Position numbers and translations under genes: made by a program
Source: a virus
Lineage: Duplodnaviria > Heunggongvirae > Uroviricota > Caudoviricetes
Reading direction: 5' to 3' (one strand)
Virus record (IMG/VR): IMGVR_UViG_3300046011_008537
DNA length: 64,000 nucleotides
The notes under the pieces: model-generated
The model's database searches: none
The model's input: the letters and a program-made list of their open reading frames with translations, nothing else
What the model was told of the DNA's origin: nothing
Shown: positions 1 through 64,000 of the stretch, one piece after another
Position numbering within the stretch: position 1 is the first letter of the stretch
Layout: each line of letters starts with the position of its first letter

Positions 1-494
1 TTGCACTAGGAGAAAATAGAAACCCAATACAAGCAACTATAGATAGAAATAGAGTTGTTAGGGATATTAGAGTTTCAAATACTTCATGGATAGATTTACA
101 AGAAGATTCAGTTTGGTTATATGATAGAATATGTGATATTGTATGTAAATTAAATTATCAATACTATAAATTTGATTTAAGCGGGTTTTATGAACATATG
201 CAATTTACTATATATGAAGGTAATGAATTAGGGCATTATGATTGGCATTTAGACAATAATTTAAATTCAGATTCTCCGCCAAGAAAATTATCTTTTGTTT
301 TACAATTATCAGATCCAAACGATTATGAAGGCGGCGATTTACAATTAATGCATTCAACAAATCCCGTAACTGTAAAAAAAGAAAAAGGGTTAGTAGTTGT
401 TTTTCCAAGTTTTACTTTACATAGAGTGACTCCAGTAACAAAAGGAATTAGAAAAACCTTAGTTGTTTGGGTGACTGGACCATCATTTAGATAA
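1..494 (+). CDS. Fe(II)/2OG-dependent oxygenase, PKHD/YbiX-like; 5' end truncated by window edge. Frame is open from nt 3.
   Basis: Open frame continues upstream of the ATG at 198 to the window start. Motifs HYDWHLD (HxD), distal His in FTLHRV, GGDL. C-terminal pattern resembles PKHD-type hydroxylases. Confidence 0.55.
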   Translation, partial: ALGENRNPIQATIDRNRVVRDIRVSNTSWIDLQEDSVWLYDRICDIVCKLNYQYYKFDLSGFYEHMQFTIYEGNELGHYDWHLDNNLNSDSPPRKLSFVLQLSDPNDYEGGDLQLMHSTNPVTVKKEKGLVVVFPSFTLHRVTPVTKGIRKTLVVWVTGPSFR

Positions 495-507
495 AGAGAT
501 TTATATT

Positions 508-1188
508 ATGAAAAAACCAAAAATATCCAGAAGAAGAAATACACATCAATATAAAAAAACTAATCAAATAGAATTAGAAACTTTTTTATATTTCCCGACA
601 GCGATTCATGCAACAAATCTTCCTGAGTTTTTGGATGTAGCCAATAAAGTATCTAAAGAGTTTCTAGGAAAACAAAAAGAAGAAATTAATGATGTTTATC
701 CTGTTCGTATGACTGGTCAGATATATAATGACGAAAGATTATCTGAATTATGCGATGCAATATTAGATCTTGGATGGAATGTTTTAGATCAACAAGGTTA
801 TGATATGCAACATTTTAGAGTTATATTAACCGAAATGTGGGTTCAACAACACCACAAATACTCTTTAATGGAGCATCATGTACATGGAGGAGATCAACTT
901 GTTGGATTTTATTTTCTTAAAGCGCCAAAAAATGGTTCAAAACCTATTTTTTATGACCCAAGACCAGCAAAAGTAATTACAGATTTACCATTAAAACCTT
1001 CAGCAGAAATTAATGCAGCAACAAATATTATAAATTTTGATGCAACTCCAGGAAGAATGTTTATCACAAATTCATTTCTTCCGCATTCGTTTTCAAAAAA
1101 CGCTTCTAATGAACCAACTGAATTTATACATTTTAATTTAAAGGTAGTTCCATATTTTAAAGAAACTTCTAATGTAGAAATTGTATGA
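508..1188 (+). CDS. cupin / putative 2OG-Fe(II) oxygenase-like protein (cyanophage-type conserved hypothetical)
   Basis: 226 aa. His cluster MEHHVHGGDQLVGFYFL and distal FLPHSF suggest a double-stranded beta-helix metal site. Pattern resembles marine phage conserved oxygenase-like proteins. Confidence 0.35.
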   Translation: MKKPKISRRRNTHQYKKTNQIELETFLYFPTAIHATNLPEFLDVANKVSKEFLGKQKEEINDVYPVRMTGQIYNDERLSELCDAILDLGWNVLDQQGYDMQHFRVILTEMWVQQHHKYSLMEHHVHGGDQLVGFYFLKAPKNGSKPIFYDPRPAKVITDLPLKPSAEINAATNIINFDATPGRMFITNSFLPHSFSKNASNEPTEFIHFNLKVVPYFKETSNVEIV

Positions 1189-1409
1189 AATATCTTATAA
1201 GATTTAATAAAACTAGAGGTAAACCAAATAGAGGTACAATGGAACACGTTTGGCGAGTGTTTGAGGAAGAAAAAGAATATCTTGTTAAACATGTTGAAAT
1301 TAATGTCCCATCATTTAGCGAAAGAACAGGCGAAGAATGGAATATTGCATGCGAAGGAATATTGACTTTAGATAGAGAAACGTCAACTGCAATTATAAAT
1401 ACAGAATAA
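1185..1409 (+). CDS. hypothetical protein
   Basis: 74-aa ORF, 4-nt overlap with upstream gene. No recognisable motif. Confidence 0.3.
   Translation: MKYLIRFNKTRGKPNRGTMEHVWRVFEEEKEYLVKHVEINVPSFSERTGEEWNIACEGILTLDRETSTAIINTE
1394..1401 (+). promoter_or_regulatory. T4-type late promoter box TATAAATA (first of two upstream of neck gene 13)
   Basis: Exact TATAAATA. Confidence 0.4.
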
Positions 1410-1427
1410 CCTTTTTACCGTCTCTGT

Positions 1428-1435
1428 TATAAATA
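1428..1435 (+). promoter_or_regulatory. T4-type late promoter TATAAATA upstream of gene 13
   Basis: Exact TATAAATA about 28 nt upstream of the ATG at 1464. RBS AAGGAG at 1452. Confidence 0.55.
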
Positions 1436-1463
1436 ATATAATACTACATATAAGGAGTTTTAA

Positions 1464-2210
1464 ATGGCTCAAGTTACAACAAGAGACGAATTAAAAGATT
1501 ATGCTCTAAGAAGATTAGGTGCTCCAGTTATCACTATCAATGTTGATGACGAACAATTAGAAGATAGAATTGATGATGCGATTCAATTCTATCAAGATTA
1601 TCATTATGATGCTACAGAATCTTTTTTCTGGAAGCACGAAATCACCCAACAAGACGTTGATCAAAAATATTTTACTATTGATCCGGGAATTTTAGGTATT
1701 ACTAGAATTTTTGCGTTAAATGAAACTATTACTAAAAATAATATGTTTGATTTAAGATATCAACTTCGTCTTCATGAATTATACGATTTTACATCAACAT
1801 CATATACTAATTTCTCCATTACAATGCAACATCTCCAAAATTTAAGTGAAATGTTTACTGGGGAAGTTCCAATTAGATTTCAACGTCATACTGGAAGATT
1901 ATATGTAGATTGGGGATGGGGTTCATCACAGATTCCAGTTGGGTCAATGGTTGTTGCTGAAGGATATAAAGCAATTGACCCAGAAACTTTTGAAAGCGTT
2001 TATAATGACCGTTGGCTAAAAGAATATGTTACCGCATTGTTTAAACGTCAATGGGGCGATAATATGAAAAAGTTTGGCGGTATTCAGCTTCCAGGTGGAT
2101 TAACTTTAAATGGTAAAGAAACTTTTGATGAAGCAATATCAGATATACAAAGATTAGAAAATGAAATGCAAGATAGATATGAATTGCCAGTTCAATTTTT
2201 AGTTGGATAA
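1464..2210 (+). CDS. 13: neck protein gp13-like
   Basis: Position in the conserved 13-14-15-16-17 block; late promoter and RBS AAGGAG. N-terminus ELKDYALRRLGAPVI resembles T4 gp13. Confidence 0.55.
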   Translation: MAQVTTRDELKDYALRRLGAPVITINVDDEQLEDRIDDAIQFYQDYHYDATESFFWKHEITQQDVDQKYFTIDPGILGITRIFALNETITKNNMFDLRYQLRLHELYDFTSTSYTNFSITMQHLQNLSEMFTGEVPIRFQRHTGRLYVDWGWGSSQIPVGSMVVAEGYKAIDPETFESVYNDRWLKEYVTALFKRQWGDNMKKFGGIQLPGGLTLNGKETFDEAISDIQRLENEMQDRYELPVQFLVG

Positions 2211-2215
2211 TTATT

Positions 2216-3082
2216 ATGCCAAGTAAATATTTTCAAAATTATGGTAAAGCAGCAGTCGAGATAAATTTAATCGAGGATCTCTACAACGAGGCGATAAACA
2301 TTCAAGGCTTCAGTGGGTACTATATTCCAAATTCGAACGTTGAAGGACGAGATTTAATCTATGGAGACGATCCTTTAAAGCAGTTTGACGACGCATATAA
2401 AATGGATATGTATTTGGTTAATACAATGGATTATGGAGACGAACAAGACTTTTTCTCGAAATTTGGATTAGAAGTAAGAAATCAAACTAAAATTCAAATA
2501 TCGTTTCGTGAATTTATGAAACGAACAACTAAACAGTTTGAACGCCCAATAGAAGGTAATTTAATTTTTATACCGTTTTTTAAAGATTCTGGAGAATTAT
2601 TTGAAATTAAATTTGTAAATACATCCAAAGATTTATATACTTTAGGTAGAGTTAGACCTTTCTATTATGAATTATCTCTTGAACCATTTAAATATAATGA
2701 CGAAAGTTTGGATACTGGTATTGATTCTATTGATATGATTGAGGTTCTTGAAGCATATAAAACTATTTTAGATGTTGGAGCGGGTACTGGTAATTATACT
2801 ATTGGAGAAATAATTTATCAAGGTAATGCTAATAATAAAGTTGCTTATGGTGAAGTTACTGCATGGGATAGCGCAAACTCTATTGTAACTATAATGAATA
2901 ATAGTGGAGAATTTTCTAATACAGCAGGATATATTTATGGCGCCAATAGTAATGCACAATATTTATTAACAACTATTGATGCTAGAGTTCATGAATCTCA
3001 ATTTGATAATATACCTATTTTCGATGAAGTCGTTGATTTTATTGATACTTCTGAAGGTTTTGGTAGTTTAAAATACAAATAA
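2216..3082 (+). CDS. 14: neck protein gp14-like
   Basis: Synteny between 13 and 15; 288 aa. Confidence 0.5.
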   Translation: MPSKYFQNYGKAAVEINLIEDLYNEAINIQGFSGYYIPNSNVEGRDLIYGDDPLKQFDDAYKMDMYLVNTMDYGDEQDFFSKFGLEVRNQTKIQISFREFMKRTTKQFERPIEGNLIFIPFFKDSGELFEIKFVNTSKDLYTLGRVRPFYYELSLEPFKYNDESLDTGIDSIDMIEVLEAYKTILDVGAGTGNYTIGEIIYQGNANNKVAYGEVTAWDSANSIVTIMNNSGEFSNTAGYIYGANSNAQYLLTTIDARVHESQFDNIPIFDEVVDFIDTSEGFGSLKYK

Positions 3083-3094
3083 GGTAAAAAAGAT

Positions 3095-4054
3095 ATGAGT
3101 TCATATAGATTACAATCAATAAGAAAAACTACTATAGCATTTGCTAGTCTATTTAAAGACATTCCATTAATAAAATATGACGATCAAGGGCGCGAATCAG
3201 AAAGAATAATTGTTCCAATTATTTATGGCGATAAAGAAAAATATGTAAAACGGTTAGACATTTCGCATGAAAAAGTACAAATAACATTACCTAGAATTGA
3301 ATATGGTTTAACATCAATGGTTTATGATGTAGATCGTAAATTAAATTCAGCAAATAAATTAATGGGTTGTGCTGCAGCTGGAGATATGTATATTAATTCT
3401 CCAATTCCATATAATTTTAATTTAGAGTTAGTGTTATATACTAGAAATATTGAAGATGCCAATCAAATAATGGAGTATATTTTATCGCATTTTACTCCAG
3501 ATTATAATATAAAAATTGTTATGGTTCCAGAAGCAGGTATCGTCAAAACTATACCAATAACATATAACGGCGAATCTGAAGAAGAAGATTCCACTGGATC
3601 GTACGATTCTCCAGTTAGGTCTGTGTTTAGAACATTAACATTTACTGCCAGAAGTTTTATTTACCAACCTCCATTAGAATATAAACCAATTTTACAAGCA
3701 AATACATTTGTTTATATACCAAGCCCAATTATGAGTTATACGTTAACTGATGGAACTGGATACTTTACGAAAGGAGAAAGCGTATTCCAGGGTTATTCTT
3801 ATGATAGAGCTTCAGCAAGAGGAAGTGTTGTAACTTGGAATGCTAATAACTTGATATTAACTCTTGATACTGTTGTTGGAACATTCGTTGCCAACTCAAT
3901 TATAACTAATTTAACTGGATCGGCTCAGTATATTATTGCTGAAACTCCAAATAAAGGATTAGCTTATGATACTGGCGTTACGCCAACTCCAAACACATTC
4001 CCAGTTGTTGGACCATATACAGTAAATCAATCTAACTTGGATTATACAACGTAA
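3095..4054 (+). CDS. 15: tail sheath stabiliser / tail completion gp15-like
   Basis: Synteny immediately upstream of the terminase small subunit; 319 aa. Confidence 0.5.
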   Translation: MSSYRLQSIRKTTIAFASLFKDIPLIKYDDQGRESERIIVPIIYGDKEKYVKRLDISHEKVQITLPRIEYGLTSMVYDVDRKLNSANKLMGCAAAGDMYINSPIPYNFNLELVLYTRNIEDANQIMEYILSHFTPDYNIKIVMVPEAGIVKTIPITYNGESEEEDSTGSYDSPVRSVFRTLTFTARSFIYQPPLEYKPILQANTFVYIPSPIMSYTLTDGTGYFTKGESVFQGYSYDRASARGSVVTWNANNLILTLDTVVGTFVANSIITNLTGSAQYIIAETPNKGLAYDTGVTPTPNTFPVVGPYTVNQSNLDYTT

Positions 4055-4056
4055 TT

Positions 4057-4494
4057 ATGACATCTAAATTTAATAAAACAATGGAGGAAATATTTAATGT
4101 TCCTTCATTGGTGAACGAAGAAGAAACTGAATTTGCAGAATTTTTACCTGCAGAACAATCAACTCATGATTTATCTACTTTATTAGATCACGATTTAAAA
4201 ACTGATTATGAAAAAACTAGAGAAAGTATTGATTCGTTAATTGCAAAAGGAACTGAAGCTATTGATGATATGTTGGCAATTGCTAGGCAATCAGAAAAAG
4301 CTCGCGATTTTGAAGTTGCTGGCAATATGATAAAAACTGTTGTTGATGCATCAAAAGAATTACTTGAAGTTCAAAAGAAAATGCGCGATATTACAGGTAA
4401 AAAAGAAAACGTCACTCAAAATATTAAAAATGCAGTTTTTGTTGGTTCTACTAAAGATTTAATACGATCTATTAAAAACGAGAATAATGAATGA
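4057..4494 (+). CDS. 16: terminase small subunit gp16
   Basis: 145 aa. C-terminal segment IKNAVFVGSTKDLIRSI resembles T4 gp16 IQNATVFMGSPTELMDEI. 4-nt overlap with gene 17. Confidence 0.7.
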   Translation: MTSKFNKTMEEIFNVPSLVNEEETEFAEFLPAEQSTHDLSTLLDHDLKTDYEKTRESIDSLIAKGTEAIDDMLAIARQSEKARDFEVAGNMIKTVVDASKELLEVQKKMRDITGKKENVTQNIKNAVFVGSTKDLIRSIKNENNE

Positions 4495-5399
4495 TTGATT
4501 TTGAGGGTAGCAATAAGTTATATTATAGAGATAATCCTAATCTAAGAAGAGCGGGTATTGAAAATTGGGAATTCGATCAACATCAAACAGATGAACTTAG
4601 AAAATGTATTAATGACCCAATATACTTTATTCGTAATTATGTAAAAATTATTAATCTTGATGAAGGTCTTGTCTATTTTGATATGCACGACTATCAAGAA
4701 GAAATGGTTCAAGCATTTCATGAAAATAGATTTTCTATTGTAAGGATTGGCCGGCAATCAGGTAAAACCACAACATCTGTTGGTTATCTTTTATGGTTAT
4801 CATTATTTACCGAAAATTATAATATTGCTATTACAGCTAATAAAAAATCATTAGCTGTTGAGATTCTTTCTCGATATCAATTAGCCTATGAAAATTTACC
4901 TATGTGGTTACAACAAGGTATTGTTATATGGAATAAAGGTAGTATTGAGTTAGAAAATGGTTCAAAAATGTTAGCAGCTTCTACTGCTGCTAGTTCCGTT
5001 CGTGGTGGATCATTTAATCTTGTATTTATGGACGAATTTGCTCACGTTCATAATAACTTAGCCGAAGAATTTTTTACTTCAACATATCCTGTAATTTCCT
5101 CAGGTAAAACAACAAAAATTATTATTGTATCTACTCCTCGTGGTATGAATTTATACTACAAAATGTGGATGGATGCAGTAAGTAAAAAGAGTGATTATAA
5201 AGCTGTTGATATTCATTGGTCTAGAGTTCCAGGGCGCGATGAAAACTGGAAAGAAACTACGATTAGAAATACTTCTGCTCGTCAGTTTAACCAAGAATTT
5301 GCATGCGTTACTGGGGATACAATAGTTGAAATACAGGATGAATTTGGTAATGAACAAAAAATTACAATGCGTAAATTACATTCGCTTATGAATTCCTAA
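4491..5399 (+). CDS. 17: terminase large subunit N-terminal fragment (ATPase domain, about 271 aa) fused to a short split-intein N-fragment (about 31 aa)
   Basis: Walker A GRQSGKTT and T4 gp17-like N-terminus. Ends with CVTGDTIVEIQDEFGNEQKITMRKLHSLMNS then stop; CVTGDT is a canonical intein block A at a Cys +1 junction. Confidence 0.85.
   Translation: MIDFEGSNKLYYRDNPNLRRAGIENWEFDQHQTDELRKCINDPIYFIRNYVKIINLDEGLVYFDMHDYQEEMVQAFHENRFSIVRIGRQSGKTTTSVGYLLWLSLFTENYNIAITANKKSLAVEILSRYQLAYENLPMWLQQGIVIWNKGSIELENGSKMLAASTAASSVRGGSFNLVFMDEFAHVHNNLAEEFFTSTYPVISSGKTTKIIIVSTPRGMNLYYKMWMDAVSKKSDYKAVDIHWSRVPGRDENWKETTIRNTSARQFNQEFACVTGDTIVEIQDEFGNEQKITMRKLHSLMNS
5304..5396 (+). mobile_element. split-intein N-terminal fragment (IntN, 31 codons) at the C-terminus of TerL-N
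   Basis: Cys codon at 5304. Block A motif C-V-T-G-D-T-I-V. Stop codon at 5397-5399. Confidence 0.75.
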
Positions 5400-5412
5400 G
5401 AATTCATAATAT

Positions 5413-5420
5413 TATAAATA
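5413..5420 (+). promoter_or_regulatory. late promoter TATAAATA upstream of the HNH gene inside the fractured terminase gene
   Basis: Exact TATAAATA. RBS TAGGAG at 5433-5438. Confidence 0.5.
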
Positions 5421-5446
5421 ATTATATTTATAATAGGAGCATATTT

Positions 5447-6043
5447 ATGTCAAAACATAGAAAAATATGGGAAGAGCATTATGGTAGTATTCCAAAAGAT
5501 TATGAAGGAAGAACATATGAAATACACCATATAGACGGTAATAGGAATAATAATGATATTACCAATTTGAAATGCGTATCAATATGCGAGCATTTTAATA
5601 TTCATCAAGCGCAAGAGGAATTCGGAGCTTGCGCTATGATAATGAAACGTATGGATATGTCAACAGAACAAATTTCTAATATACAAAAAGGAATTAAAAG
5701 ACCTGGAATTGGAGGAGTAAAAAAAGGAACTATTCCATGGAATAAAGGTAAAAAAATATTTGTTTCTGAAGATTTAAAAATAAAACGTTCTAAAAATAGC
5801 ACTGGGGAATTAAATTCTAAAGCAAAATTAAAAGAAAACCAAGTTATAGAAATATTAGAATTATATTTTAGTAGACCAAAATTAGAGTCAGAAGGAATAA
5901 CACAAAGAAACGGTAGAGTTGATTCATATGAATGGAGTTTTTCTAAGTTTTATGCAAATACTTATGAATTAACTCCAGCAGCTTTAATGCGATTATTAAC
6001 CAAAAAAAGTTGGAAACATGTTTGGGAAAAATACAAAATATAA
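5447..6043 (+). CDS. free-standing HNH homing endonuclease between the two terminase halves
   Basis: HNH motif EIHHIDGNRNNNDITNL...CVSICEHFNIH. Different frame from both terminase halves. Overlaps start of the IntC ORF. Confidence 0.8.
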   Translation: MSKHRKIWEEHYGSIPKDYEGRTYEIHHIDGNRNNNDITNLKCVSICEHFNIHQAQEEFGACAMIMKRMDMSTEQISNIQKGIKRPGIGGVKKGTIPWNKGKKIFVSEDLKIKRSKNSTGELNSKAKLKENQVIEILELYFSRPKLESEGITQRNGRVDSYEWSFSKFYANTYELTPAALMRLLTKKSWKHVWEKYKI

Positions 6044-6344
6044 AATAAAAACTATAAATGGATGGGAAAAGTTTAGAGGTGTAAATAAATTACATAAAAA
6101 ACGAACCGTTCAGATTATAACACAAAATAACTGTTTTCTTGATTGTACTATAGATCATAAAATAAAAACTCTTGATGGTTATAAAGAAATTAGCGAATTA
6201 TCTGATTTAGATTTTATAGAGACTATTCATGGATTTTCTAAAATTGATTTTATTTCTGAAAATTTTGAATTAGAAGAAGTTTTTGATGTCATAGATGCGG
6301 GAAACGATAAATGTTATTATACTAATGGAATTTTATCGCATAAT
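6018..6344 (+). mobile_element. split-intein C-terminal fragment (IntC)
   Basis: Terminal HN followed by Cys. Long IntC with short IntN makes an atypical split intein. Confidence 0.75.
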
Positions 6345-7247
6345 TGCGAATTTTTAGGTTCTACAAATACATTAATCGATGGATCAAAATTACAAACTCT
6401 TGTTGCAGTAGATCCATTAGATACTGATGATGAAATATTTGCTGGAATAACAATTCCAAATGAAATGGATGTATTTATTCCTCCAGTTAAAGAATCATTT
6501 GATGATGAAACTAAAAAACAAATAGATAAAGACCATATCTATGCAATGACTGTTGACGTTTCAGAGGGGAAAAACTTAGATTATGCTGCATTTTCCATTT
6601 TTGATGTATCAACAATTCCATATACACAAGTAGCTACATATAGAAATAATCAATTACATCCAATGTTATTTCCAGATATTATTAAAATGGCTGGAGAATA
6701 TTATAATAATGCATATGTATTAATTGAGGTTAATAATAATCCAACAGTAGCAGATACTTTATTTCAAGATTTAGAATATGAAAATGTATTAAAAGTTTAT
6801 GCAGGAAACAAAAAAGCTCAACAAATAAGCGAGAACGGTAAAGCAACACAAAATGGCGTAAATATGAGTCCATTAGTCAAACGTGTTGGCTGTACCACAT
6901 TAAAGACTTTAATTGAAACTGATAAATTACGAATTAATTCCAGCGAAACTATATATGAATTAACTCGATTTATTGCAACAAATAACTCATTTGCAGCTGA
7001 AGAAGGAGCTAATGATGATTTAGCGATGACTTTGGTTATTTTTGCTTGGTTATCAACTCAAAAATTATTTATAGAATTATCTTCTACAGATATCCGTAAA
7101 AGATTACAAATAGAAAATAATTATATTAAAGAAGATGATATTGACGTTCCACCTATGCCGCAATTTAGTAATCCATTAATGGATAGATTTACATTAGAAG
7201 ATGGTGATTTATGGGAAGTTGTTGAACCAGCAGGATTTTATTATTAA
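6018..7247 (+). CDS. 17: split-intein C-fragment (about 109 aa) fused to terminase large subunit C-terminal fragment (nuclease domain, 300 aa)
   Basis: Hint blocks: B-like TIDHKIKTLDG, F/G block VIDAGNDKCYYTNGILSHN immediately followed by Cys (C-extein +1 at nt 6345). Same reading frame as TerL-N. Confidence 0.85.
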   Translation: MFGKNTKYKIKTINGWEKFRGVNKLHKKRTVQIITQNNCFLDCTIDHKIKTLDGYKEISELSDLDFIETIHGFSKIDFISENFELEEVFDVIDAGNDKCYYTNGILSHNCEFLGSTNTLIDGSKLQTLVAVDPLDTDDEIFAGITIPNEMDVFIPPVKESFDDETKKQIDKDHIYAMTVDVSEGKNLDYAAFSIFDVSTIPYTQVATYRNNQLHPMLFPDIIKMAGEYYNNAYVLIEVNNNPTVADTLFQDLEYENVLKVYAGNKKAQQISENGKATQNGVNMSPLVKRVGCTTLKTLIETDKLRINSSETIYELTRFIATNNSFAAEEGANDDLAMTLVIFAWLSTQKLFIELSSTDIRKRLQIENNYIKEDDIDVPPMPQFSNPLMDRFTLEDGDLWEVVEPAGFYY

Positions 7248-7264
7248 ACATAAACGCTGAAAAT

Positions 7265-7272
7265 TATAAATA
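7265..7272 (+). promoter_or_regulatory. late promoter TATAAATA upstream of gene 18
   Basis: Exact TATAAATA. RBS AAGGAG at 7306. Confidence 0.55.
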
Positions 7273-7319
7273 CCTCTATGAAAACTGATTTTCTATTTTT
7301 ATAACAAGGAGTACAATTT

Positions 7320-9440
7320 ATGGGGTTTCAATTATCACCTGGAGTAAATGTATCAGAAATTGATTTAACTAACGTAGTTCCAGGAGTTAGTTCATCAATA
7401 GGAGCATTTGCCGGACAATTTAGCTGGGGACCAGCAGGTATCAGAACATTAGTAGATTCAGAAAATAGATTAGTTTCTACTTTCGGCAAACCTACAAATG
7501 AAAATTACGCATCATTCTTTACTGCTGCTAATTTCTTAGCGTATACAAACAATCTTAGAGTTGTTAGAGCTATAGACAATTCTAATACATTTAACTCAAC
7601 ATGTATTTCAGAATTTATTAATTTAAATTCTTTAACTGCAAATACTCGTTCAGGGAATACAGAAGTAGTATTTAACCAAAGCATTGGATCTTATTTGAGT
7701 AGCGGAGATAAATTTACATTAACTACAGTTGACGGTCCATTTATTTTGACTGCAAATACAGTTAACGGAAATGTCGTAAATGTTGTTGCTAATATCGTTG
7801 GAGCAGCAAATGGAGCAATTGCAGTTTTACCTACGTCTCAAACAGATGTAAGTATTGCAAACGAAGAAGATTATGAATTAAATTTTGATGCAGGAACATA
7901 TTCTAAATTTGGTGCATTTTTTGGCCGTTATCCAAGCGATTTAGGGAACTCATTAAGTATTTCTGTATGTTCTTCTAATACCTCATTTAGTCAAACAGGA
8001 TTAACTGCAAATACAACATTAGGCTTGCCATCTGTAACATTAAACGTTGGATATGCTAATACATTCTTGACTATTGGCGATATAGTAAAAGTTGGAGGAA
8101 CCGATTATCCTATTTCTGGATTTACTTCTACTTCTGCGACAAATACAGTTTTAGCAGTTTCTAAAAATGGAGCAGCAACTGCAACTAATATTACGGCATC
8201 AACAAGATGGGCGTATGCAGACCAATTTGACTCAAAACCTACTTCATCAGCATATGCTATTGATAGTAAAGGTGCGGAAAACGATGAATTACATATAATT
8301 GTAATTGATACTGATGGAAAAATTACAGGCGAAAAAGGAACTATATTAGAAAAATTTGCTCATGTATCAAAAGCGCAAGACGCTAAAACAGATGACGGCT
8401 CGCCAAGCTATTATGTAACTAAAATTTTAAATGAATCAAAATATATCTATGTTGCTAACCATTTAACTGGTTCGACAAATTGGGGTGATATGCTTGATAA
8501 TGGACTAGTTTACGATAAATTAACAAATTATTATCATAAATTGGGAAGAGGAACTAATGTTGCTCCATCTGCAGGAGATTTACAATTAGCATACGATAAA
8601 TTTAGTAATGCTGATGAAGTTGATATTTCTTTATTGTTATCTGGCGCTGCTGATGCTACTTTAGCTAATCATGTATTAGATATCGTAAATCAAAGAAGAG
8701 ATTGTGTTGCGTTTGTTTCTCCATTAAGAGCTGATGCGGTTGATTCAGTTAATTTAGATAACATTATTGAATATAGAAATGCATTAACTCCATCAACTTC
8801 TTATTCAGTATTTGATTCTGGATGGAAATATCAATTCGATAAATATAACAACAAATATCGTTATGTTCCATTAAATGGTGATACTGCGGGTTTATGTGCT
8901 AGAACTGATAATGTAAGAGATCCATGGTTTTCTCCTGCTGGATTTAATCGCGGTCAAATCTTAAATGCAATTAAATTGTCATGGAATCCAACTAAAGCTC
9001 AAAGAGATGAATTGTACAAAAATGGAATTAATCCAGTTGTTGCATTCCCAGGAGAAGGAATTATCCTTTATGGCGATAAAACAATGCAAATGAAACCATC
9101 TGCATTTGACAGAATTAATGTTCGTAGATTGTTTATTGTTCTTGAAAAAGCTATTGCAATTGCAGCAAAATACTCTCTATTTGAATTCAACGATTCGTTT
9201 ACAAGAGCGCAATTTATATCTATGGTTGAACCATTCTTAAGAGATGTAAAAGGACGTAGAGGTATCTATGATTTCTCGGTAATTTGCGATGAAACAAATA
9301 ATACTGCTGAAGTTATTGATACAAATAGATTCGTTGGTGATATTTACATTAAACCAGCTAGATCTATCAACTTTATCCAGTTGAATTTCGTAGCAGTTCG
9401 TACTGGTGTTGACTTTACTGAAATTGCAGGTAAATTCTAA
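7320..9440 (+). CDS. 18: tail sheath protein gp18
   Basis: 706 aa. Position and size; followed by tube protein gene. Confidence 0.85.
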   Translation: MGFQLSPGVNVSEIDLTNVVPGVSSSIGAFAGQFSWGPAGIRTLVDSENRLVSTFGKPTNENYASFFTAANFLAYTNNLRVVRAIDNSNTFNSTCISEFINLNSLTANTRSGNTEVVFNQSIGSYLSSGDKFTLTTVDGPFILTANTVNGNVVNVVANIVGAANGAIAVLPTSQTDVSIANEEDYELNFDAGTYSKFGAFFGRYPSDLGNSLSISVCSSNTSFSQTGLTANTTLGLPSVTLNVGYANTFLTIGDIVKVGGTDYPISGFTSTSATNTVLAVSKNGAATATNITASTRWAYADQFDSKPTSSAYAIDSKGAENDELHIIVIDTDGKITGEKGTILEKFAHVSKAQDAKTDDGSPSYYVTKILNESKYIYVANHLTGSTNWGDMLDNGLVYDKLTNYYHKLGRGTNVAPSAGDLQLAYDKFSNADEVDISLLLSGAADATLANHVLDIVNQRRDCVAFVSPLRADAVDSVNLDNIIEYRNALTPSTSYSVFDSGWKYQFDKYNNKYRYVPLNGDTAGLCARTDNVRDPWFSPAGFNRGQILNAIKLSWNPTKAQRDELYKNGINPVVAFPGEGIILYGDKTMQMKPSAFDRINVRRLFIVLEKAIAIAAKYSLFEFNDSFTRAQFISMVEPFLRDVKGRRGIYDFSVICDETNNTAEVIDTNRFVGDIYIKPARSINFIQLNFVAVRTGVDFTEIAGKF

Positions 9441-9452
9441 GTAACAGTTAGT

Positions 9453-9478
9453 TTGGTGACGGGGAGACTCGTCACCAA
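9453..9478 (+). terminator. stable hairpin (9-bp stem TTGGTGACG/CGTCACCAA) after gene 18 with no U-tract; attenuator or RNA-stabilising structure
   Basis: Perfect inverted repeat seen in sequence. Followed directly by late promoter. Confidence 0.45.
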
Positions 9479-9482
9479 CCAT

Positions 9483-9490
9483 TATAAATA
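9483..9490 (+). promoter_or_regulatory. late promoter TATAAATA upstream of gene 19
   Basis: Exact TATAAATA. RBS AAGGAG at 9520. Confidence 0.55.
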
Positions 9491-9533
9491 ATTAAAAGAA
9501 TATTTACGATTTTCAAATAAGGAGTATCCGAAC

Positions 9534-10073
9534 ATGGCGTTCAATATTGCAGAATTTAGATCAGCAATGATTGGTGATGGTGCTAGACCGAATTTATTTT
9601 CAGTTTCGCTTACATTTCCAACTGTTGCTAGTGCACCTGTTGCATCTAAACAATTAACATTTATGGCTCATGCTACAACATTACCTCCATCAATTATGGG
9701 CGTTGCATCACAATTTTACTTTGGTCGTCAAGTAAAATTTGCTGGCGATAGACAATTTCCAGATTGGAGTATTACAGTTATTAATGACGAAGATTTTAAT
9801 ATTAGAAATGCATTTGAATCTTGGTCAGATAAGTTAAATAGTCATTCACAAAACGTTCGTGCAGCTGGAGCAATCAATTCAACATTGTATTGCGCTGATG
9901 CTGTTGTTACGCAATACAGTAAAACTGGTGCACCAATCAAACAATATAAATTTGTTGGTATGTTCCCTAATACTGTTGATCCAATTGCTCTTGATTGGGG
10001 TTCAAATGATAGAATTGAAGAATTTGGTGTAACATTCTCGTATCAATACTGGGAATCTAAATCAGTAACCTAA
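9534..10073 (+). CDS. 19: tail tube protein gp19
   Basis: Alignable by eye with T4 gp19 (ARPNLF, FAGDRQFPDWSITVINDE, GVTFSYQYWE). Confidence 0.9.
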   Translation: MAFNIAEFRSAMIGDGARPNLFSVSLTFPTVASAPVASKQLTFMAHATTLPPSIMGVASQFYFGRQVKFAGDRQFPDWSITVINDEDFNIRNAFESWSDKLNSHSQNVRAAGAINSTLYCADAVVTQYSKTGAPIKQYKFVGMFPNTVDPIALDWGSNDRIEEFGVTFSYQYWESKSVT

Positions 10074-10115
10074 TATATAAGAATATACTATTAATATTTA
10101 AAAAGGTAATTTATT

Positions 10116-11792
10116 TTGGCTAAATTTTCATTATTCGGTTTTAAAATAGGGAAAGATACACCAGCACAGGAAGTGCTACCTTCTTTTTCAGCTCCAGTAC
10201 TAGATGATGGTGCAGTTACTATAACTGCAGCAGCGCATTATGGTACCACTATTGATTTAGATTCAAATTATAAAAATGATGTAGAGTTAATTACTCGATA
10301 TCGCGAAATGGCTATGCAACCAGAAATTGAAAGTGCTGTTGATGATATTATTAATGAAGCAATTATCAATGAAGATGGAGTTATTGTAAAATTAAAATTA
10401 GATAATTTGAAAGTTGCACCTAAAATAAAGAAAGCTATTGAAGATGAATTTGATAATATCTTGACTCTTTTGAATTTTAAACAATTGGGTCAAGATATCT
10501 TTAGAAGATATTATATTGATGGAAGAATGTATTATAATATTATTCTCGATAAAGCAAATCCAAATGCAGGTATTCAAGAATTAAGATATACAGATCCAAG
10601 AAAAATTACAAAAATTCGCGAAATTAAAAAAGTAAAAGATCAAACTACTGGTTATGATATTGTTGCTGGTTATGTTGAATATTATATCTATTCTGATACT
10701 ATATCAACAAAATCTAACTTAACAAATTCTGGATTAAGAATTGCTCCAGATTCAATGATTTGCGTTACATCAGGTTTATTGGACGCAAAAAGATCAATTA
10801 TATTAAGTAACTTACATAAATGCATTAAACCTCTAAATCAATTAAGAATGATCGAGGATGCTAGCGTAATTTACAAAGTATCAAGAGCTCCAGAAAGACG
10901 TATTTTTTATATTGATGTTGGTAATCTACCTAAAATGAAGGCAGAACAATATCTTAAAGATATTATGACAAAATATAAAAATAAAGTCGTTTATGATGCT
11001 ACAACAGGTGAAATCAGAGATGATAGAAGATTCCTTTCTATGATGGATGATTTCTGGTTACCTAGACGCTCTGATAATAAATCAACAGAAATTACTACAT
11101 TACCATCTTCTGCTGCATTTGATGATATGTCAATGGTAGAATATTTCGAGAAAAAATTATATAAAGCACTTAATGTTCCATTTTCTAGATTAGTTCAACC
11201 CGATAGTGCATTTGATGTTGGTACAAATCAAGTAATTTCTCGTGATGAAATTAAATTTGACAAATTTATCCAAAGATTAAGAAATAAATTTACTGACGTG
11301 TTTGATCAAGCATTAAAAGTTCAATGCCAATTAAAAGGTATTTGCTCTGATGATGAGTTTGATGTATACAAACAAGATTTCGATTATGCATTTGTTAGAG
11401 ATAATAATTATGCTGAAATGAAAGATTCAGAATTATTACAGAATAGATTAAATTTATTGGCAGTTGTTGATCCATATAAAGGCGTTTATTATTCTCAAGA
11501 ATGGATCCAAAAAAATATCCTTAAAATGGATGACGATGAAATCGAACAAATGCAAAAACAAATTGCACAAGAAATTAAAGATCAAGTATATCCGGACCCA
11601 AAATTAATGAATGATCCAATGGCGGGATTAGGCGGAGATCCAGGAGTTCCCGGAGAAGATCCTAATGCTGATCCAGATGGAGATGGTGTACCTAACGATG
11701 AAGATGCAAATGATCAAGATCCATCTGTAGGTAGATCTCCTTCAGGAAATAAAAAATCAAATAAACAAGCGCAGAATCCGTACTATGACTAA
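10116..11792 (+). CDS. 20: portal vertex protein gp20 (TTG start as in ORF track)
   Basis: 558 aa. Matches T4 gp20 segments (DDGA near N-term, conserved central region). Confidence 0.8.
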   Translation: MAKFSLFGFKIGKDTPAQEVLPSFSAPVLDDGAVTITAAAHYGTTIDLDSNYKNDVELITRYREMAMQPEIESAVDDIINEAIINEDGVIVKLKLDNLKVAPKIKKAIEDEFDNILTLLNFKQLGQDIFRRYYIDGRMYYNIILDKANPNAGIQELRYTDPRKITKIREIKKVKDQTTGYDIVAGYVEYYIYSDTISTKSNLTNSGLRIAPDSMICVTSGLLDAKRSIILSNLHKCIKPLNQLRMIEDASVIYKVSRAPERRIFYIDVGNLPKMKAEQYLKDIMTKYKNKVVYDATTGEIRDDRRFLSMMDDFWLPRRSDNKSTEITTLPSSAAFDDMSMVEYFEKKLYKALNVPFSRLVQPDSAFDVGTNQVISRDEIKFDKFIQRLRNKFTDVFDQALKVQCQLKGICSDDEFDVYKQDFDYAFVRDNNYAEMKDSELLQNRLNLLAVVDPYKGVYYSQEWIQKNILKMDDDEIEQMQKQIAQEIKDQVYPDPKLMNDPMAGLGGDPGVPGEDPNADPDGDGVPNDEDANDQDPSVGRSPSGNKKSNKQAQNPYYD

Positions 11793-12186
11793 AACATTAC
11801 ATAAAGATTTACCTCAGGTTCTAATTCTAAAAAGAACTTATGTCCAAAGATTCCCTAACGGGCAACAAGTAGCTTTGTATCACTCGGAGCACTTAAATCA
11901 ATTTATTACTGTTCCTTTGGACGGTTCTAGCTTTTCTAATACAACAGAATCAGTTTTAGAAAAGTTAACACAAATATCAGAGAATGATGATATAGGAGTT
12001 ATTATATTTGACGACCAGTCGGAGTTAAATATAAATAAAGAATGCGCTGATGTAATTTTAAATTTCATCAACAATAATGAAGAATTAGCAGAAGAATTAC
12101 ACGTTTCAGATAAAAGTTTCTTAGAAATTTTGGAACAGGCTGCTCAATTACAATCAACAGATTTATCGGAAGAATCTGGTCAATAA
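11785..12186 (+). CDS. acidic prohead core protein (gp67/gp68-like)
   Basis: 133 aa, acidic, between portal and prohead protease as in T4. Confidence 0.4.
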   Translation: MTKTLHKDLPQVLILKRTYVQRFPNGQQVALYHSEHLNQFITVPLDGSSFSNTTESVLEKLTQISENDDIGVIIFDDQSELNINKECADVILNFINNNEELAEELHVSDKSFLEILEQAAQLQSTDLSEESGQ

Positions 12187-12202
12187 CAGGAGTTAACAAA
12201 CG

Positions 12203-12844
12203 ATGAAATTGTTAAATGAGTTTACCGAAACAGAAGTTCTTGTAGAAGAAGCTAACGGTAAAAAGAATCATACTATTAAAGGTTATTTCATTCATTGTAA
12301 TGAACAAAACAGAAATGGTAGAGTTTATGTAAAAGAGCATATGCTACCTGAAGTAACAAGATATAAAAGAGATTATATTGATACTCGTAGATCTTTAGGT
12401 GAATTGTCTCACCCAGAAGGACCGCAAATTAATCCAGATAAAGTATCTCACCTTATTACCAAATTGGATTTTGATGATCACCGTTGTTATGGTGAAGCTA
12501 AAGTTTTAGATACTCCCAATGGAAATATCGTAAAATCATTTATTGATGCTGGCGTAAATTTTGGCGTATCAACAAGAGGATTGGGTTCTATCAAAGAATC
12601 TAATGGAATTAAATACGTCCAACCAGATTTTCGTTTAGTAACAGTTGATATTGTATTAGATCCATCAGGTAAAGATTGCTATGTTGAAGGTTTAATGGAA
12701 GGAAAGGAATGGATGTTTATTGAAGGTAAAGGTTGGGTTGAACAATATCTTGAAGAATCAAGAGATACTTTAAGAAAACTTACAGCTAAAGAAGTTGAAC
12801 CGATGGCTCTTAAAATCTTCGAAAACTTTTTAAGAAAACTCTAA
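12203..12844 (+). CDS. 21: prohead core protease gp21
   Basis: 213 aa. T4 gp21-like size and position. Motifs SHPEGP, GVSTRGLGS. Confidence 0.8.
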   Translation: MKLLNEFTETEVLVEEANGKKNHTIKGYFIHCNEQNRNGRVYVKEHMLPEVTRYKRDYIDTRRSLGELSHPEGPQINPDKVSHLITKLDFDDHRCYGEAKVLDTPNGNIVKSFIDAGVNFGVSTRGLGSIKESNGIKYVQPDFRLVTVDIVLDPSGKDCYVEGLMEGKEWMFIEGKGWVEQYLEESRDTLRKLTAKEVEPMALKIFENFLRKL

Positions 12845-12860
12845 TACAAAATTTAATTTA

Positions 12861-12868
12861 TATAAATA
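12861..12868 (+). promoter_or_regulatory. late promoter TATAAATA upstream of gene 22
   Basis: Exact TATAAATA. RBS TAGGAG. Confidence 0.5.
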
Positions 12869-12896
12869 ATTATTATAAAAATCTAATAGGAGATAT

Positions 12897-13979
12897 TTGA
12901 TGTCACAAGATAAAAATTTAAATCTTTCTGAAGCTGCAATGGATATTCTAAACAGCAACAGAAAAGACAAAGGCGCTAAACAAGATAAATTTGGCGAAGG
13001 CGAAAAATTACATGATACAGTTAATAAAACAACAGGTCATGATGTAGGAAATGCTGATTGGGAAAAATTGAGTGTTGAAGCTCCATCTGCAACTCCTCCA
13101 GGTCAAACACCACCTGTTGGCGCTGAACCAATGAAAAAATTAGCTCCACAACCAGCTGAAGCTTCTTCTAAAGTTGATACAAAAGTAAATCTTCATCCTA
13201 AAAAAGGTGTTAATGAAGAAGGCGAACCAGACGAAGATGAAGAAGAAGTAAACGAAGATATCGCAGCATTAATGGCTGGCGAAAACTTATCAGAAAGTTT
13301 TAAACGTAAAGCATCTGCTATTTTTGAAGCTGCTGTTAAATCTAAAGTTGGTGAATTAGCTGAAGAATTAGAAGCGCATTATGTTGCGCAATTTGAAGAA
13401 GCTTATGAAGATATGAAAGAAGATTTCACTGATAAAGTTGACGAATATTTAGATTACGTTACTGAATCGTGGATGGAAGAAAATAAATTAGCAGTTGAAT
13501 CAGGCTTAAGAACTGAAATTGCAGAAGGCTTTATTGAGTCTTTGAAAACCGTATTCGAAGAACACTATATCGATATTCCTGAAGAAAAATTCGATGTAGT
13601 AGAAGAATTAGCTTCTAAAGTAGAGGCATTAGAAAAACAAGTTAATGAAGAAATGAATAAAAACATTAACTTGAAACAAAAATTGTCAGAACAAAAGAAA
13701 GTTGAAGCTCTTCACGCAGTATGTGAAGGATTAACATTATCTCAAGCTGAAAAAATTAAAACTATCGCAGAGAGCGTAGAATTTGTAAGCGAAAATGATT
13801 TTGTTACACAAATGGAAGATATTAAAGAATCTTATTTCTCAGCATCTACCGTTAAACCAGCTTCTATCGAATCTTTAAATGACGTTATTGACTTAAATGA
13901 AGAAGTAAAACCAGCAAAAAGAGTTGATCCAACAATTGCTGCTTATGCTTCACGTATTTCACAAACAATTTTAAAATAA
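12897..13979 (+). CDS. 22: prohead scaffold protein gp22
   Basis: 360 aa, highly acidic coiled-coil, immediately upstream of the major capsid gene. Confidence 0.6.
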   Translation: MMSQDKNLNLSEAAMDILNSNRKDKGAKQDKFGEGEKLHDTVNKTTGHDVGNADWEKLSVEAPSATPPGQTPPVGAEPMKKLAPQPAEASSKVDTKVNLHPKKGVNEEGEPDEDEEEVNEDIAALMAGENLSESFKRKASAIFEAAVKSKVGELAEELEAHYVAQFEEAYEDMKEDFTDKVDEYLDYVTESWMEENKLAVESGLRTEIAEGFIESLKTVFEEHYIDIPEEKFDVVEELASKVEALEKQVNEEMNKNINLKQKLSEQKKVEALHAVCEGLTLSQAEKIKTIAESVEFVSENDFVTQMEDIKESYFSASTVKPASIESLNDVIDLNEEVKPAKRVDPTIAAYASRISQTILK

Positions 13980-14006
13980 AAATAAAAATTTAAGGAGTTT
14001 ATCTAA

Positions 14007-15341
14007 ATGGCTTTATTAAACGAAGAATTGCAAAATAAATGGAGTCCAGTTCTGGATCATCCAGAATTAGCAAAAATTACTGATCCATACAAAAAAGCAG
14101 TTACTGCAATTGTATTGGAAAATCAACAAGCAGCGATGGATTCAGATCGCGAAACATTGATGGAAGGAACACCAACTAATACAACTGGTGGTATTTCTAA
14201 CTTCGATCCAATTTTAATCAGTTTAGTACGTCGTGCTTTACCTAACTTGATTGCATATGACGTAGCTGGCGTTCAACCAATGACTGGTCCTACTGGATTA
14301 ATCTTTGCTTTACGCTCACGTTATGGCGCTCAAGGTAACGGTACATTCCCTAACGGTGGCGGTAACGAAGCATTCTATAACGAAGCTAATACTATTTTCT
14401 CTGGTATTATCGGCACAGGTGGTTCAACTACTACAGGTACAGCAAATTCAGCTGTAGGTTCTACAGGTCCATTAGCTAATTCAGCTTTTGATACTGGACA
14501 AGCAATGACAACTGCTATGGGTGAAGTATTAGGCGATGGTGCTGGTACTGTATTCGGCGAAATGTCAATTTCAATCGAAAAAGTTACTGTTTCTGCTAGA
14601 ACTCGTGCATTGAAAGCTGAATACAGCTTAGAAATGGCTCAAGATTTGAAAGCAATTCATGGTTTGGATGCTGAAACTGAATTATCAAACGTTTTATCTA
14701 CAGAAATTCTTGCTGAGATGAACCGCGAAGTAATTCGTACAATCTATACAGTAGCTAAAGCTGGTGCTCAATTCGGTACAGTTACTCCAGGCGTATTCGA
14801 CTTAGATACAGACTCAAATGGTCGTTGGTCAGTTGAAAGATTTAAAGGTTTGATTTATCATATCGAAAGAGAAGCTAATCAAATCGCTAAAACAACTCGT
14901 AGAGGAAAAGGTAACATCTTAATCGTTTCTTCTGACGTTGCTTCTGCTCTAGCAATGGCTGGCGTATTGCAATATACTCCTGCGCTATCAGCTGATTTAC
15001 AAGTTGATGATACTGGTAATACATATGCTGGTTTGTTACATGGTCGTATCAAAGTTTATATTGATCCTTACTTCGGTGGTTCATACCAAAACGTTGAATT
15101 ATGTACAGTTGGTTATAAAGGTACAAGTCCTTATGACTCTGGTTTATTCTACTGCCCATACGTTCCTTTACAAATGGTTCGTGCAGTTGATCCAGGTACT
15201 TTCCAACCAAAAATCGGCTTTAAAACTCGTTACGGTTTAGTAGCAAATCCATTCGCTGAAGGTACAACCCAAGGTCAAGGTTTGATTACTCCACGTAGCA
15301 ACAACTATTACAGAATCTTTGCTGTGAAAAACTTAATGTAA
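14007..15341 (+). CDS. 23: major capsid protein gp23
   Basis: 444 aa. Position; RBS AAGGAG. Strongly biased codon use typical of a highly expressed gene. Confidence 0.85.
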   Translation: MALLNEELQNKWSPVLDHPELAKITDPYKKAVTAIVLENQQAAMDSDRETLMEGTPTNTTGGISNFDPILISLVRRALPNLIAYDVAGVQPMTGPTGLIFALRSRYGAQGNGTFPNGGGNEAFYNEANTIFSGIIGTGGSTTTGTANSAVGSTGPLANSAFDTGQAMTTAMGEVLGDGAGTVFGEMSISIEKVTVSARTRALKAEYSLEMAQDLKAIHGLDAETELSNVLSTEILAEMNREVIRTIYTVAKAGAQFGTVTPGVFDLDTDSNGRWSVERFKGLIYHIEREANQIAKTTRRGKGNILIVSSDVASALAMAGVLQYTPALSADLQVDDTGNTYAGLLHGRIKVYIDPYFGGSYQNVELCTVGYKGTSPYDSGLFYCPYVPLQMVRAVDPGTFQPKIGFKTRYGLVANPFAEGTTQGQGLITPRSNNYYRIFAVKNLM

Positions 15342-15346
15342 TTTAG

Positions 15347-15393
15347 TTTTGTTTCATGGATGAAACAAAAAAGGGAGCTTCGGCTCCCTTTTT
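15347..15393. terminator. tandem hairpins (TTTTGTTTCA-TGGA-TGAAACAAAA, then GGGAGC-TTCG-GCTCCC + T5). Bidirectional intrinsic terminator between gene 23 (+) and the convergent minus-strand gene.
   Basis: Perfect inverted repeats. U-tracts on both strands. Confidence 0.7.
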
Positions 15394-15405
15394 CTATTTG
15401 GGAGT

Positions 15406-16215
15406 TTAGAAAAAACTATCTAAATCAAAAGACGTGGATCTTTGATATTTACCTCCACTGGTATCTCGTAAACGTAATTCAGCATGACCTGTAGTTTCAC
15501 GAACATATTTTGTACATAAATCAGGAAATCTACGAACCAAATCATCAGCACTTTTATCAATACGCTCAAGAGTTCGTTCAACTTGCATTCCTCCATCTTC
15601 AGTATAATATTTTGATATAACAGTAATATTATCTAATCGCGAAACTGACCCATCAAGAACGTAATGTTGAAGAGTTCGCTCAAAATCTTCTTTATCACAT
15701 AATTGAACCATACGATCTTGATGTTTATCGTTAATGCAGCCCCACAGCGACCCAATGCAGTAATATAAACCAGTCTTAGGGGTATAACTCATAAAAAACG
15801 CATTCGACGCTGCATAGACTCCACAGAGCATATTTTCGTTCTCCCGCATGATATTATACATCGGTTCAAATACTTCTTTATGGATATCTTCAATTGGCTC
15901 CATTTTCTTTTCATCAGCAGGAGCTTTGCGCATAATACTCGATAAATCATCATCAAAGTTTACAACAAATTCCCCCTCATCATAATAATTTCTAATGAAG
16001 TTTCTAATCGGTCCCATACCAACAACGCCTACAACAATATTTTTGTTATAAATGTTATCTTTTAATGATGTTTCGTATGCAGTCTTTTCGACATCATTAG
16101 CAACAAAGATTGTTACTGTACTTGGATCTACATTATATTTCTCCAATACACTTAAAGTTTTATCTCTAAGCGTATCAGATCGTTTATACGAAGGAATTGC
16201 AATATTCAATTTCAT
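15406..16215 (-). CDS. putative GT-A fold glycosyltransferase
   Basis: N-terminal IAIPSYKR (GT2-like) and DxD motif NFDDDL. 269 aa. One of only two substantial minus-strand genes in the window. Confidence 0.4.
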   Translation of the reverse strand: MKLNIAIPSYKRSDTLRDKTLSVLEKYNVDPSTVTIFVANDVEKTAYETSLKDNIYNKNIVVGVVGMGPIRNFIRNYYDEGEFVVNFDDDLSSIMRKAPADEKKMEPIEDIHKEVFEPMYNIMRENENMLCGVYAASNAFFMSYTPKTGLYYCIGSLWGCINDKHQDRMVQLCDKEDFERTLQHYVLDGSVSRLDNITVISKYYTEDGGMQVERTLERIDKSADDLVRRFPDLCTKYVRETTGHAELRLRDTSGGKYQRSTSFDLDSFF

Positions 16216-16239
16216 AATCTACCCTTTAATTTTAACTAA

Positions 16240-16275
16240 AAATAATATAAATATATTATACTATATTATTTTGAT
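16240..16275 (-). promoter_or_regulatory. candidate sigma70-like promoter on minus strand (TTTACA-17-TATAAT) for the GT-A gene
   Basis: Reverse complement of 16240-16275 reads cTTTACAatatcaaaataatatagTATAATa. Confidence 0.35.
16246..16253 (+). promoter_or_regulatory. TATAAATA late-promoter box on + strand about 100 nt upstream of the GIY-YIG gene
   Basis: Exact TATAAATA. Confidence 0.3.
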
Positions 16276-16360
16276 ATTGTAAAGCAAAAAAAATGCTTAT
16301 CACGATCCTGGCAGATCTATAAGCTCTAAACATTCGTTTTAACATTCATAGAGAATATCA

Positions 16361-17083
16361 ATGCCCAGCAAAAATATTTATACAAATAAAAATAAATTTA
16401 CCTTAAACTATTATGTTTATGCATACATAAGAACAATCGATTCAATAACAGCAAAAAGCGGCACGCCATATTATATAGGAAAAGGTATAAAAAATAGAGC
16501 ATTTAAAAAACACGGAAAAGTTCCTGTTCCTAAAGACAAAAATTATATAGTTTTTGTTGAAACTAATTTAACAGAAATCGGTGCATTAGCTATAGAACGA
16601 AAATTAATTAAATGGTATGGAAGAAAAGATTTAGGAACAGGAATTCTATTAAATAGAACTGATGGCGGAGACGGGATATCAAATCCATCAATATGTATTC
16701 GTAAAAAAATATCTATAGGGCAAAAAAATAGAATAATATCTGACAGCGAAAAACAAAATACAGCAAAAAGAATGATCGGTAATACATATGGAACTGGGAA
16801 AAATTTAAAAAACACTAATGCAGCAGGAAAAAGGTCAAAACAAGCTATAGAAAATTCAGCTTTAGCGCATAGAAAAATTTATAATATAATTTCTCCTAAT
16901 GGAAAGAATTATTTTATTTTAGGGTTAAAACAAATATGTAAGAAATTAAATTTAAATTATAGTGGTATGTTAAATGTATCAAGAGGAATAAAATTACACC
17001 AAAATGGATGGAAATGTATTAAGGTTGGGAAGATACAAGATTTCCCCAACCTTAATTTAACTTCTCTAGAAGAAATCTTCTAA
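16361..17083 (+). CDS. GIY-YIG homing endonuclease (seg-like)
   Basis: GIY-YIG motif YVYAYIR...PYYIGKG; basic C-terminal DNA-binding region. Confidence 0.7.
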
Positions 17084-18484
17084 TCCATTACATTCGTTTG
17101 CAGATTTTAACCAAGGGTGACGTTCAATTAACCATTTTTCTCCAACGTCGCCTTTTGCTTTTAAGAAATCATACCATTCTTTTGCTGCAGAATAATTATA
17201 GTTTTTATCTGGAGTATCAGCCCACATTCCTGGAGTAATACCATTCCAACGATATCTTTGGTTTGGATGATTTGGGTTTAATCTGCGACTATCAATAAAT
17301 TCTCTTCTTGCATCTTCATAATCATAAGACCCAAGTTCTAACATTTTTTCATGAAAAAAGGCTATAATAGAAATTCTTTCTGAATTTGGATTATTCTTTA
17401 TCATTTCAGTATTGCCATGCAAACCTGCTTGATTATTTACTAATAATAAATCAGTAGGTCTAATATCAACTGCATACCCAATTTCAGGAAATACCAAATA
17501 ACACCCAGAATAGTCATCATTATTGCTAATTACACAAAGATTAGCAAACCCGTTTTCCATATTAGCAGGATCGTAATGACCCGCTGTTCTAAAGTCTCTA
17601 TTTACTGTAATTGTCGTAAATGGAGTATCCGGTACAACAAATCTTTGATCGATCGATTCTGCAGCACGTTTTTGATTACCATAACGCCATGGCAGCATAT
17701 CTTTAAAACCTTTAGCTAAAGATTGTAAGAATGGATAAGACTTAGAAAACTTTTCTAGATTATCTCTTGTATAGGTAGTTGGTCTACCAAAAGGAATTCT
17801 AGGATATCTATCATACCAACCAGCAATACCAGAATTTACGACATTAGCATAAGTCGTTTTACTAATCAATTTATCTAATACTCGTTGAGCTTCAGCTTTT
17901 GCTTCATCAATAGTTAATGCGCATAATTTATCGATAAAGTCATTAAATACAAATTTCTCAGCTCTAATTTGCTCAGTCAACCAGACGACACCACGACTAT
18001 CATCAGATTTAAGATTTTTATACTTAGCTCGTATTAAATCAACATCTGCCTTTGGCGTATATCCGCCAAATACTGAAGTCGAATTTTTATGTGCAAAGAA
18101 TTCTAATAAATCAAATTGTTCATCAGTAACCCATTCTCTTCCTGCGCATGTAGCAGTTCTTGGACCACCAGCCATACCACGATTTTGCGTTTCAACAGCT
18201 GCATCTCGTAAACCAGCATAAGCGGCATCAGCTTCTTCTTTAGTAAAAAAGTTTTTACGAAATTTAAATACGATATTTTTTTCAGATAATCCTTTTGAAC
18301 AACCAGAACAATTCATATCATTATCGCAATTTTCTTCGGCAGTAAAATCTGCGCAATCTGGAGGAAGATATACATCTAAATCTTCTTCAACTAATATCTT
18401 ATAATGGCTTTCATCAAGCCATTTACCAACCAAATCGGGTCTTGGAGTTACCTCTTCTGGTTTTAAAACTACAACTTTTACCAT
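17066..18484 (-). CDS. large 2OG-Fe(II) dioxygenase (472 aa) with N-terminal Cys-rich region; candidate nucleic-acid base hydroxylase
   Basis: Facial triad HYD (HxD)...LHGNTE (His)...RIS (RxS) in a DSBH-like spacing. N-terminal CxxC cluster [19 protein letters not shown]. Convergent with the GIY-YIG gene. Confidence 0.55.
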
Positions 18485-18494
18485 CTATATCTCC

Positions 18495-18530
18495 TATTGT
18501 AAGATTCAAGTATATTGTACTACATAACTT
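18495..18530 (-). promoter_or_regulatory. candidate early promoter on minus strand (TTTACT-17-TACAAT preceded by A-tract) for the dioxygenase gene
   Basis: Reverse complement reads aaaaaaagcTTTACTttttttaagttatgtagTACAAT. Confidence 0.3.
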
Positions 18531-18564
18531 AAAAAAAGTAAAGCTTTTTTTGTATTTAGAATTT

Positions 18565-18572
18565 TATAAATA
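18565..18572 (+). promoter_or_regulatory. late promoter TATAAATA upstream of the gp19 paralog
   Basis: Exact TATAAATA 28 nt upstream of the ATG at 18600. Confidence 0.5.
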
Positions 18573-18599
18573 CAAGTAAATAAATTATAAGGATTTTTT

Positions 18600-19139
18600 A
18601 TGGCTTTCGAAGATACAAACGTCTGTAATACCGATTTATTACAGTCATCGAAGTTTACTTTTATAATTCCAAGATTAACAGAGGTTCAGTTTTTCTGTCA
18701 AGCTGTTAATATTCCTGGAGTAAACACGCAAAGTACAGTTCAGTTATCTCCATTTAGGGATATGGGTGTTCCAGGCGATAAAATGGAATACGAAGATCTT
18801 AATGTAGAATTTCTTGTTGATGAAGAATTGCGCTCTTGGGCGTCAATTTATTATTGGATTAAAGGTTATACGCAAGCCGAAACTTGGGATGATTATAAAA
18901 ATTTAGATAAATTATCAAAATATAGTCAATACGAATATTTAAATACTCCACAATATGCAGATGCATTATTAACAACATTATCTGCAGCTGACGATAAACC
19001 AAAAGTACAAATACATTTTATTGATTTGTTTCCTGTATATGTTTCTGCTATACCTTTAGATGTTAGGATTAGTTCTGAAAAAATTATTACTGCTACAGCA
19101 ACATTTAGATTTAAAAGGTATGAAATAGCATTAGTTTAA
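18600..19139 (+). CDS. tail tube family paralog (gp19-like fold; possibly tail-tube terminator gp3-like or baseplate tube protein)
   Basis: 179 aa. N-terminal pattern FTFIIPRL...CQAVNIPGV and C-terminal ATFRFKRYE mirror gp19 (LTFMAHATTLPPSI...GVTFSYQYWE). Own late promoter. Confidence 0.45.
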   Translation: MAFEDTNVCNTDLLQSSKFTFIIPRLTEVQFFCQAVNIPGVNTQSTVQLSPFRDMGVPGDKMEYEDLNVEFLVDEELRSWASIYYWIKGYTQAETWDDYKNLDKLSKYSQYEYLNTPQYADALLTTLSAADDKPKVQIHFIDLFPVYVSAIPLDVRISSEKIITATATFRFKRYEIALV

Positions 19140-19179
19140 TCGCCTATATATTTTTGTAATGTTTATTTGAGAATTTAAA

Positions 19180-19620
19180 ATGATAAAACTTGACGCAATT
19201 ATAGAATATTGGAAAACAGATAGTCAAATCGACGAATCTAAACCTCATCAAGAATTAGTAAATACTCCTCTTTTGCACGCGAAATATGTCGAGATTCTTT
19301 CTCAGCATAGACTCGCTGCACAGAAAGCAAAATTCGACCATGCAAAGATGAAGAAAATTCGTAGGGAGTATTACCTAGGAAATCTTGCAAAGGAAACCTT
19401 GGACGAGTATGGATGGGATCAGTTCGACTTAAAGATTGGCACTAAAGGTAACATTGACACTTATCTTGAAGCTGACGATTTTTTAATAAAAATTCTTGAA
19501 AAAAAAGCATACTATGAAGAATGTATATACGTTTGTGAAGCTATCCTTAAAGAAATTAATAATAGAACTTGGCAACTCAGGGAATATATGACTTATGCCA
19601 GATTCCTAGCAGGAAATTAA
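19180..19620 (+). CDS. uvsY: recombination mediator UvsY
   Basis: 146 aa. Pattern matches T4 UvsY (LHAKYVEIL, YYLGN, C-terminal W..R..M..A..L). Confidence 0.7.
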   Translation: MIKLDAIIEYWKTDSQIDESKPHQELVNTPLLHAKYVEILSQHRLAAQKAKFDHAKMKKIRREYYLGNLAKETLDEYGWDQFDLKIGTKGNIDTYLEADDFLIKILEKKAYYEECIYVCEAILKEINNRTWQLREYMTYARFLAGN

Positions 19621-19621
19621 A

Positions 19622-21127
19622 ATGATAATTGAAATCGAAAAACATAATGAAACTTATGCTATCCTTAAATGCGATAAGGGGATTGCGCAAGAATTAAGCG
19701 ATTACTTTTCTTTCTTTGCTACTGGATATAAATTTATGCCTAGTTTTAAATCGAGACTCTGGGATGGAAAAGTTCGTTTAGCAAAAATATTACCAAATGG
19801 AGATATGGAGTTTTTTATTGGTTTAATCCCTCAATTAGAAGCATTCGCTAAAGATAGAGGTTATACTATAGAACACAATTATAAAGATAACTACGACCCA
19901 GTTACGGACACTGAGCTGCACAAATTTATTACTACATTAAATATTCATTCTAATGGAAAGAAAATTGAAGTTAGAGATTATCAATTTAAAGGCGTTCTCG
20001 ATTTTCTTAATGAAAAACGTTTAATGTTATTATCCCCGACAAGTTCAGGTAAAAGTTGTATCCTTTATATTATTGTTAGATATTTGTTAGCACATAAAAG
20101 AAAGAAAGGTTTACTGTTGGTTCCAAACACATCATTATGCCATCAGCTTACATCAGATTTTGCTGATTATTCAAGCCATAATGGATGGGATGTAAATAAA
20201 CATATTCATATGATATTTGCCGGTCAAGATAAAAATGCCGACAAACAACTATACATTAGCACGTGGCAATCATTATTTAATCATAAGAGCCGAACTTATT
20301 TTGACCAATTTGATTTTGTATTATGCGATGAAGCTCATTTAGCATCTGCAAATAGTTTAACAGGTATTGTACAAAAATGCATTAATGCTGATTATCGAGT
20401 TGGGGTTACTGGAACTCTAAATGGACAAAAAATACATTCATTGCAATTAGAAAGTTTATTTGGTCAAGTTAGAAAAGTTATTACAACCAAACAATTAATG
20501 GATAACAAACAAGTTACGAAACTAAGCATTAAATGTATCGTACTAAAATATCCCGAGGAAACGTGTAAATTATCTAAAGGTTTAAAGTATCAACAAGAAC
20601 TAGAATATTTAATTGCTAATGCTGGTAGAAATAAATTTATTAAGAATCTATCATTATCATTAAAAGGGAATACGTTATTATTATATCAATATGTTGAAAA
20701 ACATGGAGATGTACTATATGACTTAATTTCAAATTCAAAACATGCTGTTAATAAAAAGATATATTATATTCATGGTAATATTAAGGCTGAAGAAAGAGAA
20801 GAAATTAGAAAGGCAATGGAGACTGAACATAATGTAATTTTAATAGGTTCTGTTGGAACAGTGTCTACTGGAACTAATATTAAAAACCTACATAATATTA
20901 TATTTGCTAGCCCTTCTAAATCTAGAATAAGAAACCTCCAAGCTATTGGTCGCGTTTTACGTTTAAATGAAAATAAAGATGAAGCAGTATTATATGACCT
21001 TGCTGATGATTTACGGTATAAAAAACATCAAAACTATACTCTAACACATTTCCAAGAAAGAATCAAGATTTACAATGAAGAAAAATTTGATTATAAAATT
21101 ATTAAAGTAGATATGGAAACATTATGA
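19622..21127 (+). CDS. uvsW: DNA helicase UvsW (SF2)
   Basis: Aligns by eye with T4 UvsW: LSPTSSGKS Walker A, DEAH-box DEAH, GRVLR motif VI. Confidence 0.85.
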   Translation: MIIEIEKHNETYAILKCDKGIAQELSDYFSFFATGYKFMPSFKSRLWDGKVRLAKILPNGDMEFFIGLIPQLEAFAKDRGYTIEHNYKDNYDPVTDTELHKFITTLNIHSNGKKIEVRDYQFKGVLDFLNEKRLMLLSPTSSGKSCILYIIVRYLLAHKRKKGLLLVPNTSLCHQLTSDFADYSSHNGWDVNKHIHMIFAGQDKNADKQLYISTWQSLFNHKSRTYFDQFDFVLCDEAHLASANSLTGIVQKCINADYRVGVTGTLNGQKIHSLQLESLFGQVRKVITTKQLMDNKQVTKLSIKCIVLKYPEETCKLSKGLKYQQELEYLIANAGRNKFIKNLSLSLKGNTLLLYQYVEKHGDVLYDLISNSKHAVNKKIYYIHGNIKAEEREEIRKAMETEHNVILIGSVGTVSTGTNIKNLHNIIFASPSKSRIRNLQAIGRVLRLNENKDEAVLYDLADDLRYKKHQNYTLTHFQERIKIYNEEKFDYKIIKVDMETL

Positions 21128-21501
21128 CCGAAAAATTTGAAATTAAAATTGTTAGATTAAAAACTGGTGAAGACTTAATTGGATTTTATTATCAAGATAA
21201 AGAATCCAATACTGTAATAATAAAATACCCAAAAACATTCTACCCTACTATTGATATCGAAAACGAAACTGAAGAAATTATTATGGTTGATTGGATGCCT
21301 TTAGAAGCATTTCCCCTTCAAGAAGCACCTATTCCAATGGATCACATTTTATTTGTTTCTTATTCATCTATAGAGTTTGGATATCGATATCTTGATGCAA
21401 TATTGGAATATCTAGATCCCGAATCAACATTAGCTAAACAAATTAAAGAAACAATAATAGCTGAAACAGATATTCCGCCAGAAGGATATAGTATTCACTA
21501 A
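21124..21501 (+). CDS. UvsW.1-like small protein
   Basis: Immediately follows uvsW with a 4-nt overlap, as does T4 uvsW.1. Confidence 0.4.
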   Translation: MTEKFEIKIVRLKTGEDLIGFYYQDKESNTVIIKYPKTFYPTIDIENETEEIIMVDWMPLEAFPLQEAPIPMDHILFVSYSSIEFGYRYLDAILEYLDPESTLAKQIKETIIAETDIPPEGYSIH

Positions 21502-21706
21502 TTTAATCCTCTTCGAGGATCTGCTACGCAGTAATTCTATTTTGAGACTTTAATGTTTATGGAACGAGCTTTAGCGAAGTTCCAAACAACACTTAGAGTA
21601 TAATGTAACCTACAAATTTAATTTCGTCAAGCACTTTTTTTCAACTTATTATATTTTAACGAGAAATAGTTCTTGACGAAAATTAACCCTCCATAAGAAA
21701 TAATTC

Positions 21707-21735
21707 TTGCTATTTTAGCTTTTTTATAGTATAAT
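21707..21735 (+). promoter_or_regulatory. sigma70-type promoter TTGCTA-17-TATAAT upstream of gene 55
   Basis: Perfect -10, 17-nt spacer. Confidence 0.45.
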
Positions 21736-21771
21736 ACTGTTAAATAACTGATAATACATGGAGTAATTGCT

Positions 21772-22437
21772 ATGAAAGAATTAAAATTTGATTTCGCCGA
21801 TGTCCCAGATTTTACTGAAGAAATACCTTCTTTATTAGAAGATCTTCCGGAAGAAAAACCCGTTGTTGCTAAAGTAAAAAGAAAAAAAGTTACTAGAGAA
21901 TATATTAATAATGCTGATTTTTGCGCTGCTTTAGAGAAATATAAAGCTGATTGCGCTCTTGCTAAAGCTGAAGGGAAAATTAAACCTAGAATTCCAAATT
22001 ATATTGGAGAATGTTTCGTTAAATTATCAGAGGGATTAGCTCGTAGACCTAATTTCTTTGGGTATTCATATAAAGATGAAATGATTGCTGATGGAATTGA
22101 AAACTGTTTAATGTATTTTGAAAATTTTGATTCAGCAAAAACTAAAAATCCCTTTGCTTATTTTACTCAGATTCTTTGGTGGTGTTTTGTTCGTAGGATC
22201 CAAAAAGAAAAAAAACAACAGTATATAAAATATAAAGCAACAGAAAATTTCGGTATTCTTGATGAAGCTGAGTTATTGGAACTTGGTGAAGGTCAAATTA
22301 AACAAATTGAAGTTTATGATAATATGTATGATTTTATTCAAAAATTTGAAGATACTGAATTCAAAAAAAGCACTAAAAGTCCTGTAGCGAAGAAAAAGAA
22401 AAAAGCTAAAGGGATTGAAACTTTCTTGGAGGATTAA
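21772..22437 (+). CDS. 55: late-transcription sigma factor gp55
   Basis: Aligns with T4 gp55: GYSYKDEMIADGIENCLMYFENFD, KNPFAYFTQI. Confidence 0.75.
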   Translation: MKELKFDFADVPDFTEEIPSLLEDLPEEKPVVAKVKRKKVTREYINNADFCAALEKYKADCALAKAEGKIKPRIPNYIGECFVKLSEGLARRPNFFGYSYKDEMIADGIENCLMYFENFDSAKTKNPFAYFTQILWWCFVRRIQKEKKQQYIKYKATENFGILDEAELLELGEGQIKQIEVYDNMYDFIQKFEDTEFKKSTKSPVAKKKKKAKGIETFLED

Positions 22438-23501
22438 TGAGTAAAATTGTATTTTTAGGTGATACGCATTTTGGTTGTCGCGGGGATAGTCAACATTTTC
22501 ATGAATTTTTTGATAAATTCTATACTGATGTATTTTTTCCTTATTTAATTGCTAATAATGTTAAACACGTTATTCAATTAGGTGACATTTTTGATAGACG
22601 TAAATATTCTAACCATTATACTCTTGATGAAGCAAAAAGATATTTCTTTTCTAGATTTGATAAATTGGATATACAATTAACTACGCTATTAGGAAATCAC
22701 GACCTCTTTTATAAAGAATCATTGAGTATTAGTAGTTCTGGGTTATTCTTAACACAATTTAAAAATGTAACTGTTGTAAAAGAACCAACTAAACTTCTTA
22801 ATGGAATTTCTATTATTCCATGGATTTGTAAAGAAAATTATCAAGAATGTTTAAATTTTATTAAACAAGATACTTCTACTGTTTGTGTTGGGCATTTTGA
22901 AATAGAAGGTTTTAAGATGTACCAAAGTAGTATCCTATCGGAGCATGGATTGTCCGCTAAGGCGTTTTCTAATTATGAAAGGGTATTATCCGGTCATTAT
23001 CATCACGCGTCTAAGAGAGGGAATATCGAGTACATAGGGACTCCTTATGAGATGACTTGGCAAGATTATGCCGATCCAAAAGGTTTTAGAGTTTTTGACT
23101 TAGAAACTAGGGAATTGGAAACTGTACTTAATCCAAATTCAATTTTCTATAAGATGGATTATGATGATTCTGGATCTAGTGATGTCACTAATTCCAGTTA
23201 TCTTGATAAAGAATTTTTATCTAACGTAATTGGTAAATATGTTAAGATTCAAGTTAAGGCCAAAACTAATCCATATTTGTTTGATTTATTTGTCGATCAA
23301 GTTTATGCGAATAACCCTATAGATGTATCAATTACTGAAGATGTAGTTGATTTAGAAATTGATGAGGATGTTGATGAAACTGATGATACATTAACAATTA
23401 CTTACAAATATATTGATAGTATTAATCAACAAGAATTAGATAAAAACAAATTGAAGACTATGATGTCTAATTTATATACTGAAGCAATGGCGGTTGAATA
23501 A
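22437..23501 (+). CDS. 47: recombination nuclease subunit gp47 (Mre11/SbcD-like)
   Basis: Phosphoesterase motifs GDTH, GDIFD, GNHD, GHFE, GHYH. T4 gp47-like length. Confidence 0.8.
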   Translation: MSKIVFLGDTHFGCRGDSQHFHEFFDKFYTDVFFPYLIANNVKHVIQLGDIFDRRKYSNHYTLDEAKRYFFSRFDKLDIQLTTLLGNHDLFYKESLSISSSGLFLTQFKNVTVVKEPTKLLNGISIIPWICKENYQECLNFIKQDTSTVCVGHFEIEGFKMYQSSILSEHGLSAKAFSNYERVLSGHYHHASKRGNIEYIGTPYEMTWQDYADPKGFRVFDLETRELETVLNPNSIFYKMDYDDSGSSDVTNSSYLDKEFLSNVIGKYVKIQVKAKTNPYLFDLFVDQVYANNPIDVSITEDVVDLEIDEDVDETDDTLTITYKYIDSINQQELDKNKLKTMMSNLYTEAMAVE

Positions 23502-25222
23502 TGGTAATTTTTGAAACAATCCGGTTTAAAAACTTTCTTTCCTATGGAAATAACTTTACTGAAATTGAATTAAATAAAGATAGAACTACTTTATCCACTG
23601 GAATTAACGGGCAAGGCAAATCAACATTTATTGATGCAATTACCTTTGCCCTTTATGGAAAACCTTTTAGAAAAATTAACAAAAGCGGTTTAATAAATTC
23701 AATTAATAAATCTGAATTGGTTACTGAAGTTGAGTTTTCTATTGGTCCAAACAAATATAAAATTATTCGTGGTATTAAACCAAATATTTTTGAAGTTTAT
23801 TGTAATGGCGATTTAGTTCGCCAAGACGCAAAAGTAAAAGATTATCAAGAACAATTAGAAAGATATATACTTAAAATGAGTTATAAATCTTTTACTCAAG
23901 TTGTTATTCTTGGCTCAGCTAGATATACTCCTTTTATGCAGTTATCAGCTGGAGATAGACGCTCTGTTATTGAAGATTTGCTTGATATTCAGATTTTTTC
24001 TAACATGAACTCTATTGTTAAAGATAAAGTATCTGGAATTAAAGAAACTGTTCAAGATTGTAAATTTAATATTGAATTATTTAAAGACAAAATAGAACTT
24101 CAAAAACAAAATATTAAACGTACCAATCAAGTTTCTGATGAACTAATTCTTAGAAAAAAAGAATTAATTGCAAATACTTGTGTTGAAGTTGAAGATTTAC
24201 AGCAAACTATCTCTGAGTTATTGTCTGAAAACGAACGACTGGGTCATGAAATTTCTGATATGGATGTCGTTGAAAAAAAGAAAAATAAATTATTATTAAT
24301 TGAAGGTAAATTGCGCGATAATATATCTAAGGTAGAAAAAGATAATACATTCTATTATTCAAATGATAATTGTCCAACATGCCGTCAATCTATTAATTCT
24401 GTGTTTAAACAGGAAATTATTGAAAAAAATAGCACTAAATTAATAGAATTAGTTGATGGCGAAAAAAAATTATCTAAGGAATTAAAGGTTGCTACTGATA
24501 GATTAGTTGCTATATCCAAGATAAACGCTAAAATTTTAAAGAATTCAAGTATTTTATCAGAGAAAAATTCAAATATTGTTTCTGCGCAAAAATATATAAA
24601 ACTAGTTTCTAATGAAATTGATCAACTAAAAGATTCATCAAATACCGCTGATAATGGTTCAGATAAACTGCAAGAATTAATTGAATCATTAGATATTTAT
24701 GTTGAAAAATATGAAGAATATATAAATGAAAAAAGTTATTATGATTTTATTTCTGTTATGTTAAAAGATGGAGGAATTAAAACTCGTATAATTAAACAGT
24801 ATCTTCCTATTTTAAACAAATATATAAATCAGTATTTGGCTCAATTAGATTTCTTTGTTAATTTTAATATTAATGAAAATTTTGAAGAAGTAATTAAATC
24901 GCGTCATAGAGATGAATTTACTTATGCAAATTTTTCTGAGGGCGAAAAAACTAGGTTAGATTTAGCTATTTTATTTTCATTTAGACAACTAGCTAGATTA
25001 AAAAATTCAGTAAATACCAATTTATTAATTCTTGACGAAATAATGGACGGCAGTCTTGATACTGGGGGTACTGATGTTTTTATGAATTTATTATCATCAG
25101 TTGATAAAAGTACAAATATATTTGTTATTAGTCATAAGTCTGATCAAGTATCAGATAAATTCGATACTGTATTAAAGTTCGAAAAAATAAAAAACTTTTC
25201 AAAGATGAAGGTTATACAATGA
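23501..25222 (+). CDS. 46: recombination ATPase subunit gp46 (Rad50/SbcC-like)
   Basis: N-terminal Walker A GINGQGKST, central coiled coil with CPTC zinc hook, C-terminal signature and Walker B (LILDE). Confidence 0.8.
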   Translation: MVIFETIRFKNFLSYGNNFTEIELNKDRTTLSTGINGQGKSTFIDAITFALYGKPFRKINKSGLINSINKSELVTEVEFSIGPNKYKIIRGIKPNIFEVYCNGDLVRQDAKVKDYQEQLERYILKMSYKSFTQVVILGSARYTPFMQLSAGDRRSVIEDLLDIQIFSNMNSIVKDKVSGIKETVQDCKFNIELFKDKIELQKQNIKRTNQVSDELILRKKELIANTCVEVEDLQQTISELLSENERLGHEISDMDVVEKKKNKLLLIEGKLRDNISKVEKDNTFYYSNDNCPTCRQSINSVFKQEIIEKNSTKLIELVDGEKKLSKELKVATDRLVAISKINAKILKNSSILSEKNSNIVSAQKYIKLVSNEIDQLKDSSNTADNGSDKLQELIESLDIYVEKYEEYINEKSYYDFISVMLKDGGIKTRIIKQYLPILNKYINQYLAQLDFFVNFNINENFEEVIKSRHRDEFTYANFSEGEKTRLDLAILFSFRQLARLKNSVNTNLLILDEIMDGSLDTGGTDVFMNLLSSVDKSTNIFVISHKSDQVSDKFDTVLKFEKIKNFSKMKVIQ

Positions 25223-25830
25223 GCGAGTTTATATATAATACTGCTGATGTAGTTTCTCAGGCTGCAGCAGTGCCTGAACCTCAATTTCTTGGTTATGAAT
25301 TATGTGATCAAAAAGATCCAGTTTTAACTACAAAGTTAAAACACTTCGATTTTACCAATACTGAATTAAATTCTAGCGAAATTGCTTCAAAGTTAATTGC
25401 AACATGTAAATTCCATAAAGTATATGGAATTGCTGCAAATCAATGCGGATTAGAACACAAAGTATTAGTTGCTGGCGCTGAGGATAATTTTGTTGCATTT
25501 TTTAACCCTATTGTTATTGAATCGCATGGCGAAATTTTATTAGAAGAATCTGATTTAAGTAATATGGGTTTATTAATTGCAGTTAAACGCCCTACTACAG
25601 TTATTGTTTCATATCAAGATTTCGAAGGAAATGAAAAGATGACTAGGTTCGATGGTTTAACTTCAAGAATTATTCAACAAGGAATAGATAGATTAAATGG
25701 AATTGATTTTAAAACTAAAGTTTCTAAATTTGTTTTAGAACGAGCTGAAACTGCTCTAAATAAAAAAATTAAGAAATTCATAAAGAGTCACATAATTACG
25801 AAAAAGAGAGGTAAAAATGGCAAGAAGTAA
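25219..25830 (+). CDS. peptide deformylase homolog with degenerate metal site (pseudo-PDF?)
   Basis: Motif 1 GIAANQCG present. Motif 2 EGCLS replaced by EESDLS. Motif 3 HEIDH replaced by QGIDR. Otherwise colinear with E. coli PDF. Confidence 0.55.
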   Translation: MSEFIYNTADVVSQAAAVPEPQFLGYELCDQKDPVLTTKLKHFDFTNTELNSSEIASKLIATCKFHKVYGIAANQCGLEHKVLVAGAEDNFVAFFNPIVIESHGEILLEESDLSNMGLLIAVKRPTTVIVSYQDFEGNEKMTRFDGLTSRIIQQGIDRLNGIDFKTKVSKFVLERAETALNKKIKKFIKSHIITKKRGKNGKK

Positions 25831-26125
25831 ATGTCGTACATGCGTAACTATTTCTACTATTTGGAAATTAAGTAAAATACATTTTAGGCATTTTATAGAA
25901 GATATTCGAGCATTTAATGAAGTTCAAGAATATTCATGTAAAATTCATTATGCTGAGGATATTTCAAAAATTCCTTTAATTCCATCCAGGGAAGCCGAAG
26001 CAATTAAAAAGGTACGAGAAACTGCTGCATCTAAATATAATTCCGAGATTACCGAAAAGATATTCGCAATACCAGAAGATATACAAAATAAAATTAACGA
26101 ACAAATTTTAAAAGAGACTACTTAA
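25817..26125 (+). CDS. hypothetical protein
   Basis: 102-aa ORF in operon-like arrangement. No motif. Confidence 0.3.
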   Translation: MARSKCRTCVTISTIWKLSKIHFRHFIEDIRAFNEVQEYSCKIHYAEDISKIPLIPSREAEAIKKVRETAASKYNSEITEKIFAIPEDIQNKINEQILKETT

Positions 26126-26128
26126 ATT

Positions 26129-26923
26129 ATGGAAATTAAATTATCAAAAGAAAATCTAGAAGGCAAAAAACTATTTGTTGCTACGCCAATGTATGGCGGT
26201 AGTTGTCTTGGTGCTTATATGAAGTCTTGTTTAGACTTACAAATGGCCGGATTACAATATGGATTGGAAATTAAATTCTCGTTCTTATTTAATGAAAGTT
26301 TAATTCAGCGAGCAAGAAATTATTTGGTTGATGAATTTTTACGTTCTGATTGTTCTCATATGATGTTTATTGATGCTGATATTGGTTTTAATGCAATGGA
26401 TGTTATTGCCATGTTAGTATTAGATAAAGATATTATTGGCGCTCCGTACCCAAAGAAAACTATTAAATGGGAAAATATTAAAAAGGCAATTATTAAAAAT
26501 CCTAATATTTCGACTGGAGAATTAGAGAGATTAGGTGGAGATATTGTATTTAATCCTGTTGCTGGAACTAAACAGTTTAATGTTACTGAGCCATTACAAG
26601 TTCTTGAGATTGGAACTGGTATGATGATGATTCGTAAAGATGTTCTATCTAAATTTAAAGAAGCGTTTCCGCAATATGAATATACGCCCGATCATGTTGG
26701 AACTCAACATTTTGGTGGTGATAGAAAAATTCATTCGTATTTTAACGTTGAAATTGATGAAGAATCTAATCGCGTATTAAGCGAAGATTATCACTTCTGT
26801 CAACAATGTAGAAAAATCGGAATTGAAGTTTGGATGGCGCCATGGGTTAACTGTTTACATGTCGGAAGCTATCAGTTCCAAGGTAATTTACCAGCTGTAG
26901 CAAATTATCTCGGCGAACTGTAA
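26129..26923 (+). CDS. hypothetical protein, possible GT-A-like transferase (DAD motif)
   Basis: 264 aa. FIDADIGF DxD-like motif. Weak call. Confidence 0.3.
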   Translation: MEIKLSKENLEGKKLFVATPMYGGSCLGAYMKSCLDLQMAGLQYGLEIKFSFLFNESLIQRARNYLVDEFLRSDCSHMMFIDADIGFNAMDVIAMLVLDKDIIGAPYPKKTIKWENIKKAIIKNPNISTGELERLGGDIVFNPVAGTKQFNVTEPLQVLEIGTGMMMIRKDVLSKFKEAFPQYEYTPDHVGTQHFGGDRKIHSYFNVEIDEESNRVLSEDYHFCQQCRKIGIEVWMAPWVNCLHVGSYQFQGNLPAVANYLGEL

Positions 26924-26941
26924 AATAATTTAAAAAAGTGC

Positions 26942-26970
26942 TTGACTTTATAGAGGTGTTAATATATAAT
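26942..26970 (+). promoter_or_regulatory. strong T4 early-type promoter TTGACT-17-TATAAT with upstream AAAAAAGTGC element; 7-bp inverted repeat (TAGAGGT/ACCTCTA) brackets the -10
   Basis: Perfect consensus hexamers and spacing. Confidence 0.65.
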
Positions 26971-27018
26971 ACCTCTATACTAAAAAAGTTAGAAATAATT
27001 TTAAAAAAGTTGTAAAAA

Positions 27019-27051
27019 TTGACTAAATAGAATAAAGTATTTTTATAAATA
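27019..27051 (+). promoter_or_regulatory. second promoter: TTGACT -35 with overlapping late TATAAATA box (27044-27051) upstream of tRNA cluster
   Basis: TTGACT then TATAAATA 19-20 nt downstream. Confidence 0.4.
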
Positions 27052-27072
27052 GGTACTTTACCAAGAATATTT

Positions 27073-27147
27073 GCCTTTTTAGTATAATGGCTATTACAGT
27101 TGACTTGTAATCTTCAGATCTCAGTTCGATTCTGGGAAGAGGCTCCA
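27073..27147 (+). tRNA. probable tRNA-Thr (anticodon TGT) with weak anticodon stem (two U-U mismatches); encoded CCA
   Basis: Acceptor GCCTTTT/AAGAGGC, D-loop AATGGCTA, loop CUUGUAA, canonical T-arm CTCAG-TTCGATT-CTGGG, CCA. Confidence 0.5.
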
Positions 27148-27155
27148 AATTATTA

Positions 27156-27232
27156 CTCCCATTAGCTCAGTCTGGTAGAGCGATCCGTTTGGGGCGGATA
27201 GGTCGGCAGTTCGAATCTGTCATGGGAGACCA
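27156..27232 (+). tRNA. tRNA-Pro (anticodon TGG), encoded CCA
   Basis: Full cloverleaf: CTCCCAT/ATGGGAG acceptor, GCTC/GAGC D-stem, ATCCG-TTTGGGG-CGGAT, GGCAG-TTCGAAT-CTGTC. Confidence 0.85.
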
Positions 27233-27233
27233 A

Positions 27234-27866
27234 ATGTTTATTGAGAATTATATTATGATTATAGGTTTACTTGGTTTTATTGGTTCCGGAAAAGGAACTG
27301 CTGGCGATATTTTAGTAGAAAATGATTTTACTGCTTTATCCTTTGCTGGTTCGTTAAAGGATGCAGTATCTTCTATTTTTGGTTGGGATAGAGCTCTATT
27401 AGAAGGTGATACTGAAGAATCGCGAGTTTTTCGTGAAACTGTTGATAATTTTTGGTCAGTTAAATTTGGTAAATCTATAACGCCTAGATATATTTTACAG
27501 TATTTTGGTACAGAAGTTTGTAGAAATAATTTACTTGATAGTATTTGGGTTGATTCTCTAGAAAGAAAAATTCAACAGTATGATAATGTAGTTATTACTG
27601 ATGTTAGATTTAAAAATGAAATTAGTTTTTTAAGGTCTATTGGGGCTAAATTTATACATATTGACAGAAAAGAAACGCGACCTGAATGGTATGGATTTCT
27701 TGACTCAGTAGATAGACCTGTATTTGTAGCTTATGCTGAAGCTAGAGATATTCATAAATCTGAATATGAATGGTATAGTAATCCTCATATTGACTATATA
27801 ATTCAAAATAATGGAACTCTACAAGAATTAGAGCTAAAAATATTAGATGTAATTGTAAATAATTAA
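27234..27866 (+). CDS. 1: dNMP kinase gp1 (start 2 nt after tRNA-Pro; alternative start 27255 gives exact T4 gp1 P-loop register)
   Basis: P-loop MIIGLLGFIGSGKGTAGD aligns with T4 gp1 MKLIFLSGVKRSGKDTTAD. ORF-track start at 27189 overlaps tRNA-Pro and is rejected. Confidence 0.65.
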   Translation: MFIENYIMIIGLLGFIGSGKGTAGDILVENDFTALSFAGSLKDAVSSIFGWDRALLEGDTEESRVFRETVDNFWSVKFGKSITPRYILQYFGTEVCRNNLLDSIWVDSLERKIQQYDNVVITDVRFKNEISFLRSIGAKFIHIDRKETRPEWYGFLDSVDRPVFVAYAEARDIHKSEYEWYSNPHIDYIIQNNGTLQELELKILDVIVNN

Positions 27867-27868
27867 AT

Positions 27869-28540
27869 ATGATTTCTAAATATCTAACACAAATACAAAA
27901 TGACGGGTTACAAATAGATGTTGTTTATGATATTGGCGCTCATCAAGGTAGTTGGTCTAGTTATTTAAAATCCAACGTTTTACCTGTTAGCGATTTTTAT
28001 TTATTTGAAGCTGACTCAATACATCAGTCTTCTTTAGAAGAATTAGGTTTTCCATATTTTATTGGAGTATTAAGTAATCCTGGGAGAAAATTTGTTGAGT
28101 TTTATAACACAAATTCAACTGATTGTAGCACTGGTAGTTCTTATTATAAAGAAAATACTGTTTATTATGATAATTTTTCTGCAGTTAAATTTCCTTGTAC
28201 AACGTTAGAATCACTTATAATTGAATATGGTTTACCAATACCTAATCTACTAAAAATAGATACGCAAGGTTCTGAATTAGATATTTTGCGCGGCGTTGAA
28301 TCATATATAGATAATATTGATTTGATATATTTAGAATGCCCTATAATTAAATATAACATTCATGCTCCATCTATTCAAGATTATATAGATTATATGAAAG
28401 AAAAAGGATTTATTCCTACTGAAGTAATGGAAATCCATAGATATGAACATGTATTATTACAAATAGATATTATGTTTATTAATTGCGCAACAAAAGAATG
28501 GCTTTATGGTCCAACTGAATTTAGTCGACCTTTAGTTTAA
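27869..28540 (+). CDS. FkbM-family SAM-dependent methyltransferase
   Basis: DIGAHQGSW ... LLKIDTQGSELDIL ... LIYLE pattern typical of FkbM-domain methyltransferases. Confidence 0.55.
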   Translation: MISKYLTQIQNDGLQIDVVYDIGAHQGSWSSYLKSNVLPVSDFYLFEADSIHQSSLEELGFPYFIGVLSNPGRKFVEFYNTNSTDCSTGSSYYKENTVYYDNFSAVKFPCTTLESLIIEYGLPIPNLLKIDTQGSELDILRGVESYIDNIDLIYLECPIIKYNIHAPSIQDYIDYMKEKGFIPTEVMEIHRYEHVLLQIDIMFINCATKEWLYGPTEFSRPLV

Positions 28541-28548
28541 AAGATAAT

Positions 28549-28623
28549 TCCCTAGTAGCTCAGTGGTAGAGCTGACGGCTGTTAACCGTCCGGTCGGTGG
28601 TTCGAACCCATCCTAGGGAGCCA
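28549..28623 (+). tRNA. tRNA-Asn (anticodon GTT), encoded CCA
   Basis: TCCCTAG/CTAGGGA acceptor, loop CUGUUAA, T-arm GGTGG-TTCGAAC-CCATC. Confidence 0.85.
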
Positions 28624-28640
28624 AATAAGACCCATTAGGT

Positions 28641-28714
28641 GTGACTATGACGGAATTGGTAGACGTCCTCGATTGTGATTCGAGATTTTGTGGGTTCAAG
28701 TCCCACTAGTCACC
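28641..28714 (+). tRNA. tRNA-His (anticodon GTG); no encoded G-1 or CCA; flanked by 9-bp inverted repeat extending the acceptor stem
   Basis: GTGACTA/TAGTCAC acceptor, loop UUGUGAU, T-arm GTGGG-TTCAAGT-CCCAC. CCCATTAGG at 28631-28639 pairs with CCTAATGGG at 28715-28723. Confidence 0.8.
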
Positions 28715-28737
28715 CCTAATGGGTTTAAAAAATAATT

Positions 28738-28812
28738 GTCGCTATCGTCTATCGGTTAGGACACAAGATTTTCATTCTTGTAAGCGGGGTTCGATTCCCC
28801 GTAGCGACGCCA
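28738..28812 (+). tRNA. tRNA-Glu (anticodon TTC), encoded CCA
   Basis: GTCGCTA/TAGCGAC acceptor, loop UUUUCAU, T-arm CGGGG-TTCGATT-CCCCG. Confidence 0.85.
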
Positions 28813-28817
28813 ATATT

Positions 28818-28894
28818 GGGTAGGTAGTTTAATTGGATAAAACATGTGCCTCCAAAACACAAAGATGAGAGTTCAAATCTTTCTCTGCCCGCCA
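28818..28894 (+). tRNA. tRNA-Trp (anticodon CCA), encoded CCA
   Basis: GGGTAGG/TCTGCCC acceptor with G-U pairs, loop CUCCAAA, T-arm GAGAG-TTCAAAT-CTTTC. Confidence 0.75.
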
Positions 28895-28916
28895 ATTAAT
28901 TTAATACGAGGAAGTT

Positions 28917-29099
28917 ATGAAAACTTTATTTTTGATTATTTTATGTTTATTTGTAACAGGTTGTGCTAGTTCTGGTGATTTAGCTAAATTACAGGATGAT
29001 CATGCTGCTTTAACTGCAAAGGTTGAATCTTTGACAAATTCAAATAAACAGTGTGATAAAAAATTAGATAATTTCTTCAAAAAAGTTCAGAAGAAATAA
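28917..29099 (+). CDS. small Lpp-like coiled-coil lipoprotein embedded in the tRNA cluster
   Basis: Signal peptide + lipobox VTGC. Heptad-like SSGDLAKLQDDHAALTAKVESLTN resembling Braun lipoprotein. RBS GAGGAAG. Confidence 0.5.
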   Translation: MKTLFLIILCLFVTGCASSGDLAKLQDDHAALTAKVESLTNSNKQCDKKLDNFFKKVQKK

Positions 29100-29104
29100 T
29101 ATAT

Positions 29105-29180
29105 GCCCCTTTAGCTCAATGGTTAGAGCGTCCGACTCATAATCGGTTGGTTCTAGGTTCAAGTCCTAGGAGGGGCACCA
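29105..29180 (+). tRNA. tRNA with CAT anticodon (elongator Met or Ile2/lysidine type; not initiator-like), encoded CCA
   Basis: GCCCCTT/GAGGGGC acceptor, loop CUCAUAA, T-arm CTAGG-TTCAAGT-CCTAG. G1-C72 paired. Confidence 0.8.
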
Positions 29181-29186
29181 AATATT

Positions 29187-29260
29187 GCGGGATTAGTTTA
29201 ATGGTAGAACAGCAGATTTCCAATCTCCTAGTGAGGGTTCGATTCCCTTATCCCGCTCCA
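29187..29260 (+). tRNA. tRNA-Gly (anticodon TCC), encoded CCA
   Basis: GCGGGAT/ATCCCGC acceptor, loop UUUCCAA, T-arm GAGGG-TTCGATT-CCCTT. Confidence 0.8.
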
Positions 29261-29292
29261 AATTTTATTATGTATTTTATTATGGGAGATTT

Positions 29293-29844
29293 ATGAAACA
29301 TAGATCATATAATGTTGATGGATATGCAATAGATGTCTATGACGATCTATTTACATTAGCTGAAAGAACTCATTTCTATAACTATATTTCTAATTCAAGT
29401 TTTCGGTTTGGCTGGGAAGATACTAGTGAAATTGAATACGGTAATTATAGATATTTTTATTCAGCATATAATCAAGAAGATCGTAATAATTTAGGAATTT
29501 TTGATTCATTAAGTCGTCATGAAGGTTTGCGATATACCCTTAGTCAATATAATATTAACAAAAGTATTGTTAATTTATCAATTCCGGTAAATACATATTT
29601 TAACCATAGTCATGTTGAAGACAAAGTTTTATTATATTATGTAAACCTTCGATGGAAAGAAGAATGGGGTGGAGAAACTCTTTTCTATGATGATAGTTTA
29701 AACGATATTTTATTTGCAAGCCCATTTACTCCAGGTAGATTAATTTTATTTGATGGACAAATTCCGCATACATTAAGACCGCAGGCTGGTTCAGCTCCGC
29801 ATTTCCGTTTCACATTTACAACATTCTTTACTAAAAACTTATGA
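29293..29844 (+). CDS. 2OG-Fe(II) oxygenase family protein
   Basis: 183 aa. HSHVED (HxE/D-type), distal GQIPHTLRP His...Arg. DSBH-like. Confidence 0.45.
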   Translation: MKHRSYNVDGYAIDVYDDLFTLAERTHFYNYISNSSFRFGWEDTSEIEYGNYRYFYSAYNQEDRNNLGIFDSLSRHEGLRYTLSQYNINKSIVNLSIPVNTYFNHSHVEDKVLLYYVNLRWKEEWGGETLFYDDSLNDILFASPFTPGRLILFDGQIPHTLRPQAGSAPHFRFTFTTFFTKNL

Positions 29845-30263
29845 TTGAAAATAAACCTAGATCTTGTGGCGATTGTTCAGCTTGTTGCGAAGGATGGCTC
29901 CATGGAGAAGCGCACGGGCATAAATTTTGGCCAGGAAGGCAATGTCATTTTAATGGAAAAAATGGTTGTACTATTTATGAAGATAGACCGGAAAATCCAT
30001 GTAAATCTTTTAAATGTTTGTGGTTATCTGGGGAACAAAATGTTCCCGCGTGGATGAAACCGGATGAATGTAAAGTTATTCTCTCGTACCAAAATAAAAA
30101 CGGAAAACCTTATATTTTAGTTTCTGAAGCAGGTAAACCTTTAAGTGCTGAAGTTTTATCTTGGTTATTTATGGAATATTTTAATGGTAATATAGGGAAT
30201 TTTGCATATGAACTAAATGGTGGTATGAATTTTGTTGGGGACAATGAATTTTTAAATACATAA
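29841..30263 (+). CDS. CxxCxxCC-type putative Zn/Fe-chelating domain protein (YkgJ-like)
   Basis: CGDCSACCEGW near N-terminus plus additional Cys/His. Confidence 0.4.
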   Translation: MIENKPRSCGDCSACCEGWLHGEAHGHKFWPGRQCHFNGKNGCTIYEDRPENPCKSFKCLWLSGEQNVPAWMKPDECKVILSYQNKNGKPYILVSEAGKPLSAEVLSWLFMEYFNGNIGNFAYELNGGMNFVGDNEFLNT

Positions 30264-30269
30264 AATTGC

Positions 30270-30298
30270 TTGACTTTTTATGTGTATTAAGTTATACT
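30270..30298 (+). promoter_or_regulatory. early-type promoter TTGACT-17-TATACT (upstream AAATTGC element) for gene 45
   Basis: Hexamers and spacing read directly. Confidence 0.5.
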
Positions 30299-30345
30299 AT
30301 ATATGTACTGTGTACTTTTGTTATTATTTTAAATAAGGTGATTAA

Positions 30346-31029
30346 ATGAAAATTTCTCAAGAAACAACTGCTATTCTAAAAAACTTTGCTCACATCAATC
30401 AAGGCATCTTTTTTAGAAAAGGTAATACTGTTTCAACTATGAGTCCAGGTAAAAATATTTTATCTGTGGCTACTATCTCAGATACAATTCCTCAAGACTT
30501 TGGTATTTACGATTTAAATAATTTCTTATCCGTTGCTTCTTTATTTAAAGAAGGTCCAGAATTAGAATTTGATGATAAACATGTTATTATTAAAGGTCGC
30601 GGAGGTCGTAGTAAAATTAAATATCGCGTTGCTGATCAATCAATGATTGTTGTCCCACCAGAAAAACTTCCTAATGTTCCAGCTCCAGATGTTAAATTTA
30701 CATTCTCTAAAGAAGATTTTGAATGGGTGTTAAAAACTGCAACCGTTCTTGGTGCACCTCATGTTGCTGTTGAATCAGATGGTACTACAGTTTCCTTAGT
30801 TACTTTCGATGAAGCAAATGATTCAAGTCATGTTAATTCATTAGAAATGGCTGACGTTGATCCAGAAGGTAAAGTATTTAAATTAGTATTTAAAGCTGAA
30901 AATTTAAAAGTTATCCCAGATACCTATTCAGTTGAGATTTCAAGTAAAGGTATCTCAGCATGGACTTCTACTACAGCTGAATTAAAATATTGGATTACTA
31001 TTGAAACTAGTTCAACATTTGGTAAATAA
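30346..31029 (+). CDS. 45: sliding clamp gp45
   Basis: 227 aa (T4 228 aa). N-terminal TTAILKNFAHINQGI aligns with T4 TTALLKNFATINSGI. Confidence 0.8.
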   Translation: MKISQETTAILKNFAHINQGIFFRKGNTVSTMSPGKNILSVATISDTIPQDFGIYDLNNFLSVASLFKEGPELEFDDKHVIIKGRGGRSKIKYRVADQSMIVVPPEKLPNVPAPDVKFTFSKEDFEWVLKTATVLGAPHVAVESDGTTVSLVTFDEANDSSHVNSLEMADVDPEGKVFKLVFKAENLKVIPDTYSVEISSKGISAWTSTTAELKYWITIETSSTFGK

Positions 31030-31210
31030 AATATGAGCGATTTTAATAATACAATGTTAGATAACTGGAATTCTTATATTCCAGCTACTTCAAGTTATAA
31101 AATGAAACAAATATTTTTGTTTACTTTATTAGATGCTTATATTAGTGAAGAAGTTGATAAAAAAGAATTAATACATGGCATTAAATCAATTTTGACAGAG
31201 GAATAATATT

Positions 31211-31495
31211 ATGACTGAAACTTTAGAAACAGTATTTGGTACGCTTGATGATAAACAATTAAAAATTCTTACTGATGGGTTGAAAGAAATTTCAGTTCAT
31301 TTTTCTAGAGTTGAGCGCGAAAAAGAAGCAATTAAAGATATCGTTGATGCCGTTAAAGATCAAATTGAGTTACCAAAGAAAATTATTAATCGTTTAGCTA
31401 AAACGTATCATAAACAAAATTTTGCTGAACAAAATACTGAAGATAAAGAATTTGCTAAACTTTATGTAAGTGTTGTATCAGGTCATACAGCTTAA
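31211..31495 (+). CDS. hypothetical protein
   Basis: 94-aa ORF with RBS. Followed by terminator. Confidence 0.3.
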   Translation: MTETLETVFGTLDDKQLKILTDGLKEISVHFSRVEREKEAIKDIVDAVKDQIELPKKIINRLAKTYHKQNFAEQNTEDKEFAKLYVSVVSGHTA

Positions 31496-31505
31496 ATTGA
31501 TTTTT

Positions 31506-31528
31506 GGGTGGCTTCGGTCACCCTTTTT
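31506..31528 (+). terminator. intrinsic terminator GGGTGGC-TTCG-GTCACCC + T5
   Basis: GC-rich hairpin with UUCG tetraloop and U-tract. Lies inside the ORF-track N-extension of gene 44, which argues for the ATG at 31555 as true start. Confidence 0.65.
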
Positions 31529-31554
31529 ATTATTTTTATTTTGGAGTTTATATT

Positions 31555-32496
31555 ATGATACGTGAGCATATGTTATGGTGCGAAAAATACAGACCAGAAA
31601 AAATTTCAGATTGTATTCTTCCTGAATCAATCAAATCGACATTCCAAGAATTTGTTACTCAAAACAAAATCCCTCATTTATTAATTGCAGGTTCAGCTGG
31701 CGTTGGTAAAACAACTATTGCAAAAGCCTTATGTAAAGAAACAGATTGCGACTATATTGTCATTAATGGTTCTGATGAAAATGGTATTGATGTTCTTCGT
31801 GGTAAAATTAAAAATTATGCATCTTCAGTTAGTTTATCTGGCGGACGTAAAGTAATTATTATTGATGAAGCAGATTATTTAAATGCTAATTCACTACAAC
31901 CAGCTTTGCGTAATGCAATTGAAGAGTTTTCTCGTAACTGTTCTTTTATATTTACTTGTAACTATAAAAACCGTATTATTGAACCGCTACATTCAAGATG
32001 TTCAGTTGTCGATGTAAAGATTACAAAAGAAGATAAACAGAAATTAATGGCTCAGTTTTTTAAACGAGTTTGTTGGATTTTAGATGAAGAAAAAGTTGAA
32101 TATAACAAAGAAGTTGTAGCTCAGGTTATTGCTAAATATTATCCAGATAATCGTAGAGTTTTAAACGAACTTCAGCGTTATGCAATGGGTGGTGTTATTG
32201 ATGCGGGTTTATTATCACAAGTTTCTGATGTAAATTTAACACCATTAATTAAAGGTTTAAAAGAAAAATCGTTTGCTGACGTTAGAAAATGGGTTGTTGA
32301 TAACTTAGATAATGATAGTCAAACAATTTATCGCAAGATGTATGATTCAATGTATGATATTTTAAAGCCAAATTCAATACCCCAGTTAGTGTTATTAATT
32401 GGTCGATATCAATATCAAACAGCTTTTGTTATTGATCACGAGATTAATTTAATGGCTTTCTTTACAGAATGTATGGTTGACTTAGAATTCAAATAG
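31555..32496 (+). CDS. 44: clamp loader large subunit gp44 (AAA+)
   Basis: Walker A AGSAGVGKTT, DEAD-like IIIDEAD, SRC-like motif. RBS GGAG. Confidence 0.8.
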   Translation: MIREHMLWCEKYRPEKISDCILPESIKSTFQEFVTQNKIPHLLIAGSAGVGKTTIAKALCKETDCDYIVINGSDENGIDVLRGKIKNYASSVSLSGGRKVIIIDEADYLNANSLQPALRNAIEEFSRNCSFIFTCNYKNRIIEPLHSRCSVVDVKITKEDKQKLMAQFFKRVCWILDEEKVEYNKEVVAQVIAKYYPDNRRVLNELQRYAMGGVIDAGLLSQVSDVNLTPLIKGLKEKSFADVRKWVVDNLDNDSQTIYRKMYDSMYDILKPNSIPQLVLLIGRYQYQTAFVIDHEINLMAFFTECMVDLEFK

Positions 32497-32503
32497 GTGA
32501 TTT

Positions 32504-32887
32504 ATGGATTTGTTTAAAGAAGTTTTACCATCATTGCTTCAATATAAAAAATCTATTATTACATCCGATAACGAAAAACAATACGAACCTTATATTGTAA
32601 ATCGAGCATTAAGTCAGCATAATGATTGTTTGTTATATGTAAATGAAATGAATCAGTATTCTGGTTTAGATAAAAAAATGCAATATGATTTTTACCTAAA
32701 TATATTAGTTGCTAAGAAAAGACCTTTTCAAAAATGGTATAAAGCAAGCGAATCAAAAGATATTCAGGTAATTAAGGAGTATTTCGGTTATTCATCAGAA
32801 AAAGCTAAAGATGCATTAAGAATTCTTACTCCTGAACAAATTGATAAAATTAAGGAAGTTGTTGATAAAACAGGAGTTATAAAATGA
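32504..32887 (+). CDS. 62: clamp loader small subunit gp62
   Basis: Position after 44. Segments VNRALSQHNDC / YDFYLNILVAKKRPFQKWYK resemble T4 gp62. Confidence 0.55.
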   Translation: MDLFKEVLPSLLQYKKSIITSDNEKQYEPYIVNRALSQHNDCLLYVNEMNQYSGLDKKMQYDFYLNILVAKKRPFQKWYKASESKDIQVIKEYFGYSSEKAKDALRILTPEQIDKIKEVVDKTGVIK

Positions 32888-33285
32888 GTGACATTTTTAA
32901 TGGATATGGCGTTGAGGTATTTATTGATGAAAATAATTTTTTAAAAATTAAAGAAACATTATCTAGAATTGGCGTATTATCTAAAAAAGATAAAACTTTA
33001 TATCAATCATGTCATATTTTACATAAACAAAGTAGATATGTAATTATCCATTTTAAAGAATTATTTGGTCTAGATAACAAATCTCATGAAATTAGTGAAA
33101 ATGATATTGCTAGAAGAAATACTATTGTAAATCTTTTAAGAGATTGGGAATTATTGGAAATTAGACACGAAGATGAATGTAAATCTCCGTTAGTTCCTAT
33201 TAGTCAAATTAAAATTTTATCGTATAAAGAAAAAGATGAATATAATTTGGTTAGTAAATATAACATTGGCAAAGTTAAAAAATAA
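32884..33285 (+). CDS. regA: translational repressor RegA
   Basis: Aligns with T4 RegA (LKIKETLSRIGV..KDKTLYQSCHIL..YVIIHFKEL). Confidence 0.8.
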   Translation: MSDIFNGYGVEVFIDENNFLKIKETLSRIGVLSKKDKTLYQSCHILHKQSRYVIIHFKELFGLDNKSHEISENDIARRNTIVNLLRDWELLEIRHEDECKSPLVPISQIKILSYKEKDEYNLVSKYNIGKVKK

Positions 33286-33548
33286 TGCCTGGAGTTACTA
33301 GAAAAAGTACGGATTCAGCTGGAGGTAAATTAGCTGCTGGATCCGGTGATGTATTTGTTAATGGAGCTGCAGCAGTTAGAATAGGTGATGCAGTTACAGG
33401 TCATGGGGTCGCCCCTCATGATTCCCCAACTATGGCTGCTGGTTCTGGTTCAGTATTTGTTAATGGCATTGCAGTTTGTCGAGCTGGCGATGCCGCTACT
33501 TGTGGCCATTCAGCGTCAGGGTCGGGAGACGTTTTTGCTGGTGGCTAA
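33285..33548 (+). CDS. PAAR-repeat protein (gp5.4-like spike tip)
   Basis: Three PAAR-like repeats (GDVFVNGAAAVRIGD, GSVFVNGIAVCRAGD) with conserved His/Cys, as in T4 gp5.4. Confidence 0.6.
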   Translation: MPGVTRKSTDSAGGKLAAGSGDVFVNGAAAVRIGDAVTGHGVAPHDSPTMAAGSGSVFVNGIAVCRAGDAATCGHSASGSGDVFAGG

Positions 33549-33629
33549 ATAGTTTTGCGAGAATGGTTCTCGTGGAAAAATGACCTGCTTCGGGGGTCGA
33601 AATTAAATCTTGCTTTTAAGGAGAAAAAT

Positions 33630-34058
33630 ATGTACGCTAAAGACTTAACTACTTTTAGAACAATTCATAATTCAGCATTAATTGGTTTTGACGAATTATT
33701 TCGTAGAATCAATGAATTGGAAAAGCCGCAAACTGGGTTTCCTCCATATGATATTATTAAACAGTCTGAAGAGAAGTTTGTTATCAAAATGGCAGTTGCT
33801 GGATATACAAAAGATCAAATCTCAGTTACTTTAGATACAGGTAAACTTGTTGTTACAGGTAAAATTAAACCAGATGAATCTAAAAAAGATTCGGAATTCT
33901 TATATAAAGGAATTGCTGAAAGAGATTTTACTAGAACATTTACCATAGCTGATACAGTTGAAGTCGATAAAGTATCATTATCCGATGGTATGTTATATGT
34001 ATCGCTAAGAAATGTAATACCAGATAACAAAAAGCCTAAAATATTTCAAATAGAATAA
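33630..34058 (+). CDS. small heat-shock protein (Hsp20/alpha-crystallin)
   Basis: Alpha-crystallin domain PPYDIIKQSEEKFVIKMAVAGY...GMLYVSL. Start chosen at the ATG preceded by RBS AAGGAG; ORF-track start at 33555 rejected. Confidence 0.7.
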   Translation: MYAKDLTTFRTIHNSALIGFDELFRRINELEKPQTGFPPYDIIKQSEEKFVIKMAVAGYTKDQISVTLDTGKLVVTGKIKPDESKKDSEFLYKGIAERDFTRTFTIADTVEVDKVSLSDGMLYVSLRNVIPDNKKPKIFQIE

Positions 34059-34076
34059 TTAGGTTTTATAACTATA

Positions 34077-34108
34077 GGGGCAATCAGAAATGGTTGCCCT
34101 TTTTTTTT
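34077..34108 (+). terminator. intrinsic terminator GGGGCAA-N-TTGCCC + T9
   Basis: Hairpin + long U-tract after hsp20. Confidence 0.7.
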
Positions 34109-34110
34109 GC

Positions 34111-34139
34111 TTGACGAAAAATGACTTATATAGTATAAT
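34111..34139 (+). promoter_or_regulatory. early-type promoter TTGACG-17-TATAAT
   Basis: Perfect -10, 17-nt spacer, upstream T/A tract + GC. Confidence 0.55.
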
Positions 34140-34168
34140 ATTATTATAGTTTAAATGTAGGAGGTATT

Positions 34169-34441
34169 ATGTCTTATAGCCGTTGGTCTTGTTCAGATTG
34201 GTATGCATTTCATACAACTGAATCCGGTGAAACAAAAGAAACTCAAAAACTAGCTTTATGGTATGCTGGAGCTGATGAAAATCCAATTTATACCTATGAA
34301 GAATTAAAAGTAATTACGCCAGAAATAATTAGAGCAAGGTGTGATATGGAAATTGGTGAAAGTAATATGGAAGAAGCGTTTTATATTATAAAGCAATTTA
34401 TATTTGATATTGATGATGAATTTAACCCTGATAAAAAATGA
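34169..34441 (+). CDS. hypothetical protein
   Basis: 90 aa. RBS GGAGG. Confidence 0.3.
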   Translation: MSYSRWSCSDWYAFHTTESGETKETQKLALWYAGADENPIYTYEELKVITPEIIRARCDMEIGESNMEEAFYIIKQFIFDIDDEFNPDKK

Positions 34442-34950
34442 AAGATAAATTTGTTAAATACTTTATGGATGTCGCCGAGAGAACTGCTCAGTTGTCCTAT
34501 GCGACTCGTTTACAAGTTGGTACGGTCATAGTAAAGAATAATCGTATCATTAGCTGTGGGTACAATGGAATGCCTGCAGGGTGGACGCCTAATGATTGTG
34601 AATATCCAGTTTCTATTGATAATGTTGAATTTTCAAAATTACCTCTTGACGAACAAGCTAGATTCACGTATAATTTCAATAAAAATGAGTGGGAAGGATT
34701 AAAAACCTATGATGAGTTAATTCATTCTGAAGCAAATGCAATTAGTCAGTTAGCGCGTTCAACAGAATCTGGTATAGGTGCAACAATTATTTGTACTCAT
34801 AGTCCTTGTTTACAGTGCGCAAAAATTATATACAGTTCTGGTATAAAAACTTTATATTATAAAAACGAATATCGTTCAGCCGCAGGTATTCGTTTTCTTG
34901 AAAAATGCGGTGTTAAAATATATAAAATTGAGGAAGAAAATGACAGTTAA
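34438..34950 (+). CDS. cd: dCMP deaminase
   Basis: Zinc motifs HSEANAI and CTHSPCLQCAK (H(A/C)E...PCxxC). Confidence 0.8.
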   Translation: MKDKFVKYFMDVAERTAQLSYATRLQVGTVIVKNNRIISCGYNGMPAGWTPNDCEYPVSIDNVEFSKLPLDEQARFTYNFNKNEWEGLKTYDELIHSEANAISQLARSTESGIGATIICTHSPCLQCAKIIYSSGIKTLYYKNEYRSAAGIRFLEKCGVKIYKIEEENDS

Positions 34951-35263
34951 ACAATTTAAATTATTATCTGGTGAAACAGTTCTTGGAACATATCTTGGTC
35001 CATGCGAAACGAGACCTGAATGTGATTTATTCGAAGATACGATTCAATTAGTTATTACTGACTCATTGGAAAATCCAAAAGAACAATCAGTTGGTTTTGC
35101 TCCATTTCCGGAATATAATAACCCAAAAAATAAAAATAAGATTGAAATTAATAAAAATTTAGTTGTATTCTATATTGAACCAGATGAACAATTTGTTGAA
35201 CAATATAATAAAATTTTTGGTAAAATCTTAACTGCGCCACAAAAAATCTTTACAGGAAAATAA
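34898..35263 (+). CDS. hypothetical protein upstream of DNA polymerase (true start possibly 34940)
   Basis: ORF overlaps cd 3' end; internal Met at 34940. Confidence 0.3.
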   Translation: MKNAVLKYIKLRKKMTVKQFKLLSGETVLGTYLGPCETRPECDLFEDTIQLVITDSLENPKEQSVGFAPFPEYNNPKNKNKIEINKNLVVFYIEPDEQFVEQYNKIFGKILTAPQKIFTGK

Positions 35264-37780
35264 ATGTCAAAATTCTACACTGACGTATCTATATTAGGGA
35301 ATAGTATTTTATACAAAGGGATTGAAAATGGTAAGCGAGTTCAGTTCAAATATGAATATTCGCCTAAAGTTTATGTTAAATCAAATAAACAAAGTGATTG
35401 GAAAAATCTTTTCGGTCAATATGTTGAAGAAATCCAACCTGGAGATATTAAAGAAACCCGTGATTTTATTAAAAGATACGAAGATGTAGATAATTTTGAA
35501 ATTTATGGTGATATCGGATTCGATGTCCAATTTATCTCTGATCAATTTCCAAAAGTTATTGATTGGGATATAGAATACATTAATTCATATGTATTGGATA
35601 TCGAAACTGCAACAGAAAATTCCGGTTTTCCATCTCCTGATTTAGCAGCAGAAGAAGTTCTTCTTATCACTATGAAAAACATGAAAACAAAACGCTCTAC
35701 AACTTTTATGTCTAGAGAATATACTGGAAATAAAAAAGAAAACTGTGAGTTTATTTTATGTGATGATGAGTATTCTTTATTGAACCGTTTTGTTGATTTC
35801 TGGAAACATAGCGATATTGATATTATTACAGGTTGGAACGTTGAAGGGTTCGATATAAAATATCTTGTTAATCGTATTGCTAAAATTATTAGCGAAGATA
35901 GAGTTAAGGATTTAAGTCCATGGAACAGGATTAAAGAACGAAAAACTAAAGACGATTTTGGTAAACCAACAACTCTATTTGAAATTGTTGGAGTTAACGT
36001 TGTTGACTTTCGAGATCTTTATAAAAAATACGGACAGAAAAAACCAGAAAATTTACGATTAGAAACTGTAGCTCAGTTAGTTTTAGGTCATGGTAAATTA
36101 GATCATAGTGAATTTGATACATTTAAAGATTTTTACACTAATGGTTGGAATAAGTTTGTGGATTATAACATTATCGACTGCGATAGAGTCGATGAGCTAG
36201 AAGATTCAGAAAAACTTATTGATTTGTGCTTAACCATGAGTTATTTGGCCAAAATTAATTATGGTGATATTTATAGCCAAATTAGAATGTGGGATGCAAT
36301 TATTTTTAATCATTTAAAAGCGAATAAAATTGTAATTCCACCTAGATCTAAAAATAGTAAAAATGAACAGTTTGAAGGTGCTTTTGTTCGTGAACCAGTT
36401 CCTGGGTTTTATCGTAATATTGCTAGTTTCGATGCCACTAGTTTGTATCCAAGTATTTTACAAACATGGAATATTTCGTTGGAAACTTTTACTGGTATGT
36501 TTGATGGTAATATTACAACTAAAGGTTTATTAGATAAAGAATATACTTTTCCAGAAGAATATGCTGTTGCAGCTAATGGTGCTATGTATCGCAAAGACAA
36601 AGTTGGTATGATTCCTGAGTTGATTGACGTTTATATGAAAAAACGTAAAGAGGCGAAATCAACAATGTTAAAATATGAATCTGAAATGGAGTTATTAAAA
36701 GCTAATAAAGATTATGATAAAAAAGAATACAAAAGAATATCTAATTTAATTTCAAAGTTTAATAATGAGCAGATGGCATTTAAAATTGCTATGAATAGTT
36801 TGTATGGAGCTTTAGGTAACGCTTTCTTTAGATATTACACCTTAGAAAATGCTCGAGCTGTAACTTTATCTGGTCAATACATTATTATTTCCGTTGGTGA
36901 ATTTGTTAAATTAAAATTAGATAAAATGTTTAAAGCTGATTATCCATGGGTAATTTATCAAGATACAGATTCAATTTATCTTTCGTTAGAACCTATTGTT
37001 AATAAATTTTATTCTGATAAAGAATTTAAAGAAATTGTTCCTGTTTTAAGTAAAATTTGTAAAGAAAAGATTGATCCAATTATTAATGAATGTTGTGATG
37101 ATTTGCAAGCCTATACTCATGTAAAACGTAACTGTATTTCATTTAAACTTGAGGGTATTAGTTCTAATGGTTTTTGGACTGGTAAAAAACGATATGCATT
37201 AAATGTGTATGAAAATGAAGGTGTTGTTTATAACGAACCTAAGATAAAAATTATGGGTCTTGAAGTTGTTAAATCTTCAACTCCATTAGTTATTCGCGAT
37301 AAACTTCGTAGCTCAGTTGGTTTGATTTTAAATGGAACTGAAGAGGATATTCAAAATTTTGTTTCTGAAGTAAAAAGCGAGTTTAAAAAATATTCTGTCG
37401 AAGAGATTGCGTTTCCTCGTGGAGTAAATGGTATTGAAAAGTATTCTGATTCAGAAACCATTTATGGTAATAAATGTCCGATTCATACTAAAGGTTCGAT
37501 CCTATATAACAATAAACTTCGTGAAATGAGTCTTCAGAATAGATATGAAATGATTGGTGAAGGTGCGCATATTAAATTTTGTTATTTAAAATTACCTAAT
37601 CCATTAAAACATGAAGTAATTTCATTTCCAGTTTCAATTCCACCTGAGTTTGATTTAGAACAATATGTAGATTACGATAAACAGTATGAAAAAACTTTCT
37701 TGGACCCATTAAATGGTATGTTGGAAGCCATTGGTTGGTCGCATGAAAGAAGAAATTGTATTGATGACTTTTTTGCTTAA
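35264..37780 (+). CDS. 43: DNA polymerase gp43 (family B)
   Basis: 838 aa. Exo motifs (DIET, YNIIDC), pol motifs (DxxSLYPS, KIAMNSLYG, YQDTDS). Confidence 0.9.
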   Translation: MSKFYTDVSILGNSILYKGIENGKRVQFKYEYSPKVYVKSNKQSDWKNLFGQYVEEIQPGDIKETRDFIKRYEDVDNFEIYGDIGFDVQFISDQFPKVIDWDIEYINSYVLDIETATENSGFPSPDLAAEEVLLITMKNMKTKRSTTFMSREYTGNKKENCEFILCDDEYSLLNRFVDFWKHSDIDIITGWNVEGFDIKYLVNRIAKIISEDRVKDLSPWNRIKERKTKDDFGKPTTLFEIVGVNVVDFRDLYKKYGQKKPENLRLETVAQLVLGHGKLDHSEFDTFKDFYTNGWNKFVDYNIIDCDRVDELEDSEKLIDLCLTMSYLAKINYGDIYSQIRMWDAIIFNHLKANKIVIPPRSKNSKNEQFEGAFVREPVPGFYRNIASFDATSLYPSILQTWNISLETFTGMFDGNITTKGLLDKEYTFPEEYAVAANGAMYRKDKVGMIPELIDVYMKKRKEAKSTMLKYESEMELLKANKDYDKKEYKRISNLISKFNNEQMAFKIAMNSLYGALGNAFFRYYTLENARAVTLSGQYIIISVGEFVKLKLDKMFKADYPWVIYQDTDSIYLSLEPIVNKFYSDKEFKEIVPVLSKICKEKIDPIINECCDDLQAYTHVKRNCISFKLEGISSNGFWTGKKRYALNVYENEGVVYNEPKIKIMGLEVVKSSTPLVIRDKLRSSVGLILNGTEEDIQNFVSEVKSEFKKYSVEEIAFPRGVNGIEKYSDSETIYGNKCPIHTKGSILYNNKLREMSLQNRYEMIGEGAHIKFCYLKLPNPLKHEVISFPVSIPPEFDLEQYVDYDKQYEKTFLDPLNGMLEAIGWSHERRNCIDDFFA

Positions 37781-37793
37781 AGGAAAATAAAAT

Positions 37794-38876
37794 ATGAGTT
37801 TGTTAGATAAAATTAAAAAGAATAGTACAATTAAAGAAACTTCGGTTCTTTCTAAATCAAAATTCTTTGTTGATAAAGATATGATTCAAACGCCAATTCC
37901 AATTATTAATGTGGCTTTATCTGGTTCATTAGATGGAGGGTTTACTCCTGGATTTACTATGTGGGCTGGTCCAAGTAAACATTTTAAAACTGCATTTAGT
38001 TTATTAATGGCTAAATCGTATATGGATAAATATCCAGAATCAGTTTTGTTATTTTATGATTCAGAGTTTGGTACGCCGCAATCATATTTCCAATCTTTTG
38101 GTATTGATATGGATAGAGTGATCCACACTCCTCTTAAAAACGTCGAGGAATTGAAGTTTGATATAATGAATCAGATTGATAATATTGTCCGTGGAGATCG
38201 AATTCTTATCCTTATAGACTCTATTGGTAATTTGGCTAGTAAGAAAGAAGTTGATGATGCCTTAGATGGTAAATCAACAGCTGATATGACAAGAGCTAAA
38301 CAATTAAAATCTTTGTTTAGAATGATTACTCCTCATTTAATGTTAAAAGATATTCCATTGGTAGCTGTTAATCATACCTATAAAACAATGGAACTTTATG
38401 CAAAAGATGTTGTTGGTGGCGGTACTGGTTCATATTATGCAGCTGATAACATTTATATTTTAGGTCGCCAACAAGAAAAAGAAGGAACTGAAGTAATTGG
38501 ATATAACTTTATTATTAACGTTGAGAAATCTCGATATACCAAAGAGAAATCTAAAATTCCAGTTTGCGTAAGTTTTAAAGGTGGTATTAGTAAATGGTCT
38601 GGTTTAATTGATTTAGCATTAGAATCTGGTATCGTTATTAAACCGAGTAATGGTTGGTATCAAAAAGTTAATTTAGCAACTGGTGAACTTTTAGAGAAAA
38701 AATATCGATTAAAAGAAACTGAATCTGCTGAATTTTGGGATCCTATTTTGGAAAGCACTCAATTTAAAGCATTTATTGAAAGTAAATATAAAGTATCTCA
38801 TGGAGATATTTTTGGTAATGATATTGATGAAGATATTGATGCTGTATTTGCTGATGAGGAATTGGAAGATGCATAG
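37794..38876 (+). CDS. uvsX: recombinase UvsX (RecA-like)
   Basis: Near-colinear with T4 UvsX (GPSKHFKT Walker A, FYDSEFG, IDSIGNLASKKE). Confidence 0.9.
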   Translation: MSLLDKIKKNSTIKETSVLSKSKFFVDKDMIQTPIPIINVALSGSLDGGFTPGFTMWAGPSKHFKTAFSLLMAKSYMDKYPESVLLFYDSEFGTPQSYFQSFGIDMDRVIHTPLKNVEELKFDIMNQIDNIVRGDRILILIDSIGNLASKKEVDDALDGKSTADMTRAKQLKSLFRMITPHLMLKDIPLVAVNHTYKTMELYAKDVVGGGTGSYYAADNIYILGRQQEKEGTEVIGYNFIINVEKSRYTKEKSKIPVCVSFKGGISKWSGLIDLALESGIVIKPSNGWYQKVNLATGELLEKKYRLKETESAEFWDPILESTQFKAFIESKYKVSHGDIFGNDIDEDIDAVFADEELEDA

Positions 38877-39072
38877 ATTAACTAGAATTGATATTAATGA
38901 TATTTTTTATGTAACGCTTATTATTAGTTTTCTTTGTTGGACAATAGCATCTTGGTTTACTCATATTATAGTTTGTATTAACAATAAAGAATGGTTATTT
39001 TTAATTGCCGGAGCCATAATGGCTCCAATTGCGTGGGTTCATGGAACTGGCGTTTGGTTTAATGTTTGGTAG
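38870..39072 (+). CDS. small membrane protein (2 TM)
   Basis: ATG overlapping uvsX stop (ATGCATAG). Hydrophobic segments. ORF-track longer start at 38776 lies inside uvsX. Confidence 0.3.
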
Positions 39073-39081
39073 GAGAAAAAA

Positions 39082-39420
39082 ATGGTTGACGAAAGAACAG
39101 TTGTAGAGTATAATTTCATTGAGGTCAATGGAGCAAATGGATTAAAATTAGAATCCGGTGAATTTGACGGGGTTATCGTAACATTAAGCGATCTTAGTGT
39201 TCAAGATGATGGTACAGATAATCCAGATGGATCTGCTGTGTTAAGTTTTAATTATGATGTCGTTTATGACGCCGAAAAACCAAAAGAATTATTTGAAACT
39301 ATAGATTTTAAAAATACTATAGGTGATATATTAATGAAAATTCTTACTGACAGTATTAAAGAAGCAGGAGAAAATATTGAATCTGAATACGCTGATTTTG
39401 AAGAACCTTCATTACTCTGA
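39082..39420 (+). CDS. acidic hypothetical protein
   Basis: 112 aa. RBS GGAG. Confidence 0.3.
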   Translation: MVDERTVVEYNFIEVNGANGLKLESGEFDGVIVTLSDLSVQDDGTDNPDGSAVLSFNYDVVYDAEKPKELFETIDFKNTIGDILMKILTDSIKEAGENIESEYADFEEPSLL

Positions 39421-40774
39421 AGAATTTACGAGAAAAGTATTACCTTTTTTAAGGGCAGATTATTTTAATGATAGAAATGAACGAACAATTTTTAACGAGA
39501 TTAGTTCGTTCATTACAAATTATGGAAATATTCCAACATATGAAGCTCTTATTATTCAGTTAAATGAAAAAACAGTTTCCGAAGAAGAACATAAAGAAAC
39601 TCTTACATTATTAAATGAATTGCATGAAGCTAAATCTGAAACTGTAGATTTGGAATGGTTAGTTGATAAAACGGAAACTTTTTGTCAAGACCAAGCAATC
39701 TTTAATGCTGTTAGAGAATCTATTACAATTCTCGATGGAAAACATAAAGATTTATCAAAAGGAAGTATTCCTACGTTATTATCTGAAGCATTATCTGTTT
39801 CTTTTGACTCAAGCGTTGGTCATGATTATTTGGGTGATGCTGATAGCCGTTATGAATATTATCATAGAACTGAAGAAAAAGTTCCTTTCGGGCTAAACTA
39901 TTTTAATCTTATAACAAATGGTGGATTACCAAAGAAAACTTTAAATGTTATCTTAGCTCCACCTCATGGCGGTAAAAGTTTAATGATGTGTAACTTTGCA
40001 GCTGATTTTCAAACAGCAGGTAAAAATGTTTTATACATAACTTGTGAAATGGCTGAAGAAGAAATTGCAAAACGTATTGATGCTAATTTGCTTAGAATAT
40101 CTATGGATGATTTAATGCAAATGGATAAATCGTCTTTTGATAAAAAGATTAATTATGTTAAATCAAAAACTGTTGGTAAGTTATTTGTCAAAGAATACCC
40201 AACAGCTGCAGCTAATGTAAATCATTTTAGAACTTTATTAAATGAATTGCGTTTAAAAAAGAATTTCGTTCCAGATGTAGTGTTTATTGATTATTTAAAT
40301 ATTTGTGCTAGTTCTAGAATGAAGATGTCTGGTAGTATCAACACTTATACATATATTCAGGCTATTGCGCAAGAATTGCGTGGCTTTGCTCAGGAGTTTA
40401 GTATTCCTGTTGTAACAGCAACTCAGACAACTAGAAGCGGATCTCAAAGTAGTGATGTTGATATGAGTGATGTATCTGAATCATTTGGTGTTCCTGCTAT
40501 TGCTGATTTTATGTGTGCAATCATTAACAGCGAAGAATTATATGATTTAAATCAAATGATGATTAAACAGTTAAAAAATCGTTATAGAGATTTAAATTTA
40601 AATAAACGATTTGTTGTTGGTGTTGATCGAGCTAAAATGAAATTGTTTGATGTTGAACAATCAGCTCAGGAAGGTATTACTGATGCTGGAAGCATGGATC
40701 CATCTGAGTCGTATAAATCTATGCAAAAACAAAATAAATTTGAAAAGAAATCATTTGATGGGTTTAAAGTATGA
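39377..40774 (+). CDS. 41: replicative DnaB-like helicase gp41
   Basis: Aligns with T4 gp41: Walker A APPHGGKS, ISMEMAEE, RQ finger region. Confidence 0.85.
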   Translation: MNLNTLILKNLHYSEEFTRKVLPFLRADYFNDRNERTIFNEISSFITNYGNIPTYEALIIQLNEKTVSEEEHKETLTLLNELHEAKSETVDLEWLVDKTETFCQDQAIFNAVRESITILDGKHKDLSKGSIPTLLSEALSVSFDSSVGHDYLGDADSRYEYYHRTEEKVPFGLNYFNLITNGGLPKKTLNVILAPPHGGKSLMMCNFAADFQTAGKNVLYITCEMAEEEIAKRIDANLLRISMDDLMQMDKSSFDKKINYVKSKTVGKLFVKEYPTAAANVNHFRTLLNELRLKKNFVPDVVFIDYLNICASSRMKMSGSINTYTYIQAIAQELRGFAQEFSIPVVTATQTTRSGSQSSDVDMSDVSESFGVPAIADFMCAIINSEELYDLNQMMIKQLKNRYRDLNLNKRFVVGVDRAKMKLFDVEQSAQEGITDAGSMDPSESYKSMQKQNKFEKKSFDGFKV

Positions 40775-41490
40775 CAAAAAGTGCAGTAGTAATAATTCCA
40801 ACAACAGGAGCTGATACTCTTATAGAAACAATTGAGAGTGTTGCCAAACAAACATATGATAATGTTACTGCCCTTATTGTGGTTGATGGAAAACAATTTG
40901 CATCTAAAGTAAGGAAACTGCTTTTAGGTAAAGGTTTTAGTATTCCTTTGCGAGTTGAATATCTAGATGAAAATGTTGGAGCTAACGGCTTTTATGGTCA
41001 TAGGATTTATGCAGCTTATTCTCATTTAGTTAATGAGGATTATATTTTCTTTCTTGATCAAGATAATTTGTTTGAGTCAAATCATATTGAAACTATGATT
41101 GCTAAATTAGAATCAACTAATTCTGATTGGGCGTATAGTTTGCGTAATATTTGCGATAAAAATGGAAATTATATTTATCAAGATAATTGCGAAAGTTTAG
41201 GTAAATGGGAAGCATGGACTAATTGTTATCATATAGATACTAATTGTTATTGTTTTTCAAATAAAGTTGCTGTTACTATTGCGGGAGCTTGGCACGGCGG
41301 ATGGGGTCAAGATAGAATTGTATTCCAGGCACTAAAACAATATTTTCCTAATTTTGAATGTTCTAACTATTATACAGTTAATTATAGGCTTGATGGTAAC
41401 GAGGGATCTGCTACTAAAGATTTTTTTGAGCATGGAAATAAATTAATGAGCGAAAAATATAATAATAAATTTCCATGGAGTAAAATATGA
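40771..41490 (+). CDS. family 2 glycosyltransferase
   Basis: N-terminal VVIIPTTGADTLIETIESVAKQTY and DxD (LDQD). Overlaps gene 41 by 4 nt. Confidence 0.65.
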   Translation: MTKSAVVIIPTTGADTLIETIESVAKQTYDNVTALIVVDGKQFASKVRKLLLGKGFSIPLRVEYLDENVGANGFYGHRIYAAYSHLVNEDYIFFLDQDNLFESNHIETMIAKLESTNSDWAYSLRNICDKNGNYIYQDNCESLGKWEAWTNCYHIDTNCYCFSNKVAVTIAGAWHGGWGQDRIVFQALKQYFPNFECSNYYTVNYRLDGNEGSATKDFFEHGNKLMSEKYNNKFPWSKI

Positions 41491-42140
41491 AAATTGATAT
41501 ACATACATTATATTGGAATAATGGAGAATATTTAATTAAATCGCAAAAAAAAGTAATGGATCATTTTCAAATACCAGTAATATATCATAATTTAGATGAT
41601 TATCCACACGGTAAATGGATGGATGAAGTTCTTGAAAACAGTACGTCAGATATTGTTGGATTTTTTGATAATGATTGCGTCCCTTTAAATAGACAAATTG
41701 TTGATTATGCAATAAATTATGTTGCAACAAATAAAACGTTTATTGGTACAGCTCAAGTATCAAATCATATTGCGCCATATTCGCATATATTTGCTGCTCC
41801 GTGTTTTTTCTTTATTTGTCGAGAAGCATGGATACAGCTTGGTAAACCTTCTTTTTCTGAAAATACAAGATCAGATGTTGCTGAAGAAGTTTCTTATAGA
41901 GCTGAAGAACATAAATTATCATATAAAGCTTTATATCCAACTCATTTTGAGCGAGAATCAACAGAAGGTATTTGGAAATTAAGTAACTATGGATATTTTG
42001 GTATAGGAACTGTTTTTGCTAATTCCATCTATCATTTATATCAAGGTCGTTTTAAACAAAATGCAGATTTATTTGCTAAACGTTGCCAAGAAATAATTGA
42101 TGGTACGTTTACTACAAACGGTATGCGTAATTCAATTTAG
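41487..42140 (+). CDS. hypothetical protein (possible transferase)
   Basis: 217 aa. DNDC motif. 4-nt overlap coupling. Confidence 0.3.
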   Translation: MKIDIHTLYWNNGEYLIKSQKKVMDHFQIPVIYHNLDDYPHGKWMDEVLENSTSDIVGFFDNDCVPLNRQIVDYAINYVATNKTFIGTAQVSNHIAPYSHIFAAPCFFFICREAWIQLGKPSFSENTRSDVAEEVSYRAEEHKLSYKALYPTHFERESTEGIWKLSNYGYFGIGTVFANSIYHLYQGRFKQNADLFAKRCQEIIDGTFTTNGMRNSI

Positions 42141-42149
42141 GAAATAATT

Positions 42150-42962
42150 ATGAGTAAAATTAGTATAGTAACTGCTTTTTTTGATATTGGTAGGGGAGAA
42201 TGGACTCCAGATAAAGGATTGCCTCATTATTTACAAAGATCTACTGATGTTTATATCAAAAGGTTTTCTTATTTGTTGAACTTAGATACAGATATTACTG
42301 TTTATACATCTCCTGACCTTGTTAATACGTTGACAGAATTAAGCGTTGGTAAATTAGCAAAAACAACTATAGTTGGAATTGATTTATCTGAATTTGATAG
42401 TATAAAAGAACGTATTGTAGATATTCAGCAAAACGAATTATTTAAAAATAGTATTTCTCCGAATCAGCTAAAAAATCCTGAATATTGGAATTCAGATTAT
42501 GTATTGGTTACTAACTTAAAAGCATATTTCGTCGATTTATCTATTAAAAATGGATTATCTAAAAATGATATGGTTGCTTGGATTGATTTTGGTTATTGTA
42601 GAAGCGAACAAAATATACCACAAAGTAATTCCTGGGAATATAATTTTGACCCAACAAAACTTCATTTATTTGCATATAAGCAATATGATGGTAAAAATAT
42701 ATTAGAAATAATTGCAACAAATGATGTATACATACTTGGAGCTAAAGTTGTTGCGCATAAATCTATGTGGTCAATTATGGCACAATTAATGAAATCTTCT
42801 CAAGATAAATTATTTGAAAATAATTTTGTTGATGACGATCAAGGTTTATGGTTAATTTCCAGTTTAATGGAACCCTATTTATTTGAGTTGCATACAATAC
42901 CAGATCATCAATTAGGTGGAGATCCTTTTGTTTTGTTTAACGAGTTTAACGATACTGTATGA
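42150..42962 (+). CDS. HtrL/YibB-like (LPS-core-associated) family protein?
   Basis: N-terminal IVTAFFDIGRGEW pattern. Confidence 0.25.
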   Translation: MSKISIVTAFFDIGRGEWTPDKGLPHYLQRSTDVYIKRFSYLLNLDTDITVYTSPDLVNTLTELSVGKLAKTTIVGIDLSEFDSIKERIVDIQQNELFKNSISPNQLKNPEYWNSDYVLVTNLKAYFVDLSIKNGLSKNDMVAWIDFGYCRSEQNIPQSNSWEYNFDPTKLHLFAYKQYDGKNILEIIATNDVYILGAKVVAHKSMWSIMAQLMKSSQDKLFENNFVDDDQGLWLISSLMEPYLFELHTIPDHQLGGDPFVLFNEFNDTV

Positions 42963-44341
42963 ATAAATTAATAATTTTTGATTTAGATGGCGTTTTAATA
43001 GATTCTAGGAATTTACATTATTATGCTTTAAATGAAGCATTAAGTCATATTGATGATAGCTATACTATAAGTATAGAAGAGCATTTAAGCGTTTATGATG
43101 GATTAAATACTACAAAAAAGCTTAAATTATTAACTCAAACTAAAGGTTTAGAACCTAAACATTATGATACTATTTGGGAAAATAAACAAAATGCTACATT
43201 TAAATATATAAAAGAATTTCAGGAACACTTTTTATTACAAAAGATATTTGCTAAAATAAAAAATAGAGGTTATAAAATTGCTGTTGCTAGTAACTCAATA
43301 AGAGAAACTGTAAAATTATCTTTATTGAGTATCGGTGTATTAGAATTTGTTGACTATTACGTTAGTAATGAAGATGTAACTAGAACTAAACCATATCCAG
43401 AAATGTATTGGAAATGTATGATAGCTATGAATGCTCTTCCTAAAAATACAATAATTGTTGAAGATAGTCATATTGGTAGACAAGGAGCTATAGATTCTGG
43501 CGCGCATTTATTAGCAGTTGATGATTCTCATGAAGTTAATTCAGAACATATATTAGATAGGATTTATAATATGATGGATAAAATCGAAGGAGTTGGTAAA
43601 AAGCCTTTGCCATGGAAAGATACAAAATTAACAGTATTAATTCCAATGGCTGGCGCGGGTAGTAGGTTTTCTGCTGCAGGTTATACTTTCCCTAAACCTT
43701 TAATTGAGGTTAGAGGAAAACCTATGATTCAAGTTGTTGTTGAAAACTTGAATATAGAAGCTAATTATGTATTTTTAGTACAAAAAGAACACTATGAGCA
43801 ATACAATTTAAAATATTTGTTAAATTTAATTGCGCCAAATTGTGAAATTGTATTGGTTGATGGTATTACTGAAGGTGCTGCTTGTACAACTTTATTAGCT
43901 AAAAAGTATATTAATAATGATAATCCATTGGTTATGACTAATTCTGATCAATTTATTGAATGGAATTCTAATGAATGTTTATATGCATTTTCAGCTGATG
44001 CTATTGATGGAGGTATATTAACATTTAATGCTACACACCCTAAATGGTCATATGCTAAAGTCGATGAAACTGGTTTTGTTTCTGAAGTTGCAGAAAAGAA
44101 AGTTATATCTGATCAAGCAACAGTAGGAGTTTATTATTGGAAAAAAGGTTCTGATTATGTTAAATATGCTGAACAAATGATTGAAAAGGATATACGAACT
44201 AATAATGAGTTTTATGTATGTCCAGTATTTAATGAAGCTATTGCTGATGGTAAAAAAATACGAGTAAAAACTGTTGAAAAAATGTGGGGTATTGGTACTC
44301 CTGAAGATTTAAATTATTTTCTAGATAATCATAAAGAATGA
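42959..44341 (+). CDS. bifunctional HAD-superfamily phosphatase/phosphomutase + sugar-phosphate nucleotidyltransferase
   Basis: N-term HAD motif I LIIFDLDGVLIDS and motif III/IV region. C-term NTase G-loop LIPMAGAGSRF and PKPLIEV. Confidence 0.6.
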   Translation: MNKLIIFDLDGVLIDSRNLHYYALNEALSHIDDSYTISIEEHLSVYDGLNTTKKLKLLTQTKGLEPKHYDTIWENKQNATFKYIKEFQEHFLLQKIFAKIKNRGYKIAVASNSIRETVKLSLLSIGVLEFVDYYVSNEDVTRTKPYPEMYWKCMIAMNALPKNTIIVEDSHIGRQGAIDSGAHLLAVDDSHEVNSEHILDRIYNMMDKIEGVGKKPLPWKDTKLTVLIPMAGAGSRFSAAGYTFPKPLIEVRGKPMIQVVVENLNIEANYVFLVQKEHYEQYNLKYLLNLIAPNCEIVLVDGITEGAACTTLLAKKYINNDNPLVMTNSDQFIEWNSNECLYAFSADAIDGGILTFNATHPKWSYAKVDETGFVSEVAEKKVISDQATVGVYYWKKGSDYVKYAEQMIEKDIRTNNEFYVCPVFNEAIADGKKIRVKTVEKMWGIGTPEDLNYFLDNHKE

Positions 44342-45141
44342 AAAACATTATATTTTTTATAACTCATAAAACATTAGGCGTTGAACACGCTACAGCTTGT
44401 TTTTATAGTTTATCTAAACAAGAAAATGTTTCTGGTAAATTTGATGCCTTATATATTTACAATACGCACCAAGATGAATTATCAAATGATACGTTAATAG
44501 ATTTATACGAAAAATTTAATTTAAATACTTTTTTTGCTGAAATTAAATTATTTGATTATAATCCTAATACCGAAAAGGCATTAGGTGCAGATATATCAAC
44601 TATTAGAAATTACGTTACGGAAAATTATGTTCAAGAAGATAGAGTTTTATTATTAAAATCTGATTGCCTTTTATCTAAAAATTATTTTAGCGATATTCTT
44701 TCTTTACCTGTAGATATTCCCGCATATTTTGTTGCTCCATTTATTTGTGCAAAAGAAAGAATAACTGATACTGAAATATTTGAATATATTTCTAGAGATT
44801 CGTATATTCAGTCAGATGATATAACGTTTTTTGTGGAAGATCAAATAGGTAGTAGTAATAATGATTTTAATAACCGTCCTGAAGTAAATATAACTGATAA
44901 TAGCATAAAATTTACTTCTTGTTATGTTATTAGAGATTTTTCTTGTCATTTCCTTTCTGTTGGATTATTTGATTTCGTACATATAGCTGTTCAGAGTTGG
45001 GGTGGGGTTAATTTTTCTTCTTTATTTAAGTATTTTATTGGAACTAATCGAAGTTTTGTAGTTCACAAATATCATAGTATTGTTAGTGAAAACAGAGTTA
45101 CAGATAGAGAAGGTCCAGTTGTTTCTTGGTTAAAGAGTTAG
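44338..45141 (+). CDS. hypothetical protein
   Basis: 267 aa. Overlap-coupled. Confidence 0.3.
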   Translation: MKNIIFFITHKTLGVEHATACFYSLSKQENVSGKFDALYIYNTHQDELSNDTLIDLYEKFNLNTFFAEIKLFDYNPNTEKALGADISTIRNYVTENYVQEDRVLLLKSDCLLSKNYFSDILSLPVDIPAYFVAPFICAKERITDTEIFEYISRDSYIQSDDITFFVEDQIGSSNNDFNNRPEVNITDNSIKFTSCYVIRDFSCHFLSVGLFDFVHIAVQSWGGVNFSSLFKYFIGTNRSFVVHKYHSIVSENRVTDREGPVVSWLKS

Positions 45142-45144
45142 TGT

Positions 45145-45810
45145 ATGAGAATAGCAGTTTTAATAGCAGGTCATATAAGATCATGGGATTTTTGTAAACA
45201 AAATTTTTTAGAAAATTTGTATAACGCCAATCATCAAATTGATGTTTTTGTTGACACGTATAATGAAATTTTTAGGTCAGATTATCATCTTCATAAAGAA
45301 TATGAAATGAATATTATTAAAAATTCTGATCAAATTAAACAAATGTTTTCTGGTATTAATGTTGTAAATTTTGGTATAGAACCTGAGGTTGTTGGACCCC
45401 CTCAAGATATGCAAAAAAGAAAATTATTACGAGTATTTAATGATTTTTTACAACATGAAAATATTTATGGAACATATGATTTAGTTATAAGATATAGATT
45501 TGATATATTATTAAATAAACCTTTAAATTATGAATATATATTACAAGAATGTACCAATAATCCTAAATTAATTTTTATTGGTGATGGTGCTGTTCATATG
45601 CCGCAAAACGATATGATGGCAATATGTAATTTCGATGCATTTAAAATATATTTAAATAGATTAAATACTTATCCATATCAACTTGATCCAATGATACATC
45701 ATTATAGTATGGATCATTTAATAGCAGATTTTGGAATTGAATATAGCCAAACAATTGGTATTTCTATTGTTAGGCTTGATGGTAATAAAAATTATAGGAT
45801 TGAAAAATAA
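45145..45810 (+). CDS. uncharacterised putative transferase, paralog A
   Basis: Paralogous to 46511-47182 (IAVLIAGHIRSW/TAILLVGNIRTW; YDLVIRYRFD/YDLVIKTRCD). Confidence 0.35.
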   Translation: MRIAVLIAGHIRSWDFCKQNFLENLYNANHQIDVFVDTYNEIFRSDYHLHKEYEMNIIKNSDQIKQMFSGINVVNFGIEPEVVGPPQDMQKRKLLRVFNDFLQHENIYGTYDLVIRYRFDILLNKPLNYEYILQECTNNPKLIFIGDGAVHMPQNDMMAICNFDAFKIYLNRLNTYPYQLDPMIHHYSMDHLIADFGIEYSQTIGISIVRLDGNKNYRIEK

Positions 45811-46514
45811 TGGTGAATTTATATAATAATGAATCAGATATACATGATAATCAAAATATTTATGATTCGTTTAATAATTTTATTTTTAGTAATGATAGAA
45901 ATGTTTTTAATAAATTACATAGTAAATTTGAATTTTACGATAAAACAAAACATTTACTTGGAGATATTGTAGAATGCGGGGTATTTAAAGGTTCTGGTTT
46001 ATTATCTTGGTTGAAAATTTTGGATATTAATGAACCGCATAGTATTAAAAAGGTTATGGGTTTTGATTTTTTTAATCCATCATTTGTAGATGAATTAAAA
46101 GATGAAACTGATAAACGAACAATGCAACAAGTTTTTGATCGAGATAAAGATTTAGATTTAAATTCTATTTCATATGATGGTATATCTAAAAAAATTATTT
46201 CAGCTGGATTTAATACTTCTAAGTTTGAATTGATACAAGGTGATGTTAGTAAAACTTCTAAACAAATTGTTGTTTCTAGACCTGGATTTAGAATTAGCAT
46301 TTTATATCTTGATATGGATTTAGCAGAACCAACATATGATGCATTAGTTAATTTTTGGGATAATATTGTTTCAGGTGGTATTGTTGTATTTGATGAATAC
46401 GCATATCATAGTTGGAGCGAAGCTAATGGGGTAGATAAATTTATAAGAGAATTTGGTATTGAATTACATAGAACAAATATTAAAGCCCCTACTGCATATA
46501 TTATTAAACCATGA
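45810..46514 (+). CDS. TylF/MycF-type SAM-dependent O-methyltransferase
   Basis: ECGVFKGSG glycine-rich SAM motif and C-terminal GGIVVFDEY pattern of macrocin O-methyltransferase family. Confidence 0.55.
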   Translation: MVNLYNNESDIHDNQNIYDSFNNFIFSNDRNVFNKLHSKFEFYDKTKHLLGDIVECGVFKGSGLLSWLKILDINEPHSIKKVMGFDFFNPSFVDELKDETDKRTMQQVFDRDKDLDLNSISYDGISKKIISAGFNTSKFELIQGDVSKTSKQIVVSRPGFRISILYLDMDLAEPTYDALVNFWDNIVSGGIVVFDEYAYHSWSEANGVDKFIREFGIELHRTNIKAPTAYIIKP

Positions 46515-47182
46515 AAACTGCAATATTATTAGTTGGAAACATAAGAACTTGGTCTTATTGTAAAGAAAATTTTTTACAAACATTTGGACATTTAAATCCT
46601 GATATTTTTGTGTCGACGTATAATTTACAGTATAATCATCATCCATATATACGAAATTTAATTGGAGATAATGAAGATGCATGGCTAACCAATGAAGAAA
46701 TTGCTGATATTTTTTCTGGAATTAATGTTAAAAATATTAGTATTGATAGTAATTTACATTATAATTTGCCTGAAGATGTTAATAGTTTATTTACCGGATT
46801 AGAAACTACATTTTTTCAATATCTTAAATTTTTTCAATCTGTTCAAATAATGAATGAATATGATGAATATGATTTGGTTATTAAGACTCGTTGCGATTTA
46901 TTATATAACCCAATTAATTTTGATAATGTTTTAAATTCTATTATTATTGATTCGGGTAATGTTTATCCTAATGATTGTATTTTAATCGCAAATAAAAATA
47001 ATATTGTAAATATTTCTGAATTTATTATGCAAGAATTTTTTAATCCAATATATAGCAATAGTCATGATACTCCTCCACATGGACTATTGTGTAATGCTAT
47101 TAACCATTTAAATATTCCTGTTCAGCAACAAAAAATTATGAATTGTGTTGTTAGAAAGGGAAATAAAATACAACAATATTAA
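46511..47182 (+). CDS. uncharacterised putative transferase, paralog B
   Basis: See paralog A. Confidence 0.35.
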   Translation: MKTAILLVGNIRTWSYCKENFLQTFGHLNPDIFVSTYNLQYNHHPYIRNLIGDNEDAWLTNEEIADIFSGINVKNISIDSNLHYNLPEDVNSLFTGLETTFFQYLKFFQSVQIMNEYDEYDLVIKTRCDLLYNPINFDNVLNSIIIDSGNVYPNDCILIANKNNIVNISEFIMQEFFNPIYSNSHDTPPHGLLCNAINHLNIPVQQQKIMNCVVRKGNKIQQY

Positions 47183-47183
47183 T

Positions 47184-47630
47184 ATGAAAATTATATCGCA
47201 TAGAGGAAATTTAACTGGACCTTGTTCAGATACAGAAAATCATCCCGATCAAATTAATTTATGTATATCTAAAGGATATGATGTAGAAATTGATTTGTGG
47301 TTTATAGATGGAGATTATTTTCTAGGGCATGACACTCCAACTTATAAAACTTCTTTTAGTTTTTTATTGGAAAGAAAGGATAAATTATGGATTCATTGCA
47401 AAAATCAAGATGCTGTATTTGCGTTGAATAACACTGGATTTAATTATTTTTGGCATCAAGAAGATGATATTACATTAACTTCTCAAGAATTTATTTGGGC
47501 TTATCCAGATAAGCATGCAAAATATTTTAAAAACCTTGTTATATTGGATTTTACAAAAAACGTTAATTTTGATTTTTATAAAAGCCGTGGAGTATATGCA
47601 GTTTGCATTGATTATATTATAGGTAATTAA
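47184..47630 (+). CDS. glycerophosphodiester phosphodiesterase (GDPD)-family protein, short form
   Basis: HRGN...TENHP...DVEIDLWFIDGDYFLGHD pattern of GDPD catalytic motifs. Start at MKIISHRG; ORF-track start at 47145 rejected. Confidence 0.45.
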   Translation: MKIISHRGNLTGPCSDTENHPDQINLCISKGYDVEIDLWFIDGDYFLGHDTPTYKTSFSFLLERKDKLWIHCKNQDAVFALNNTGFNYFWHQEDDITLTSQEFIWAYPDKHAKYFKNLVILDFTKNVNFDFYKSRGVYAVCIDYIIGN

Positions 47631-47631
47631 A

Positions 47632-48600
47632 ATGAAAATAGCTTTTCAAACGAATACAATTTGTCATAGAGGTACCACTGTGGCAATTTTAGATTATGCA
47701 AAATATAATCAGGAAATTTTAGGTAATGAGAGTATAATTGTTTATCCTACAAATTTTAGTGATTCTGGAGTTAGTTCTGATTCATTAACGCAACAAGATG
47801 TTTTGGTGGAAGTTAAGAAACAATTTACCGTAATCGGTTATACTTCTCTTGCTGAATTGGATAAAATAGTAGAAGATAATAATGTTGATGCTACTTATTT
47901 TATTAAAGGTGGATTTAATGATGGTTTAGTTACAACAAAATCTAAAAATTTAATTCATGCAGTATTTCAGGCTAATCAGCCTCATGGAGACAAATATGTT
48001 TATATCTCAGAATGGTTGTCTGATTATGTTAGTAATGGTAAAATTGATTTTGTTCCACATATAGTTGATTTACCAAAAACTAAACAAACTAATTTTAGAG
48101 AAAAATTAGGAATAGATAAAAATAAAATAGTTGTTGGTCGAATTGGTGGGTTGCGCCAATTCGATATTCCTTTTGTGTTAGAAACTATTGCTCAATTTGC
48201 ATACAAAAATTTAGATTATGTTTTTGTATTTGTAAATACATTTAAATTCATTAATTTGCCAAATGTTATATTTATTGATCCAATAATTGATGAACAAGAA
48301 AAAACTGATTTTATTTTATCTTGTGATGCGATGATTCATGGTAGAAGCGATGGAGAATCTTTTGGTTTAGCTATTTGTGAAGGGTTATTTCATAATAAAC
48401 CTGTATTTTGTTTTAATGGTGGTCGTGATAAACATCATATAACTTTATTAAAAGATAGTGGATTATTATATAATAATGCTATTGAATTGCGCGATATGTT
48501 ACTTAATGTTAAATTATATAATAAAAATTATTCTAAATTAGTAGAAAAATTTAACCCGCATACAGTTATGGAAAAGTTTAAAACCGTTTTCCTTGATTAA
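47632..48600 (+). CDS. GT4-like (retaining) glycosyltransferase
   Basis: E-x7-E motif region GRSDGESFGLAICEGLFHNKPVF. Confidence 0.55.
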   Translation: MKIAFQTNTICHRGTTVAILDYAKYNQEILGNESIIVYPTNFSDSGVSSDSLTQQDVLVEVKKQFTVIGYTSLAELDKIVEDNNVDATYFIKGGFNDGLVTTKSKNLIHAVFQANQPHGDKYVYISEWLSDYVSNGKIDFVPHIVDLPKTKQTNFREKLGIDKNKIVVGRIGGLRQFDIPFVLETIAQFAYKNLDYVFVFVNTFKFINLPNVIFIDPIIDEQEKTDFILSCDAMIHGRSDGESFGLAICEGLFHNKPVFCFNGGRDKHHITLLKDSGLLYNNAIELRDMLLNVKLYNKNYSKLVEKFNPHTVMEKFKTVFLD

Positions 48601-48606
48601 AAGTGC

Positions 48607-48635
48607 TTGACAATATAGATGTTTTATATTATAAT
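48607..48635 (+). promoter_or_regulatory. early-type promoter TTGACA-17-TATAAT (upstream AAGTGC element) inside the sugar island; 7-bp inverted repeat ATAGATG/CATCTAT brackets the -10
   Basis: Perfect consensus hexamers. Confidence 0.6.
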
Positions 48636-48663
48636 AGGGCATCTATTTAAAAAAAGGTGATAT

Positions 48664-49569
48664 ATGAAAGTATTGGTTACTGGTGGTTGCGGTTTTATTG
48701 GAAGTCATTTAATTGATGCACTAGTTGACTCTGGTTATACCGTTGTTAATGTTGATGATTTGTCAGCTGATAATGATCAATTTTATTTTAATGAAAACGT
48801 TAAAAATTATCATTTTGATATTTGTAATACTAAACAATTAATTTCAGTTAGTAAAGGGTGTGAATTTATATTTCATTTAGCCGCTGAATCTAGATTAGGT
48901 GCTTCTATTGCTAATCCAAGAAAGGCAATTGATTCTAATATTAAAGGCGTTGTTTCTGTATTAGAAGCAGCAAAAGCAAATAAGATTAAAGGTATTGTTT
49001 TCTCTTCAACTTCTTCAATATATGGATTAAATACAAATTTTCCATTAAAAGAAACTGAGCGAGAAGATTGTTTAAACGCATATGCATCAACTAAATATGC
49101 AGCAGAATTATTTTTGAGAAACTATTATGAAATTTACGGAATTAAATCAGTTATTCTTCGCTATTTTAATGTTTATGGCGAACGTTCTCCCAAATCTGGC
49201 CAATATGCGCTAGTATTGGGTATCTTTGAAAAATTATTAAAAGATGGTAAACCATTAACAGTTACTGGTGATGGAACCCAAGAGCGAGATTTTATACATG
49301 TAAAAGATATTGCTCAGGCTAATATACGGTGTATTGCTAATTTTGATGCAAACCCAGATATGTGGAAAGCTCAAGTATTTAATATTGGATATGGACAAAC
49401 AAAAACTATTAATGAAATTGCTAATACTTTATCAGATAGTATTGTTTATATTAAAAAACCCGCTGGTGAGGCATTAAATAATTTATCAGATAATACTAAA
49501 TTTAAGTTAGCAACAGATTGGGTTCCAACTATAAATGTGCTTGACTGGATTAAAGAAAAACTATTATAA
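48664..49569 (+). CDS. NAD-dependent sugar epimerase/dehydratase (GalE-like SDR)
   Basis: Rossmann VLVTGGCGFIGSHL and catalytic YASTKYAAE (YxxxK). Confidence 0.8.
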   Translation: MKVLVTGGCGFIGSHLIDALVDSGYTVVNVDDLSADNDQFYFNENVKNYHFDICNTKQLISVSKGCEFIFHLAAESRLGASIANPRKAIDSNIKGVVSVLEAAKANKIKGIVFSSTSSIYGLNTNFPLKETEREDCLNAYASTKYAAELFLRNYYEIYGIKSVILRYFNVYGERSPKSGQYALVLGIFEKLLKDGKPLTVTGDGTQERDFIHVKDIAQANIRCIANFDANPDMWKAQVFNIGYGQTKTINEIANTLSDSIVYIKKPAGEALNNLSDNTKFKLATDWVPTINVLDWIKEKLL

Positions 49570-49577
49570 TATAAATA
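49570..49577 (+). promoter_or_regulatory. late promoter TATAAATA upstream of the His-rich ORF
   Basis: Exact TATAAATA. Confidence 0.45.
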
Positions 49578-49614
49578 GTTAATTATATTATACACATTAA
49601 ACCAGAGAGGTTAT

Positions 49615-50787
49615 ATGCTAAGTTTTAAAGATTTTCTTGTTGAGAACGAGGAAGAAGGTGCTAAATTAAAGCACATTAAACATCCAGAAGATAGAGTTTT
49701 TGAAGGTTCAAATGGATATGCTCATGCTCGAGGTGCATTGCATCATGCGCATGATGCAATTAAATCTGGAGAACATAGCACTAACCTTACCATGAAATAC
49801 GATGGATCTCCTTCCATCGTATATGGTCATCATCCAGAGAATGGTAAATTCTTTGTGGCAAGCAAATCTGCATTTAATAAAAATCCAAAAATAAATTATA
49901 CTCACGAAGATATTGAGCAAAACCATGGCCATGCTCCTGGATTAGTTGAGAAGTTAAAAGATTCGTTGGATCATTTACATAAAATTACTCCAAAAAAGGG
50001 TGTATATCAAGGCGATTTAATGTTTAGTGGAGATGATAAGAAACATAATGATAATGGATCCGTATCATTTACTCCAAATACAATTAAATATACTGCTCAC
50101 GGCGAAGAAGCAGATAAAGTTAAAAAAGCAAAATTAGGTGTTGTTACTCATACTCAGTATCATGGAGATACCTTATCTTCTATGAAAGCTGATCCTCATC
50201 CAGATTTACATAATTTTAAATCTCATGATCATGTTTGGAGTAAAACTCCAGAACATGATACCAAAAACGTTCATTACAGCGAATCTGATCAAGCTAAATT
50301 TCAAAAACATATGGATGCCGCTGATAAAATTCATAAAGCGCATAAAGATACTATATATGATTCTACAGCACCTCATGGTGGTGACAGTGGGCATTTAGCG
50401 ACATATATTAATCATACGGTTAGAACTGGCGAAAAACCTTCTGCAGATGGATTGCAGAATCATATAGCAGGTAAATATGAAAAACAAATTGATAAGTTAA
50501 AAAGTGATGCAGGTAAAGCTAGAAAACATACTGAACTGACTAGTCATCTATCTCATATTGCTGGTAATTCTGATCATTATAATCGTTTATTAAAAATGCA
50601 TGGCCATTTACAGTCGGCTAAAAATATTTTAACCAAAACATTAAATCAACATGAAGGTGGATTAGAACACCATATTGGTGACAAAAGAACTAATCCGGAA
50701 GGATTTGTTATTCATCATAATGGAGAACCAACTAAACTTGTTAATAGAGAAGAATTTTCTAAAGCTAATTTGTTAAAGGTACGTTAA
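49615..50787 (+). CDS. His-rich protein with possible nucleotidyltransferase-ligase-like motifs (KYDGS...EGFVI); function unknown
   Basis: Motif I-like TMKYDGSPS (compare T4 Rnl1 TKEDGSLVS) and motif IV-like EGFVIHH near C-terminus. Long His/Lys/Asp-rich middle. Late promoter. Confidence 0.3.
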   Translation: MLSFKDFLVENEEEGAKLKHIKHPEDRVFEGSNGYAHARGALHHAHDAIKSGEHSTNLTMKYDGSPSIVYGHHPENGKFFVASKSAFNKNPKINYTHEDIEQNHGHAPGLVEKLKDSLDHLHKITPKKGVYQGDLMFSGDDKKHNDNGSVSFTPNTIKYTAHGEEADKVKKAKLGVVTHTQYHGDTLSSMKADPHPDLHNFKSHDHVWSKTPEHDTKNVHYSESDQAKFQKHMDAADKIHKAHKDTIYDSTAPHGGDSGHLATYINHTVRTGEKPSADGLQNHIAGKYEKQIDKLKSDAGKARKHTELTSHLSHIAGNSDHYNRLLKMHGHLQSAKNILTKTLNQHEGGLEHHIGDKRTNPEGFVIHHNGEPTKLVNREEFSKANLLKVR

Positions 50788-51410
50788 TGAGCACTAAAAA
50801 TCCTGTTGTTACTGCTTTTGGTAGAATGAATCCACCTACAACTGGGCACTTACAGTTAATTAATGCTGTTCGTTCTACTGCAGAAAAAGAAAATGCTGAT
50901 CATGATATTATCGCTTCAGGTAGTCATGATCCAAAGAAAAATCCATTAACTTCAGAACACAAATTAAAACATTTATCTAGATATTCTCCTGGAACTAATT
51001 TCTCGGTAGCGGATTCTAAATCCCCAACATTATTACATCATTTATCTAAATTACACGATAAAGGTCATGATCATTTAATTTATGTTGCGGGTTCGGATCG
51101 CACAAAAGGTATGGAAGAATTAATACATAAATATAATGGAGTACCTTCTAAACATGGATATTATAATTTTAAAAAAATAGAAGTACGTTCTGCTGGACAT
51201 AGAGATCCAAATGCAGAAGGAACTGCTGGTATGTCTGGAACTAAAATGCGAGAATTTGCTAAAAACAATGATTTTCATTCATTTAGACAAGGAGTTCCAT
51301 CTCACGTTTCAGATGATCATGCAAAAGAATTGATGAGTGATGTTAAATCTGGTATGAATGTTCATGAATCATATATTCGTGGATTTTTAAACAAAATAAG
51401 ACTATTTTAA
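50787..51410 (+). CDS. HxGH nucleotidyltransferase (NadM-type NMN adenylyltransferase-like / cytidylyltransferase superfamily)
   Basis: AFGRMNPPTTGHLQLI (GRxxPxHxGH) and downstream SGTKMRE (ISSTxxR-like). Confidence 0.55.
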   Translation: MSTKNPVVTAFGRMNPPTTGHLQLINAVRSTAEKENADHDIIASGSHDPKKNPLTSEHKLKHLSRYSPGTNFSVADSKSPTLLHHLSKLHDKGHDHLIYVAGSDRTKGMEELIHKYNGVPSKHGYYNFKKIEVRSAGHRDPNAEGTAGMSGTKMREFAKNNDFHSFRQGVPSHVSDDHAKELMSDVKSGMNVHESYIRGFLNKIRLF

Positions 51411-51411
51411 A

Positions 51412-52221
51412 ATGCAAAATAAACAAGCAATTTTTATTATCGGATCTCCTGGATCCGGAAAGGATGTCGTAATTAGAGATATTGCATCTAATTACGGTAT
51501 TGTAGAATTTACGTCAACTCAAATTGATGAGATGTTGTATAATGACGCAGTATTTAAACGAGCTAAATCGGAAAAACAAGATTCTCTTTTAGAAAGATAT
51601 TCCATACTCGTTACTGGAAATTTATTCGATCTGGGGTTTGTTATAACTAAAGATATATTAGAAACAATTGGTTATACAACGCATTTAATTGTTGTTGAGG
51701 CTAATTTAGGAATTGCTGTAGAACGATTAAAAGATAGAAAAAATTTAAAAGAATCATTGGATAGAATTAGTGTTGGAAATGCAAATAGACAAGCAATTAT
51801 TAGTTTATTTAACTCTTATATTACTGTGGATAATTCAAAATCATTGGATTTAACTGAATCAAGAGAATTTATTTATGATATTTTAGAAGATTTAACATTT
51901 AAATCAGATTTACGTTTAGAAGAAATTGTAAAAATTAATTTGAAGAAAAAGGTTAATAAAATTGTTCCATTAAAACTTCCTGCTGATTCTTCTGATACTA
52001 GAAGTATGACTCCAGGAACATGGTCTGTTTATAATGGAGTTGCTGAATCAGTTGAATCGCCTAATTATGATATTTCTCCAATAGCTACTGGTCCTATGCA
52101 AAGTACCGCGTCTTCAACAGTTAGTATGCAATCTGATCAAGATAAAGAAAATACTAGAAAAGTGTTGAATAAAATTAAAAAAATAAATTTTAAAAAGGTG
52201 GTTCCCCGTGGAATTGGATGA
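51412..52221 (+). CDS. P-loop kinase (adenylate/nucleoside/polynucleotide-kinase-like) with disordered C-terminal tail
   Basis: Walker A IFIIGSPGSGKD. About 150-aa kinase-like core then low-complexity tail. Confidence 0.5.
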   Translation: MQNKQAIFIIGSPGSGKDVVIRDIASNYGIVEFTSTQIDEMLYNDAVFKRAKSEKQDSLLERYSILVTGNLFDLGFVITKDILETIGYTTHLIVVEANLGIAVERLKDRKNLKESLDRISVGNANRQAIISLFNSYITVDNSKSLDLTESREFIYDILEDLTFKSDLRLEEIVKINLKKKVNKIVPLKLPADSSDTRSMTPGTWSVYNGVAESVESPNYDISPIATGPMQSTASSTVSMQSDQDKENTRKVLNKIKKINFKKVVPRGIG

Positions 52222-52921
52222 ACAAATGCATAATAAATTTACTTCATTAAAGTCTTTATTTAAATCTACTGATCCATCAAAGCATTTTCATGGAACTAAA
52301 CCTAGAAAATTCTCTACTGGGAAAGATCAAATGGATCCATCTCATGCACAGTTAACTTCTAAATCAAATTCAAATAATGCTCCTGTATCAATGGGATTTA
52401 AAGATAAGTTACTGAATCATTATAGAGAAAATTTTACTGAATTAAATGAAGATAACTCAACTAGGATTTACCGTAATGCATTATCTGCTAAATCAGCTTA
52501 TGCTGGAATTAAACTGTATTCAAAATATACTAATCCACAAATATTAAAAAATACTCGTAAATTTGCAAATAGAGAAAAACAGATAACTAAATCTGATAGT
52601 GAAAATAAAGCTGATACTGCATTAATGACTACTATAAACAGAGAGCATGAACATAATTATGAAATGCAACATCATCAACAGCATCATCCAGAGCCAGTAG
52701 AACCTAGATTAAAACAGCGCGTTTTATCTAAATTTATGCCAAAGAAACCAAATGTTTCTAGTTCTGCTATGCATAATTCGCGACAAATTGCACAGAAACA
52801 AGATTCATTAGCGGTTCATCGTGCGCCTACTGCTCATGCTGTACATATAGATACAACTCCATCGCATTCAATTAGTCATCCAACTCCAGTGCATCCAGTA
52901 AAACCAAACAAAACTAAATAA
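52208..52921 (+). CDS. low-complexity His/Pro-rich hypothetical protein
   Basis: 237 aa, compositionally biased. Confidence 0.3.
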   Translation: MELDEQMHNKFTSLKSLFKSTDPSKHFHGTKPRKFSTGKDQMDPSHAQLTSKSNSNNAPVSMGFKDKLLNHYRENFTELNEDNSTRIYRNALSAKSAYAGIKLYSKYTNPQILKNTRKFANREKQITKSDSENKADTALMTTINREHEHNYEMQHHQQHHPEPVEPRLKQRVLSKFMPKKPNVSSSAMHNSRQIAQKQDSLAVHRAPTAHAVHIDTTPSHSISHPTPVHPVKPNKTK

Positions 52922-52935
52922 TAGGAGATATATAA

Positions 52936-53349
52936 ATGGATTTACAAAGTATTAAAGCGCTTAAATTAGAAAATTCTTTATCTGATATTGAAATTACAGA
53001 AGAAATTGAACAAATTAATGAAGTTAGTAATTATGACCAAGTTGTAACTTATTATAGACATTTAGGATTAGATCCATATAAATTGCGTGGAATTACCGGA
53101 GCAAAACTTCGCGATAAAATTAAGAATTCTCCTGCATTTAAAGCATGGTTACAATTAAAAAATAGATTAGAAGATGTAGAACAAGATTCAACGAAATCAT
53201 TAGTTGAAACAATTAAAGATGCTAAGAAAGATAGTATTGGAAAAAAGGCAAAAGTAACATTTTACGGTTATCCAGATAAAAATGCTAAAGTAAGTAATAC
53301 TGACTTGGAGCAGGCTAATACTCCAAATAATTATCTTAACCAAAATTAA
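52936..53349 (+). CDS. hypothetical protein
   Basis: 137 aa. RBS GGAG. Confidence 0.3.
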   Translation: MDLQSIKALKLENSLSDIEITEEIEQINEVSNYDQVVTYYRHLGLDPYKLRGITGAKLRDKIKNSPAFKAWLQLKNRLEDVEQDSTKSLVETIKDAKKDSIGKKAKVTFYGYPDKNAKVSNTDLEQANTPNNYLNQN

Positions 53350-53368
53350 AACTTATTACCTATAAATT

Positions 53369-53752
53369 ATGGATGACTTGACTGAAGATAATTTTTTATT
53401 ATTTGCTGCAAAACATTATTATTCTGTGCATTATTCTATGACTGAATTTAATTCCGATTTAAAAAGAATAATTTACATTAAACGATTGTTAAAGAAATAT
53501 AAAAAATCCGGCGAATTAGCTGAACGGTTAATTTTAAATCATTTAATATTATTATATAACGTTTTTGAACCAACTATAGCTGTAAATAAAATGTTGTTTT
53601 TTAAATTAGATGATAATTGCTATAGTGCATTAAAAACGTTTTTAGTTTATCTAAATAGAATGCCTACAGAAATTTTGTATGATGGAACTAAATTAATTTC
53701 CTCTGATATTCCTTTAGATATGGAAATCGCAAAAATATTAAGAGAATTATGA
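53369..53752 (+). CDS. hypothetical protein
   Basis: 127 aa. Confidence 0.3.
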   Translation: MDDLTEDNFLLFAAKHYYSVHYSMTEFNSDLKRIIYIKRLLKKYKKSGELAERLILNHLILLYNVFEPTIAVNKMLFFKLDDNCYSALKTFLVYLNRMPTEILYDGTKLISSDIPLDMEIAKILREL

Positions 53753-53926
53753 AAACATTTAAACAATTTTTAGAAGAAGATGGAGAAGGTGCTCCTGCTG
53801 CGGTTAGTACCGCTCCAACTAATACTACAAATGGTATAGCAGGACTTAAAGATCCTGGAGTAAAAATGCCAAGAAAAAAACAATCTACAGTTATGACTGG
53901 AACTCCAATAACAAGGGCAGGATAAA

Positions 53927-54451
53927 ATGGATAATAAATATAAAAATAAATTAACTTCTATTATTGAAGATTGCGGTTTTAATAGAACACGTAAAGCTAA
54001 TCAAAAAGAAATAGAACAAGCTTTATTTGAAGCTACAAAACCTGGATATCCGCCTGAAGAAGCTCAAGATCCAAGTTCAAAAGAAGGAATTTCCAATGCA
54101 ATTGCTTCTGAATTTTTTGCTCGCTGTAGAGCTCTAGCTACAACTACTCATTTTGCTCATTTAAGTACAGATTCTTTTTCAGAACATTCTGCTCTAACAA
54201 CTTTTTATGAAGAAATTGTTGAAACTGTAGATAAATTCTGTGAAGCTTATATTGGATTATATGGTAAATTTATTAGTTTGCCTCCAATTGTTGCTGAAAT
54301 GAAAATCGCAGTTGATGCTATTATAGAATTTAGGGATTGGATTTCTAAAAATAGAGGATTAATTACTGATGATACTTCTATGCAAAATATAATTGACGAA
54401 TCTGTTGAATTATGCAATACTACAATTTATAAATTACAAAAATTAAAATAA
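53927..54451 (+). CDS. hypothetical protein
   Basis: 174 aa. Confidence 0.3.
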   Translation: MDNKYKNKLTSIIEDCGFNRTRKANQKEIEQALFEATKPGYPPEEAQDPSSKEGISNAIASEFFARCRALATTTHFAHLSTDSFSEHSALTTFYEEIVETVDKFCEAYIGLYGKFISLPPIVAEMKIAVDAIIEFRDWISKNRGLITDDTSMQNIIDESVELCNTTIYKLQKLK

Positions 54452-54654
54452 CTGGTATTTGTTATGATGACTGTCAAAGAGGCAACCCCGATGATCCATT
54501 ATAATAATTATAACGATAAAGAAATATTATCAAAAAGTAATATAGCAAAAAGACTTAACTTATTGCGATCTTTAGAAAATTATTCTCATAAACTAGATAA
54601 ATTACTTGAACAAACATCAAAAATAGAAGATATTTCTCTAAAGGCGGGCAGATA

Positions 54655-55113
54655 ATGGCAGATAATTCAACGTTGCATGATGTAAGAGTCGAAACGTTAT
54701 CGGAATTAAAAGTTGAAGTTGCAGTCTTAAAACAAGAAGTCGGATTTATTAATAGGCTTTTTAGTAGAATCGAAGACGTAATTGATAAAATCGATACTCA
54801 ACATGCAGCAGTATTAGATAAAACTACGAAAATAGAATATAACCTTCTTAATACTAAAGATGAATTAGAAGATTTATATAAAATATTAGAAGACTCTGAG
54901 AAAAATATTTCAAGTAGAATTAATGCTATTGAGAAGTTATTAACAGAGGAAATTAATTCTATGAATAAAACTTTAACTGATAGAGTTGATAAAAATGAAG
55001 CCAAAACTGTAGACCTATTACAATACAAATGGTTATTGTGGGGCGGCGGTGTAGTTGTTTTATGGATATTTTCAAATATTGATATGCTTAAAAAATTATT
55101 TGTAATAAAATAA
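54655..55113 (+). CDS. coiled-coil protein with C-terminal transmembrane anchor
   Basis: 152 aa. Heptad-rich, C-terminal WLLWGGGVVVLWIF. Confidence 0.35.
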   Translation: MADNSTLHDVRVETLSELKVEVAVLKQEVGFINRLFSRIEDVIDKIDTQHAAVLDKTTKIEYNLLNTKDELEDLYKILEDSEKNISSRINAIEKLLTEEINSMNKTLTDRVDKNEAKTVDLLQYKWLLWGGGVVVLWIFSNIDMLKKLFVIK

Positions 55114-55146
55114 TGCTTTACTTTTTTATCTTTTCGTAGTATAATA

Positions 55147-55174
55147 AGCCTGAATATAAACTTCAGGCTTTTTT
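55147..55174 (+). terminator. intrinsic terminator AGCCTGAA-N7-TTCAGGCT + T6
   Basis: Perfect 8-bp stem and U-tract. Confidence 0.7.
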
Positions 55175-55177
55175 ATA

Positions 55178-56179
55178 ATGAGCATTTGGATAGATAGAAA
55201 ATACATTTTAATGTTATCACCTAAGTTGGAACTCTTTAAACAAAAGAATACCAACCTATATACCATGCGTTGCCCATATTGCGGCGACTCTCAGAAAATG
55301 AAATCAAAAACTCGTGGATTCGTTTATGCAAAAAACGATAATTATTTCTACACGTGTTTTAATTGCGATAAAGGAACAACTCTTAGATCTTTGCTTGGTT
55401 ATCTAGATCCTCATCTAGAACAAGAATATATCATGGAAAATTTCCAGGAAAAATTTACTGGAAAGAAAACTAATTCTATTGATAAACCTGCAATTCCAAA
55501 ATTTAAAATTCAAGATAAAAAAATAGATTTACCTACTATTGCTGATTTAGATGATAGTCATATTGCTAAAAAGTATATCTTAGATCGCAAAATACCAGAA
55601 AAATATCTTAAATATCTATTTTTTACTGATGATTTTAAGGCTTTTGTTGAATCAGTTTCCGATAAAAAACTTGATCAAACTGGTCCAAGGGTAATTATTC
55701 CATTTTATTCTAGATCTGGTGATTTAGTTGCATTTCAGGGAAGAGCTCTTGATAGTTATTCCATGAGATATATAACAGTAAAGATTGACAGGGAACAAGA
55801 AAAGATTTTTGGGCTGGATAAAGTTGATCCAATGAAGCTGATTTATGTTGTAGAGGGTCCATTCGATTCTTTATTCCTACCAAACGCGATCGCAACTGCA
55901 GACTCAAATTTGGCTGCTGCAGCTAATGTGTTTGATAAGAGTAAGTTGATACTAATCCCTGACTGCGAGCCTAGAAACGCGAATATCGTTAAAAATATCG
56001 GGAAGTTTATTAAGAATGGGTTCTCTGTTTGTTTATTACCAGAATCATTTGGAGTTAAGGATATTAATGATGCAATAAAAAATGGCTTGACGCAGGAGGA
56101 ATTATTAGTTATAATAAGTAATAACACCTTCTCTGGGTTACGAGCTGAACTGGAATACTTAAATTGGAAGAAAATATGA
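55178..56179 (+). CDS. 61: DNA primase gp61
   Basis: Zn-ribbon CPYCGDS...CFNC and TOPRIM region (EGPFDSLF) as in T4 gp61. Confidence 0.8.
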   Translation: MSIWIDRKYILMLSPKLELFKQKNTNLYTMRCPYCGDSQKMKSKTRGFVYAKNDNYFYTCFNCDKGTTLRSLLGYLDPHLEQEYIMENFQEKFTGKKTNSIDKPAIPKFKIQDKKIDLPTIADLDDSHIAKKYILDRKIPEKYLKYLFFTDDFKAFVESVSDKKLDQTGPRVIIPFYSRSGDLVAFQGRALDSYSMRYITVKIDREQEKIFGLDKVDPMKLIYVVEGPFDSLFLPNAIATADSNLAAAANVFDKSKLILIPDCEPRNANIVKNIGKFIKNGFSVCLLPESFGVKDINDAIKNGLTQEELLVIISNNTFSGLRAELEYLNWKKI

Positions 56180-56358
56180 CAACTAAAATAGAAAAAATTA
56201 ATGCTAGCGAAGATGGAAATACGAAATTCCTTATTGATGGTCTAGAATACATGAGAGTTAGTGGCATTTGGTTTAGATGGGATAAATATCAGGTAAAATA
56301 TATTCCCGAAGATAGACCGGAATTAGAAAGTTTATATTTGGAGACTTTTGGAAAATGA
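56164..56358 (+). CDS. hypothetical small protein
   Basis: 64 aa overlapping primase 3' end. Confidence 0.25.
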   Translation: MEENMTTKIEKINASEDGNTKFLIDGLEYMRVSGIWFRWDKYQVKYIPEDRPELESLYLETFGK

Positions 56359-56414
56359 TTCATTCTAATTTACGAAAAACTCCGAATGAATAAATAATTT
56401 ATTTTGGAGATATT

Positions 56415-57212
56415 ATGTTTTTACAAAATAAATATACAAATTTTTATTATGCTATTATTGAAAATTCAAAACAACGGGATTTACCTCAATATTATGAAAA
56501 GCATCATATTATACCGAAATGTTTAAATGGAAATGATTCTATTGATAATATCGCGAATTTAACTGCTAGGGAACATTTTATTTGTCATTTATTATTGACT
56601 AAAATGGTAGAAAATAATTCGGGGATTAAATTCGCTTTACATATGATGACGAATGTTAATGGAAATCAACAAAGAAATTATAAAATTAATTCTCGAATAT
56701 ATGATTATATTAAAAAGTTAAATTCAGAAGCTTGTTCTGAACGTAATCGTAATAGAGTATATACAACTGGAAGAAAAAAATATTTTAATACAATTATTGG
56801 AAAATATGAATTTTTTAATGACGGGGATATTATACCAGAAAGTTATACTAAAGGTTGGAATGCGGATTTTAAAGTAAATATATCATCTAAAAATAAAGGT
56901 CGAGTATATTACTATAATCCAGAAACTTTTGAAACTAAAGCATTTACTGCTGAACACACTATTCCTAATGGTTGGATAAAAGGTAATCCAAATGCTGATA
57001 CATCAAGCGTTACGCAAATAAAAGGAAAAAAATATTTCCATAATCCGCTAACTTACGAAGAAAAACGATTAGATTTTTGTCCAGATGAATGGGTTAGTGG
57101 TAGAATATTTGTTTGGATTACAGATGGTAAACAAAATTTACAATACAATAAATATGAATCTATGCTACCTGGATTTAGATATGGTAGGACTAACATGAAA
57201 AAAGGAAAATAA
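56415..57212 (+). CDS. HNH homing endonuclease with repeated C-terminal DNA-binding modules
   Basis: KHHIIPKCLNGNDSIDNIANLTAREHFICH; repeated G(R/K)xYYxNP modules. Confidence 0.7.
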   Translation: MFLQNKYTNFYYAIIENSKQRDLPQYYEKHHIIPKCLNGNDSIDNIANLTAREHFICHLLLTKMVENNSGIKFALHMMTNVNGNQQRNYKINSRIYDYIKKLNSEACSERNRNRVYTTGRKKYFNTIIGKYEFFNDGDIIPESYTKGWNADFKVNISSKNKGRVYYYNPETFETKAFTAEHTIPNGWIKGNPNADTSSVTQIKGKKYFHNPLTYEEKRLDFCPDEWVSGRIFVWITDGKQNLQYNKYESMLPGFRYGRTNMKKGK

Positions 57213-57216
57213 ATCT

Positions 57217-58101
57217 ATGATAAAAAATGATTATGGTATTAAAGTTAAAATGATTGCAGATTCATTTTATGATTTTGATAATAGAATCTGCACTCTTCAA
57301 TTACGGTATCATCGATTTATTCATCAAGAAGTATTAACGCATAGGGTATTTTCTAGATCTGCGTCTAGTTCTAGAGCAATTCCAATTAGTAAAATTATTT
57401 CTCAAGTTTGGAATGACCCAGCTATGCCTGTTTACTGGGGAGCTAATGTTTCTGGAATGCAAGCTAATGAAGAATTAACTGGATGGAAATTATCTGCTGC
57501 TAAATTTATTTGGAAAACTTCAGCTAAAGTTGCTTGTGCTTTTGCTTATGGGTTTAGTAAAATTGGATTACATAAACAAATTGGTAATAGAATTTTAGAG
57601 CCATGGCAATATATTAATGTTATTATTACTTCAACAGAATGGGATAACTTTTTTGATTTAAGAATTCATCCGGATGCTCAGCCTGAGATTCAAACTCTAG
57701 CTAAAGCAATTTATGATGCTATTCAATCCAGTGAATCTGTTGAAAGGGAACACGCTGAATGGCATTTACCGTACATTACTGATGACGAACGAAAATATTA
57801 TGATGAAGAAGATTTATTAAAAGCTTCAACAGCTCGTTGTGCTAGAGTTAGTTACAGTAATCATGATGGTAGTGCTGCTAATTTGGCAAATGATATTATA
57901 TTACACGATAGATTGGTTGGTTCGGTTCCAATTCATGCTAGTCCAGCTGAACATCAAGCAACTCCAGGAGATCCATCATATTGGTATCGTAACTTTAGAG
58001 GCTGGATACAGTATCGCGATAGAGTAGAACAAAAATTAAATAAATTTAACGCAGAGGATCACCAATATGAGTTCCAGCTTGAATTACATAACAGCTATTA
58101 A
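57217..58101 (+). CDS. thyX: flavin-dependent thymidylate synthase ThyX
   Basis: ThyX signature region THRVFSRSASSSRAIP (RHR-x7-S-type). Confidence 0.65.
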   Translation: MIKNDYGIKVKMIADSFYDFDNRICTLQLRYHRFIHQEVLTHRVFSRSASSSRAIPISKIISQVWNDPAMPVYWGANVSGMQANEELTGWKLSAAKFIWKTSAKVACAFAYGFSKIGLHKQIGNRILEPWQYINVIITSTEWDNFFDLRIHPDAQPEIQTLAKAIYDAIQSSESVEREHAEWHLPYITDDERKYYDEEDLLKASTARCARVSYSNHDGSAANLANDIILHDRLVGSVPIHASPAEHQATPGDPSYWYRNFRGWIQYRDRVEQKLNKFNAEDHQYEFQLELHNSY

Positions 58102-58299
58102 TGTTCAAAAACAATATTATTATGATTTAAATTTTAAATCTGATTTGGATCAAAAAATGATTGAACAACAAGAGTTTAAACAAGTTCAATTACAAAATAA
58201 ATGTCATAATGATAATTTAGTGTACGATCCATATTGGATTAATGGAGTAAATTATCATGCATCATTAAGTAAACACAATTATATTAGATAGAGGAAATT

Positions 58300-58710
58300 A
58301 TGAGTAAAGTTGAATTAAAAGATTATGAAGCATTTGTCCAATCAACAATTTCACAACCATCGTCAATTTTTGGTATTCTGGAATCAAGGTTGAGCGAATT
58401 GGATGGTAATAAATTAGGAATTTTAATTCCTGAATTATTAACTGCTTCTTTTGGTTTAACTGCTGAGGCAGGTGAATTTACTGAAGTTGTTAAGAAAATC
58501 GTATTTCAAGGTAAACCGCTAGATGAAGATAATATCTTTCACTTGAAGCGCGAATTAGGTGATATTTTATGGTATGCAGTTGTTGCTTGTAATGCATTAA
58601 ATATTACGTTAGAAGATGCTATTGTAATGAACGTCGAGAAGTTATCTGCTAGATATCCGCAAGGTTTTGATATTATTAAATCAGAAGTTAGACAAGAAGG
58701 TGACGTGTAA
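58300..58710 (+). CDS. mazG: MazG-like nucleotide pyrophosphohydrolase
   Basis: EAGEFTE...ELGDILWY pattern. Confidence 0.7.
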   Translation: MSKVELKDYEAFVQSTISQPSSIFGILESRLSELDGNKLGILIPELLTASFGLTAEAGEFTEVVKKIVFQGKPLDEDNIFHLKRELGDILWYAVVACNALNITLEDAIVMNVEKLSARYPQGFDIIKSEVRQEGDV

Positions 58711-58895
58711 TGGGTAGAGCAATTATTGAAGCAGGTTTTGTTTTAATATTGTATTTTTTGATTATCGGAATTGTTTGTCCGTATCTAGTTTCGGCTAGAG
58801 ATGACATTGAAGTAATTTCTGGTTTTGTTTTAATTGTATTAACTGCTGCAACAGTACCATCTGTTGTAAAATATATTTTTAGAGACGTTAAATGA
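58710..58895 (+). CDS. small 2-TM membrane protein (possible NfeD-like partner of the SPFH protein)
   Basis: 61 aa, two hydrophobic helices, overlap-coupled to downstream SPFH gene. Confidence 0.3.
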   Translation: MGRAIIEAGFVLILYFLIIGIVCPYLVSARDDIEVISGFVLIVLTAATVPSVVKYIFRDVK

Positions 58896-59737
58896 AAAAA
58901 TTATTATGGTTGTTAGTGATTCCATTCCTTGTTGCTTGTTCTAATGTTCCTCCAGGTTATACTGGAATTAAGGTATTTTTAAATGGCGGCGACAAGGGCG
59001 TGGATAGTCAAGTATTAGGCGTTGGGCGTTACTGGATTAGTTTTAATGAAGACTTATTCTTATTTCCGACATTTACACAAAATCATGTTTGGACTAAAGC
59101 TTCTACTGAAGGTAGCCCAAATGATGATTCGTTTACATTTCAAACCAGACAAGGTTTAACTGTAAATACTGATGTTGGTATTAGTTATCATATCGAACCA
59201 GATAAAGTAACTGATATTTTCCAGAAATATCGTAAAGGCGTTAGTGAAATTACTCATGTTGTATTACGCAATAGCGTGCGAGATGCGTTTAACAAAGCTG
59301 CTTCATCTAGAGATATTGAATCTGTTTATGGTGAGGGTAAAAGCGCTTTAATTGATGACGTAACTACTCTTGTTCGTCATGAAATGGATCCAGTTGGCAT
59401 TAAAATAGAAAGCGTTTATTTAGTTGGCGATATGCGTTTACCGGAATCGATCGTTGATTCTATTAATGCTAAAATTCAAGCATTACAAAAAACTCAACAA
59501 CGAGAAAATGAAGTAGCGCAATCAAAAGCTGAGGCAGATAAAACTATTGCTGAAGCTCGAGGTGTAGCTGAATCTAAGATTGCTATTGCTAAAGCAGAAG
59601 CTGAGGCGATTGAAATTAAAGGTGCTGCATTGAGAAATAACCCAAGCGTGCTTGAGCTAAATAAAATCGATAAATGGAATGGTGAATTGCCTCAGTATAT
59701 GACTGGACCAGTTCCAATGTTAAATTTTACAAAATAA
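58892..59737 (+). CDS. SPFH/band-7 (prohibitin/HflC-like) lipoprotein
   Basis: Lipobox LVACS; SPFH-like core and Ala/Glu-rich coiled coil (AEADKTIAEARG...AKAEAEAIE). Confidence 0.6.
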   Translation: MKKLLWLLVIPFLVACSNVPPGYTGIKVFLNGGDKGVDSQVLGVGRYWISFNEDLFLFPTFTQNHVWTKASTEGSPNDDSFTFQTRQGLTVNTDVGISYHIEPDKVTDIFQKYRKGVSEITHVVLRNSVRDAFNKAASSRDIESVYGEGKSALIDDVTTLVRHEMDPVGIKIESVYLVGDMRLPESIVDSINAKIQALQKTQQRENEVAQSKAEADKTIAEARGVAESKIAIAKAEAEAIEIKGAALRNNPSVLELNKIDKWNGELPQYMTGPVPMLNFTK

Positions 59738-59810
59738 AACTTTATAATTAGTATATGGATAATGAGTTGCAGGGATGCGACTATTTTAATTTTTATTGAA
59801 AAGGACTAAT

Positions 59811-60800
59811 ATGGCTATTAGATTACTGACGCCAAAAGAAACATACACTGTTGATTACCCAGTGGCGATTGAATTTGCTAGAAAACAGCAAGAAATTATG
59901 TGGTTTGACTTCGAAATTGAAGTTGAAAAAGACTTACATGATATAAAAACTAATTTTAACGAAGCAGAATTATATGGATTGACTTCTACTTTAAAATTAT
60001 TTACCAAATATGAAATTTCAGTTAACGAATACTGGAAAAATTATGTTGCTCAGGTATTTCCGAGACCTGACATTCAAAGAATGGCTGATGCCTTTGCATT
60101 TATGGAAACTAATGTCCATGCTCCTTTTTATAATAAAATTAACCAAGTTTTAGGTTTAGATACTGATGAATTTTACTTATCATATCTAGATGATGAAGTT
60201 TTAGTTAATAGAATGAAATGGATCGGTAAACGTTTATCGAAAAGAGAAACTTTAATGGATAAATTAAAATCCGTTGGAATTTTCTCTATGGTTGAAGGCG
60301 CTGTTTTATTTGGTCAGTTTGCTTTTATTAAACATTTTAATTCAAATGGTAAAAATAAAGCAATTAATGTAAATGCTGGAATTAACTTTTCTGCTATTGA
60401 TGAATCTTTACATTCGCAAGGCGGTGCTTGGTTATTCAGAACATTATTATCCGAAGCAAAAGTTGATGGACAAATTAGCGAAGAAGATGAAGCGCATTTA
60501 CGTGCTGAATTAGAAGAAACTGCTAGAGTAATTAGAGAACATGATGGATTTATTAATGGTAAAACTTTTGAAAAAGGTAGCATTAAAGGTATTACCGAGA
60601 ATCAAATAAATCATTTTACTGAATCTAGATTAGATATGTGTTTAAAAGAATTGGGGTACAAATCTATTTTTAAACCAACTTATAATCCCATTTCAGAATG
60701 GTTTTACAAAGATTTAGAATCAACTACGTTGCACGATTTTTTTAGTTCGACTGGTAGTGATTACAACCGCAACTGGAAAGAGGCAAGATTTGTATGGTAA
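59811..60800 (+). CDS. nrdB: ribonucleotide reductase small subunit-like diiron protein (NrdB)
   Basis: Ferritin-like ExxH motifs (METNVHAPFY with Tyr at H+4; DESLHSQ). ATG with RBS AAGGA preferred over the ORF-track TTG at 59796. Confidence 0.6.
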   Translation: MAIRLLTPKETYTVDYPVAIEFARKQQEIMWFDFEIEVEKDLHDIKTNFNEAELYGLTSTLKLFTKYEISVNEYWKNYVAQVFPRPDIQRMADAFAFMETNVHAPFYNKINQVLGLDTDEFYLSYLDDEVLVNRMKWIGKRLSKRETLMDKLKSVGIFSMVEGAVLFGQFAFIKHFNSNGKNKAINVNAGINFSAIDESLHSQGGAWLFRTLLSEAKVDGQISEEDEAHLRAELEETARVIREHDGFINGKTFEKGSIKGITENQINHFTESRLDMCLKELGYKSIFKPTYNPISEWFYKDLESTTLHDFFSSTGSDYNRNWKEARFVW

Positions 60801-62503
60801 AGCACGAAAAATCAATTTATGATGAATTGAGTGATGAGAGAAAAGAGTTACAAGAAACTGGTCAACTGCCTGCATGGTGCACAACTATTGCTTGGCAAAT
60901 GCTTAAGGAGAAAAACCTTTCTGCTGAGTGTCCAGATTTAAAATCAGTTTATAATCGAATAACTAAACATGCTGCAAAATATACTCCAAATCCTGATGAA
61001 TGGCAACCTAAATTTTTTGAATTATTATGGAATGGTTGGTTGGCTGCCTCTACTCCAGTTTTATCTAATATGGGAACTGGATTTGGTTGTCCTGTTAGTT
61101 GTTCTGGAGGAGAAATTCCAGATAGCGTTTTTGGATTCTATGGAGCTCAACAAGAGGCTGCTGTATTAAGTAAAAATGGTTTCGGTACTAGTGGCTACCT
61201 AGGAAAGATTAGACACCGTGGAGCTCCTATCAAGGGCGTTAAAGGAGGAGCGTCAGGCGTTCTCCCAGTCTTTAAAGATTTTATTCAAATGTCCAGAGAT
61301 ATTTCTCAAGGTAGTCAACGTCGCGGAGCTTGGGCTGGATATATTGAAATTGATCATCCAGATTTTTATGAGATTGTAAATTTTATTAGCAAAAACCCAG
61401 ATGATGCAAATCTCGGTTGGGTTGTTACTGATGAATTTATTGCTAGATTGGATACCAATGATAATGATGCGGTTTTACGTTATCAATTAGCCTTAAAAAC
61501 TAAAATGATTACTGGAAAGGGTTATTTCTTTTTTGTTGATCGAGTTAATAATCTTAGTCCTCAAATGTATAAAGATAAAGGGTTAAGAGTAAATGCATCT
61601 AATCTTTGTACTGAAATTACTCTTCATTCAAGTAAAGATTATACATTCTCGTGTGTTTTATCTTCAATGAATGCTTCGCTTTATGATGAGTGGAAAGATA
61701 CGGATGCAGTATTTAATGCAACAGTATTCCTAGATTGTGTTAATCAAGATTTAATTGAAATCGGTAAAACTCAACCTGGAATGGAAAAAGTTGTTGCTTT
61801 TGCTACAGCATCTAGAGCTCTTGGATTGGGTATGCTTGGGTTCCATACATATTTACAAGACCATGGTATTCCATTTGAATCAATAGACGCTTATTATAAA
61901 AATACTGAGATCTTTAAACATTTAGATGTGGAATCATTACGAGCATCTAAATGGATGGCAGAAAATTGGGGTGAACCGGAATGGTGTGTAGGTTATGGTG
62001 TAAGAAATACTCATCGAGTTGCTATTGCTCCAAATCTCAGTTCAGCTTTAATCTGTGGTTCTGTTAGTCAGGGAATTGAACCAATTTATAAAAATGCTTA
62101 TGTTCAAAATACCTCTGCTGGTAAAATGGATCGAGTTAATCCATCGCTGTTAACAATAATGAAAAGCAAAGGCGTTTATACAGATGCAGTGGTTAAAGAC
62201 ATTATAAGTAATAACGGTTCAGTACAACATGTTACTTGGTTAGATGATAATGAAAAAGCAGTATTTAAAACAGCTTTTGAGATTGATCAAAAACAAATTG
62301 TTAGATTAGCATCAGCTCGTCAACGTTATATTGATCAAGCTCAGAGCATTAATTTTTTCTTTTCAGCTGATGAGGATGAAGAATATATTAGCGAAGTTCA
62401 TAAATTGGCATTTAAAGATCCATGGATTAAATCATTGTATTATGTTAGATCTGAAAATGGAGTAAATGTTACTAAAGAATCTTGTTTAGCATGCCACGGA
62501 TAA
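60794..62503 (+). CDS. nrdA: ribonucleotide reductase catalytic subunit (compact, no ATP cone)
   Basis: Active-site NLCTEI, first-strand Cys (GFGCPVSC), RRGAWAGYIEIDHPD, C-terminal CLAC redox pair. Confidence 0.75.
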   Translation: MVKHEKSIYDELSDERKELQETGQLPAWCTTIAWQMLKEKNLSAECPDLKSVYNRITKHAAKYTPNPDEWQPKFFELLWNGWLAASTPVLSNMGTGFGCPVSCSGGEIPDSVFGFYGAQQEAAVLSKNGFGTSGYLGKIRHRGAPIKGVKGGASGVLPVFKDFIQMSRDISQGSQRRGAWAGYIEIDHPDFYEIVNFISKNPDDANLGWVVTDEFIARLDTNDNDAVLRYQLALKTKMITGKGYFFFVDRVNNLSPQMYKDKGLRVNASNLCTEITLHSSKDYTFSCVLSSMNASLYDEWKDTDAVFNATVFLDCVNQDLIEIGKTQPGMEKVVAFATASRALGLGMLGFHTYLQDHGIPFESIDAYYKNTEIFKHLDVESLRASKWMAENWGEPEWCVGYGVRNTHRVAIAPNLSSALICGSVSQGIEPIYKNAYVQNTSAGKMDRVNPSLLTIMKSKGVYTDAVVKDIISNNGSVQHVTWLDDNEKAVFKTAFEIDQKQIVRLASARQRYIDQAQSINFFFSADEDEEYISEVHKLAFKDPWIKSLYYVRSENGVNVTKESCLACHG

Positions 62504-62507
62504 CTAT

Positions 62508-63149
62508 ATGAATTATAAGAAAATTTACGATTCTTTATGTTTAAGAGGTAAATTATTAAGAGAAAATTTAGAATATTCTGAATGTCACCATATCATACCG
62601 AAATGTATGGGTGGTGATAATTCTAGCGAAAATTTAACAAAATTAACTGCTAGAGAACATTATATAGCACATTACCTTTTAATTAAAATATATCCAAAAA
62701 ATTATAAATTATTGTGCGCGTTTGGTATGATGAAAAATACTAATGAGTTTCAAAATAGGATTTTTACATCTAAACAGTATTCTATTATGAAGGCAGCTTA
62801 TTCTAAAGCTATGAAATTAAATAATCCTATGAAAAATCCGGATATTGTGTTAAAAACGCTCGAAACAAAGGCAGCAAGATATAAATCTGGAGAAATTTCA
62901 ATAAGAAACTTATCTGAGCAAGAAAAACATGATATTTCTAATAGAATGAAAGGTAACAATAACCCAACAAATCGATTTCCTGAAAAACATAACTTTAAAA
63001 ATAATAGTTATGTGCGGGGTAAATTGTGTTATAATAATGGGGTAAAAAATAAATATTTTTCTCCAGATGATATGATACCAGAAGGATTCGTTAAGGGAAA
63101 TAAACCATATAAACGAATTAGAAATGGTATAGAATCAAATCACGGTTAA
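62508..63149 (+). CDS. HNH homing endonuclease (paralog of 56415-57212)
   Basis: ECHHIIPKCMGGDNSSENLTKLTAREHYIAH. Confidence 0.7.
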   Translation: MNYKKIYDSLCLRGKLLRENLEYSECHHIIPKCMGGDNSSENLTKLTAREHYIAHYLLIKIYPKNYKLLCAFGMMKNTNEFQNRIFTSKQYSIMKAAYSKAMKLNNPMKNPDIVLKTLETKAARYKSGEISIRNLSEQEKHDISNRMKGNNNPTNRFPEKHNFKNNSYVRGKLCYNNGVKNKYFSPDDMIPEGFVKGNKPYKRIRNGIESNHG

Positions 63150-63162
63150 TAGGAAAATTATT

Positions 63163-63483
63163 ATGACTAAATTAAATAAATTGGTTTTTACTCTTTCTGA
63201 TAAAAAAGAAATAAGTTTATCTAATGCTGATGCGTTAGAATTGTATAATGAATTGAATAAAATTTTTGGTAAATTAACGATAACTAGTCCTGCTACTAGC
63301 CAAACTTTTACCTTTGATAATGTTGATCCACCTTGGTATCCAAATGATAACTCTTATTTTTCTTTTGGTGGAGCAATAACAGGATCCATGGCTAGTGATA
63401 CAATCACTATAACAAATCCTTATCCTAATGATTATTCTTGCACTTCAGCTCCACCTGCTAAAAAATACTGTCAATGCAGTTAA
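63163..63483 (+). CDS. hypothetical protein
   Basis: 106 aa. Confidence 0.3.
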   Translation: MTKLNKLVFTLSDKKEISLSNADALELYNELNKIFGKLTITSPATSQTFTFDNVDPPWYPNDNSYFSFGGAITGSMASDTITITNPYPNDYSCTSAPPAKKYCQCS

Positions 63484-63601
63484 ATGCTAAATAAGGTAAG
63501 AAAACTAAATTTCATTGCTATACTGGGGTTATTTTTAATCCCAGTAATTTTTACAACAACTATTTTTTATTATGCTTTACTGTTGATAATAGGATTATAC
63601 T

Positions 63602-63784
63602 ATGCCATTGCGCGATTACGAATGCCCAAGCTGTAAAGAAGTTTGGGAAGAATTAAGAAAAGACCAATCTGATCCCCTAAACTGTAAATATTGTGCAGCT
63701 GAATCTCCTAAACGATTAATCGCTCGTACTAATTTTGCTCTAAAAGGTAATGGATGGTATAAAACAGACTTTAAACATAAATAA
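63602..63784 (+). CDS. FmdB-like zinc-ribbon protein
   Basis: CPSCKE...CKYCAAE paired CxxC. Confidence 0.4.
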   Translation: MPLRDYECPSCKEVWEELRKDQSDPLNCKYCAAESPKRLIARTNFALKGNGWYKTDFKHK

Positions 63785-63803
63785 AAAGAGGACAAGGAAG
63801 TCT

Positions 63804-63959
63804 ATGATAACGAAAATAACTTGTTTTGAATGCGACTCAGAATATCAAATTCACTCTCAACAGGGATGCCTTACCGATGATATTAGGTATTGTATCGTAT
63901 GTGGTAGTGAAATTGAAACGGAAATTGATGACGAAGAAGAAATTGAAGATGAAGAATAA
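63804..63959 (+). CDS. small zinc-ribbon protein with acidic tail
   Basis: CFECDSE...CIVCGSE. RBS AAGAGGA before the ATG at 63804; ORF-track start at 63750 rejected. Confidence 0.35.
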   Translation: MITKITCFECDSEYQIHSQQGCLTDDIRYCIVCGSEIETEIDDEEEIEDEE

Positions 63960-64000
63960 CCCTAAGTAAAGTTATCTTAACTTGAATAGGTAAAAATCAA

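Follow-up and report, generated by a model that had tools for sequence, protein, structure and literature searches.

In the window, as we term the whole 64,000-nucleotide stretch of phage DNA that was analyzed, the large terminase subunit (TerL) is encoded on the plus strand by two open reading frames that share frame 0. The upstream ORF, TerL-N (4491-5399), specifies 302 residues, comprising 271 extein residues followed by 31 of intein, and the downstream ORF, TerL-C (6018-7247), specifies 409 residues, of which the first 109 are intein and the remaining 300 extein. The TerL N-extein (4491..5303, plus strand, 271 codons) is the ATPase domain and matches Pfam Terminase_6N at 1e-21; the C-extein (6345..7247, plus strand, 300 codons and the stop) is the nuclease domain, matches Terminase_6C at 3.8e-13 and opens with a Cys+1 nucleophile (CEFLGS). 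These profile matches bear out the assignment of both halves to TerL made in a first-pass annotation of the sequence, which had also described the two ORFs as lying in the same frame and separated by a stop codon. The shared frame is correct, but what separates the halves is a gap of 618 nt in the TerL frame with 19 frame-0 stop codons, so that one sequencing error cannot give a single TerL ORF. Between the halves, and in another frame as had been noted, lies a free-standing HNH endonuclease gene (5447..6043, plus strand, frame 2, 198 aa; Pfam HNH_3 2e-14).

The N-extein can be aligned to T4 gp17 as far as T353, the tblastn match of a cyanophage gp17 to TerL-C starts at residue 110, and the intein-free TerL is colinear with the N-extein (P0005 and P0135) as well as with the C-extein (P0005). 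The interrupted gene is the TerL of a T4-like phage, and the insertion falls where the ATPase domain meets the nuclease domain: the split corresponds to T353|A354 of T4 gp17, ∼6 residues short of the end of the crystallized ATPase-domain construct, which makes the earlier wording "ATPase and nuclease halves" a fair one. The predicted spliced TerL is 571 aa long, the approximate length proposed at the outset, and a natural uninterrupted TerL (P0135) equals it at 570 of the 571 residues, the sole difference being A271G, i.e. at the -1 position. The predicted tryptic peptide across the junction of the spliced TerL is QFNQEFACEFLGSTNTLIDGSK. The locus found no match in the phage collection by megablast, which indicates a phage lineage without a close cultured relative.

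The Inserted Element and Its Alleles

Compared with an intein-free relative, the window carries an in-frame insertion of 1041 nt (5304..6344, plus strand) that comprises IntN, a spacer, the HNH gene and IntC. BLASTN alignments to three intein-free loci (L001-L003) break at 5307/6344 with a 5-nt ambiguity, which is due to the presence of TGCG at both junctions; the IntN region is missing from the intein-free allele, and the empty site in L001 reads ...GAATTTGGT|TGCGAATTT... At this fixed site the element is polymorphic, being present in the window, L015 and L004 and absent from L001-L003, the TerL exteins of which are 98% identical. Three kinds of allele are known (empty-site, contiguous-intein and split), the contiguous kind being represented by 144-aa inteins at the same TerL site (P0048-P0050), and a further locus (L059) has a free-standing HNH gene beside an intein-less TerL.

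Identical copies of the three proteins are carried by at least 23 contigs from independent assemblies (JGI and Logan, from many samples) and by 5 IMG/VR contigs, and the three-gene layout is kept in relatives down to ∼49% TerL-C identity. Purifying selection is evident in both intein halves (dN/dS 0.09-0.15 for IntN and 0.22 for IntC) and in the HNH gene (0.26-0.36). The window derives from environmental assemblies, where chimeras occur, and a gene broken in this way might be suspected of arising from faulty assembly or sequencing, or of being a pseudogene in decay. With the same proteins on so many independent contigs, purifying selection on all parts, and a gap that holds 19 in-frame stops together with a complete foreign gene, we give that explanation virtually no chance.

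The HNH gene and the intein are tightly linked. It is between TerL-N and IntC-TerL-C that the HNH gene is found in ∼76 of the 80 viral IMG/VR loci with this HNH family, a count taken from the tblastn table, as regular-expression parsing of the 80 loci misses some HNH/IntC variants. Distances among the HNH proteins are correlated with those among the IntC sequences (Spearman 0.54, 0 of 500 permutations), and this correlation exceeds that of either with the exteins; intein and extein similarities are incongruent, which points to horizontal movement of the intein.

The Two Intein Halves

IntN (5304..5399, plus strand) consists of 31 codons, CVTGDTIVEI...LMNS, followed by a TAA stop at 5397-5399, and this 31-residue end of TerL-N reads CVTGDTIVEIQDEFGNEQKITMRKLHSLMNS. 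The block-A tail, with its length and its CVTGDTIVEI start, had been correctly recognized in the first-pass annotation, but its Cys had been designated +1; it is residue 1 of the intein and provides, within CVTGDT, the position-1 nucleophile of a class 1 intein. Among 24 relatives, Cys1 and Gly4 of IntN are invariant and Thr6 is nearly so. IntC (6018..6344, plus strand) comprises 109 codons, from MFGKNTKYKIK to ILSHN; its first 26 nt are shared with the 3' end of the HNH gene, and its N terminus is a conserved Met-Phe located exactly at the CatC start. The block B motif Thr-x-x-His is present (C43-T44-I-D-H47), and the 109 residues end in SHN immediately ahead of the Cys+1 of CEFLGS, as had been described. 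Across 33 relatives, there is no variation at His47, Ser107, His108 and Asn109 and nearly always a Ser or Thr at position 44, while the +1 extein residue is Cys in the window and Cys or Thr in the relatives. The -1 extein residue is Ala in the window, compared with Glu in most relatives.

Pfam searches with the separate ORFs returned no Hint or intein match at E≤0.1, and Pfam Intein_splicing scored the window's own IntC at E=0.24, under the Pfam cut-off, so that a family profile was needed to show homology to inteins. With the IntC family profile, CatC (6dsl_B) scores E=1.4e-24 over an alignment from the initial Met through the junction (profile positions 1-114), and 16 solved intein chains are matched in all, including gp41-1 at 6.5e-13; the IntN family profile matches CatN (6dsl_A) over its full length at E=4.9e-10. 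As a single sequence, the window IntC finds CatC at 4.7e-8, and all 33 of the 33 family members match Intein_splicing at E≤1 (best 9.6e-8). The anticipated Hint-domain match is hence found with the family profile and not with Pfam on the window IntC alone, and the homology to AceL-TerL, GOS-TerL and Cat that the family profiles reveal agrees with the short-IntN, long-IntC topology of the AceL-TerL type that had been proposed. We infer from these sequence relationships that IntN and IntC form a Hint fold; a single-sequence AlphaFold2 model of the fused IntN and IntC, built with no alignment, has a pLDDT of 37.

The two TerL fragments could instead form a non-covalent two-subunit enzyme, for which the intein halves would serve only as a dimerization handle and would not splice. 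Fracture by a homing endonuclease in the absence of splicing is documented for the HNH-split NrdA of phage Aeh1 (cited in PMC2677866), and with the split at a domain boundary the separate domains might still cooperate. Dimerization alone, however, would need neither the splicing nucleophiles nor the His-Asn pair, which are invariant in 33 diverged relatives; the dN/dS of the element is low, and homologous TerL inteins splice in vitro (PMC11766414). We therefore regard a non-splicing enzyme as unlikely and consider that the TerL halves are probably rejoined as proteins by the split intein.

The Spacer and Its Expression Signals

The 47 nt between the TerL-N stop and the HNH start are the only non-coding nucleotides of the element. 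A perfect hairpin surrounds the TerL-N stop (5386..5409, plus strand, 10-bp stem, loop CTAA) and is directly followed by a second perfect hairpin (5410..5435, plus strand, 11-bp stem, 4-nt loop), both inverted repeats being 100% complementary; the fold of 5385-5450 has a z of -3.6 relative to shuffles. The second hairpin holds a T4-type late-promoter box, TATAAATA (5413..5420, plus strand, 27 nt upstream of the HNH start), and stops at the ribosome-binding site AGGAG (5435..5439, plus strand, 7 nt ahead of the HNH ATG), in line with the earlier suggestion that the HNH gene has a late promoter and ribosome-binding site of its own. The corresponding site ahead of IntC-TerL-C is weak, consisting of GGA only. 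Elsewhere in the family the hairpins differ, L004 having a different hairpin after the promoter box and the fold in L008 not being significant, and we therefore claim no conserved RNA structure but only a recurring promoter box, which recurs in this spacer in most of the related loci amenable to parsing. Of 11 plus-strand copies of TATAAATA in the window, 10 are non-coding and lie 27-138 nt upstream of a gene, an intergenic enrichment with a binomial P of ∼9e-11 given a non-coding share of 7.8% of the window. On this distribution, a late-promoter role for the copy at 5413-5420 is credible.

An HNH gene in this position might also reside in a self-splicing group I intron within a contiguous intein sequence, the ORF being restored by RNA splicing, which is how the HNH-interrupted terminase of Campylobacter phage IBB_35 was interpreted (PMC3322345). 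Rfam detected no family at E≤1 in 5200-6400, group I introns included, and reported only tRNAs in the whole window. Moreover, with only 47 non-coding nt and an HNH ORF that overlaps IntC, there is no room for an intron core. The conserved Met-Phe start of IntC coincides with the CatC start, and natural fragments of the family trans-splice as separate proteins (PMC11766414), all of which makes an intron highly improbable.

The HNH Endonuclease

The HNH protein has an N-terminal HNH_3 catalytic domain and a helical C-terminal part, which probably binds DNA. Its catalytic motif residues (H27, H28, N36, N40, H49 and H53) do not vary among 28 homologues; we found 320 homologues altogether, with lengths of 138-211 aa among the 120 matches listed. 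The best PHROG is "intron-like DNA endonuclease" (1e-26), and when the AlphaFold2 model (pLDDT 83) is searched with Foldseek, the first match, albeit a weak one (E=0.38), is I-HmuI, an intron-encoded HNH homing endonuclease of phage SPO1 (PDB 1U3E) in which the HNH core is followed by a DNA-binding extension.

HNH proteins beside the terminase genes of HK97-like phages assist terminases, and the HNH gene of the window, placed within the terminase operon and furnished with a late promoter, could be taken to encode a packaging cofactor of that sort and not a homing endonuclease. However, in the intein-free relatives with 98% identical TerL exteins, the TerS, TerL and tail sheath genes adjoin and there is no HNH gene. 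The combination of HNH_3 with a long C-terminal domain is typical of homing enzymes, the PHROG assignment points the same way, and an unrelated GIY-YIG endonuclease occupies the same position in cultured phages. A cofactor role is accordingly very unlikely, and we favor a homing endonuclease.

Relationship to Known Fractured Terminases

The locus is a member of a family of fractured TerL genes on which a description and experimental work already exist; three members, AceL-TerL, GOS-TerL and their consensus Cat, trans-splice in vitro (reviewed in PMC11766414), and Cat has been crystallized (PDB 6DSL). Those inteins interrupt the same host gene as in the window and share the extein context EF-x|C ... 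HN|CEF, the window insertion site being QEFA|C...HN|CEFLGS and the Cat chains having EFE before and CE after the intein. The predicted class-1 chemistry, with Cys1 and Cys+1, is also common to all. At 31/109 aa, the IntN/IntC lengths of the window compare with 25/104, 37/115 and 30/104 for the three known inteins and fall within the family range (IntN ∼25-37 aa, IntC ∼104-122 aa) for a split that follows the first strands of the fold. The window differs in having Ala at -1 where these three have Glu, and its IntC is only 32% identical to CatC. An AceL-like IMG/VR locus (L039), the IntC of which is 66% identical to CatC, has the same HNH family between its halves.

In gene order, the window agrees with the fractured loci described by Dassa et al. 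2009 (PMC2677866), among them the gp17-like terminase from Lake Gatun: on one strand, a host N-terminal part with IntN is followed by a spacer, a free-standing endonuclease gene, and IntC with the host C-terminal part, with overlapping frames. Hairpins were reported there upstream of the endonuclease coding sequences, in the 5' untranslated regions, and the hairpin-bearing spacer of the window, at 47 nt, is within the 27-51 nt of that study. The fractured terminase was the sole case in Dassa et al. 2009 with an unusual split point and a long IntC. The endonucleases of the 27 original loci are GIY-YIG or Vsr-like, whereas that of the window is HNH_3 and so lies outside the original types; because HNH enzymes were anticipated in the same study as possible gene fracturers, we treat this as a variation that leaves membership intact. 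The present locus, in contrast to those, is seen in full within 64 kb of phage sequence and can be compared with empty-site and contiguous alleles.

The arrangement had been thought to be known almost only from metagenomes, a view that did not survive comparison with cultured phages: tblastn with IntC found 119 records in the phage genome collection, and 17A and 17B of Aeromonas phage PX29 are already annotated in GenBank as N-intein and C-intein carriers. In PX29 and Providencia phage PSTRCR_127, TerL is split at essentially the site seen in the window (QEH|C ... HN|CAEF), with an IntN of ∼35 aa, a long IntC starting M..NKKYKIKT and, as in the window, an endonuclease gene between the halves; an IntC-plus-junction query (122 aa) is ∼32-37% identical to both. 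The intervening enzyme is SegE-like GIY-YIG in these phages instead of HNH, and the PX29 annotation places it and IntC in a single frame, unlike in the window. Campylobacter phage vB_CcoM-IBB_35, a distant relative of T4, likewise has both an intein and an HNH (mobE-like) gene within TerL, the endonuclease being interpreted by its authors as intron-borne (PMC3322345). In Campylobacter phage F341, as distinct from IBB_35, AFIDKW follows IntC, and this looks like a different TerL site.

Discussion

The computational analysis defines the anatomy of the locus and its precise insertion, its homology to trans-splicing inteins, its intact catalytic residues, the purifying selection on it and the tight linkage of HNH gene and intein. 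The reading of this sequence evidence that we hold to be very probable is a TerL gene fractured by an atypically split class-1 intein together with a free-standing HNH homing-endonuclease gene, the whole forming a composite selfish element. On trans-splicing of this TerL, on its expression and on the DNA cleaved by the HNH enzyme, we infer the following. Late in infection, TerL-N-IntN would be translated from read-through transcripts, and the HNH protein and IntC-TerL-C from read-through transcripts as well as from the internal TATAAATA promoter, with the 26-nt overlap of the IntC start and the HNH stop possibly coupling the translation of both. The 31-residue IntN would then dock into the nearly complete 109-residue IntC and so complete the Hint fold, whereupon class-1 trans-splicing by Cys1, the block-B Thr and His, the terminal His-Asn and Cys+1 would join Ala271 to Cys272 to give a normal 571-aa TerL. 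In mixed infections, the HNH enzyme would cut intein-free TerL alleles, and repair from the occupied allele would copy the whole element into the cut one.

The element may alternatively have been domesticated as a timing device and be no longer purely parasitic, the separately made nuclease half gaining activity only once it is joined, late, to the ATPase half by trans-splicing. Such a role would also fit the late promoter inside the element, the overlap between HNH stop and IntC start and the long co-divergence of HNH gene and intein in the clade, and we consider it unlikely compared with a composite selfish element.

Neither the locus nor the comparative set alters the current understanding of inteins. 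The window intein is a divergent natural addition (IntC ∼32% identical to the Cat consensus) to the few short-IntN split inteins available for protein labeling, and might be orthogonal to the existing ones. With an empty-site allele one residue (-1) away from the predicted spliced product, contiguous 144-aa inteins, hundreds of split loci with an HNH gene and cultured-phage counterparts with a GIY-YIG gene, the comparative set may help in tracing how homing endonucleases and split inteins come together and spread. Together with L059, the empty-site, contiguous and split-plus-HNH alleles of this clade could test the "gene-breaking" or collaborative-homing origin of split inteins. For the phage itself, the locus suggests that protein trans-splicing can be a requirement for an essential packaging motor in an abundant uncultured T4-like phage.

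A large terminase gene interrupted by a precise in-frame insertion

The T4-type packaging and tail module of the window (3095-9440), which includes a gp15-like gene, the small terminase gene (4057-4494) and the tail sheath gene (7320-9440), encodes its large terminase (TerL) in two pieces. TerL-N (4491-5399, 302 aa, frame 0) matches Pfam Terminase_6N (1e-21), TerL-C (6018-7247, 409 aa, also frame 0) matches Terminase_6C (3.8e-13), and between them in frame 2 lies an HNH gene (5447-6043, 198 aa) with an HNH_3 domain (2e-14). The first-pass annotation described TerL halves separated by a stop codon; the interruption stands, but not the single stop, as the 618-nt gap between the ORFs holds 19 frame-0 stops, so that a one-base error could not restore a joined TerL. 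The exact TerL-N, HNH and TerL-C proteins are all present in the public collection, with the exact TerL-C on at least 23 contigs independently assembled from different samples and the three-gene layout identical in all six places displayed among these. The 19 stops and the independent contigs together rule out an assembly artefact.

Uninterrupted TerL relatives found by homology search (P0005) are 571 aa long and 98% identical to the window C-extein. When the window was compared by BLASTN with three intein-free loci, the alignment ran to 5307 and resumed from 6344, with a 5-nt overlap that arises because TGCG is present at both junctions, which places the insertion at 5304-6344 (1041 nt, in frame). 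It opens with the 31 codons of IntN and a stop; after a spacer of 47 nt come the HNH gene and the 109 codons of IntC, whose start shares 26 nt with the 3' end of the HNH gene. The fractured TerL of the first-pass annotation is hence confirmed in its coordinates, by the precision of the insertion and by its recurrence across contigs.

The predicted spliced TerL (TerL-N 1-271 joined to TerL-C 110-409, 571 aa) differs from a natural intein-free TerL (P0135) solely by Gly for Ala271, the -1 residue of the intein. This residue is Gly (GGT) in five of five empty-site alleles inspected and Ala (GCA) in occupied alleles of the window's sublineage, a change of two bases in the codon at 5301-5303, and over the 120 nt from -153 to -33 upstream of the site the window and the empty allele agree at every base (100%). 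The substitution could be a sign that splicing was optimised or that the target site became immune to the endonuclease. On T4 gp17 the insertion point falls between T353 and A354; the ATPase-domain construct that was crystallised (2o0h) ends about six residues beyond it, and the match to the RB49 nuclease-domain structure lies further downstream. The two gene products are thus, roughly, the ATPase and nuclease domains.

The insertion encodes the halves of an atypically split intein

Fused as a single sequence, the window IntN and IntC matched PDB 6DSL chain B, 'Consensus engineered intein CatC' (E=4.7e-8). An IntC profile from 33 relatives matched CatC from the initiating Met-Phe through the splice junction (E=1.4e-24), as well as the gp41-1, DnaX, DnaB, NrdJ-1 and VidaL inteins, and a profile of 24 IntN tails matched CatN with the EFE extein residues included (E=4.9e-10). 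The catalytic residues have all been retained and are conserved: Cys1, Thr44/His47 (block B), Asp90, Ser107-His108-Asn109 and Cys+1. The first-pass annotation had proposed intein halves in TerL and a comparison with Hint-domain profiles; that comparison was run, and the matches to Cat and the conserved catalytic residues bear the proposal out. With Pfam Intein_splicing, each of the 33 family members gives a match at E<=1 (the best at 9.6e-8), but the window IntC itself reaches only E=0.24, so the case for an intein depends on the family profile. Single-sequence AlphaFold2 modelling of the fused halves gave a pLDDT of 37, and the intein fold is therefore one that we infer from sequence.

The TerL inteins AceL-TerL (IntN 25 aa/IntC 104 aa, Cys1/Cys+1) and GOS-TerL (37/115), together with their consensus Cat (30/104), have an 'atypical' split, either natural or of consensus origin, and each trans-splices in vitro (PMC11766414). 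Their split point is the same as that of the window (31/109); the window IntC is divergent, being 32% identical to CatC. In Campylobacter phage IBB_35 the HNH gene was read as carried by an intron inside a contiguous intein (PMC3322345). Such an intron is unlikely here: an Rfam search returned no match, the non-coding sequence amounts to only 47 nt, and the Met-Phe at the start of IntC is conserved in a family in which the fragments are known to splice as separate proteins. Non-covalent assembly of the TerL halves without splicing would leave the invariant splicing residues unexplained, and we consider it improbable. The split-intein interpretation is supported, with minor corrections such as that to the single-stop wording. 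The palindrome TCGCATAATTGCGA (6336-6349), after which comes a T-run, was picked up by a terminator scan; it covers the C-terminal splice junction at the codons for S-H-N|C-E.

Against two relatives (L015 and L004), dN/dS was 0.09-0.15 for IntN, 0.22 for IntC, 0.26-0.36 for the HNH gene and 0.03-0.10 for the TerL exteins. All parts are under purifying selection, the selfish parts more weakly than the host gene.

The endonuclease gene is linked to the intein

Scanning IMG/VR with an HNH alignment yielded 80 loci, in about 76 of which the HNH gene lies directly between the TerL N-extein and the IntC plus TerL C-extein. Among parsable loci IntN is 24-34 aa with Cys always first, the spacer is mostly 30-59 nt with TATAAATA in the majority, the HNH end and the IntC start share 8-43 nt, and IntC is 104-110 aa long with Cys or Thr following as the +1 residue. 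At one locus, L039, an HNH gene of the window's family occurs with an IntC that has 66% identity to CatC and an IntN that looks like that of AceL-TerL. HNH and IntC distances co-vary (Spearman 0.54, 0/500 permutations), a closer relation than that of either to the exteins, and intein and extein similarities are incongruent; both observations are consistent with a composite element moving between TerL lineages. That the HNH protein is a packaging cofactor is contradicted by the lack of its gene in relatives with 98% identical TerL exteins and by GIY-YIG endonucleases in the corresponding position in cultured phages.

Exceptions are L059 (2950-5261) and L060, where a free-standing HNH gene of the window's family directly precedes an uninterrupted TerL that has no intein (556 aa, junction QEFN|TMFLGS). 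These loci could represent a stage with the endonuclease beside its target gene, not within it. At two loci (L101 and L102, about 1447-3001), the HNH gene lies about 1.5 kb away from the TerL N-extein match, a distance that suggests a further insertion in the N half. In a relative carrying P0006 (L006:260-676) the ORF between the TerL halves, 138 aa without a Pfam match, matches the C-terminal two-thirds of the HNH protein (P0227); either the endonuclease gene is decaying there or the start of the ORF was perhaps miscalled.

Expression signals

The promoter box TATAAATA lies at 5413-5420, 27 nt ahead of the HNH start. Its total count in the window shows no excess over chance, but its placement does: 10 of 11 plus-strand copies fall in the non-coding 7.8% of the sequence (P about 9e-11), 27-138 nt upstream of genes that include the tail sheath gene. 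Two perfect hairpins, one around the TerL-N stop (5386-5409) and one holding the box and abutting AGGAG (5410-5435), fold with z about -3.6; in the relatives compared the box is kept but the hairpins are not the same ones. Hairpins were likewise noted in the endonuclease-gene spacers of fractured genes (Dassa et al. 2009). The IntC-TerL-C ORF has a weak ribosome-binding site and a start that overlaps the HNH stop, making its translational coupling to the HNH gene possible.

Relation to known fractured genes

Dassa et al. (2009) defined 'fractured genes' and described one gp17-like terminase locus, from Lake Gatun, in which IntC is long and the split point unusual. The endonucleases of their loci belonged to the GIY-YIG or Vsr-like types, with HNH a prediction only, whereas that of the window is HNH-type. 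In cultured phages the endonuclease at the TerL split intein is SegE-like GIY-YIG (Aeromonas phage PX29; L011:1792-2505). GenBank lists PX29 17A with an N-intein and 17B as 'GIY-YIG endonuclease and C-intein', the endonuclease, unlike that of the window, being annotated there as a single ORF with IntC and TerL-C (L012:2296-4095); Providencia phage PSTRCR_127 has the same layout. Vibrio phage VP-1 (L014:346-2562) carries a GIY-YIG domain fused to the end of its TerL-N ORF, which also holds a second intein remnant near the P-loop.

IntC-like heads occur at two further sites in related TerL proteins (P0030, P0042; P0038, P0115, P0097), at the P-loop immediately after GK (...SHN|TTxSV) and just ahead of Walker B (...SHNC|VFLDEFA); Campylobacter phage F341 (L013:1489-2817) has ...SHNC|AFIDKW. 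In these phages TerL thus seems to have at least three points of fracture. Another locus encodes a contiguous 144-aa mini-intein at the corresponding TerL site (L007:5001-7127; P0049, 708 aa), and precomputed Intein_splicing and HNH_3 matches in its portal gene (9576-12127) suggest an intein of the classical kind that contains an HNH domain.

The best matches of the window phage in the phage collection are cyanomyophages, at about 45% protein identity, and its lineage is without a close cultured relative. Its genome has a G+C content of 30% and a cluster of eight tRNA genes (Thr, Pro, Asn, His, Glu, Trp, Met and Gly; 27073-29260). Given the PX29, PSTRCR_127 and Dassa precedents and the 119 records recovered from the phage genome collection by tblastn with IntC, the locus belongs to a known family as a new and well-preserved member, and differs by its HNH-type endonuclease and its divergent intein. 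Trans-splicing and homing in the window phage are strongly suggested.

Follow-up and report, generated by a model that had tools for sequence, protein, structure and literature searches.

The window analyzed here, a 64,000-nucleotide stretch of DNA from a marine T4-like myophage, carries at its gp23/gp3 locus two enzyme genes that we interpret, with a probability of roughly 60%, as a post-replicative DNA hypermodification module that is directed at thymine and docked on the sliding clamp. A dioxygenase would oxidize its most likely substrate, thymine, to 5-hydroxymethyluracil (5hmU), and a GT-A glycosyltransferase would glycosylate the new hydroxyl, using a nucleotide sugar as donor. The resulting glycosylated 5hmU, similar to base J, may shield the DNA from host nucleases. 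Both enzymes would dock on gp45 through a linker and an acidic-hydrophobic [ST]L[ED]xFF tail, so that modification follows the replication fork, while the gene between them would be a selfish homing endonuclease.

All three ORFs of the original prediction (269, 240, and 472 aa) are present where it had placed them (Table 1), and the dioxygenase and glycosyltransferase genes are the only sizeable minus-strand genes of the window, as it had claimed; the other minus-strand ORFs ≥80 aa measure 81–121 aa and overlap plus-strand genes. Its description of a minus-strand cassette holds only in part: the endonuclease gene does lie between the two enzymes, but on the plus strand, running toward the dioxygenase gene with an 18-nt overlap between the two. 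A protein search returned 2269 dioxygenase homologs, and IMG/VR contains at least 588 loci, most of those examined being in T4-like myophage contexts.

Table 1 Features of the module and of related genes in the window.
Feature	Coordinates	Strand	Basis
Bidirectional intrinsic terminator between major capsid and glycosyltransferase genes	15367..15393	.	Direct reading, AAAAAA-GGGAGC-TTCG-GCTCCC-TTTTT
GT-A DNA glycosyltransferase, TET-associated (TAGT) family, 269 aa; activity on DNA predicted	15406..16215	-	PF20691, phrog_25200, motifs, AF2 model
Glycosyltransferase tail codons DLDSFF, putative clamp-binding motif	15409..15426	-	99/120 homologs
997-bp segment setting this genome apart from relatives without the endonuclease	16224..17220	.	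blastn vs L019–L021, L040
Sigma-70-like promoter candidate, glycosyltransferase, TTTACA-17-TATAAT	16255..16283	-	11/12, intergenic; consensus match only
Free-standing homing-endonuclease gene, 240 aa	16361..17083	+	Motif reading, phrog_15526, annotated homologs
5mYOX dioxygenase (TET/JBP family), 472 aa	17066..18484	-	Pfam, motifs, fold
Dioxygenase tail codons GLEDFF, putative clamp-binding motif	17069..17086	-	117/120 homologs
Weak sigma-70-like promoter candidate, dioxygenase, TTTACT-17-TACAAT	18514..18542	-	9/12; equally common in shuffled sequence
Sliding clamp (gp45 homolog), proposed tail partner	30346..31029	+	Pfam gp45-slide_C and DNA_PPF
DNA polymerase (gp43 homolog), C-terminus ..CIDDFFA	35264..37780	+	Same tail type

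Sequence and fold comparisons support membership of the dioxygenase in the TET/JBP 5-methylpyrimidine dioxygenases, and catalysis on DNA is predicted. The profile search proposed along with the original prediction placed it in Tet_JBP (PF12851; residues 245–379) with 86.0 bits against a curated cut-off of 34.9 (E = 2e-24), and not in a protein-hydroxylase clade. Its double-stranded beta-helix fold is nearest to TET-family structures rather than to AlkB or prolyl-hydroxylase types, whose matches score well below TET/JBP in both fold and profile comparisons. The HxD...H...RxS triad and the Cys-rich N-terminal domain noticed earlier are conserved across 44 homologs. In this alignment, H303-x-D305 and H356 of the iron triad are invariant, as are R370, the arginine for the 2OG C5 carboxylate, and R299, a candidate 2OG C1-binding residue four positions N-terminal of H303; S372 is at least 90% conserved. 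The N-terminal domain of ~205 aa contains a cluster of four cysteines (C44, C53, C59, and C62, each at least 90% conserved) and precedes the beta-helix core, which is followed by a C-terminal helical extension ending in GLEDFF. Some phage TETs of clades C and D are inactive in E. coli (Burke et al. 2021, PMC8256090).

The glycosyltransferase matches the Pfam family ‘TET-Associated Glycosyltransferase’ (PF20691) over profile positions 2–205 of 205 (44.3 bits vs 27.5; E = 2.6e-11), as well as phrog_25200 (2e-42) and phrog_842, the beta-glucosyl-HMC-alpha-glucosyltransferase family (8e-11). The GT2-like N-terminus and DxD motif that had been predicted correspond to IAIPSYKR and to D88-D89-D90, which is invariant in the homolog alignment together with R71. 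E176-D177-F178 lies within a conserved KEDFERT stretch, in which conservation is complete at D177 and E179 and at least 90% at K175 and E176. The window enzyme thereby contains the R..DDD..EDY/F signature of 5mYOX-associated DNA glycosyltransferases (Pyle et al., bioRxiv 10.1101/2023.12.21.572611). Its AF2 model (pLDDT 93.1) adopts a GT-A fold, and the top Foldseek matches are RmlT, TarS, CgT, AvpGT, and TarP (E = 7e-8 to 1e-5), TarP likewise being the top PDB match for this enzyme class (Pyle et al., bioRxiv 10.1101/2023.12.21.572611). These data support assignment to the TAGT family, for which sugar transfer to DNA is predicted.

In L019–L021, L023, L040, L006, and S-CBWM1, the glycosyltransferase gene directly adjoins the dioxygenase gene, and the closest relatives without an endonuclease gene (82–88% protein identity) show dioxygenase then glycosyltransferase on one strand at the same locus; in the window, only the endonuclease gene separates the two. 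The PF20691 match, the DNA glycosyltransferase signature, and the adjacency in relatives support the earlier reading of a DNA base hydroxylation/glycosylation module.

The pairing of a dioxygenase with a glycosyltransferase is in itself an established, experimentally studied class. Such systems were reportedly predicted in 2013. Their biochemical demonstration is found in papers of 2021–2026 (Burke 2021, PMC8256090; Pyle 2023/2024, bioRxiv 10.1101/2023.12.21.572611; O'Toole 2026, PMC13229309). The module shares with phage 5mYOX–glycosyltransferase clusters the same Pfam families (PF12851 and a GT-A enzyme with R..DDD..EDY/F) and the same gene order, and it has no neighboring C5-methyltransferase, like predicted and proven thymine-dioxygenase clades. 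It differs in the length of the dioxygenase, 472 aa against an estimated 280–300 aa or so (the last conserved residue of 5mYOX176 is C280; the HTVC112P and P12024L enzymes have 302 and 288 aa), in the conserved four-Cys N-terminal domain and the C-terminal helical extension of this protein, and in the polymerase-like tail on all pathway enzymes. The ParB-dependent subclass of thymine dioxygenases has a ParB gene (O'Toole 2026, PMC13229309), whereas none of the window ORFs examined with Pfam contained a ParB domain and no ParB turned up in the neighbor clusters scanned; HTVC112P, with a 42% identical catalytic domain, has an adjacent ParB.

The base J pathway (JBP1/JBP2 and JGT) follows the same logic: 5hmU is produced within DNA by a TET/JBP dioxygenase and then glycosylated by a GT-A enzyme. 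Accessory domains are known from JBP1 (J-DNA-binding) and JBP2 (SWI2/SNF2), whereas Pfam at E ≤ 1 gave no domain besides Tet_JBP for the dioxygenase here and thus neither of these accessory domains. Public ‘SNF2 DNA repair’ labels on the homologs of Cr30, DLP6, and S-CBWM1 likewise found no domain support. Base J is kinetoplastid and serves transcription control, while the phage module is proposed to serve defense evasion. For the GT-A DNA glycosyltransferases of phages, the nearest structural neighbor is reported to be T. cruzi JGT (Pyle et al., bioRxiv 10.1101/2023.12.21.572611). Within T4-type phages, 5hmC glucosylation is likewise a post-replicative glycosylation of a hydroxymethyl-pyrimidine, but T4 adds the hydroxymethyl group before replication, on the nucleotide, by dCMP hydroxymethylase, whereas here a dioxygenase would add it on DNA. 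The alpha- and beta-glucosyltransferases of T4 are GT-B enzymes. The T2/T6 beta-glucosyl-HMC-alpha-glucosyltransferase, after which PHROG 842 is named, has been assigned to the same Pfam family PF20691 (PMC13216743). Thymidine hypermodification systems (ViI, M6, PhiW-14; 5-hmdU DNA kinase and amino-acid:DNA transferase) represent a kinase/transferase branch, and a cassette of that kind follows 81%-identical dioxygenases at the same locus, whereas the window has the glycosyltransferase branch. Classically, their 5hmdU comes from dUMP hydroxymethylase before replication.

Both enzymes of the module end like the DNA polymerase. The ending [ST/G][LI][ED]xFF(x) was found in 117 of 120 dioxygenase homologs, with F471 and F472 at least 90% conserved, and the strict motif in 99 of 120 GT-A homologs, about nine more having L[ED]xLF variants; in the glycosyltransferase, the tail sits after a flexible linker of variable length. 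No window ORF ≥60 aa other than those of the polymerase, dioxygenase, and glycosyltransferase ends in [LI][DE]xFF, and of about five GT-like ORFs the TAGT-family enzyme alone carries this polymerase-type tail. Of 31 DNA polymerase matches in related loci, 29 have a tail of the [SN][LI]EDFFG type, and the cultured phage DLP6 has both forms (polymerase ..ATLDSFFA, dioxygenase ..ATLGDFFV). A [ST]L[ED]xFF-type tail also occurs on GT-B, amino-acid:DNA-transferase, and 213-aa partner proteins. It was absent from six control families (UvsX, gp41, gp23, UvsY, UvsW, and GATase; 0/194) and from homologs in the non-T4-like phages Acadian, HTVC112P, and P12024L, and the tails of S-CBWM1 and Cr30 deviate from the motif.

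In T4, gp43, gp55, and gp33 bind gp45 through interchangeable hydrophobic-acidic C-termini on variable linkers (PMC2988020). The tails described here fit this type of clamp-ligand epitope as defined there, being extremely C-terminal, hydrophobic-acidic, polymerase-like, and preceded by a variable, probably unstructured linker; as in T4, the polymerase shares the motif with other proteins, although the carriers are now DNA base-modifying enzymes and binding is putative. From this resemblance we infer that the tails bind the gp45 sliding clamp. A broader proposal, which we hold at even odds, is that the clamp acts as a toolbelt for post-replicative hypermodification in T4-like phages: all tailoring enzymes (GT-A, GT-B, amino-acid:DNA transferase, some kinases, and the 213-aa protein) would, like the thymine dioxygenase, have the clamp-binding tail of the polymerase, modification would be coupled to the fork, and gp45 would take the part of the ParB clamp in a third way of 5mYOX delivery beside the ParB-dependent and stand-alone ones. 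T4 alpha-glucosyltransferase co-purifies with gp45 (PMC13216743), and the literature searched on these systems makes no mention of a polymerase-like tail on pathway enzymes.

Alternatively, the shared tail may not be a clamp ligand and may instead bind a different hub, in the replisome or in packaging, or act as a localization or turnover signal common to these proteins. The gp41 helicase homologs have a distinct conserved tail of their own (..FxGFKF), and these phages thus possess several C-terminal docking codes; moreover, glucosylation levels and ratios in T4 were found not to depend mainly on contact between alpha-glucosyltransferase and the clamp (PMC13216743). We nevertheless consider this alternative unlikely, since the tail matches those of the DNA polymerases of the same genomes and is missing in homologs from phage types that are presumed not to encode a gp45-type clamp. 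Furthermore, the polymerase C-terminus of T4 and RB69 is itself a clamp-binding epitope on a variable linker, interchangeable among clamp ligands (PMC2988020).

With respect to the substrate, sequence context makes thymine likelier than 5mC. No Pfam DNA C5-methyltransferase (PF00145-type) was detected among the window ORFs ≥80 aa scanned (structural genes at 3095–5399 and 7320–12844 left out), and a pattern search for PCQ..ENV or FxGxG..PCQ, a crude criterion, found nothing in about 1.06 Mb of six-frame translation (window and 97 loci). The window and 76 related loci, taken with 8-kb flanks, showed neither domain nor motif, although a methyltransferase could lie elsewhere in the genome, as the 64 kb seen belong to a total of probably 130–200 kb. 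According to the literature, only 6% of 5mYOX pathways include a C5-methyltransferase. The window encodes ThyX and dCMP deaminase (Pfam), which implies that ordinary dTTP is made. Sets of GATase, amidoligase, amino-acid:DNA transferase, and P-loop kinase, regarded as thymidine-hypermodification machinery (O'Toole et al. 2026, PMC13229309), were present in 49 of the 67 loci with a visible partner, P-loop kinases also being known to accompany 5mC-type TETs. The relative L024 has an 81% identical dioxygenase with an identical active-site strand (20 residues) at the same gp23/gp3 locus, yet it carries a GATase/transferase/kinase cassette; behind such 81%-identical dioxygenases we found GATase, amidoligase, LMW phosphatase, amino-acid:DNA transferase, and P-loop kinase, and no glycosyltransferase.

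The same chemistry might instead operate on cytosine, with a C5-methyltransferase of the host or from outside the window producing 5mC, which the dioxygenase would oxidize to 5hmC for glycosylation, as with phage TETs of clades A and B. Active-site residues do not settle the choice between T and 5mC because the rules of selectivity are not known (Burke et al. 2021, PMC8256090). For clades A and B, 5mC is the substrate of the phage TETs characterized, and 5hmC was the substrate in assays of GT-A enzymes to date. The nearest solved folds to the dioxygenase are all 5mC enzymes, with no JBP catalytic-domain structure among the matches, which may reflect what has been solved, and the T2/T6-type glucosyltransferase, assigned to PF20691 (PMC13216743), works on a cytosine derivative. 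Against this, clades A and B have the methyltransferase adjacent to the TET gene, whereas no such domain or motif was found in the loci searched here, and most relatives are linked to the thymidine-type cassettes. We therefore regard a cytosine substrate as improbable and retain thymine as the preferred one.

That neither enzyme acts on DNA, the dioxygenase working on RNA, a nucleotide, or a protein and the glycosyltransferase on a cell-surface or virion glycan together with the sugar/LPS-type genes of the window, appears highly improbable: 2OG oxygenases and glycosyltransferases are common auxiliary genes of marine T4-like phages, and the window has at least three further 2OG oxygenases and a 9-kb sugar-metabolism cluster, but the dioxygenase lies inside the TET/JBP clade by fold and profile, its glycosyltransferase is the only GT-like ORF with the polymerase-type tail, and the partner genes in relatives encode DNA-modifying enzymes.

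The predicted GIY-YIG identity of the intervening endonuclease agrees with its readable motifs (YVYAYIR..YYIGKG..NRAFKKH..ERKLI..LNRTDGG, with a GIY-YIG-like N-terminus) and with its tblastn homologs, labeled group I intron endonuclease, GIY-YIG, or NUMOD3 and present in several copies in some cyanophages, but Pfam at E ≤ 1 returned no GIY-YIG match. A phmmer search against the PDB gave nothing relevant, and BLASTP against I-TevI was not significant. Near the C-terminus lies a NUMOD-like DNA-binding region (Pfam I-HmuI_NUMOD-like, E = 0.019; phrog_15526).

The endonuclease gene is a recent insertion and came with a new 3' end for the dioxygenase gene. It is present in L016–L018 and absent in L019–L023 and L040, even though the flanking DNA of L019 is 95.6% and 97.3% identical to that of the window. 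Homology by blastn (85–97%) to L019–L021 and L040 ends at 17221 and restarts at 16223, and these genomes have about 119 bp in place of the 997-bp segment, which includes the glycosyltransferase promoter region as well as the endonuclease gene and exchanges the last ~52 dioxygenase codons for others. This presence/absence polymorphism among near-identical genomes bears out the mobile insertion hotspot that had been suggested. The locus is also a clear natural case of cassette swapping at fixed breakpoints: behind the dioxygenase gene, the same site may hold a GT-A gene, a GT-B gene, only a kinase gene, or an entire amino-acid-transfer cassette.

The bidirectional terminator said to bound the cassette can be read directly (A-run, 15367–15372; GGGAGC-TTCG-GCTCCC, 15373–15388; T-run, 15389–15393); a terminator scan of the region reported none, perhaps because pairing in the stem can continue into the A/T runs on either side. 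Of the two sigma70 promoters proposed for the enzyme genes, the glycosyltransferase site stands as an 11/12 match, while the dioxygenase site reaches 9/12 and the promoter-like sites in the region (16) do not exceed those in shuffles (18.8), so that such sites carry little weight. Together with the strand, they would be compatible with early expression of both enzymes.

The module adds a large, uncharacterized clade to the phage TET/JBP enzymes and suggests that abundant marine viruses contain DNA of a base-J-like kind. Such DNA would affect restriction and CRISPR evasion and possibly the recovery of these genomes by sequencing. If the tail binds gp45, it would help to explain how post-replicative enzymes reach a large genome efficiently, allow DNA-modifying enzymes to be spotted in T4-like genomes by a simple sequence feature, and bring the recently described ParB-clamp dependence of other 5mYOXs under one general principle, that of base modification assisted by clamps.

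In every sequence and fold test run for the two families, the window enzymes belong to the 5mYOX (5-methylpyrimidine dioxygenases, TET/JBP family) and TAGT (TET-Associated Glycosyltransferase) groups; judged from the window ORFs and neighbouring genes scanned, they fall outside the 5mC-type subclass, which was probed through an adjacent methyltransferase, and outside the ParB-dependent subclass. The predicted 2OG-Fe(II) dioxygenase was placed by profile search in Pfam Tet_JBP (PF12851; 86 bits, cut-off 34.9), and a match to PHROG 24024 spans nearly the entire protein. In an alignment of 44 homologs, H303, D305, H356 and R370 are invariant and C44, C53, C59 and C62 are at least 90% conserved, which bears out the HxD...H...R triad and the N-terminal cysteines of the original prediction. 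For the homologs in Cr30, DLP6 and S-CBWM1, the public annotation ‘SNF2 DNA repair protein’ was rejected, as no SNF2 domain was found. The protein search returned 2269 dioxygenase homologs; at least 588 IMG/VR loci carry the gene, and 76 loci with a complete gene were examined. Cultured phages with a dioxygenase of this clade include Stenotrophomonas phage DLP6, Caulobacter phage Cr30, phage C48C1 and Synechococcus phage S-CBWM1; the last also has the glycosyltransferase.

Coordinates of the module and its flanking genes in the window
Feature	Position	Strand
Major capsid gene	14007-15341	
Glycosyltransferase ORF, 269 aa	15406-16215	-
Endonuclease ORF, 240 aa	16361-17083	+
Dioxygenase ORF, 472 aa	17066-18484	-
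Tail-tube-fold gene, other flank of module	18600-19139	

The GT-A-like glycosyltransferase assignment likewise held: the 269-aa protein matches the Pfam TAGT profile (PF20691; 44.3 bits against 27.5) as well as PHROG 842, named beta-glucosyl-HMC-alpha-glucosyltransferase, and its model shows a GT-A fold (pLDDT 93.1) with RmlT, TarS and TarP as best PDB matches. Across 39 homologs, R71 and the anticipated DxD motif, D88-D89-D90, are invariant, and a KEDFERT stretch containing E176-D177-F178 is strongly conserved. This R71/DDD/EDF set is the R..DDD..EDY/F signature described for 5mYOX-associated GT-A DNA glycosyltransferases by Pyle et al., who found these enzymes structurally closest to trypanosome JGT and also obtained TarP as top PDB match (bioRxiv 10.1101/2023.12.21.572611). 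The closest isolate homologs (36% identity), in phage Acadian (L013:1-2441), adjoin a ParB-like gene and a gene annotated as queuine tRNA-ribosyltransferase; the part of that record analysed contains no TET gene. If the queuine-type gene is DpdA-like, TAGT enzymes may also operate alongside 7-deazaguanine-type DNA modification.

Iyer and Aravind reportedly predicted this module type computationally in 2013. In the speculation of Aravind and coworkers, the phage TET/JBP homologs provide hydroxyl groups on which later modification steps can build, and the TET/JBP-plus-tailoring module type was established experimentally in papers from 2021-2026 (PMC8256090; bioRxiv 10.1101/2023.12.21.572611; PMC13229309). 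In contrast to kinetoplastid JBPs, the window dioxygenase is devoid of JBP accessory domains. It differs from characterised phage 5mYOX enzymes in its length of 472 aa, its conserved Cys-bearing N-terminal domain and its C-terminal extension; enzymes of the window type, unlike the characterised ones, reside in T4-like genomes.

The window derives from a marine T4-like myophage, whose major capsid protein shares ~60% identity with those of Melnitz, HTVC008M, DLP6 and cyanomyophages. The G+C content is ~31%, and late genes have upstream T4-type TATAAATA boxes. An ORF survey confirmed the dioxygenase and glycosyltransferase genes as the only two sizeable minus-strand genes in the 64 kb. No near-identical DNA to the 3.3-kb region was found in 50,697 phage records, and NCBIfam gave no match for the dioxygenase, the glycosyltransferase or the 240-aa ORF product. 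The flanking tail-tube-fold gene, one of two in the window (179 aa each; the other at 9534-10073), has a TATAAATA late promoter upstream, at 18564, and, judged from the gene order customary in marine T4-like phages (gp23-gp3-uvsY-uvsW-gp55-gp47-gp46), probably encodes the gp3-type tube terminator.

Between the convergent capsid and glycosyltransferase genes, a perfect GC-rich hairpin with flanking A and T runs (15367-15393) agrees with the predicted bidirectional terminator; the hairpin itself (15373-15388) was read by eye and missed by an automated terminator scan. The sigma70-like promoters fared unevenly: an 11/12 site lies upstream of the glycosyltransferase gene, the site upstream of the dioxygenase gene is weak (9/12), and such sites are equally frequent in shuffled sequence. 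Judged from these signals, early expression of the two genes would be plausible.

The closest relatives (82-96% protein identity) share the locus; a 126-kb contig, IMGVR_UViG_3300042292_001109, is a close relative at 86% protein identity. In addition, the glycosyltransferase gene directly follows the dioxygenase gene in the related contigs L019-L021, L023 and L040. Among the 76 loci, the intervening 240-aa ORF occurs only in L016-L018 (at least 91% identity) and the window. DNA homology with relatives that lack the endonuclease gene reaches 95.6% on one flank and 97.3% on the other; it stops at 17221 and restarts at 16223, so that 997 bp in the window stand for ~119 bp in the relatives. Along with the endonuclease gene, this segment supplies a different set of codons for the dioxygenase’s last ~52 positions; the encoded stretch is similar to the C-terminal ends of 472-aa homologs that are more distantly related, and the replacement looks like a homing or co-conversion event. 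GIY-YIG-type motifs are readable by eye in the 240-aa protein, and a NUMOD-like match is weak. Its homologs, of which some cyanophages have several, are labelled group I intron endonuclease or GIY-YIG nuclease; phmmer against the PDB gave no GIY-YIG support, and BLASTP against I-TevI was not significant. Furthermore, L017 (~11080-12520) and L023 (4716-6155) have, between the glycosyltransferase and capsid genes, an additional 480-aa ORF that matches REase_MTES_1575 weakly and replaces the terminator region. This second ORF, together with the patchy endonuclease gene, marks the module site as the mobile insertion hotspot that had been proposed.

Four homing-endonuclease-like genes are present in the 64 kb. 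The large terminase gene (4491-7247) is split into same-frame ORFs (4491-5399 and 6018-7247) around a third ORF (5447-6043) that lies in a different frame and encodes an HNH endonuclease; the junctions are intein-end-like (..QEFA|CVTGDTIVE.. and ..GILSHN|CEFLGS..), and Pfam detected no Hint/intein domain in the fused terminase fragment. This layout resembles the ‘fractured genes’ of marine metagenomes, with split inteins and a free-standing endonuclease. Two more free-standing HNH-type ORFs (HHIIPKC..LT.REH; 56415-57212 and 62508-63149) adjoin ThyX and ribonucleotide reductase genes.

Genomic context favours thymine as the substrate, with a probability of roughly 0.7. The window ORFs scanned yielded no DNA C5-methyltransferase domain, the window being probably ~1/3 of the genome, and neither a PCQ..ENV nor an FxGxG..PCQ signature occurs in ~1.06 Mb of six-frame translation from the window and 97 loci. 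Proven 5mC-type phage TETs have an adjacent methyltransferase, and according to field surveys only 6% of 5mYOX pathways include a C5-methyltransferase. Combinations of GATase, amidoligase, LMW phosphatase, amino-acid:DNA transferase (PF18724) and P-loop nucleotide kinase accompany the dioxygenase in 49 of the 76 loci; the partner is a GT-A enzyme in 7, a GT-B enzyme in 7, GT-B plus amino-acid:DNA transferase in 1, a P-loop kinase by itself in 3, and not visible in 9, mostly short contigs. O'Toole et al. describe sets of the GATase/amidoligase/transferase/kinase kind as T-hypermodification machinery (PMC13229309). However, P-loop kinases accompany 5mC-type TETs too, a caveat to the thymine reading. 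L024 and L025, whose dioxygenases are 81% identical to that of the window and lie at the same capsid/tail-tube locus, have a GATase/transferase/kinase-type cassette in place of the glycosyltransferase, with homology ending at breakpoint 17221. Irrespective of the partner, the active-site strand is the same except for E/D/N changes at two positions. The window’s ThyX, dCMP deaminase and ribonucleotide reductase genes indicate that ordinary thymidylate is made.

Reading T versus 5mC from active-site residues was dropped: N308, which matches TET2 N1387 and presumably NgTET1 D234, is present in half of the family and replaced by D in the other half, and the same downstream cassettes accompany either form. 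According to the literature, it is not known what governs the choice between T and 5mC (Burke 2021, PMC8256090).

A 9-kb sugar-metabolism cluster (40771-49569) encodes GT2, HtrL/YibB-like, TylF-like O-methyltransferase and GT-B-like proteins, a HAD phosphatase-sugar nucleotidyltransferase fusion, and an NAD-dependent epimerase/dehydratase; the cluster could be the source of an unusual nucleotide-sugar donor used in glycosylating DNA. In S-CBWM1, the dioxygenase-glycosyltransferase pair is directly followed by phosphatase and glucose-1-phosphate thymidylyltransferase genes (L012:6058-7139). An FkbM-family methyltransferase gene lies in the window’s early region (27869-28540), and in pelagiphage HTVC112P one (L014:3569-4267) comes immediately after a ParB-5mYOX pair; some phages might O-methylate the hydroxymethyl group.

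Unlike characterised phage enzymes, all pathway enzymes of the window type have a polymerase-type C-terminal tail in common. Among window ORFs of at least 60 aa, only the dioxygenase (..GLEDFF), the glycosyltransferase (..DLDSFF) and the DNA polymerase (gp43 homolog; ..CIDDFFA) end in this way; the gp55-like protein ends ..GIETFLED. The tail, [ST/G][LI][ED]xFF(x), is present in 117/120 dioxygenase and 99/120 GT-A homologs (plus ~9 with LF variants), where it follows a variable-length, poorly conserved linker in the GT-A alignment; in both models the last residues form a short terminal helix of low confidence. In related contigs, it recurs on 29/31 DNA polymerase matches (..SSLEDFFG), GT-B partners (..SLDSFF, ..LEDLFG), many amino-acid:DNA transferases (..GLEMFT, ..NLESFF), a 213-aa partner (..SLEEFLK) and some kinases (..IEQFFK). 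Cultured phage DLP6 has it on both polymerase (..ATLDSFFA) and dioxygenase (..ATLGDFFV). It was found in 0/194 control proteins (UvsX, gp41, gp23, UvsY, UvsW, GATase) and is absent from the homologs of the non-T4-like mycobacteriophage Acadian, pelagiphage HTVC112P and Nonlabens phage P12024L, and from the window’s sugar-cluster proteins. Three further 2OG-Fe(II) oxygenase genes (198-494, 508-1188 and 29293-29844; 2OG-FeII_Oxy_3, 2OG-FeII_Oxy_5 and a FlmC-like one) encode proteins with no such tail. The gp41 helicase homologs of L016-L095 have their own conserved tail, ..F[SED]GFKF, distinct from the polymerase type (window homolog 39377-40774, ..SFDGFKV), which may be a second docking code, e.g. 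for primase or loader.

In T4, the hydrophobic-acidic C-termini of gp43, gp55 and gp33 are interchangeable gp45-binding epitopes (PMC2988020), and gp45 co-purifies with alpha-glucosyltransferase (PMC13216743). From these observations and the tail distribution, we infer that the tail would hold the complete set of hypermodification enzymes on the sliding clamp (gp45; window homolog 30346-31029); the T4 study cautions that modification levels are not necessarily governed mainly by clamp binding (PMC13216743). The literature searched contained no mention of clamp tethering of hypermodification enzymes via a shared tail. The proposed clamp tether is a specific and seemingly novel hypothesis, for which cultured phages offer a direct test.

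Follow-up and report, generated by a model that had tools for sequence, protein, structure and literature searches.

The window (the whole 64,000-nt stretch of viral DNA that was analyzed) carries, just past the replicative helicase gene 41, 11 co-directional ORFs on the plus strand, which together occupy positions 40771-49569 (8.8 kb). The stop of gene 41 overlaps the first of these ORFs by 4 nt, and the junctions between the others are mostly overlaps of 1-4 nt or gaps of 1-9 nt. To this extent the layout agrees with an earlier, sequence-only reading, in which the ORFs were described as co-directional, coupled by overlaps and starting 4 nt inside gene 41. The same reading placed the cassette between gene 41 and primase gene 61, but the next ORF actually encodes a DUF6267 protein; gene 61 lies 5.6 kb beyond the cassette, and the sugar genes form the first 8.8 kb of a 14.4-kb 41-61 interval. 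The locus and its flanks contain the following features.

39377-40774, plus strand: gp41 replicative helicase, the conserved left flank (DnaB_C, 7.5e-23)
40771-41490, plus strand: GT2-family glycosyltransferase, the semi-conserved "left arm" (PF00535, 3.7e-12)
41487-42140, plus strand: 217-aa protein, always paired with the GT2 (62-69% identity in the variants)
42150-42962, plus strand: HtrL/YibB-family protein (PF09612, 9e-53; NCBIfam YibB, 7.6e-69, a score below the equivalog cut-off)
42959-44341, plus strand: fusion of a beta-phosphoglucomutase-like HAD and a sugar-1-phosphate NTase (HAD_2, 5.6e-26; NTP_transferase, 2.6e-11)
44338-45141, plus strand: 267-aa ORF, absent from the sequence-only reading
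45145-45810, plus strand: putative GT-A-fold transferase, paralog 1 (phmmer 2e-17 to paralog 2; weak DUF7796 match)
45810-46514, plus strand: TylF-type O-methyltransferase (PF05711, 4.3e-11)
46511-47182, plus strand: GT-A-fold transferase, paralog 2 (phmmer 2e-17 to paralog 1)
47187-47630, plus strand: mini-GDPD, a minimal GDPD-like phosphodiesterase-fold protein (residues, Foldseek, phrog_34507)
47632-48600, plus strand: GT-B-like (GT4-type) glycosyltransferase, a weak assignment (Glycos_transf_1, 1.5e-3, below the Pfam cut-off; NCBIfam GlcN_PG_synth, 1.2e-7)
48607-48635, plus strand: sigma-70 consensus TTGACA-17-TATAAT (12/12 match), on the right-hand border of the exchanged core
48664-49569, plus strand: GalE-like NAD-dependent sugar epimerase, the conserved "right arm" (PF01370, 3e-54)
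49615-50787, plus strand: DUF6267 protein, the conserved right flank marker and not a sugar gene (PF19782, 9e-100)
55178-56179, plus strand: gp61 primase (2420 phage records matched by tblastn, most of them annotated as DNA primase; best match 43% identity, 2e-71)

Profile and phmmer matches bore out the GT2, the fused HAD-NTase, the two paralogous transferases, the TylF enzyme and the epimerase that had been proposed earlier. The HAD-NTase fusion, which also matches the bPGM family (5.5e-24) and PDB 4evw (3e-15), is predicted to make an NDP-sugar. The GT-A fold of paralog 1 is predicted from the structural model of paralog 2; a homolog of the GT-A protein adjoining the TylF gene (P0152) carries a fused TylF domain. 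The 217-aa protein, possibly a transferase, had no match in Pfam, PHROG, NCBIfam or PDB, and the 267-aa ORF had no family match in Pfam, PHROG or NCBIfam; in the variants, ORFs of the same size as the latter follow or neighbor the HAD-NTase module. The HtrL/YibB family is linked to LPS-core loci, and htrL is reported from Acinetobacter outer-core loci.

The former "GDPD-family" label of the mini-GDPD (start taken as the ATG at 47187; alternative GTG at 47145) is sustained by the invariant residues H5, R6, E17, N18, E34, D36 and H48 (HR..EN..ExD..H) and by an AF2 model (pLDDT 95.3), whose best Foldseek matches are the GDPD structures 1v8e and 1vd6 (E 1.5e-4), but not by any Pfam or PDB sequence match. 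The protein matches phrog_34507 (2.6e-32), has more than 1000 homologs and is an obligate neighbor of the NTase. The "GT4" label is carried over only in weakened form, given the sub-threshold Pfam score; this protein is 79% identical to its counterpart in L008 and 35% in L010. The sugar toolkit as a whole holds up, and comprises soluble enzymes of NDP-sugar synthesis, about six glycosyltransferase-like proteins (6-7 transferase-like genes) and one O-methyltransferase. The glycerol-phosphate decoration that the earlier reading considered possible is putative.

The "perfect early promoter" said to precede the epimerase is indeed a 12/12 consensus match, and the only such site within 38.8-56.3 kb; as a sequence match it denotes a putative promoter. 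No T4-type late motif (TATAAATA) occurs within 40771-49569, though it is found ahead of structural genes in other parts of the window. The G+C content of the cassette (27.3%) is the second lowest among 113 windows of equal size.

Independent JGI, Logan and IMG/VR contigs show the ORFs in an identical order, so the cassette is genuine and no product of misassembly. Among phages whose UvsX is identical to that of the window, this site is occupied by at least four different cassettes. Relative to the type-B relatives, in which the sister cassette encodes a heptose pathway, DNA similarity stops at 42137-42165 (the 3' end of the 217-aa gene) and returns at 48648, which delimits an exchanged core of 6.5 kb (∼42.14-48.65 kb). 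The arms and flanks are more stable: in close relatives gp41 is 95-99% identical (54-55% to cyanomyovirus gp41), the GT2, found in all cassette variants, 64-86%, the epimerase 92-97% across cassette types, and the DUF6267 protein, which closes the locus in distant clades as well, 97-99%. Judged by these comparisons, the locus is a hypervariable, O-antigen-like sugar cassette, which a clade of aquatic T4-like phages carries between gene 41 and the DUF6267 gene. The description of an "inserted" island was thus an understatement, as the cassette is one allele of a hypervariable locus in a large T4-like clade.

The cassette might be a selfish, largely neutral flexible island, or might make a glycoconjugate that is soluble or stays inside the cell (for instance as a compatible solute, as a decoy, or as a sink depleting host LPS precursors). 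Several ORFs lack an assignable function, which would suit such readings, and phage DNA glycosyltransferases have been discussed as a possible means of sequestering sugar donors (10.1101/2023.12.21.572611). The ORFs are nevertheless intact, overlap-coupled and 98-100% conserved between independent samples, and each variant has an organized make-up of donor and transferase genes. These features argue for a selected, polymer-building function, and readings of this kind are considered very unlikely.

What the polymer would be attached to is suggested by a second group of genes in the window.

15406-16215, minus strand: TET-associated glycosyltransferase (TAGT), adjoining the TET gene (PF20691, 2.6e-11)
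17066-18484, minus strand: TET/JBP (5mYOX) dioxygenase (PF12851, 2.1e-24)
26129-26923, plus strand: Anp1-like (GT-A) glycosyltransferase, a candidate second DNA glycosyltransferase (weak Anp1 match, 5.9e-5)
27189-27866, plus strand: gp1-like dNMP kinase, DNMK (PF21448, 6.4e-16)

The order TET-TAGT-(Anp1-like GT)-DNMK is found in many other T4-like lineages, with DNMK as the usual fourth member, and TAGT is also paired with TET in S-CBWM1 and Cr30. The window contains no C5-methyltransferase motif, which points to the thymine-oxidizing TET subclass; the dioxygenase most likely acts on thymine in DNA, post-replicatively, and TAGT is predicted to place the first sugar on the hydroxymethyl base. 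Because the same phage encodes both the oxidase and its partner DNA glycosyltransferase, DNA is the most likely target of the cassette. Our tentative reading, which we hold at somewhat less than an even chance, is that the cassette provides donor-sugar synthesis and extension of a strain-specific glycan on 5-hydroxymethyluracil (5hmU) in phage DNA. DNA hypermodification, already suggested by the sequence-only reading, thereby stands as the best-supported target; the T4-style hmC route does not, and is replaced by one through TET and TAGT, located 23 kb upstream.

We infer each chemical step of this route, above all the use of DNA as acceptor. Thymine in replicated phage DNA would be converted by the TET/JBP dioxygenase to 5-hydroxymethyluracil, and the adjoining TAGT would add the first sugar, whose donor may come from the conserved epimerase. 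The HAD-NTase and mini-GDPD would make a special activated sugar, and the chain would be extended by the GT2, its 217-aa partner, the HtrL protein, the two GT-A paralogs and the GT-B protein. The TylF enzyme would O-methylate the glycan, to which the Anp1-like glycosyltransferase encoded elsewhere in the genome may contribute. A swap of the 6.5-kb core would then alter the glycan and could allow escape from host nucleases or glycosylases that recognize a given DNA glycan; the exchange of cassettes at identical UvsX fits diversifying selection on a molecule exposed to defence.

Several comparisons favor DNA. Many T4-like relatives carry DNA-hypermodification genes in the gp41-DUF6267 slot itself, namely TET with GATase, AADT and P-loop kinase 3 behind it, or TET with a GT-B. 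In other lineages, gene families of the locus adjoin TET-TAGT: an epimerase homolog lies between TET and TAGT in L303 (33% identity by tblastn; phmmer 1.2e-30); a HAD/cytidylyltransferase-like gene that has a homolog in the type-B cassette lies beside TET-TAGT in L298, L299 and L314-L317, in the last four of which a cupin (types C/C') follows 4-6 kb further on; in L308, homologs of the GT4, the GT2 and the 217-aa protein lie no more than 12 kb from TET-TAGT; and the cultured phage S-CBWM1 encodes TET, TAGT, a cytidylyltransferase-like protein and an NTase consecutively. The translational coupling of the cassette to replication genes, with no T4-type late motif inside, also favors DNA, as do the experimental precedents of the 5mYOX-linked clusters and of RB69/DLP3 (see below).

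The same coupling and lack of a late motif, together with the absence of any structural gene adjoining the cassette, weigh against glycosylation of virion proteins, whereby soluble transferases in the cytoplasm would attach sugars to capsid or tail proteins and exchange would vary the particle surface. Virion glycosylation is known in some mycobacteriophages, and the proposal would be analogous to these and to the chloroviruses. The enzymes are all soluble, TAGT homologs are present in mycobacteriophages and Arthrobacter phages, and hypervariability would suit a surface-exposed molecule. Nothing positive points to a protein acceptor, however, and we regard this reading as improbable.

Remodeling of the host envelope is a stronger competitor, although still unlikely. 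The enzymes would act on host lipid-linked O-antigen, capsule or LOS intermediates, using the host flippase and polymerase, and would change the cell-surface glycotype, for example blocking superinfection by competing phages. The HAD-NTase and mini-GDPD genes stand side by side in ∼45 bacterial and archaeal loci of genome collections (Pelagibacteraceae, SAR86, Prochlorococcus, Fonsibacter, Methylophilaceae and others), and in the one locus annotated in detail, on the complete chromosome of Methylophilaceae LSUCC0401, the pair lies inside an rml-GT-Wzx-Wzy-like-WecA O-antigen locus (the Wzy-like protein having 7 TM segments). Related clusters (HAD-NTase 64-66% identical, mini-GDPD 43%) occur among host-metabolism genes in cultured cyanomyoviruses (S-CAM9, S-PRM1, B3 and others), in which tblastn gave no match to TET or TAGT. 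Both observations count against DNA, and the former verdict that host surface modification is less likely is not established by the evidence at hand. The ties of HtrL/YibB to LPS-core loci and early or middle expression would also suit envelope remodeling, which is the published reading for pelagimyophage glycosyltransferase genes (PMC7029224) and marine-phage structural variants (PMC12379486). On the other hand, no initiating phosphoglycosyl transferase, flippase, polymerase, ligase or transporter is present in any of the four cassette types, and none of their 46 proteins has multi-pass membrane segments, whereas the bacterial pair is accompanied by Wzx, Wzy-like and WecA proteins, a contrast that also speaks for DNA. 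The phage transferases would moreover have to fit, within a lytic cycle, a host intermediate outside phage control. Envelope remodeling also leaves unexplained both the DNA-hypermodification genes in the same slot of relatives and the cassette families beside TET-TAGT elsewhere.

Other observations temper the preference for DNA. The distance of 23 kb makes the link between the cassette and TET-TAGT indirect, and TAGT stays constant (93-99% identity in close relatives) irrespective of the cassette, which could thus be unrelated to it. The sister clade with gp41 ∼59% identical has a sugar locus, headed by GT2 homologs, with no TET seen within 10 kb, and the close lineage L068 pairs TET with AADT/kinase in place of TAGT. 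Furthermore, the 6-7 transferase-like genes exceed what any known DNA glycan, a trisaccharide at most, would need.

Among known systems, the 5mYOX (TET/JBP) clusters (Burke et al. 2021, PMC8256090; Pyle et al. 2023, 10.1101/2023.12.21.572611; O'Toole et al. 2026, PMC13229309) put mono- to trisaccharides on phage DNA, with sugars that include heptose, made via a HAD/kinase and a cytidylyltransferase (10.1101/2023.12.21.572611). As in the window, a TET/JBP gene adjoins that of a GT-A DNA glycosyltransferase, with a partner epimerase, a possible second GT and phage-encoded donor-sugar genes (HAD, cytidylyl- or nucleotidyltransferase, heptose pathway). Unlike those clusters, the sugar block described here sits in the gp41-gp61 interval, at a distance of 23 kb from TET-TAGT. 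It combines an O-methyltransferase with about six transferase-like genes (versus one or two GTs in the tested clusters) and is swapped as a unit between genomes that are nearly identical.

The T4-like phages RB69 and DLP3 make tri-arabinosyl bases by means of phosphatase, NTase-kinase, isomerase and GT-B enzymes (Lee et al. 2026, PMC13326640), and likewise combine an NDP-sugar pathway of their own with several glycosyltransferases. The analogy once drawn to arabinosyl-hmC of RB69 is dated, as its base is arabosylated 5-hydroxycytosine, not hmC (PMC13326640). Their route is pre-replicative, with a ThyA-like 5hodCMP synthase, a dCTPase and complete replacement of C (PMC13326640), in contrast to the post-replicative TET enzyme, different sugar genes and lack of a ThyA homolog in the window.

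Bacterial Wzx/Wzy O-antigen loci resemble the cassette in their conserved flanks, replaceable low-G+C core, donor-sugar genes with matching transferases, methyltransferase and HAD-NTase/mini-GDPD pair; the phage variants differ in having no WecA/WbaP-type initiator, Wzx, Wzy, WaaL or ABC transporter. The LPS-like clusters of S-CAM9 and S-PRM1 share, in addition to the HAD-NTase and mini-GDPD, an epimerase, several GTs and small ORFs. P-SSM2 is a further phage with such a cluster. Unlike the cassette, the cyanophage clusters sit among photosynthesis and carbon-metabolism genes and not after gp41, and within the literature surveyed no exchange of them between near-identical genomes is described. 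Pelagimyophage LPS-like clusters have been described as well (PMC7029224); these and the cyanomyovirus clusters, whose functions are likewise putative, share with the cassette a location where the T4-like genome is plastic.

Finally, thymidine hypermodification clusters, with a 5-hmdU DNA kinase and an amino-acid:DNA transferase (AADT; PF18751, PF18724), occupy the same gp41-DUF6267 slot in relatives, or stand beside TET by gp23. The window has neither the kinase nor AADT and carries glycosyltransferases instead, but its TET enzyme is of the same kind, at 55-81% identity.

The sugar-gene island comprises 11 ORFs, all on the plus strand (40771-49569), as the sequence-only reading had drawn it; the ORF at 44338-45141 was missing from that account. 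The first ORF overlaps the last 4 nt of gene 41 (39377-40774); the junctions that follow are mostly overlaps of 1-4 nt or gaps of a few bases. Profile searches upheld the assignments of a GT2 glycosyltransferase, a HAD-nucleotidyltransferase fusion (HAD-NTase, 42959-44341), a TylF-type O-methyltransferase and a GalE-like epimerase (301 aa), and identified an HtrL/YibB protein. The HAD part of the fusion is beta-phosphoglucomutase-like, and its partner domain is a sugar-1-phosphate nucleotidyltransferase. The proposed GT4 enzyme does have a GT-B match, but a weak one (Glycos_transf_1, 1.5e-3). The perfect promoter consensus attributed to the epimerase was located at 48607-48635 (TTGACA-17-TATAAT). 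As in O-antigen and capsule loci, genes for NDP-sugar synthesis occur together with matching glycosyltransferases.

Primase 61 had been taken as the right border of the island. It lies at 55178-56179, and ∼5.5 kb of other genes therefore intervene, among them those encoding DUF6267, a cytidylyltransferase-like protein and a P-loop kinase-like protein. These three form a conserved trio directly after the island (49615-52221), the last member resembling zeta-toxin-like kinases. On our reading of its sequence, DUF6267 contains a KYDG stretch resembling the KxDG motif of nucleotidyl-transferase ligases, and in one of the compared loci (L094) it is fused to a cytidylyltransferase-like part. RNA or nucleic-acid repair, and not sugar metabolism, may be the role of this trio.

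The window derives from a T4-like myovirus of ∼30% G+C, with structural and replication genes in T4 core order and a gp41 only 54-55% identical to that of cyanomyoviruses. Against isolated phages the island gave no nucleotide match by Megablast, and its GT2 gave none by tblastn against phages. Independent contigs from JGI, Logan and IMG/VR carry the same island. An 8-kb contig (L104, CAZYEM010000195.1) in a MAG labelled "uncultured Bacteroides sp." encodes island proteins 98-100% identical to those of the window; its placement there is probably a binning artefact and not a host signal.

On contigs with gp43, UvsX and gp41 95-100% identical to those of the window, the interior of the island was replaced; beyond the replaced portion, the epimerase, DUF6267 and the next gene were 92-100% identical among these contigs. 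DNA similarity to the relatives bearing a type B cassette ends at 42137-42165 and resumes at 48648, directly past the consensus promoter. At least four cassette types were observed on contigs whose UvsX protein is identical at every residue.

Cassette types in the island
Type A: the window's own cassette
Type B: GDP-mannose-dehydratase-like SDR, DUF8361, second GT2, GT-B, GHMP kinase, SIS isomerase, HAD/cytidylyltransferase
Type C: cupin, methyltransferases, HAD-NTase, HtrL, GT-A and mini-GDPD (a trimmed GDPD-like ORF, 47187-47630 in the window), in a different order
Type D: GNAT, DegT aminotransferase, HtrL, HAD-NTase, TylF

By its predicted gene content, the type B cassette encodes a pathway to (deoxy)heptose. 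Every cassette type includes the GT2 and the 217-aa ORF (41487-42140 in the window), at 64-86% identity, and the epimerase is likewise conserved. The G+C content of the core was the second lowest among 113 equal-sized windows. This layout, in sum, is the anatomy of an O-antigen locus. Loci of this type are widespread: in a clade whose gp41 is ∼59% identical (the gp41 ∼59% clade), dozens of contigs show a GNAT-like DUF4338 gene after gp41, next a homolog of the GT2, then sugar genes of variable content, with DUF6267 at the end. PDB sequence searches returned nothing useful for two ORFs of this clade, or for the 217-aa ORF, HtrL and the optional 240-aa ORF described below.

The acceptor of the glycan was considered in the light of two further genes of the window:

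17066-18484, minus strand: TET/JBP (5mYOX) dioxygenase, hereafter TET (PF12851, 2.1e-24; above the 34.9-bit cut-off)
15406-16215, minus strand: TET-associated glycosyltransferase (TAGT) of the JGT-like GT-A class (PF20691, 2.6e-11; 44 bits versus a cut-off of 27.5)

Both directly follow the major capsid gene, with only an optional 240-aa ORF between them, and on their profile matches the pair belongs to the known 5mYOX-plus-glycosyltransferase kind. The substrates of such phage enzymes are 5-methylcytosine or thymine in replicated DNA, which they hydroxylate; partner glycosyltransferases then load the resulting hydroxyl with mono- to trisaccharides (PMC8256090; 10.1101/2023.12.21.572611). Most phage 5mYOX genes have no C5-methyltransferase nearby, and thymine is taken as their substrate (PMC13229309). 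In the 64-kb window no PCQ-type motif of a C5-methyltransferase was found in any frame, and the scanned ORFs gave no Pfam match to such an enzyme. Close and distant homologs of the window TET are followed by genes for glutamine amidotransferase, amidoligase, amino-acid:DNA transferase (AADT) and P-loop nucleotide kinase 3. Since these partners all act on 5-hydroxymethyluracil (5hmU) and the methyltransferase motif is absent, thymine is the most likely substrate of the window TET, and the most likely outcome in this phage is a base-J-like, glycosylated 5hmU. T4-style pre-replicative glucosylation of hmC was not supported: neither a dCMP hydroxymethylase (ThyA homolog), a dCTPase nor an alpha- or beta-glucosyltransferase appeared among the scanned ORFs or Pfam listings of the window.

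Several minor features accompany these genes. The 240-aa ORF (16361-17083, plus strand) belongs to no family; some close relatives have it and four others (L062, L063, L065 and L086) lack it, and three unrelated contigs (L318, L328 and L329) encode homologs 47-53% identical close to TET/TAGT but on the other strand. It behaves like an optional or mobile insert. Among close relatives, TET is far less conserved (81-96% amino acid identity, in length classes of 460 and 472 aa) than TAGT (95-99%), UvsW (96-100%) or gp23 (92-100%). The window also encodes a divergent ThyX-like protein (57217-58101; Thy1 at only 2.5e-7), MazG (58300-58710), a gp1-like dNMP kinase (27189-27866) and a dCMP deaminase (34438-34950). 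Directly after the kinase lies an FkbM-family methyltransferase (27869-28540; PF05050, 1.3e-15), not found at that position in the relative L365, which could be a second glycan methyltransferase. Within 7 kb, the cultured T4-like Caulobacter phage Cr30 (L289) carries TET, homologs of both AADT and TAGT, and an inositol-1-phosphate synthase, a predicted gene set suggestive of a mixed or unusual modification of thymidine.

A number of observations favor DNA as the acceptor. TET, TAGT and the island share one genome, and in many related T4-like contigs the slot between gp41 and DUF6267 is filled by TET with thymidine-hypermodification genes, or by TET with a GT-B gene. In close relatives, the slot next to TET is itself swapped among TAGT, GT-B and an AADT/kinase set. 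Moreover, island-type genes recur beside TET in other lineages: an epimerase between TET and TAGT (L303), a homolog of the type B HAD/cytidylyltransferase-like gene adjoining the pair (L298, L299 and L314-L317), a cupin 4-6 kb downstream of TAGT (L314-L317), and homologs of GT-B, GT2 and the 217-aa ORF at most 12 kb away (L308). Elsewhere, a recurrent string comprises TET, TAGT, an Anp1-like glycosyltransferase and a dNMP kinase, of which the last two correspond to 26129-26923 and 27189-27866 of the window. In the cultured phage S-CBWM1, TET is followed in turn by TAGT, a cytidylyltransferase-like gene, a nucleotidyltransferase and an ORF homologous to one of the sugar locus. Experiments provide precedents in heptosylated 5hmC, a product of HAD/kinase, cytidylyltransferase and GT-B enzymes (10.1101/2023.12.21.572611), and in the tri-arabinosyl base of the T4-like phages RB69 and DLP3 (PMC13326640). 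None of the 46 cassette ORFs from four variants contains two or more hydrophobic 19-mers. The coupling of the island to replication genes, together with its lack of internal T4-type late motifs, also counts in favor of DNA.

In the mechanism we propose, TET would convert thymine in DNA to 5hmU, and TAGT would attach the first sugar, for which the conserved epimerase may provide the donor, by analogy with the epimerase-dependent GT-A class (10.1101/2023.12.21.572611). The HAD-NTase and mini-GDPD of the cassette would provide a special NDP-sugar; the GT2, the 217-aa protein, HtrL, two GT-A paralogs and the GT-B enzyme would extend the chain, and TylF would methylate it. Among homologs of the GT-A protein, one carries a fused TylF domain. 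From sequence and structural models, we rate donor synthesis and glycan extension on 5hmU in DNA as the likeliest, if tentative, reading, with a likelihood somewhat short of even.

The cassette enzymes may instead remodel the host envelope, which we consider rather unlikely. The following findings favor this reading or speak against DNA. The HAD-NTase adjoins the mini-GDPD in ∼45 bacterial and archaeal genome loci; in the complete chromosome of Methylophilaceae LSUCC0401 the pair is found amid rmlBDA, GT2, epimerase, Wzx, GT2, a 7-TM protein, WecA and ManC. A related cluster occurs in cultured cyanomyoviruses that show no TET or TAGT match, and such genes in pelagimyophages have been interpreted as modifying the host O-chain (PMC7029224). 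Furthermore, TET is distant from the island, the transferases outnumber those needed for any known DNA glycan, and TAGT does not co-vary with the cassette. When the type of TET partner was compared with the type of cassette on single contigs, islands could be matched with TET partners of the TAGT or GT-B type only: the contig of the informative AADT-type lineage (L068) ends before gene 41, and L015/L069 and L153/L074 are same-sample pairs, unproven as single genomes.

A self-contained O-antigen pathway was rejected because membrane components are absent. Wzx/Wzy- and ABC-dependent loci include a polytopic initiating transferase, a flippase or transporter, and a polymerase or ligase, none of which was detected among the 46 cassette ORFs; the bacterial locus L116 contains Wzx, WecA and a 7-TM protein, in contrast to the phage cassettes. 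Conversely, in 5mYOX DNA glycosylation clusters the accessory sugar enzymes cluster with the dioxygenase and glycosyltransferase, whereas here the island lies 23 kb away; clustering of related sugar-gene families with TET-TAGT is seen in other lineages and in S-CBWM1. Lacking both the 5mYOX clustering and the O-antigen membrane features, the island was therefore assigned to neither class. It works like an O-antigen cassette minus the membrane steps, in a slot used by relatives for DNA hypermodification.

Glycosylation of virion proteins appears unlikely. The window's structural genes are preceded by T4-type late motifs, whereas the island is coupled to gene 41 in the replication module and contains no TATAAATA late motif, so that neither late expression nor linkage to structural genes is evident. 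To some other role of the cassette we assign a slim chance, at most that of virion glycosylation.

Should the glycan indeed be built on DNA, its diversity in these phages would be organized like that of bacterial O-antigens, with conserved flanks, swappable cassettes and several alleles per population, and the DNA glycans would be longer and more decorated, methylation included, than any measured so far. The "LPS genes" of marine and freshwater myoviruses, routinely scored as host-envelope auxiliary metabolic genes, would then appear in a new light. LPS-like clusters of marine myoviruses, and structural variants with glycosyltransferase or heptose genes, have been reported, unexplained (PMC7029224; PMC12379486); in the literature consulted we found no description of the cassette exchange seen at this locus between near-identical genomes, nor of its association with TET/TAGT. 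A bolder proposal, possible but doubtful, is that the replaceable cassettes define phage DNA "serotypes": strain-specific O-methylated oligosaccharides on base-J-like 5hmU, such that near-identical members of abundant aquatic T4-like phages differ mainly in their DNA glycan, the diversity being kept by frequency-dependent selection from host enzymes that recognize glycosylated DNA. If the host-envelope reading were true, the island would provide a clean case of a lytic phage with a membrane-independent O-antigen toolkit.

The ORF at 47187-47630 had been described as a GDPD-family enzyme. Its predicted fold and catalytic-type residues do resemble those of GDPDs, but no family profile matched: there was no Pfam match at E 0.1 and no PDB sequence match. 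Its own family has more than 1000 members with invariant HR..EN..ExD..H residues. The predicted structure (pLDDT 95.3) found GDPDs as its nearest Foldseek structures (E 1.5e-4), with a TM score of only ∼0.5, and the protein measures 147 aa versus ∼220-250 aa for GDPD enzymes. We therefore refer to it as a putative trimmed GDPD-like barrel, rather than a proven GDPD. It is always paired with a sugar-1-phosphate-type nucleotidyltransferase, to which some large contigs add a RuBisCO-like protein. The glycerol-phosphate decoration of the glycan, proposed in the sequence-only reading, would be a speculative role for such a barrel. Two such contigs (L101, 324 kb; L103, 260 kb) carry the pair alongside a RuBisCO-large-subunit-like protein, DUF7796 and DUF6071, together with a radical-SAM protein, a carbamoyltransferase and eukaryote-type GT7, GT10, GT11 and GT17 genes; these may be glycan loci of giant viruses or jumbo phages.

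The gene following gp41 in the gp41 ∼59% clade encodes a 368-aa DUF4338 protein (PF14236; 11389-12495 in contig L198), with homologs in L161, L170, L177, L200 and L209 of the same comparison and more than 6000 homologs found. It sits where sister lineages have TET, and profile comparison revealed no relationship between the two. Among the best 80 of 195 loci listed in the TET scan, no contig of this clade occurred. Pfam ties the domain to Druantia DruA, and it has been described as GNAT-like (PMC10853773). Two close relatives have an interrupted DNA polymerase gene (L374, 5859-9904; L376, 1679-5724): after a 696-aa polymerase part come ORFs that match MTES_1575 faintly and intein-splicing entries weakly; gp43 of the window is uninterrupted (838 aa). 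Finally, a small ORF between uvsX and gene 41 (38776-39072; 98 aa from a TTG start, 67 aa in other calls) encodes two strongly hydrophobic segments. No other membrane-like protein is encoded near the island, and this one is conserved in relatives.
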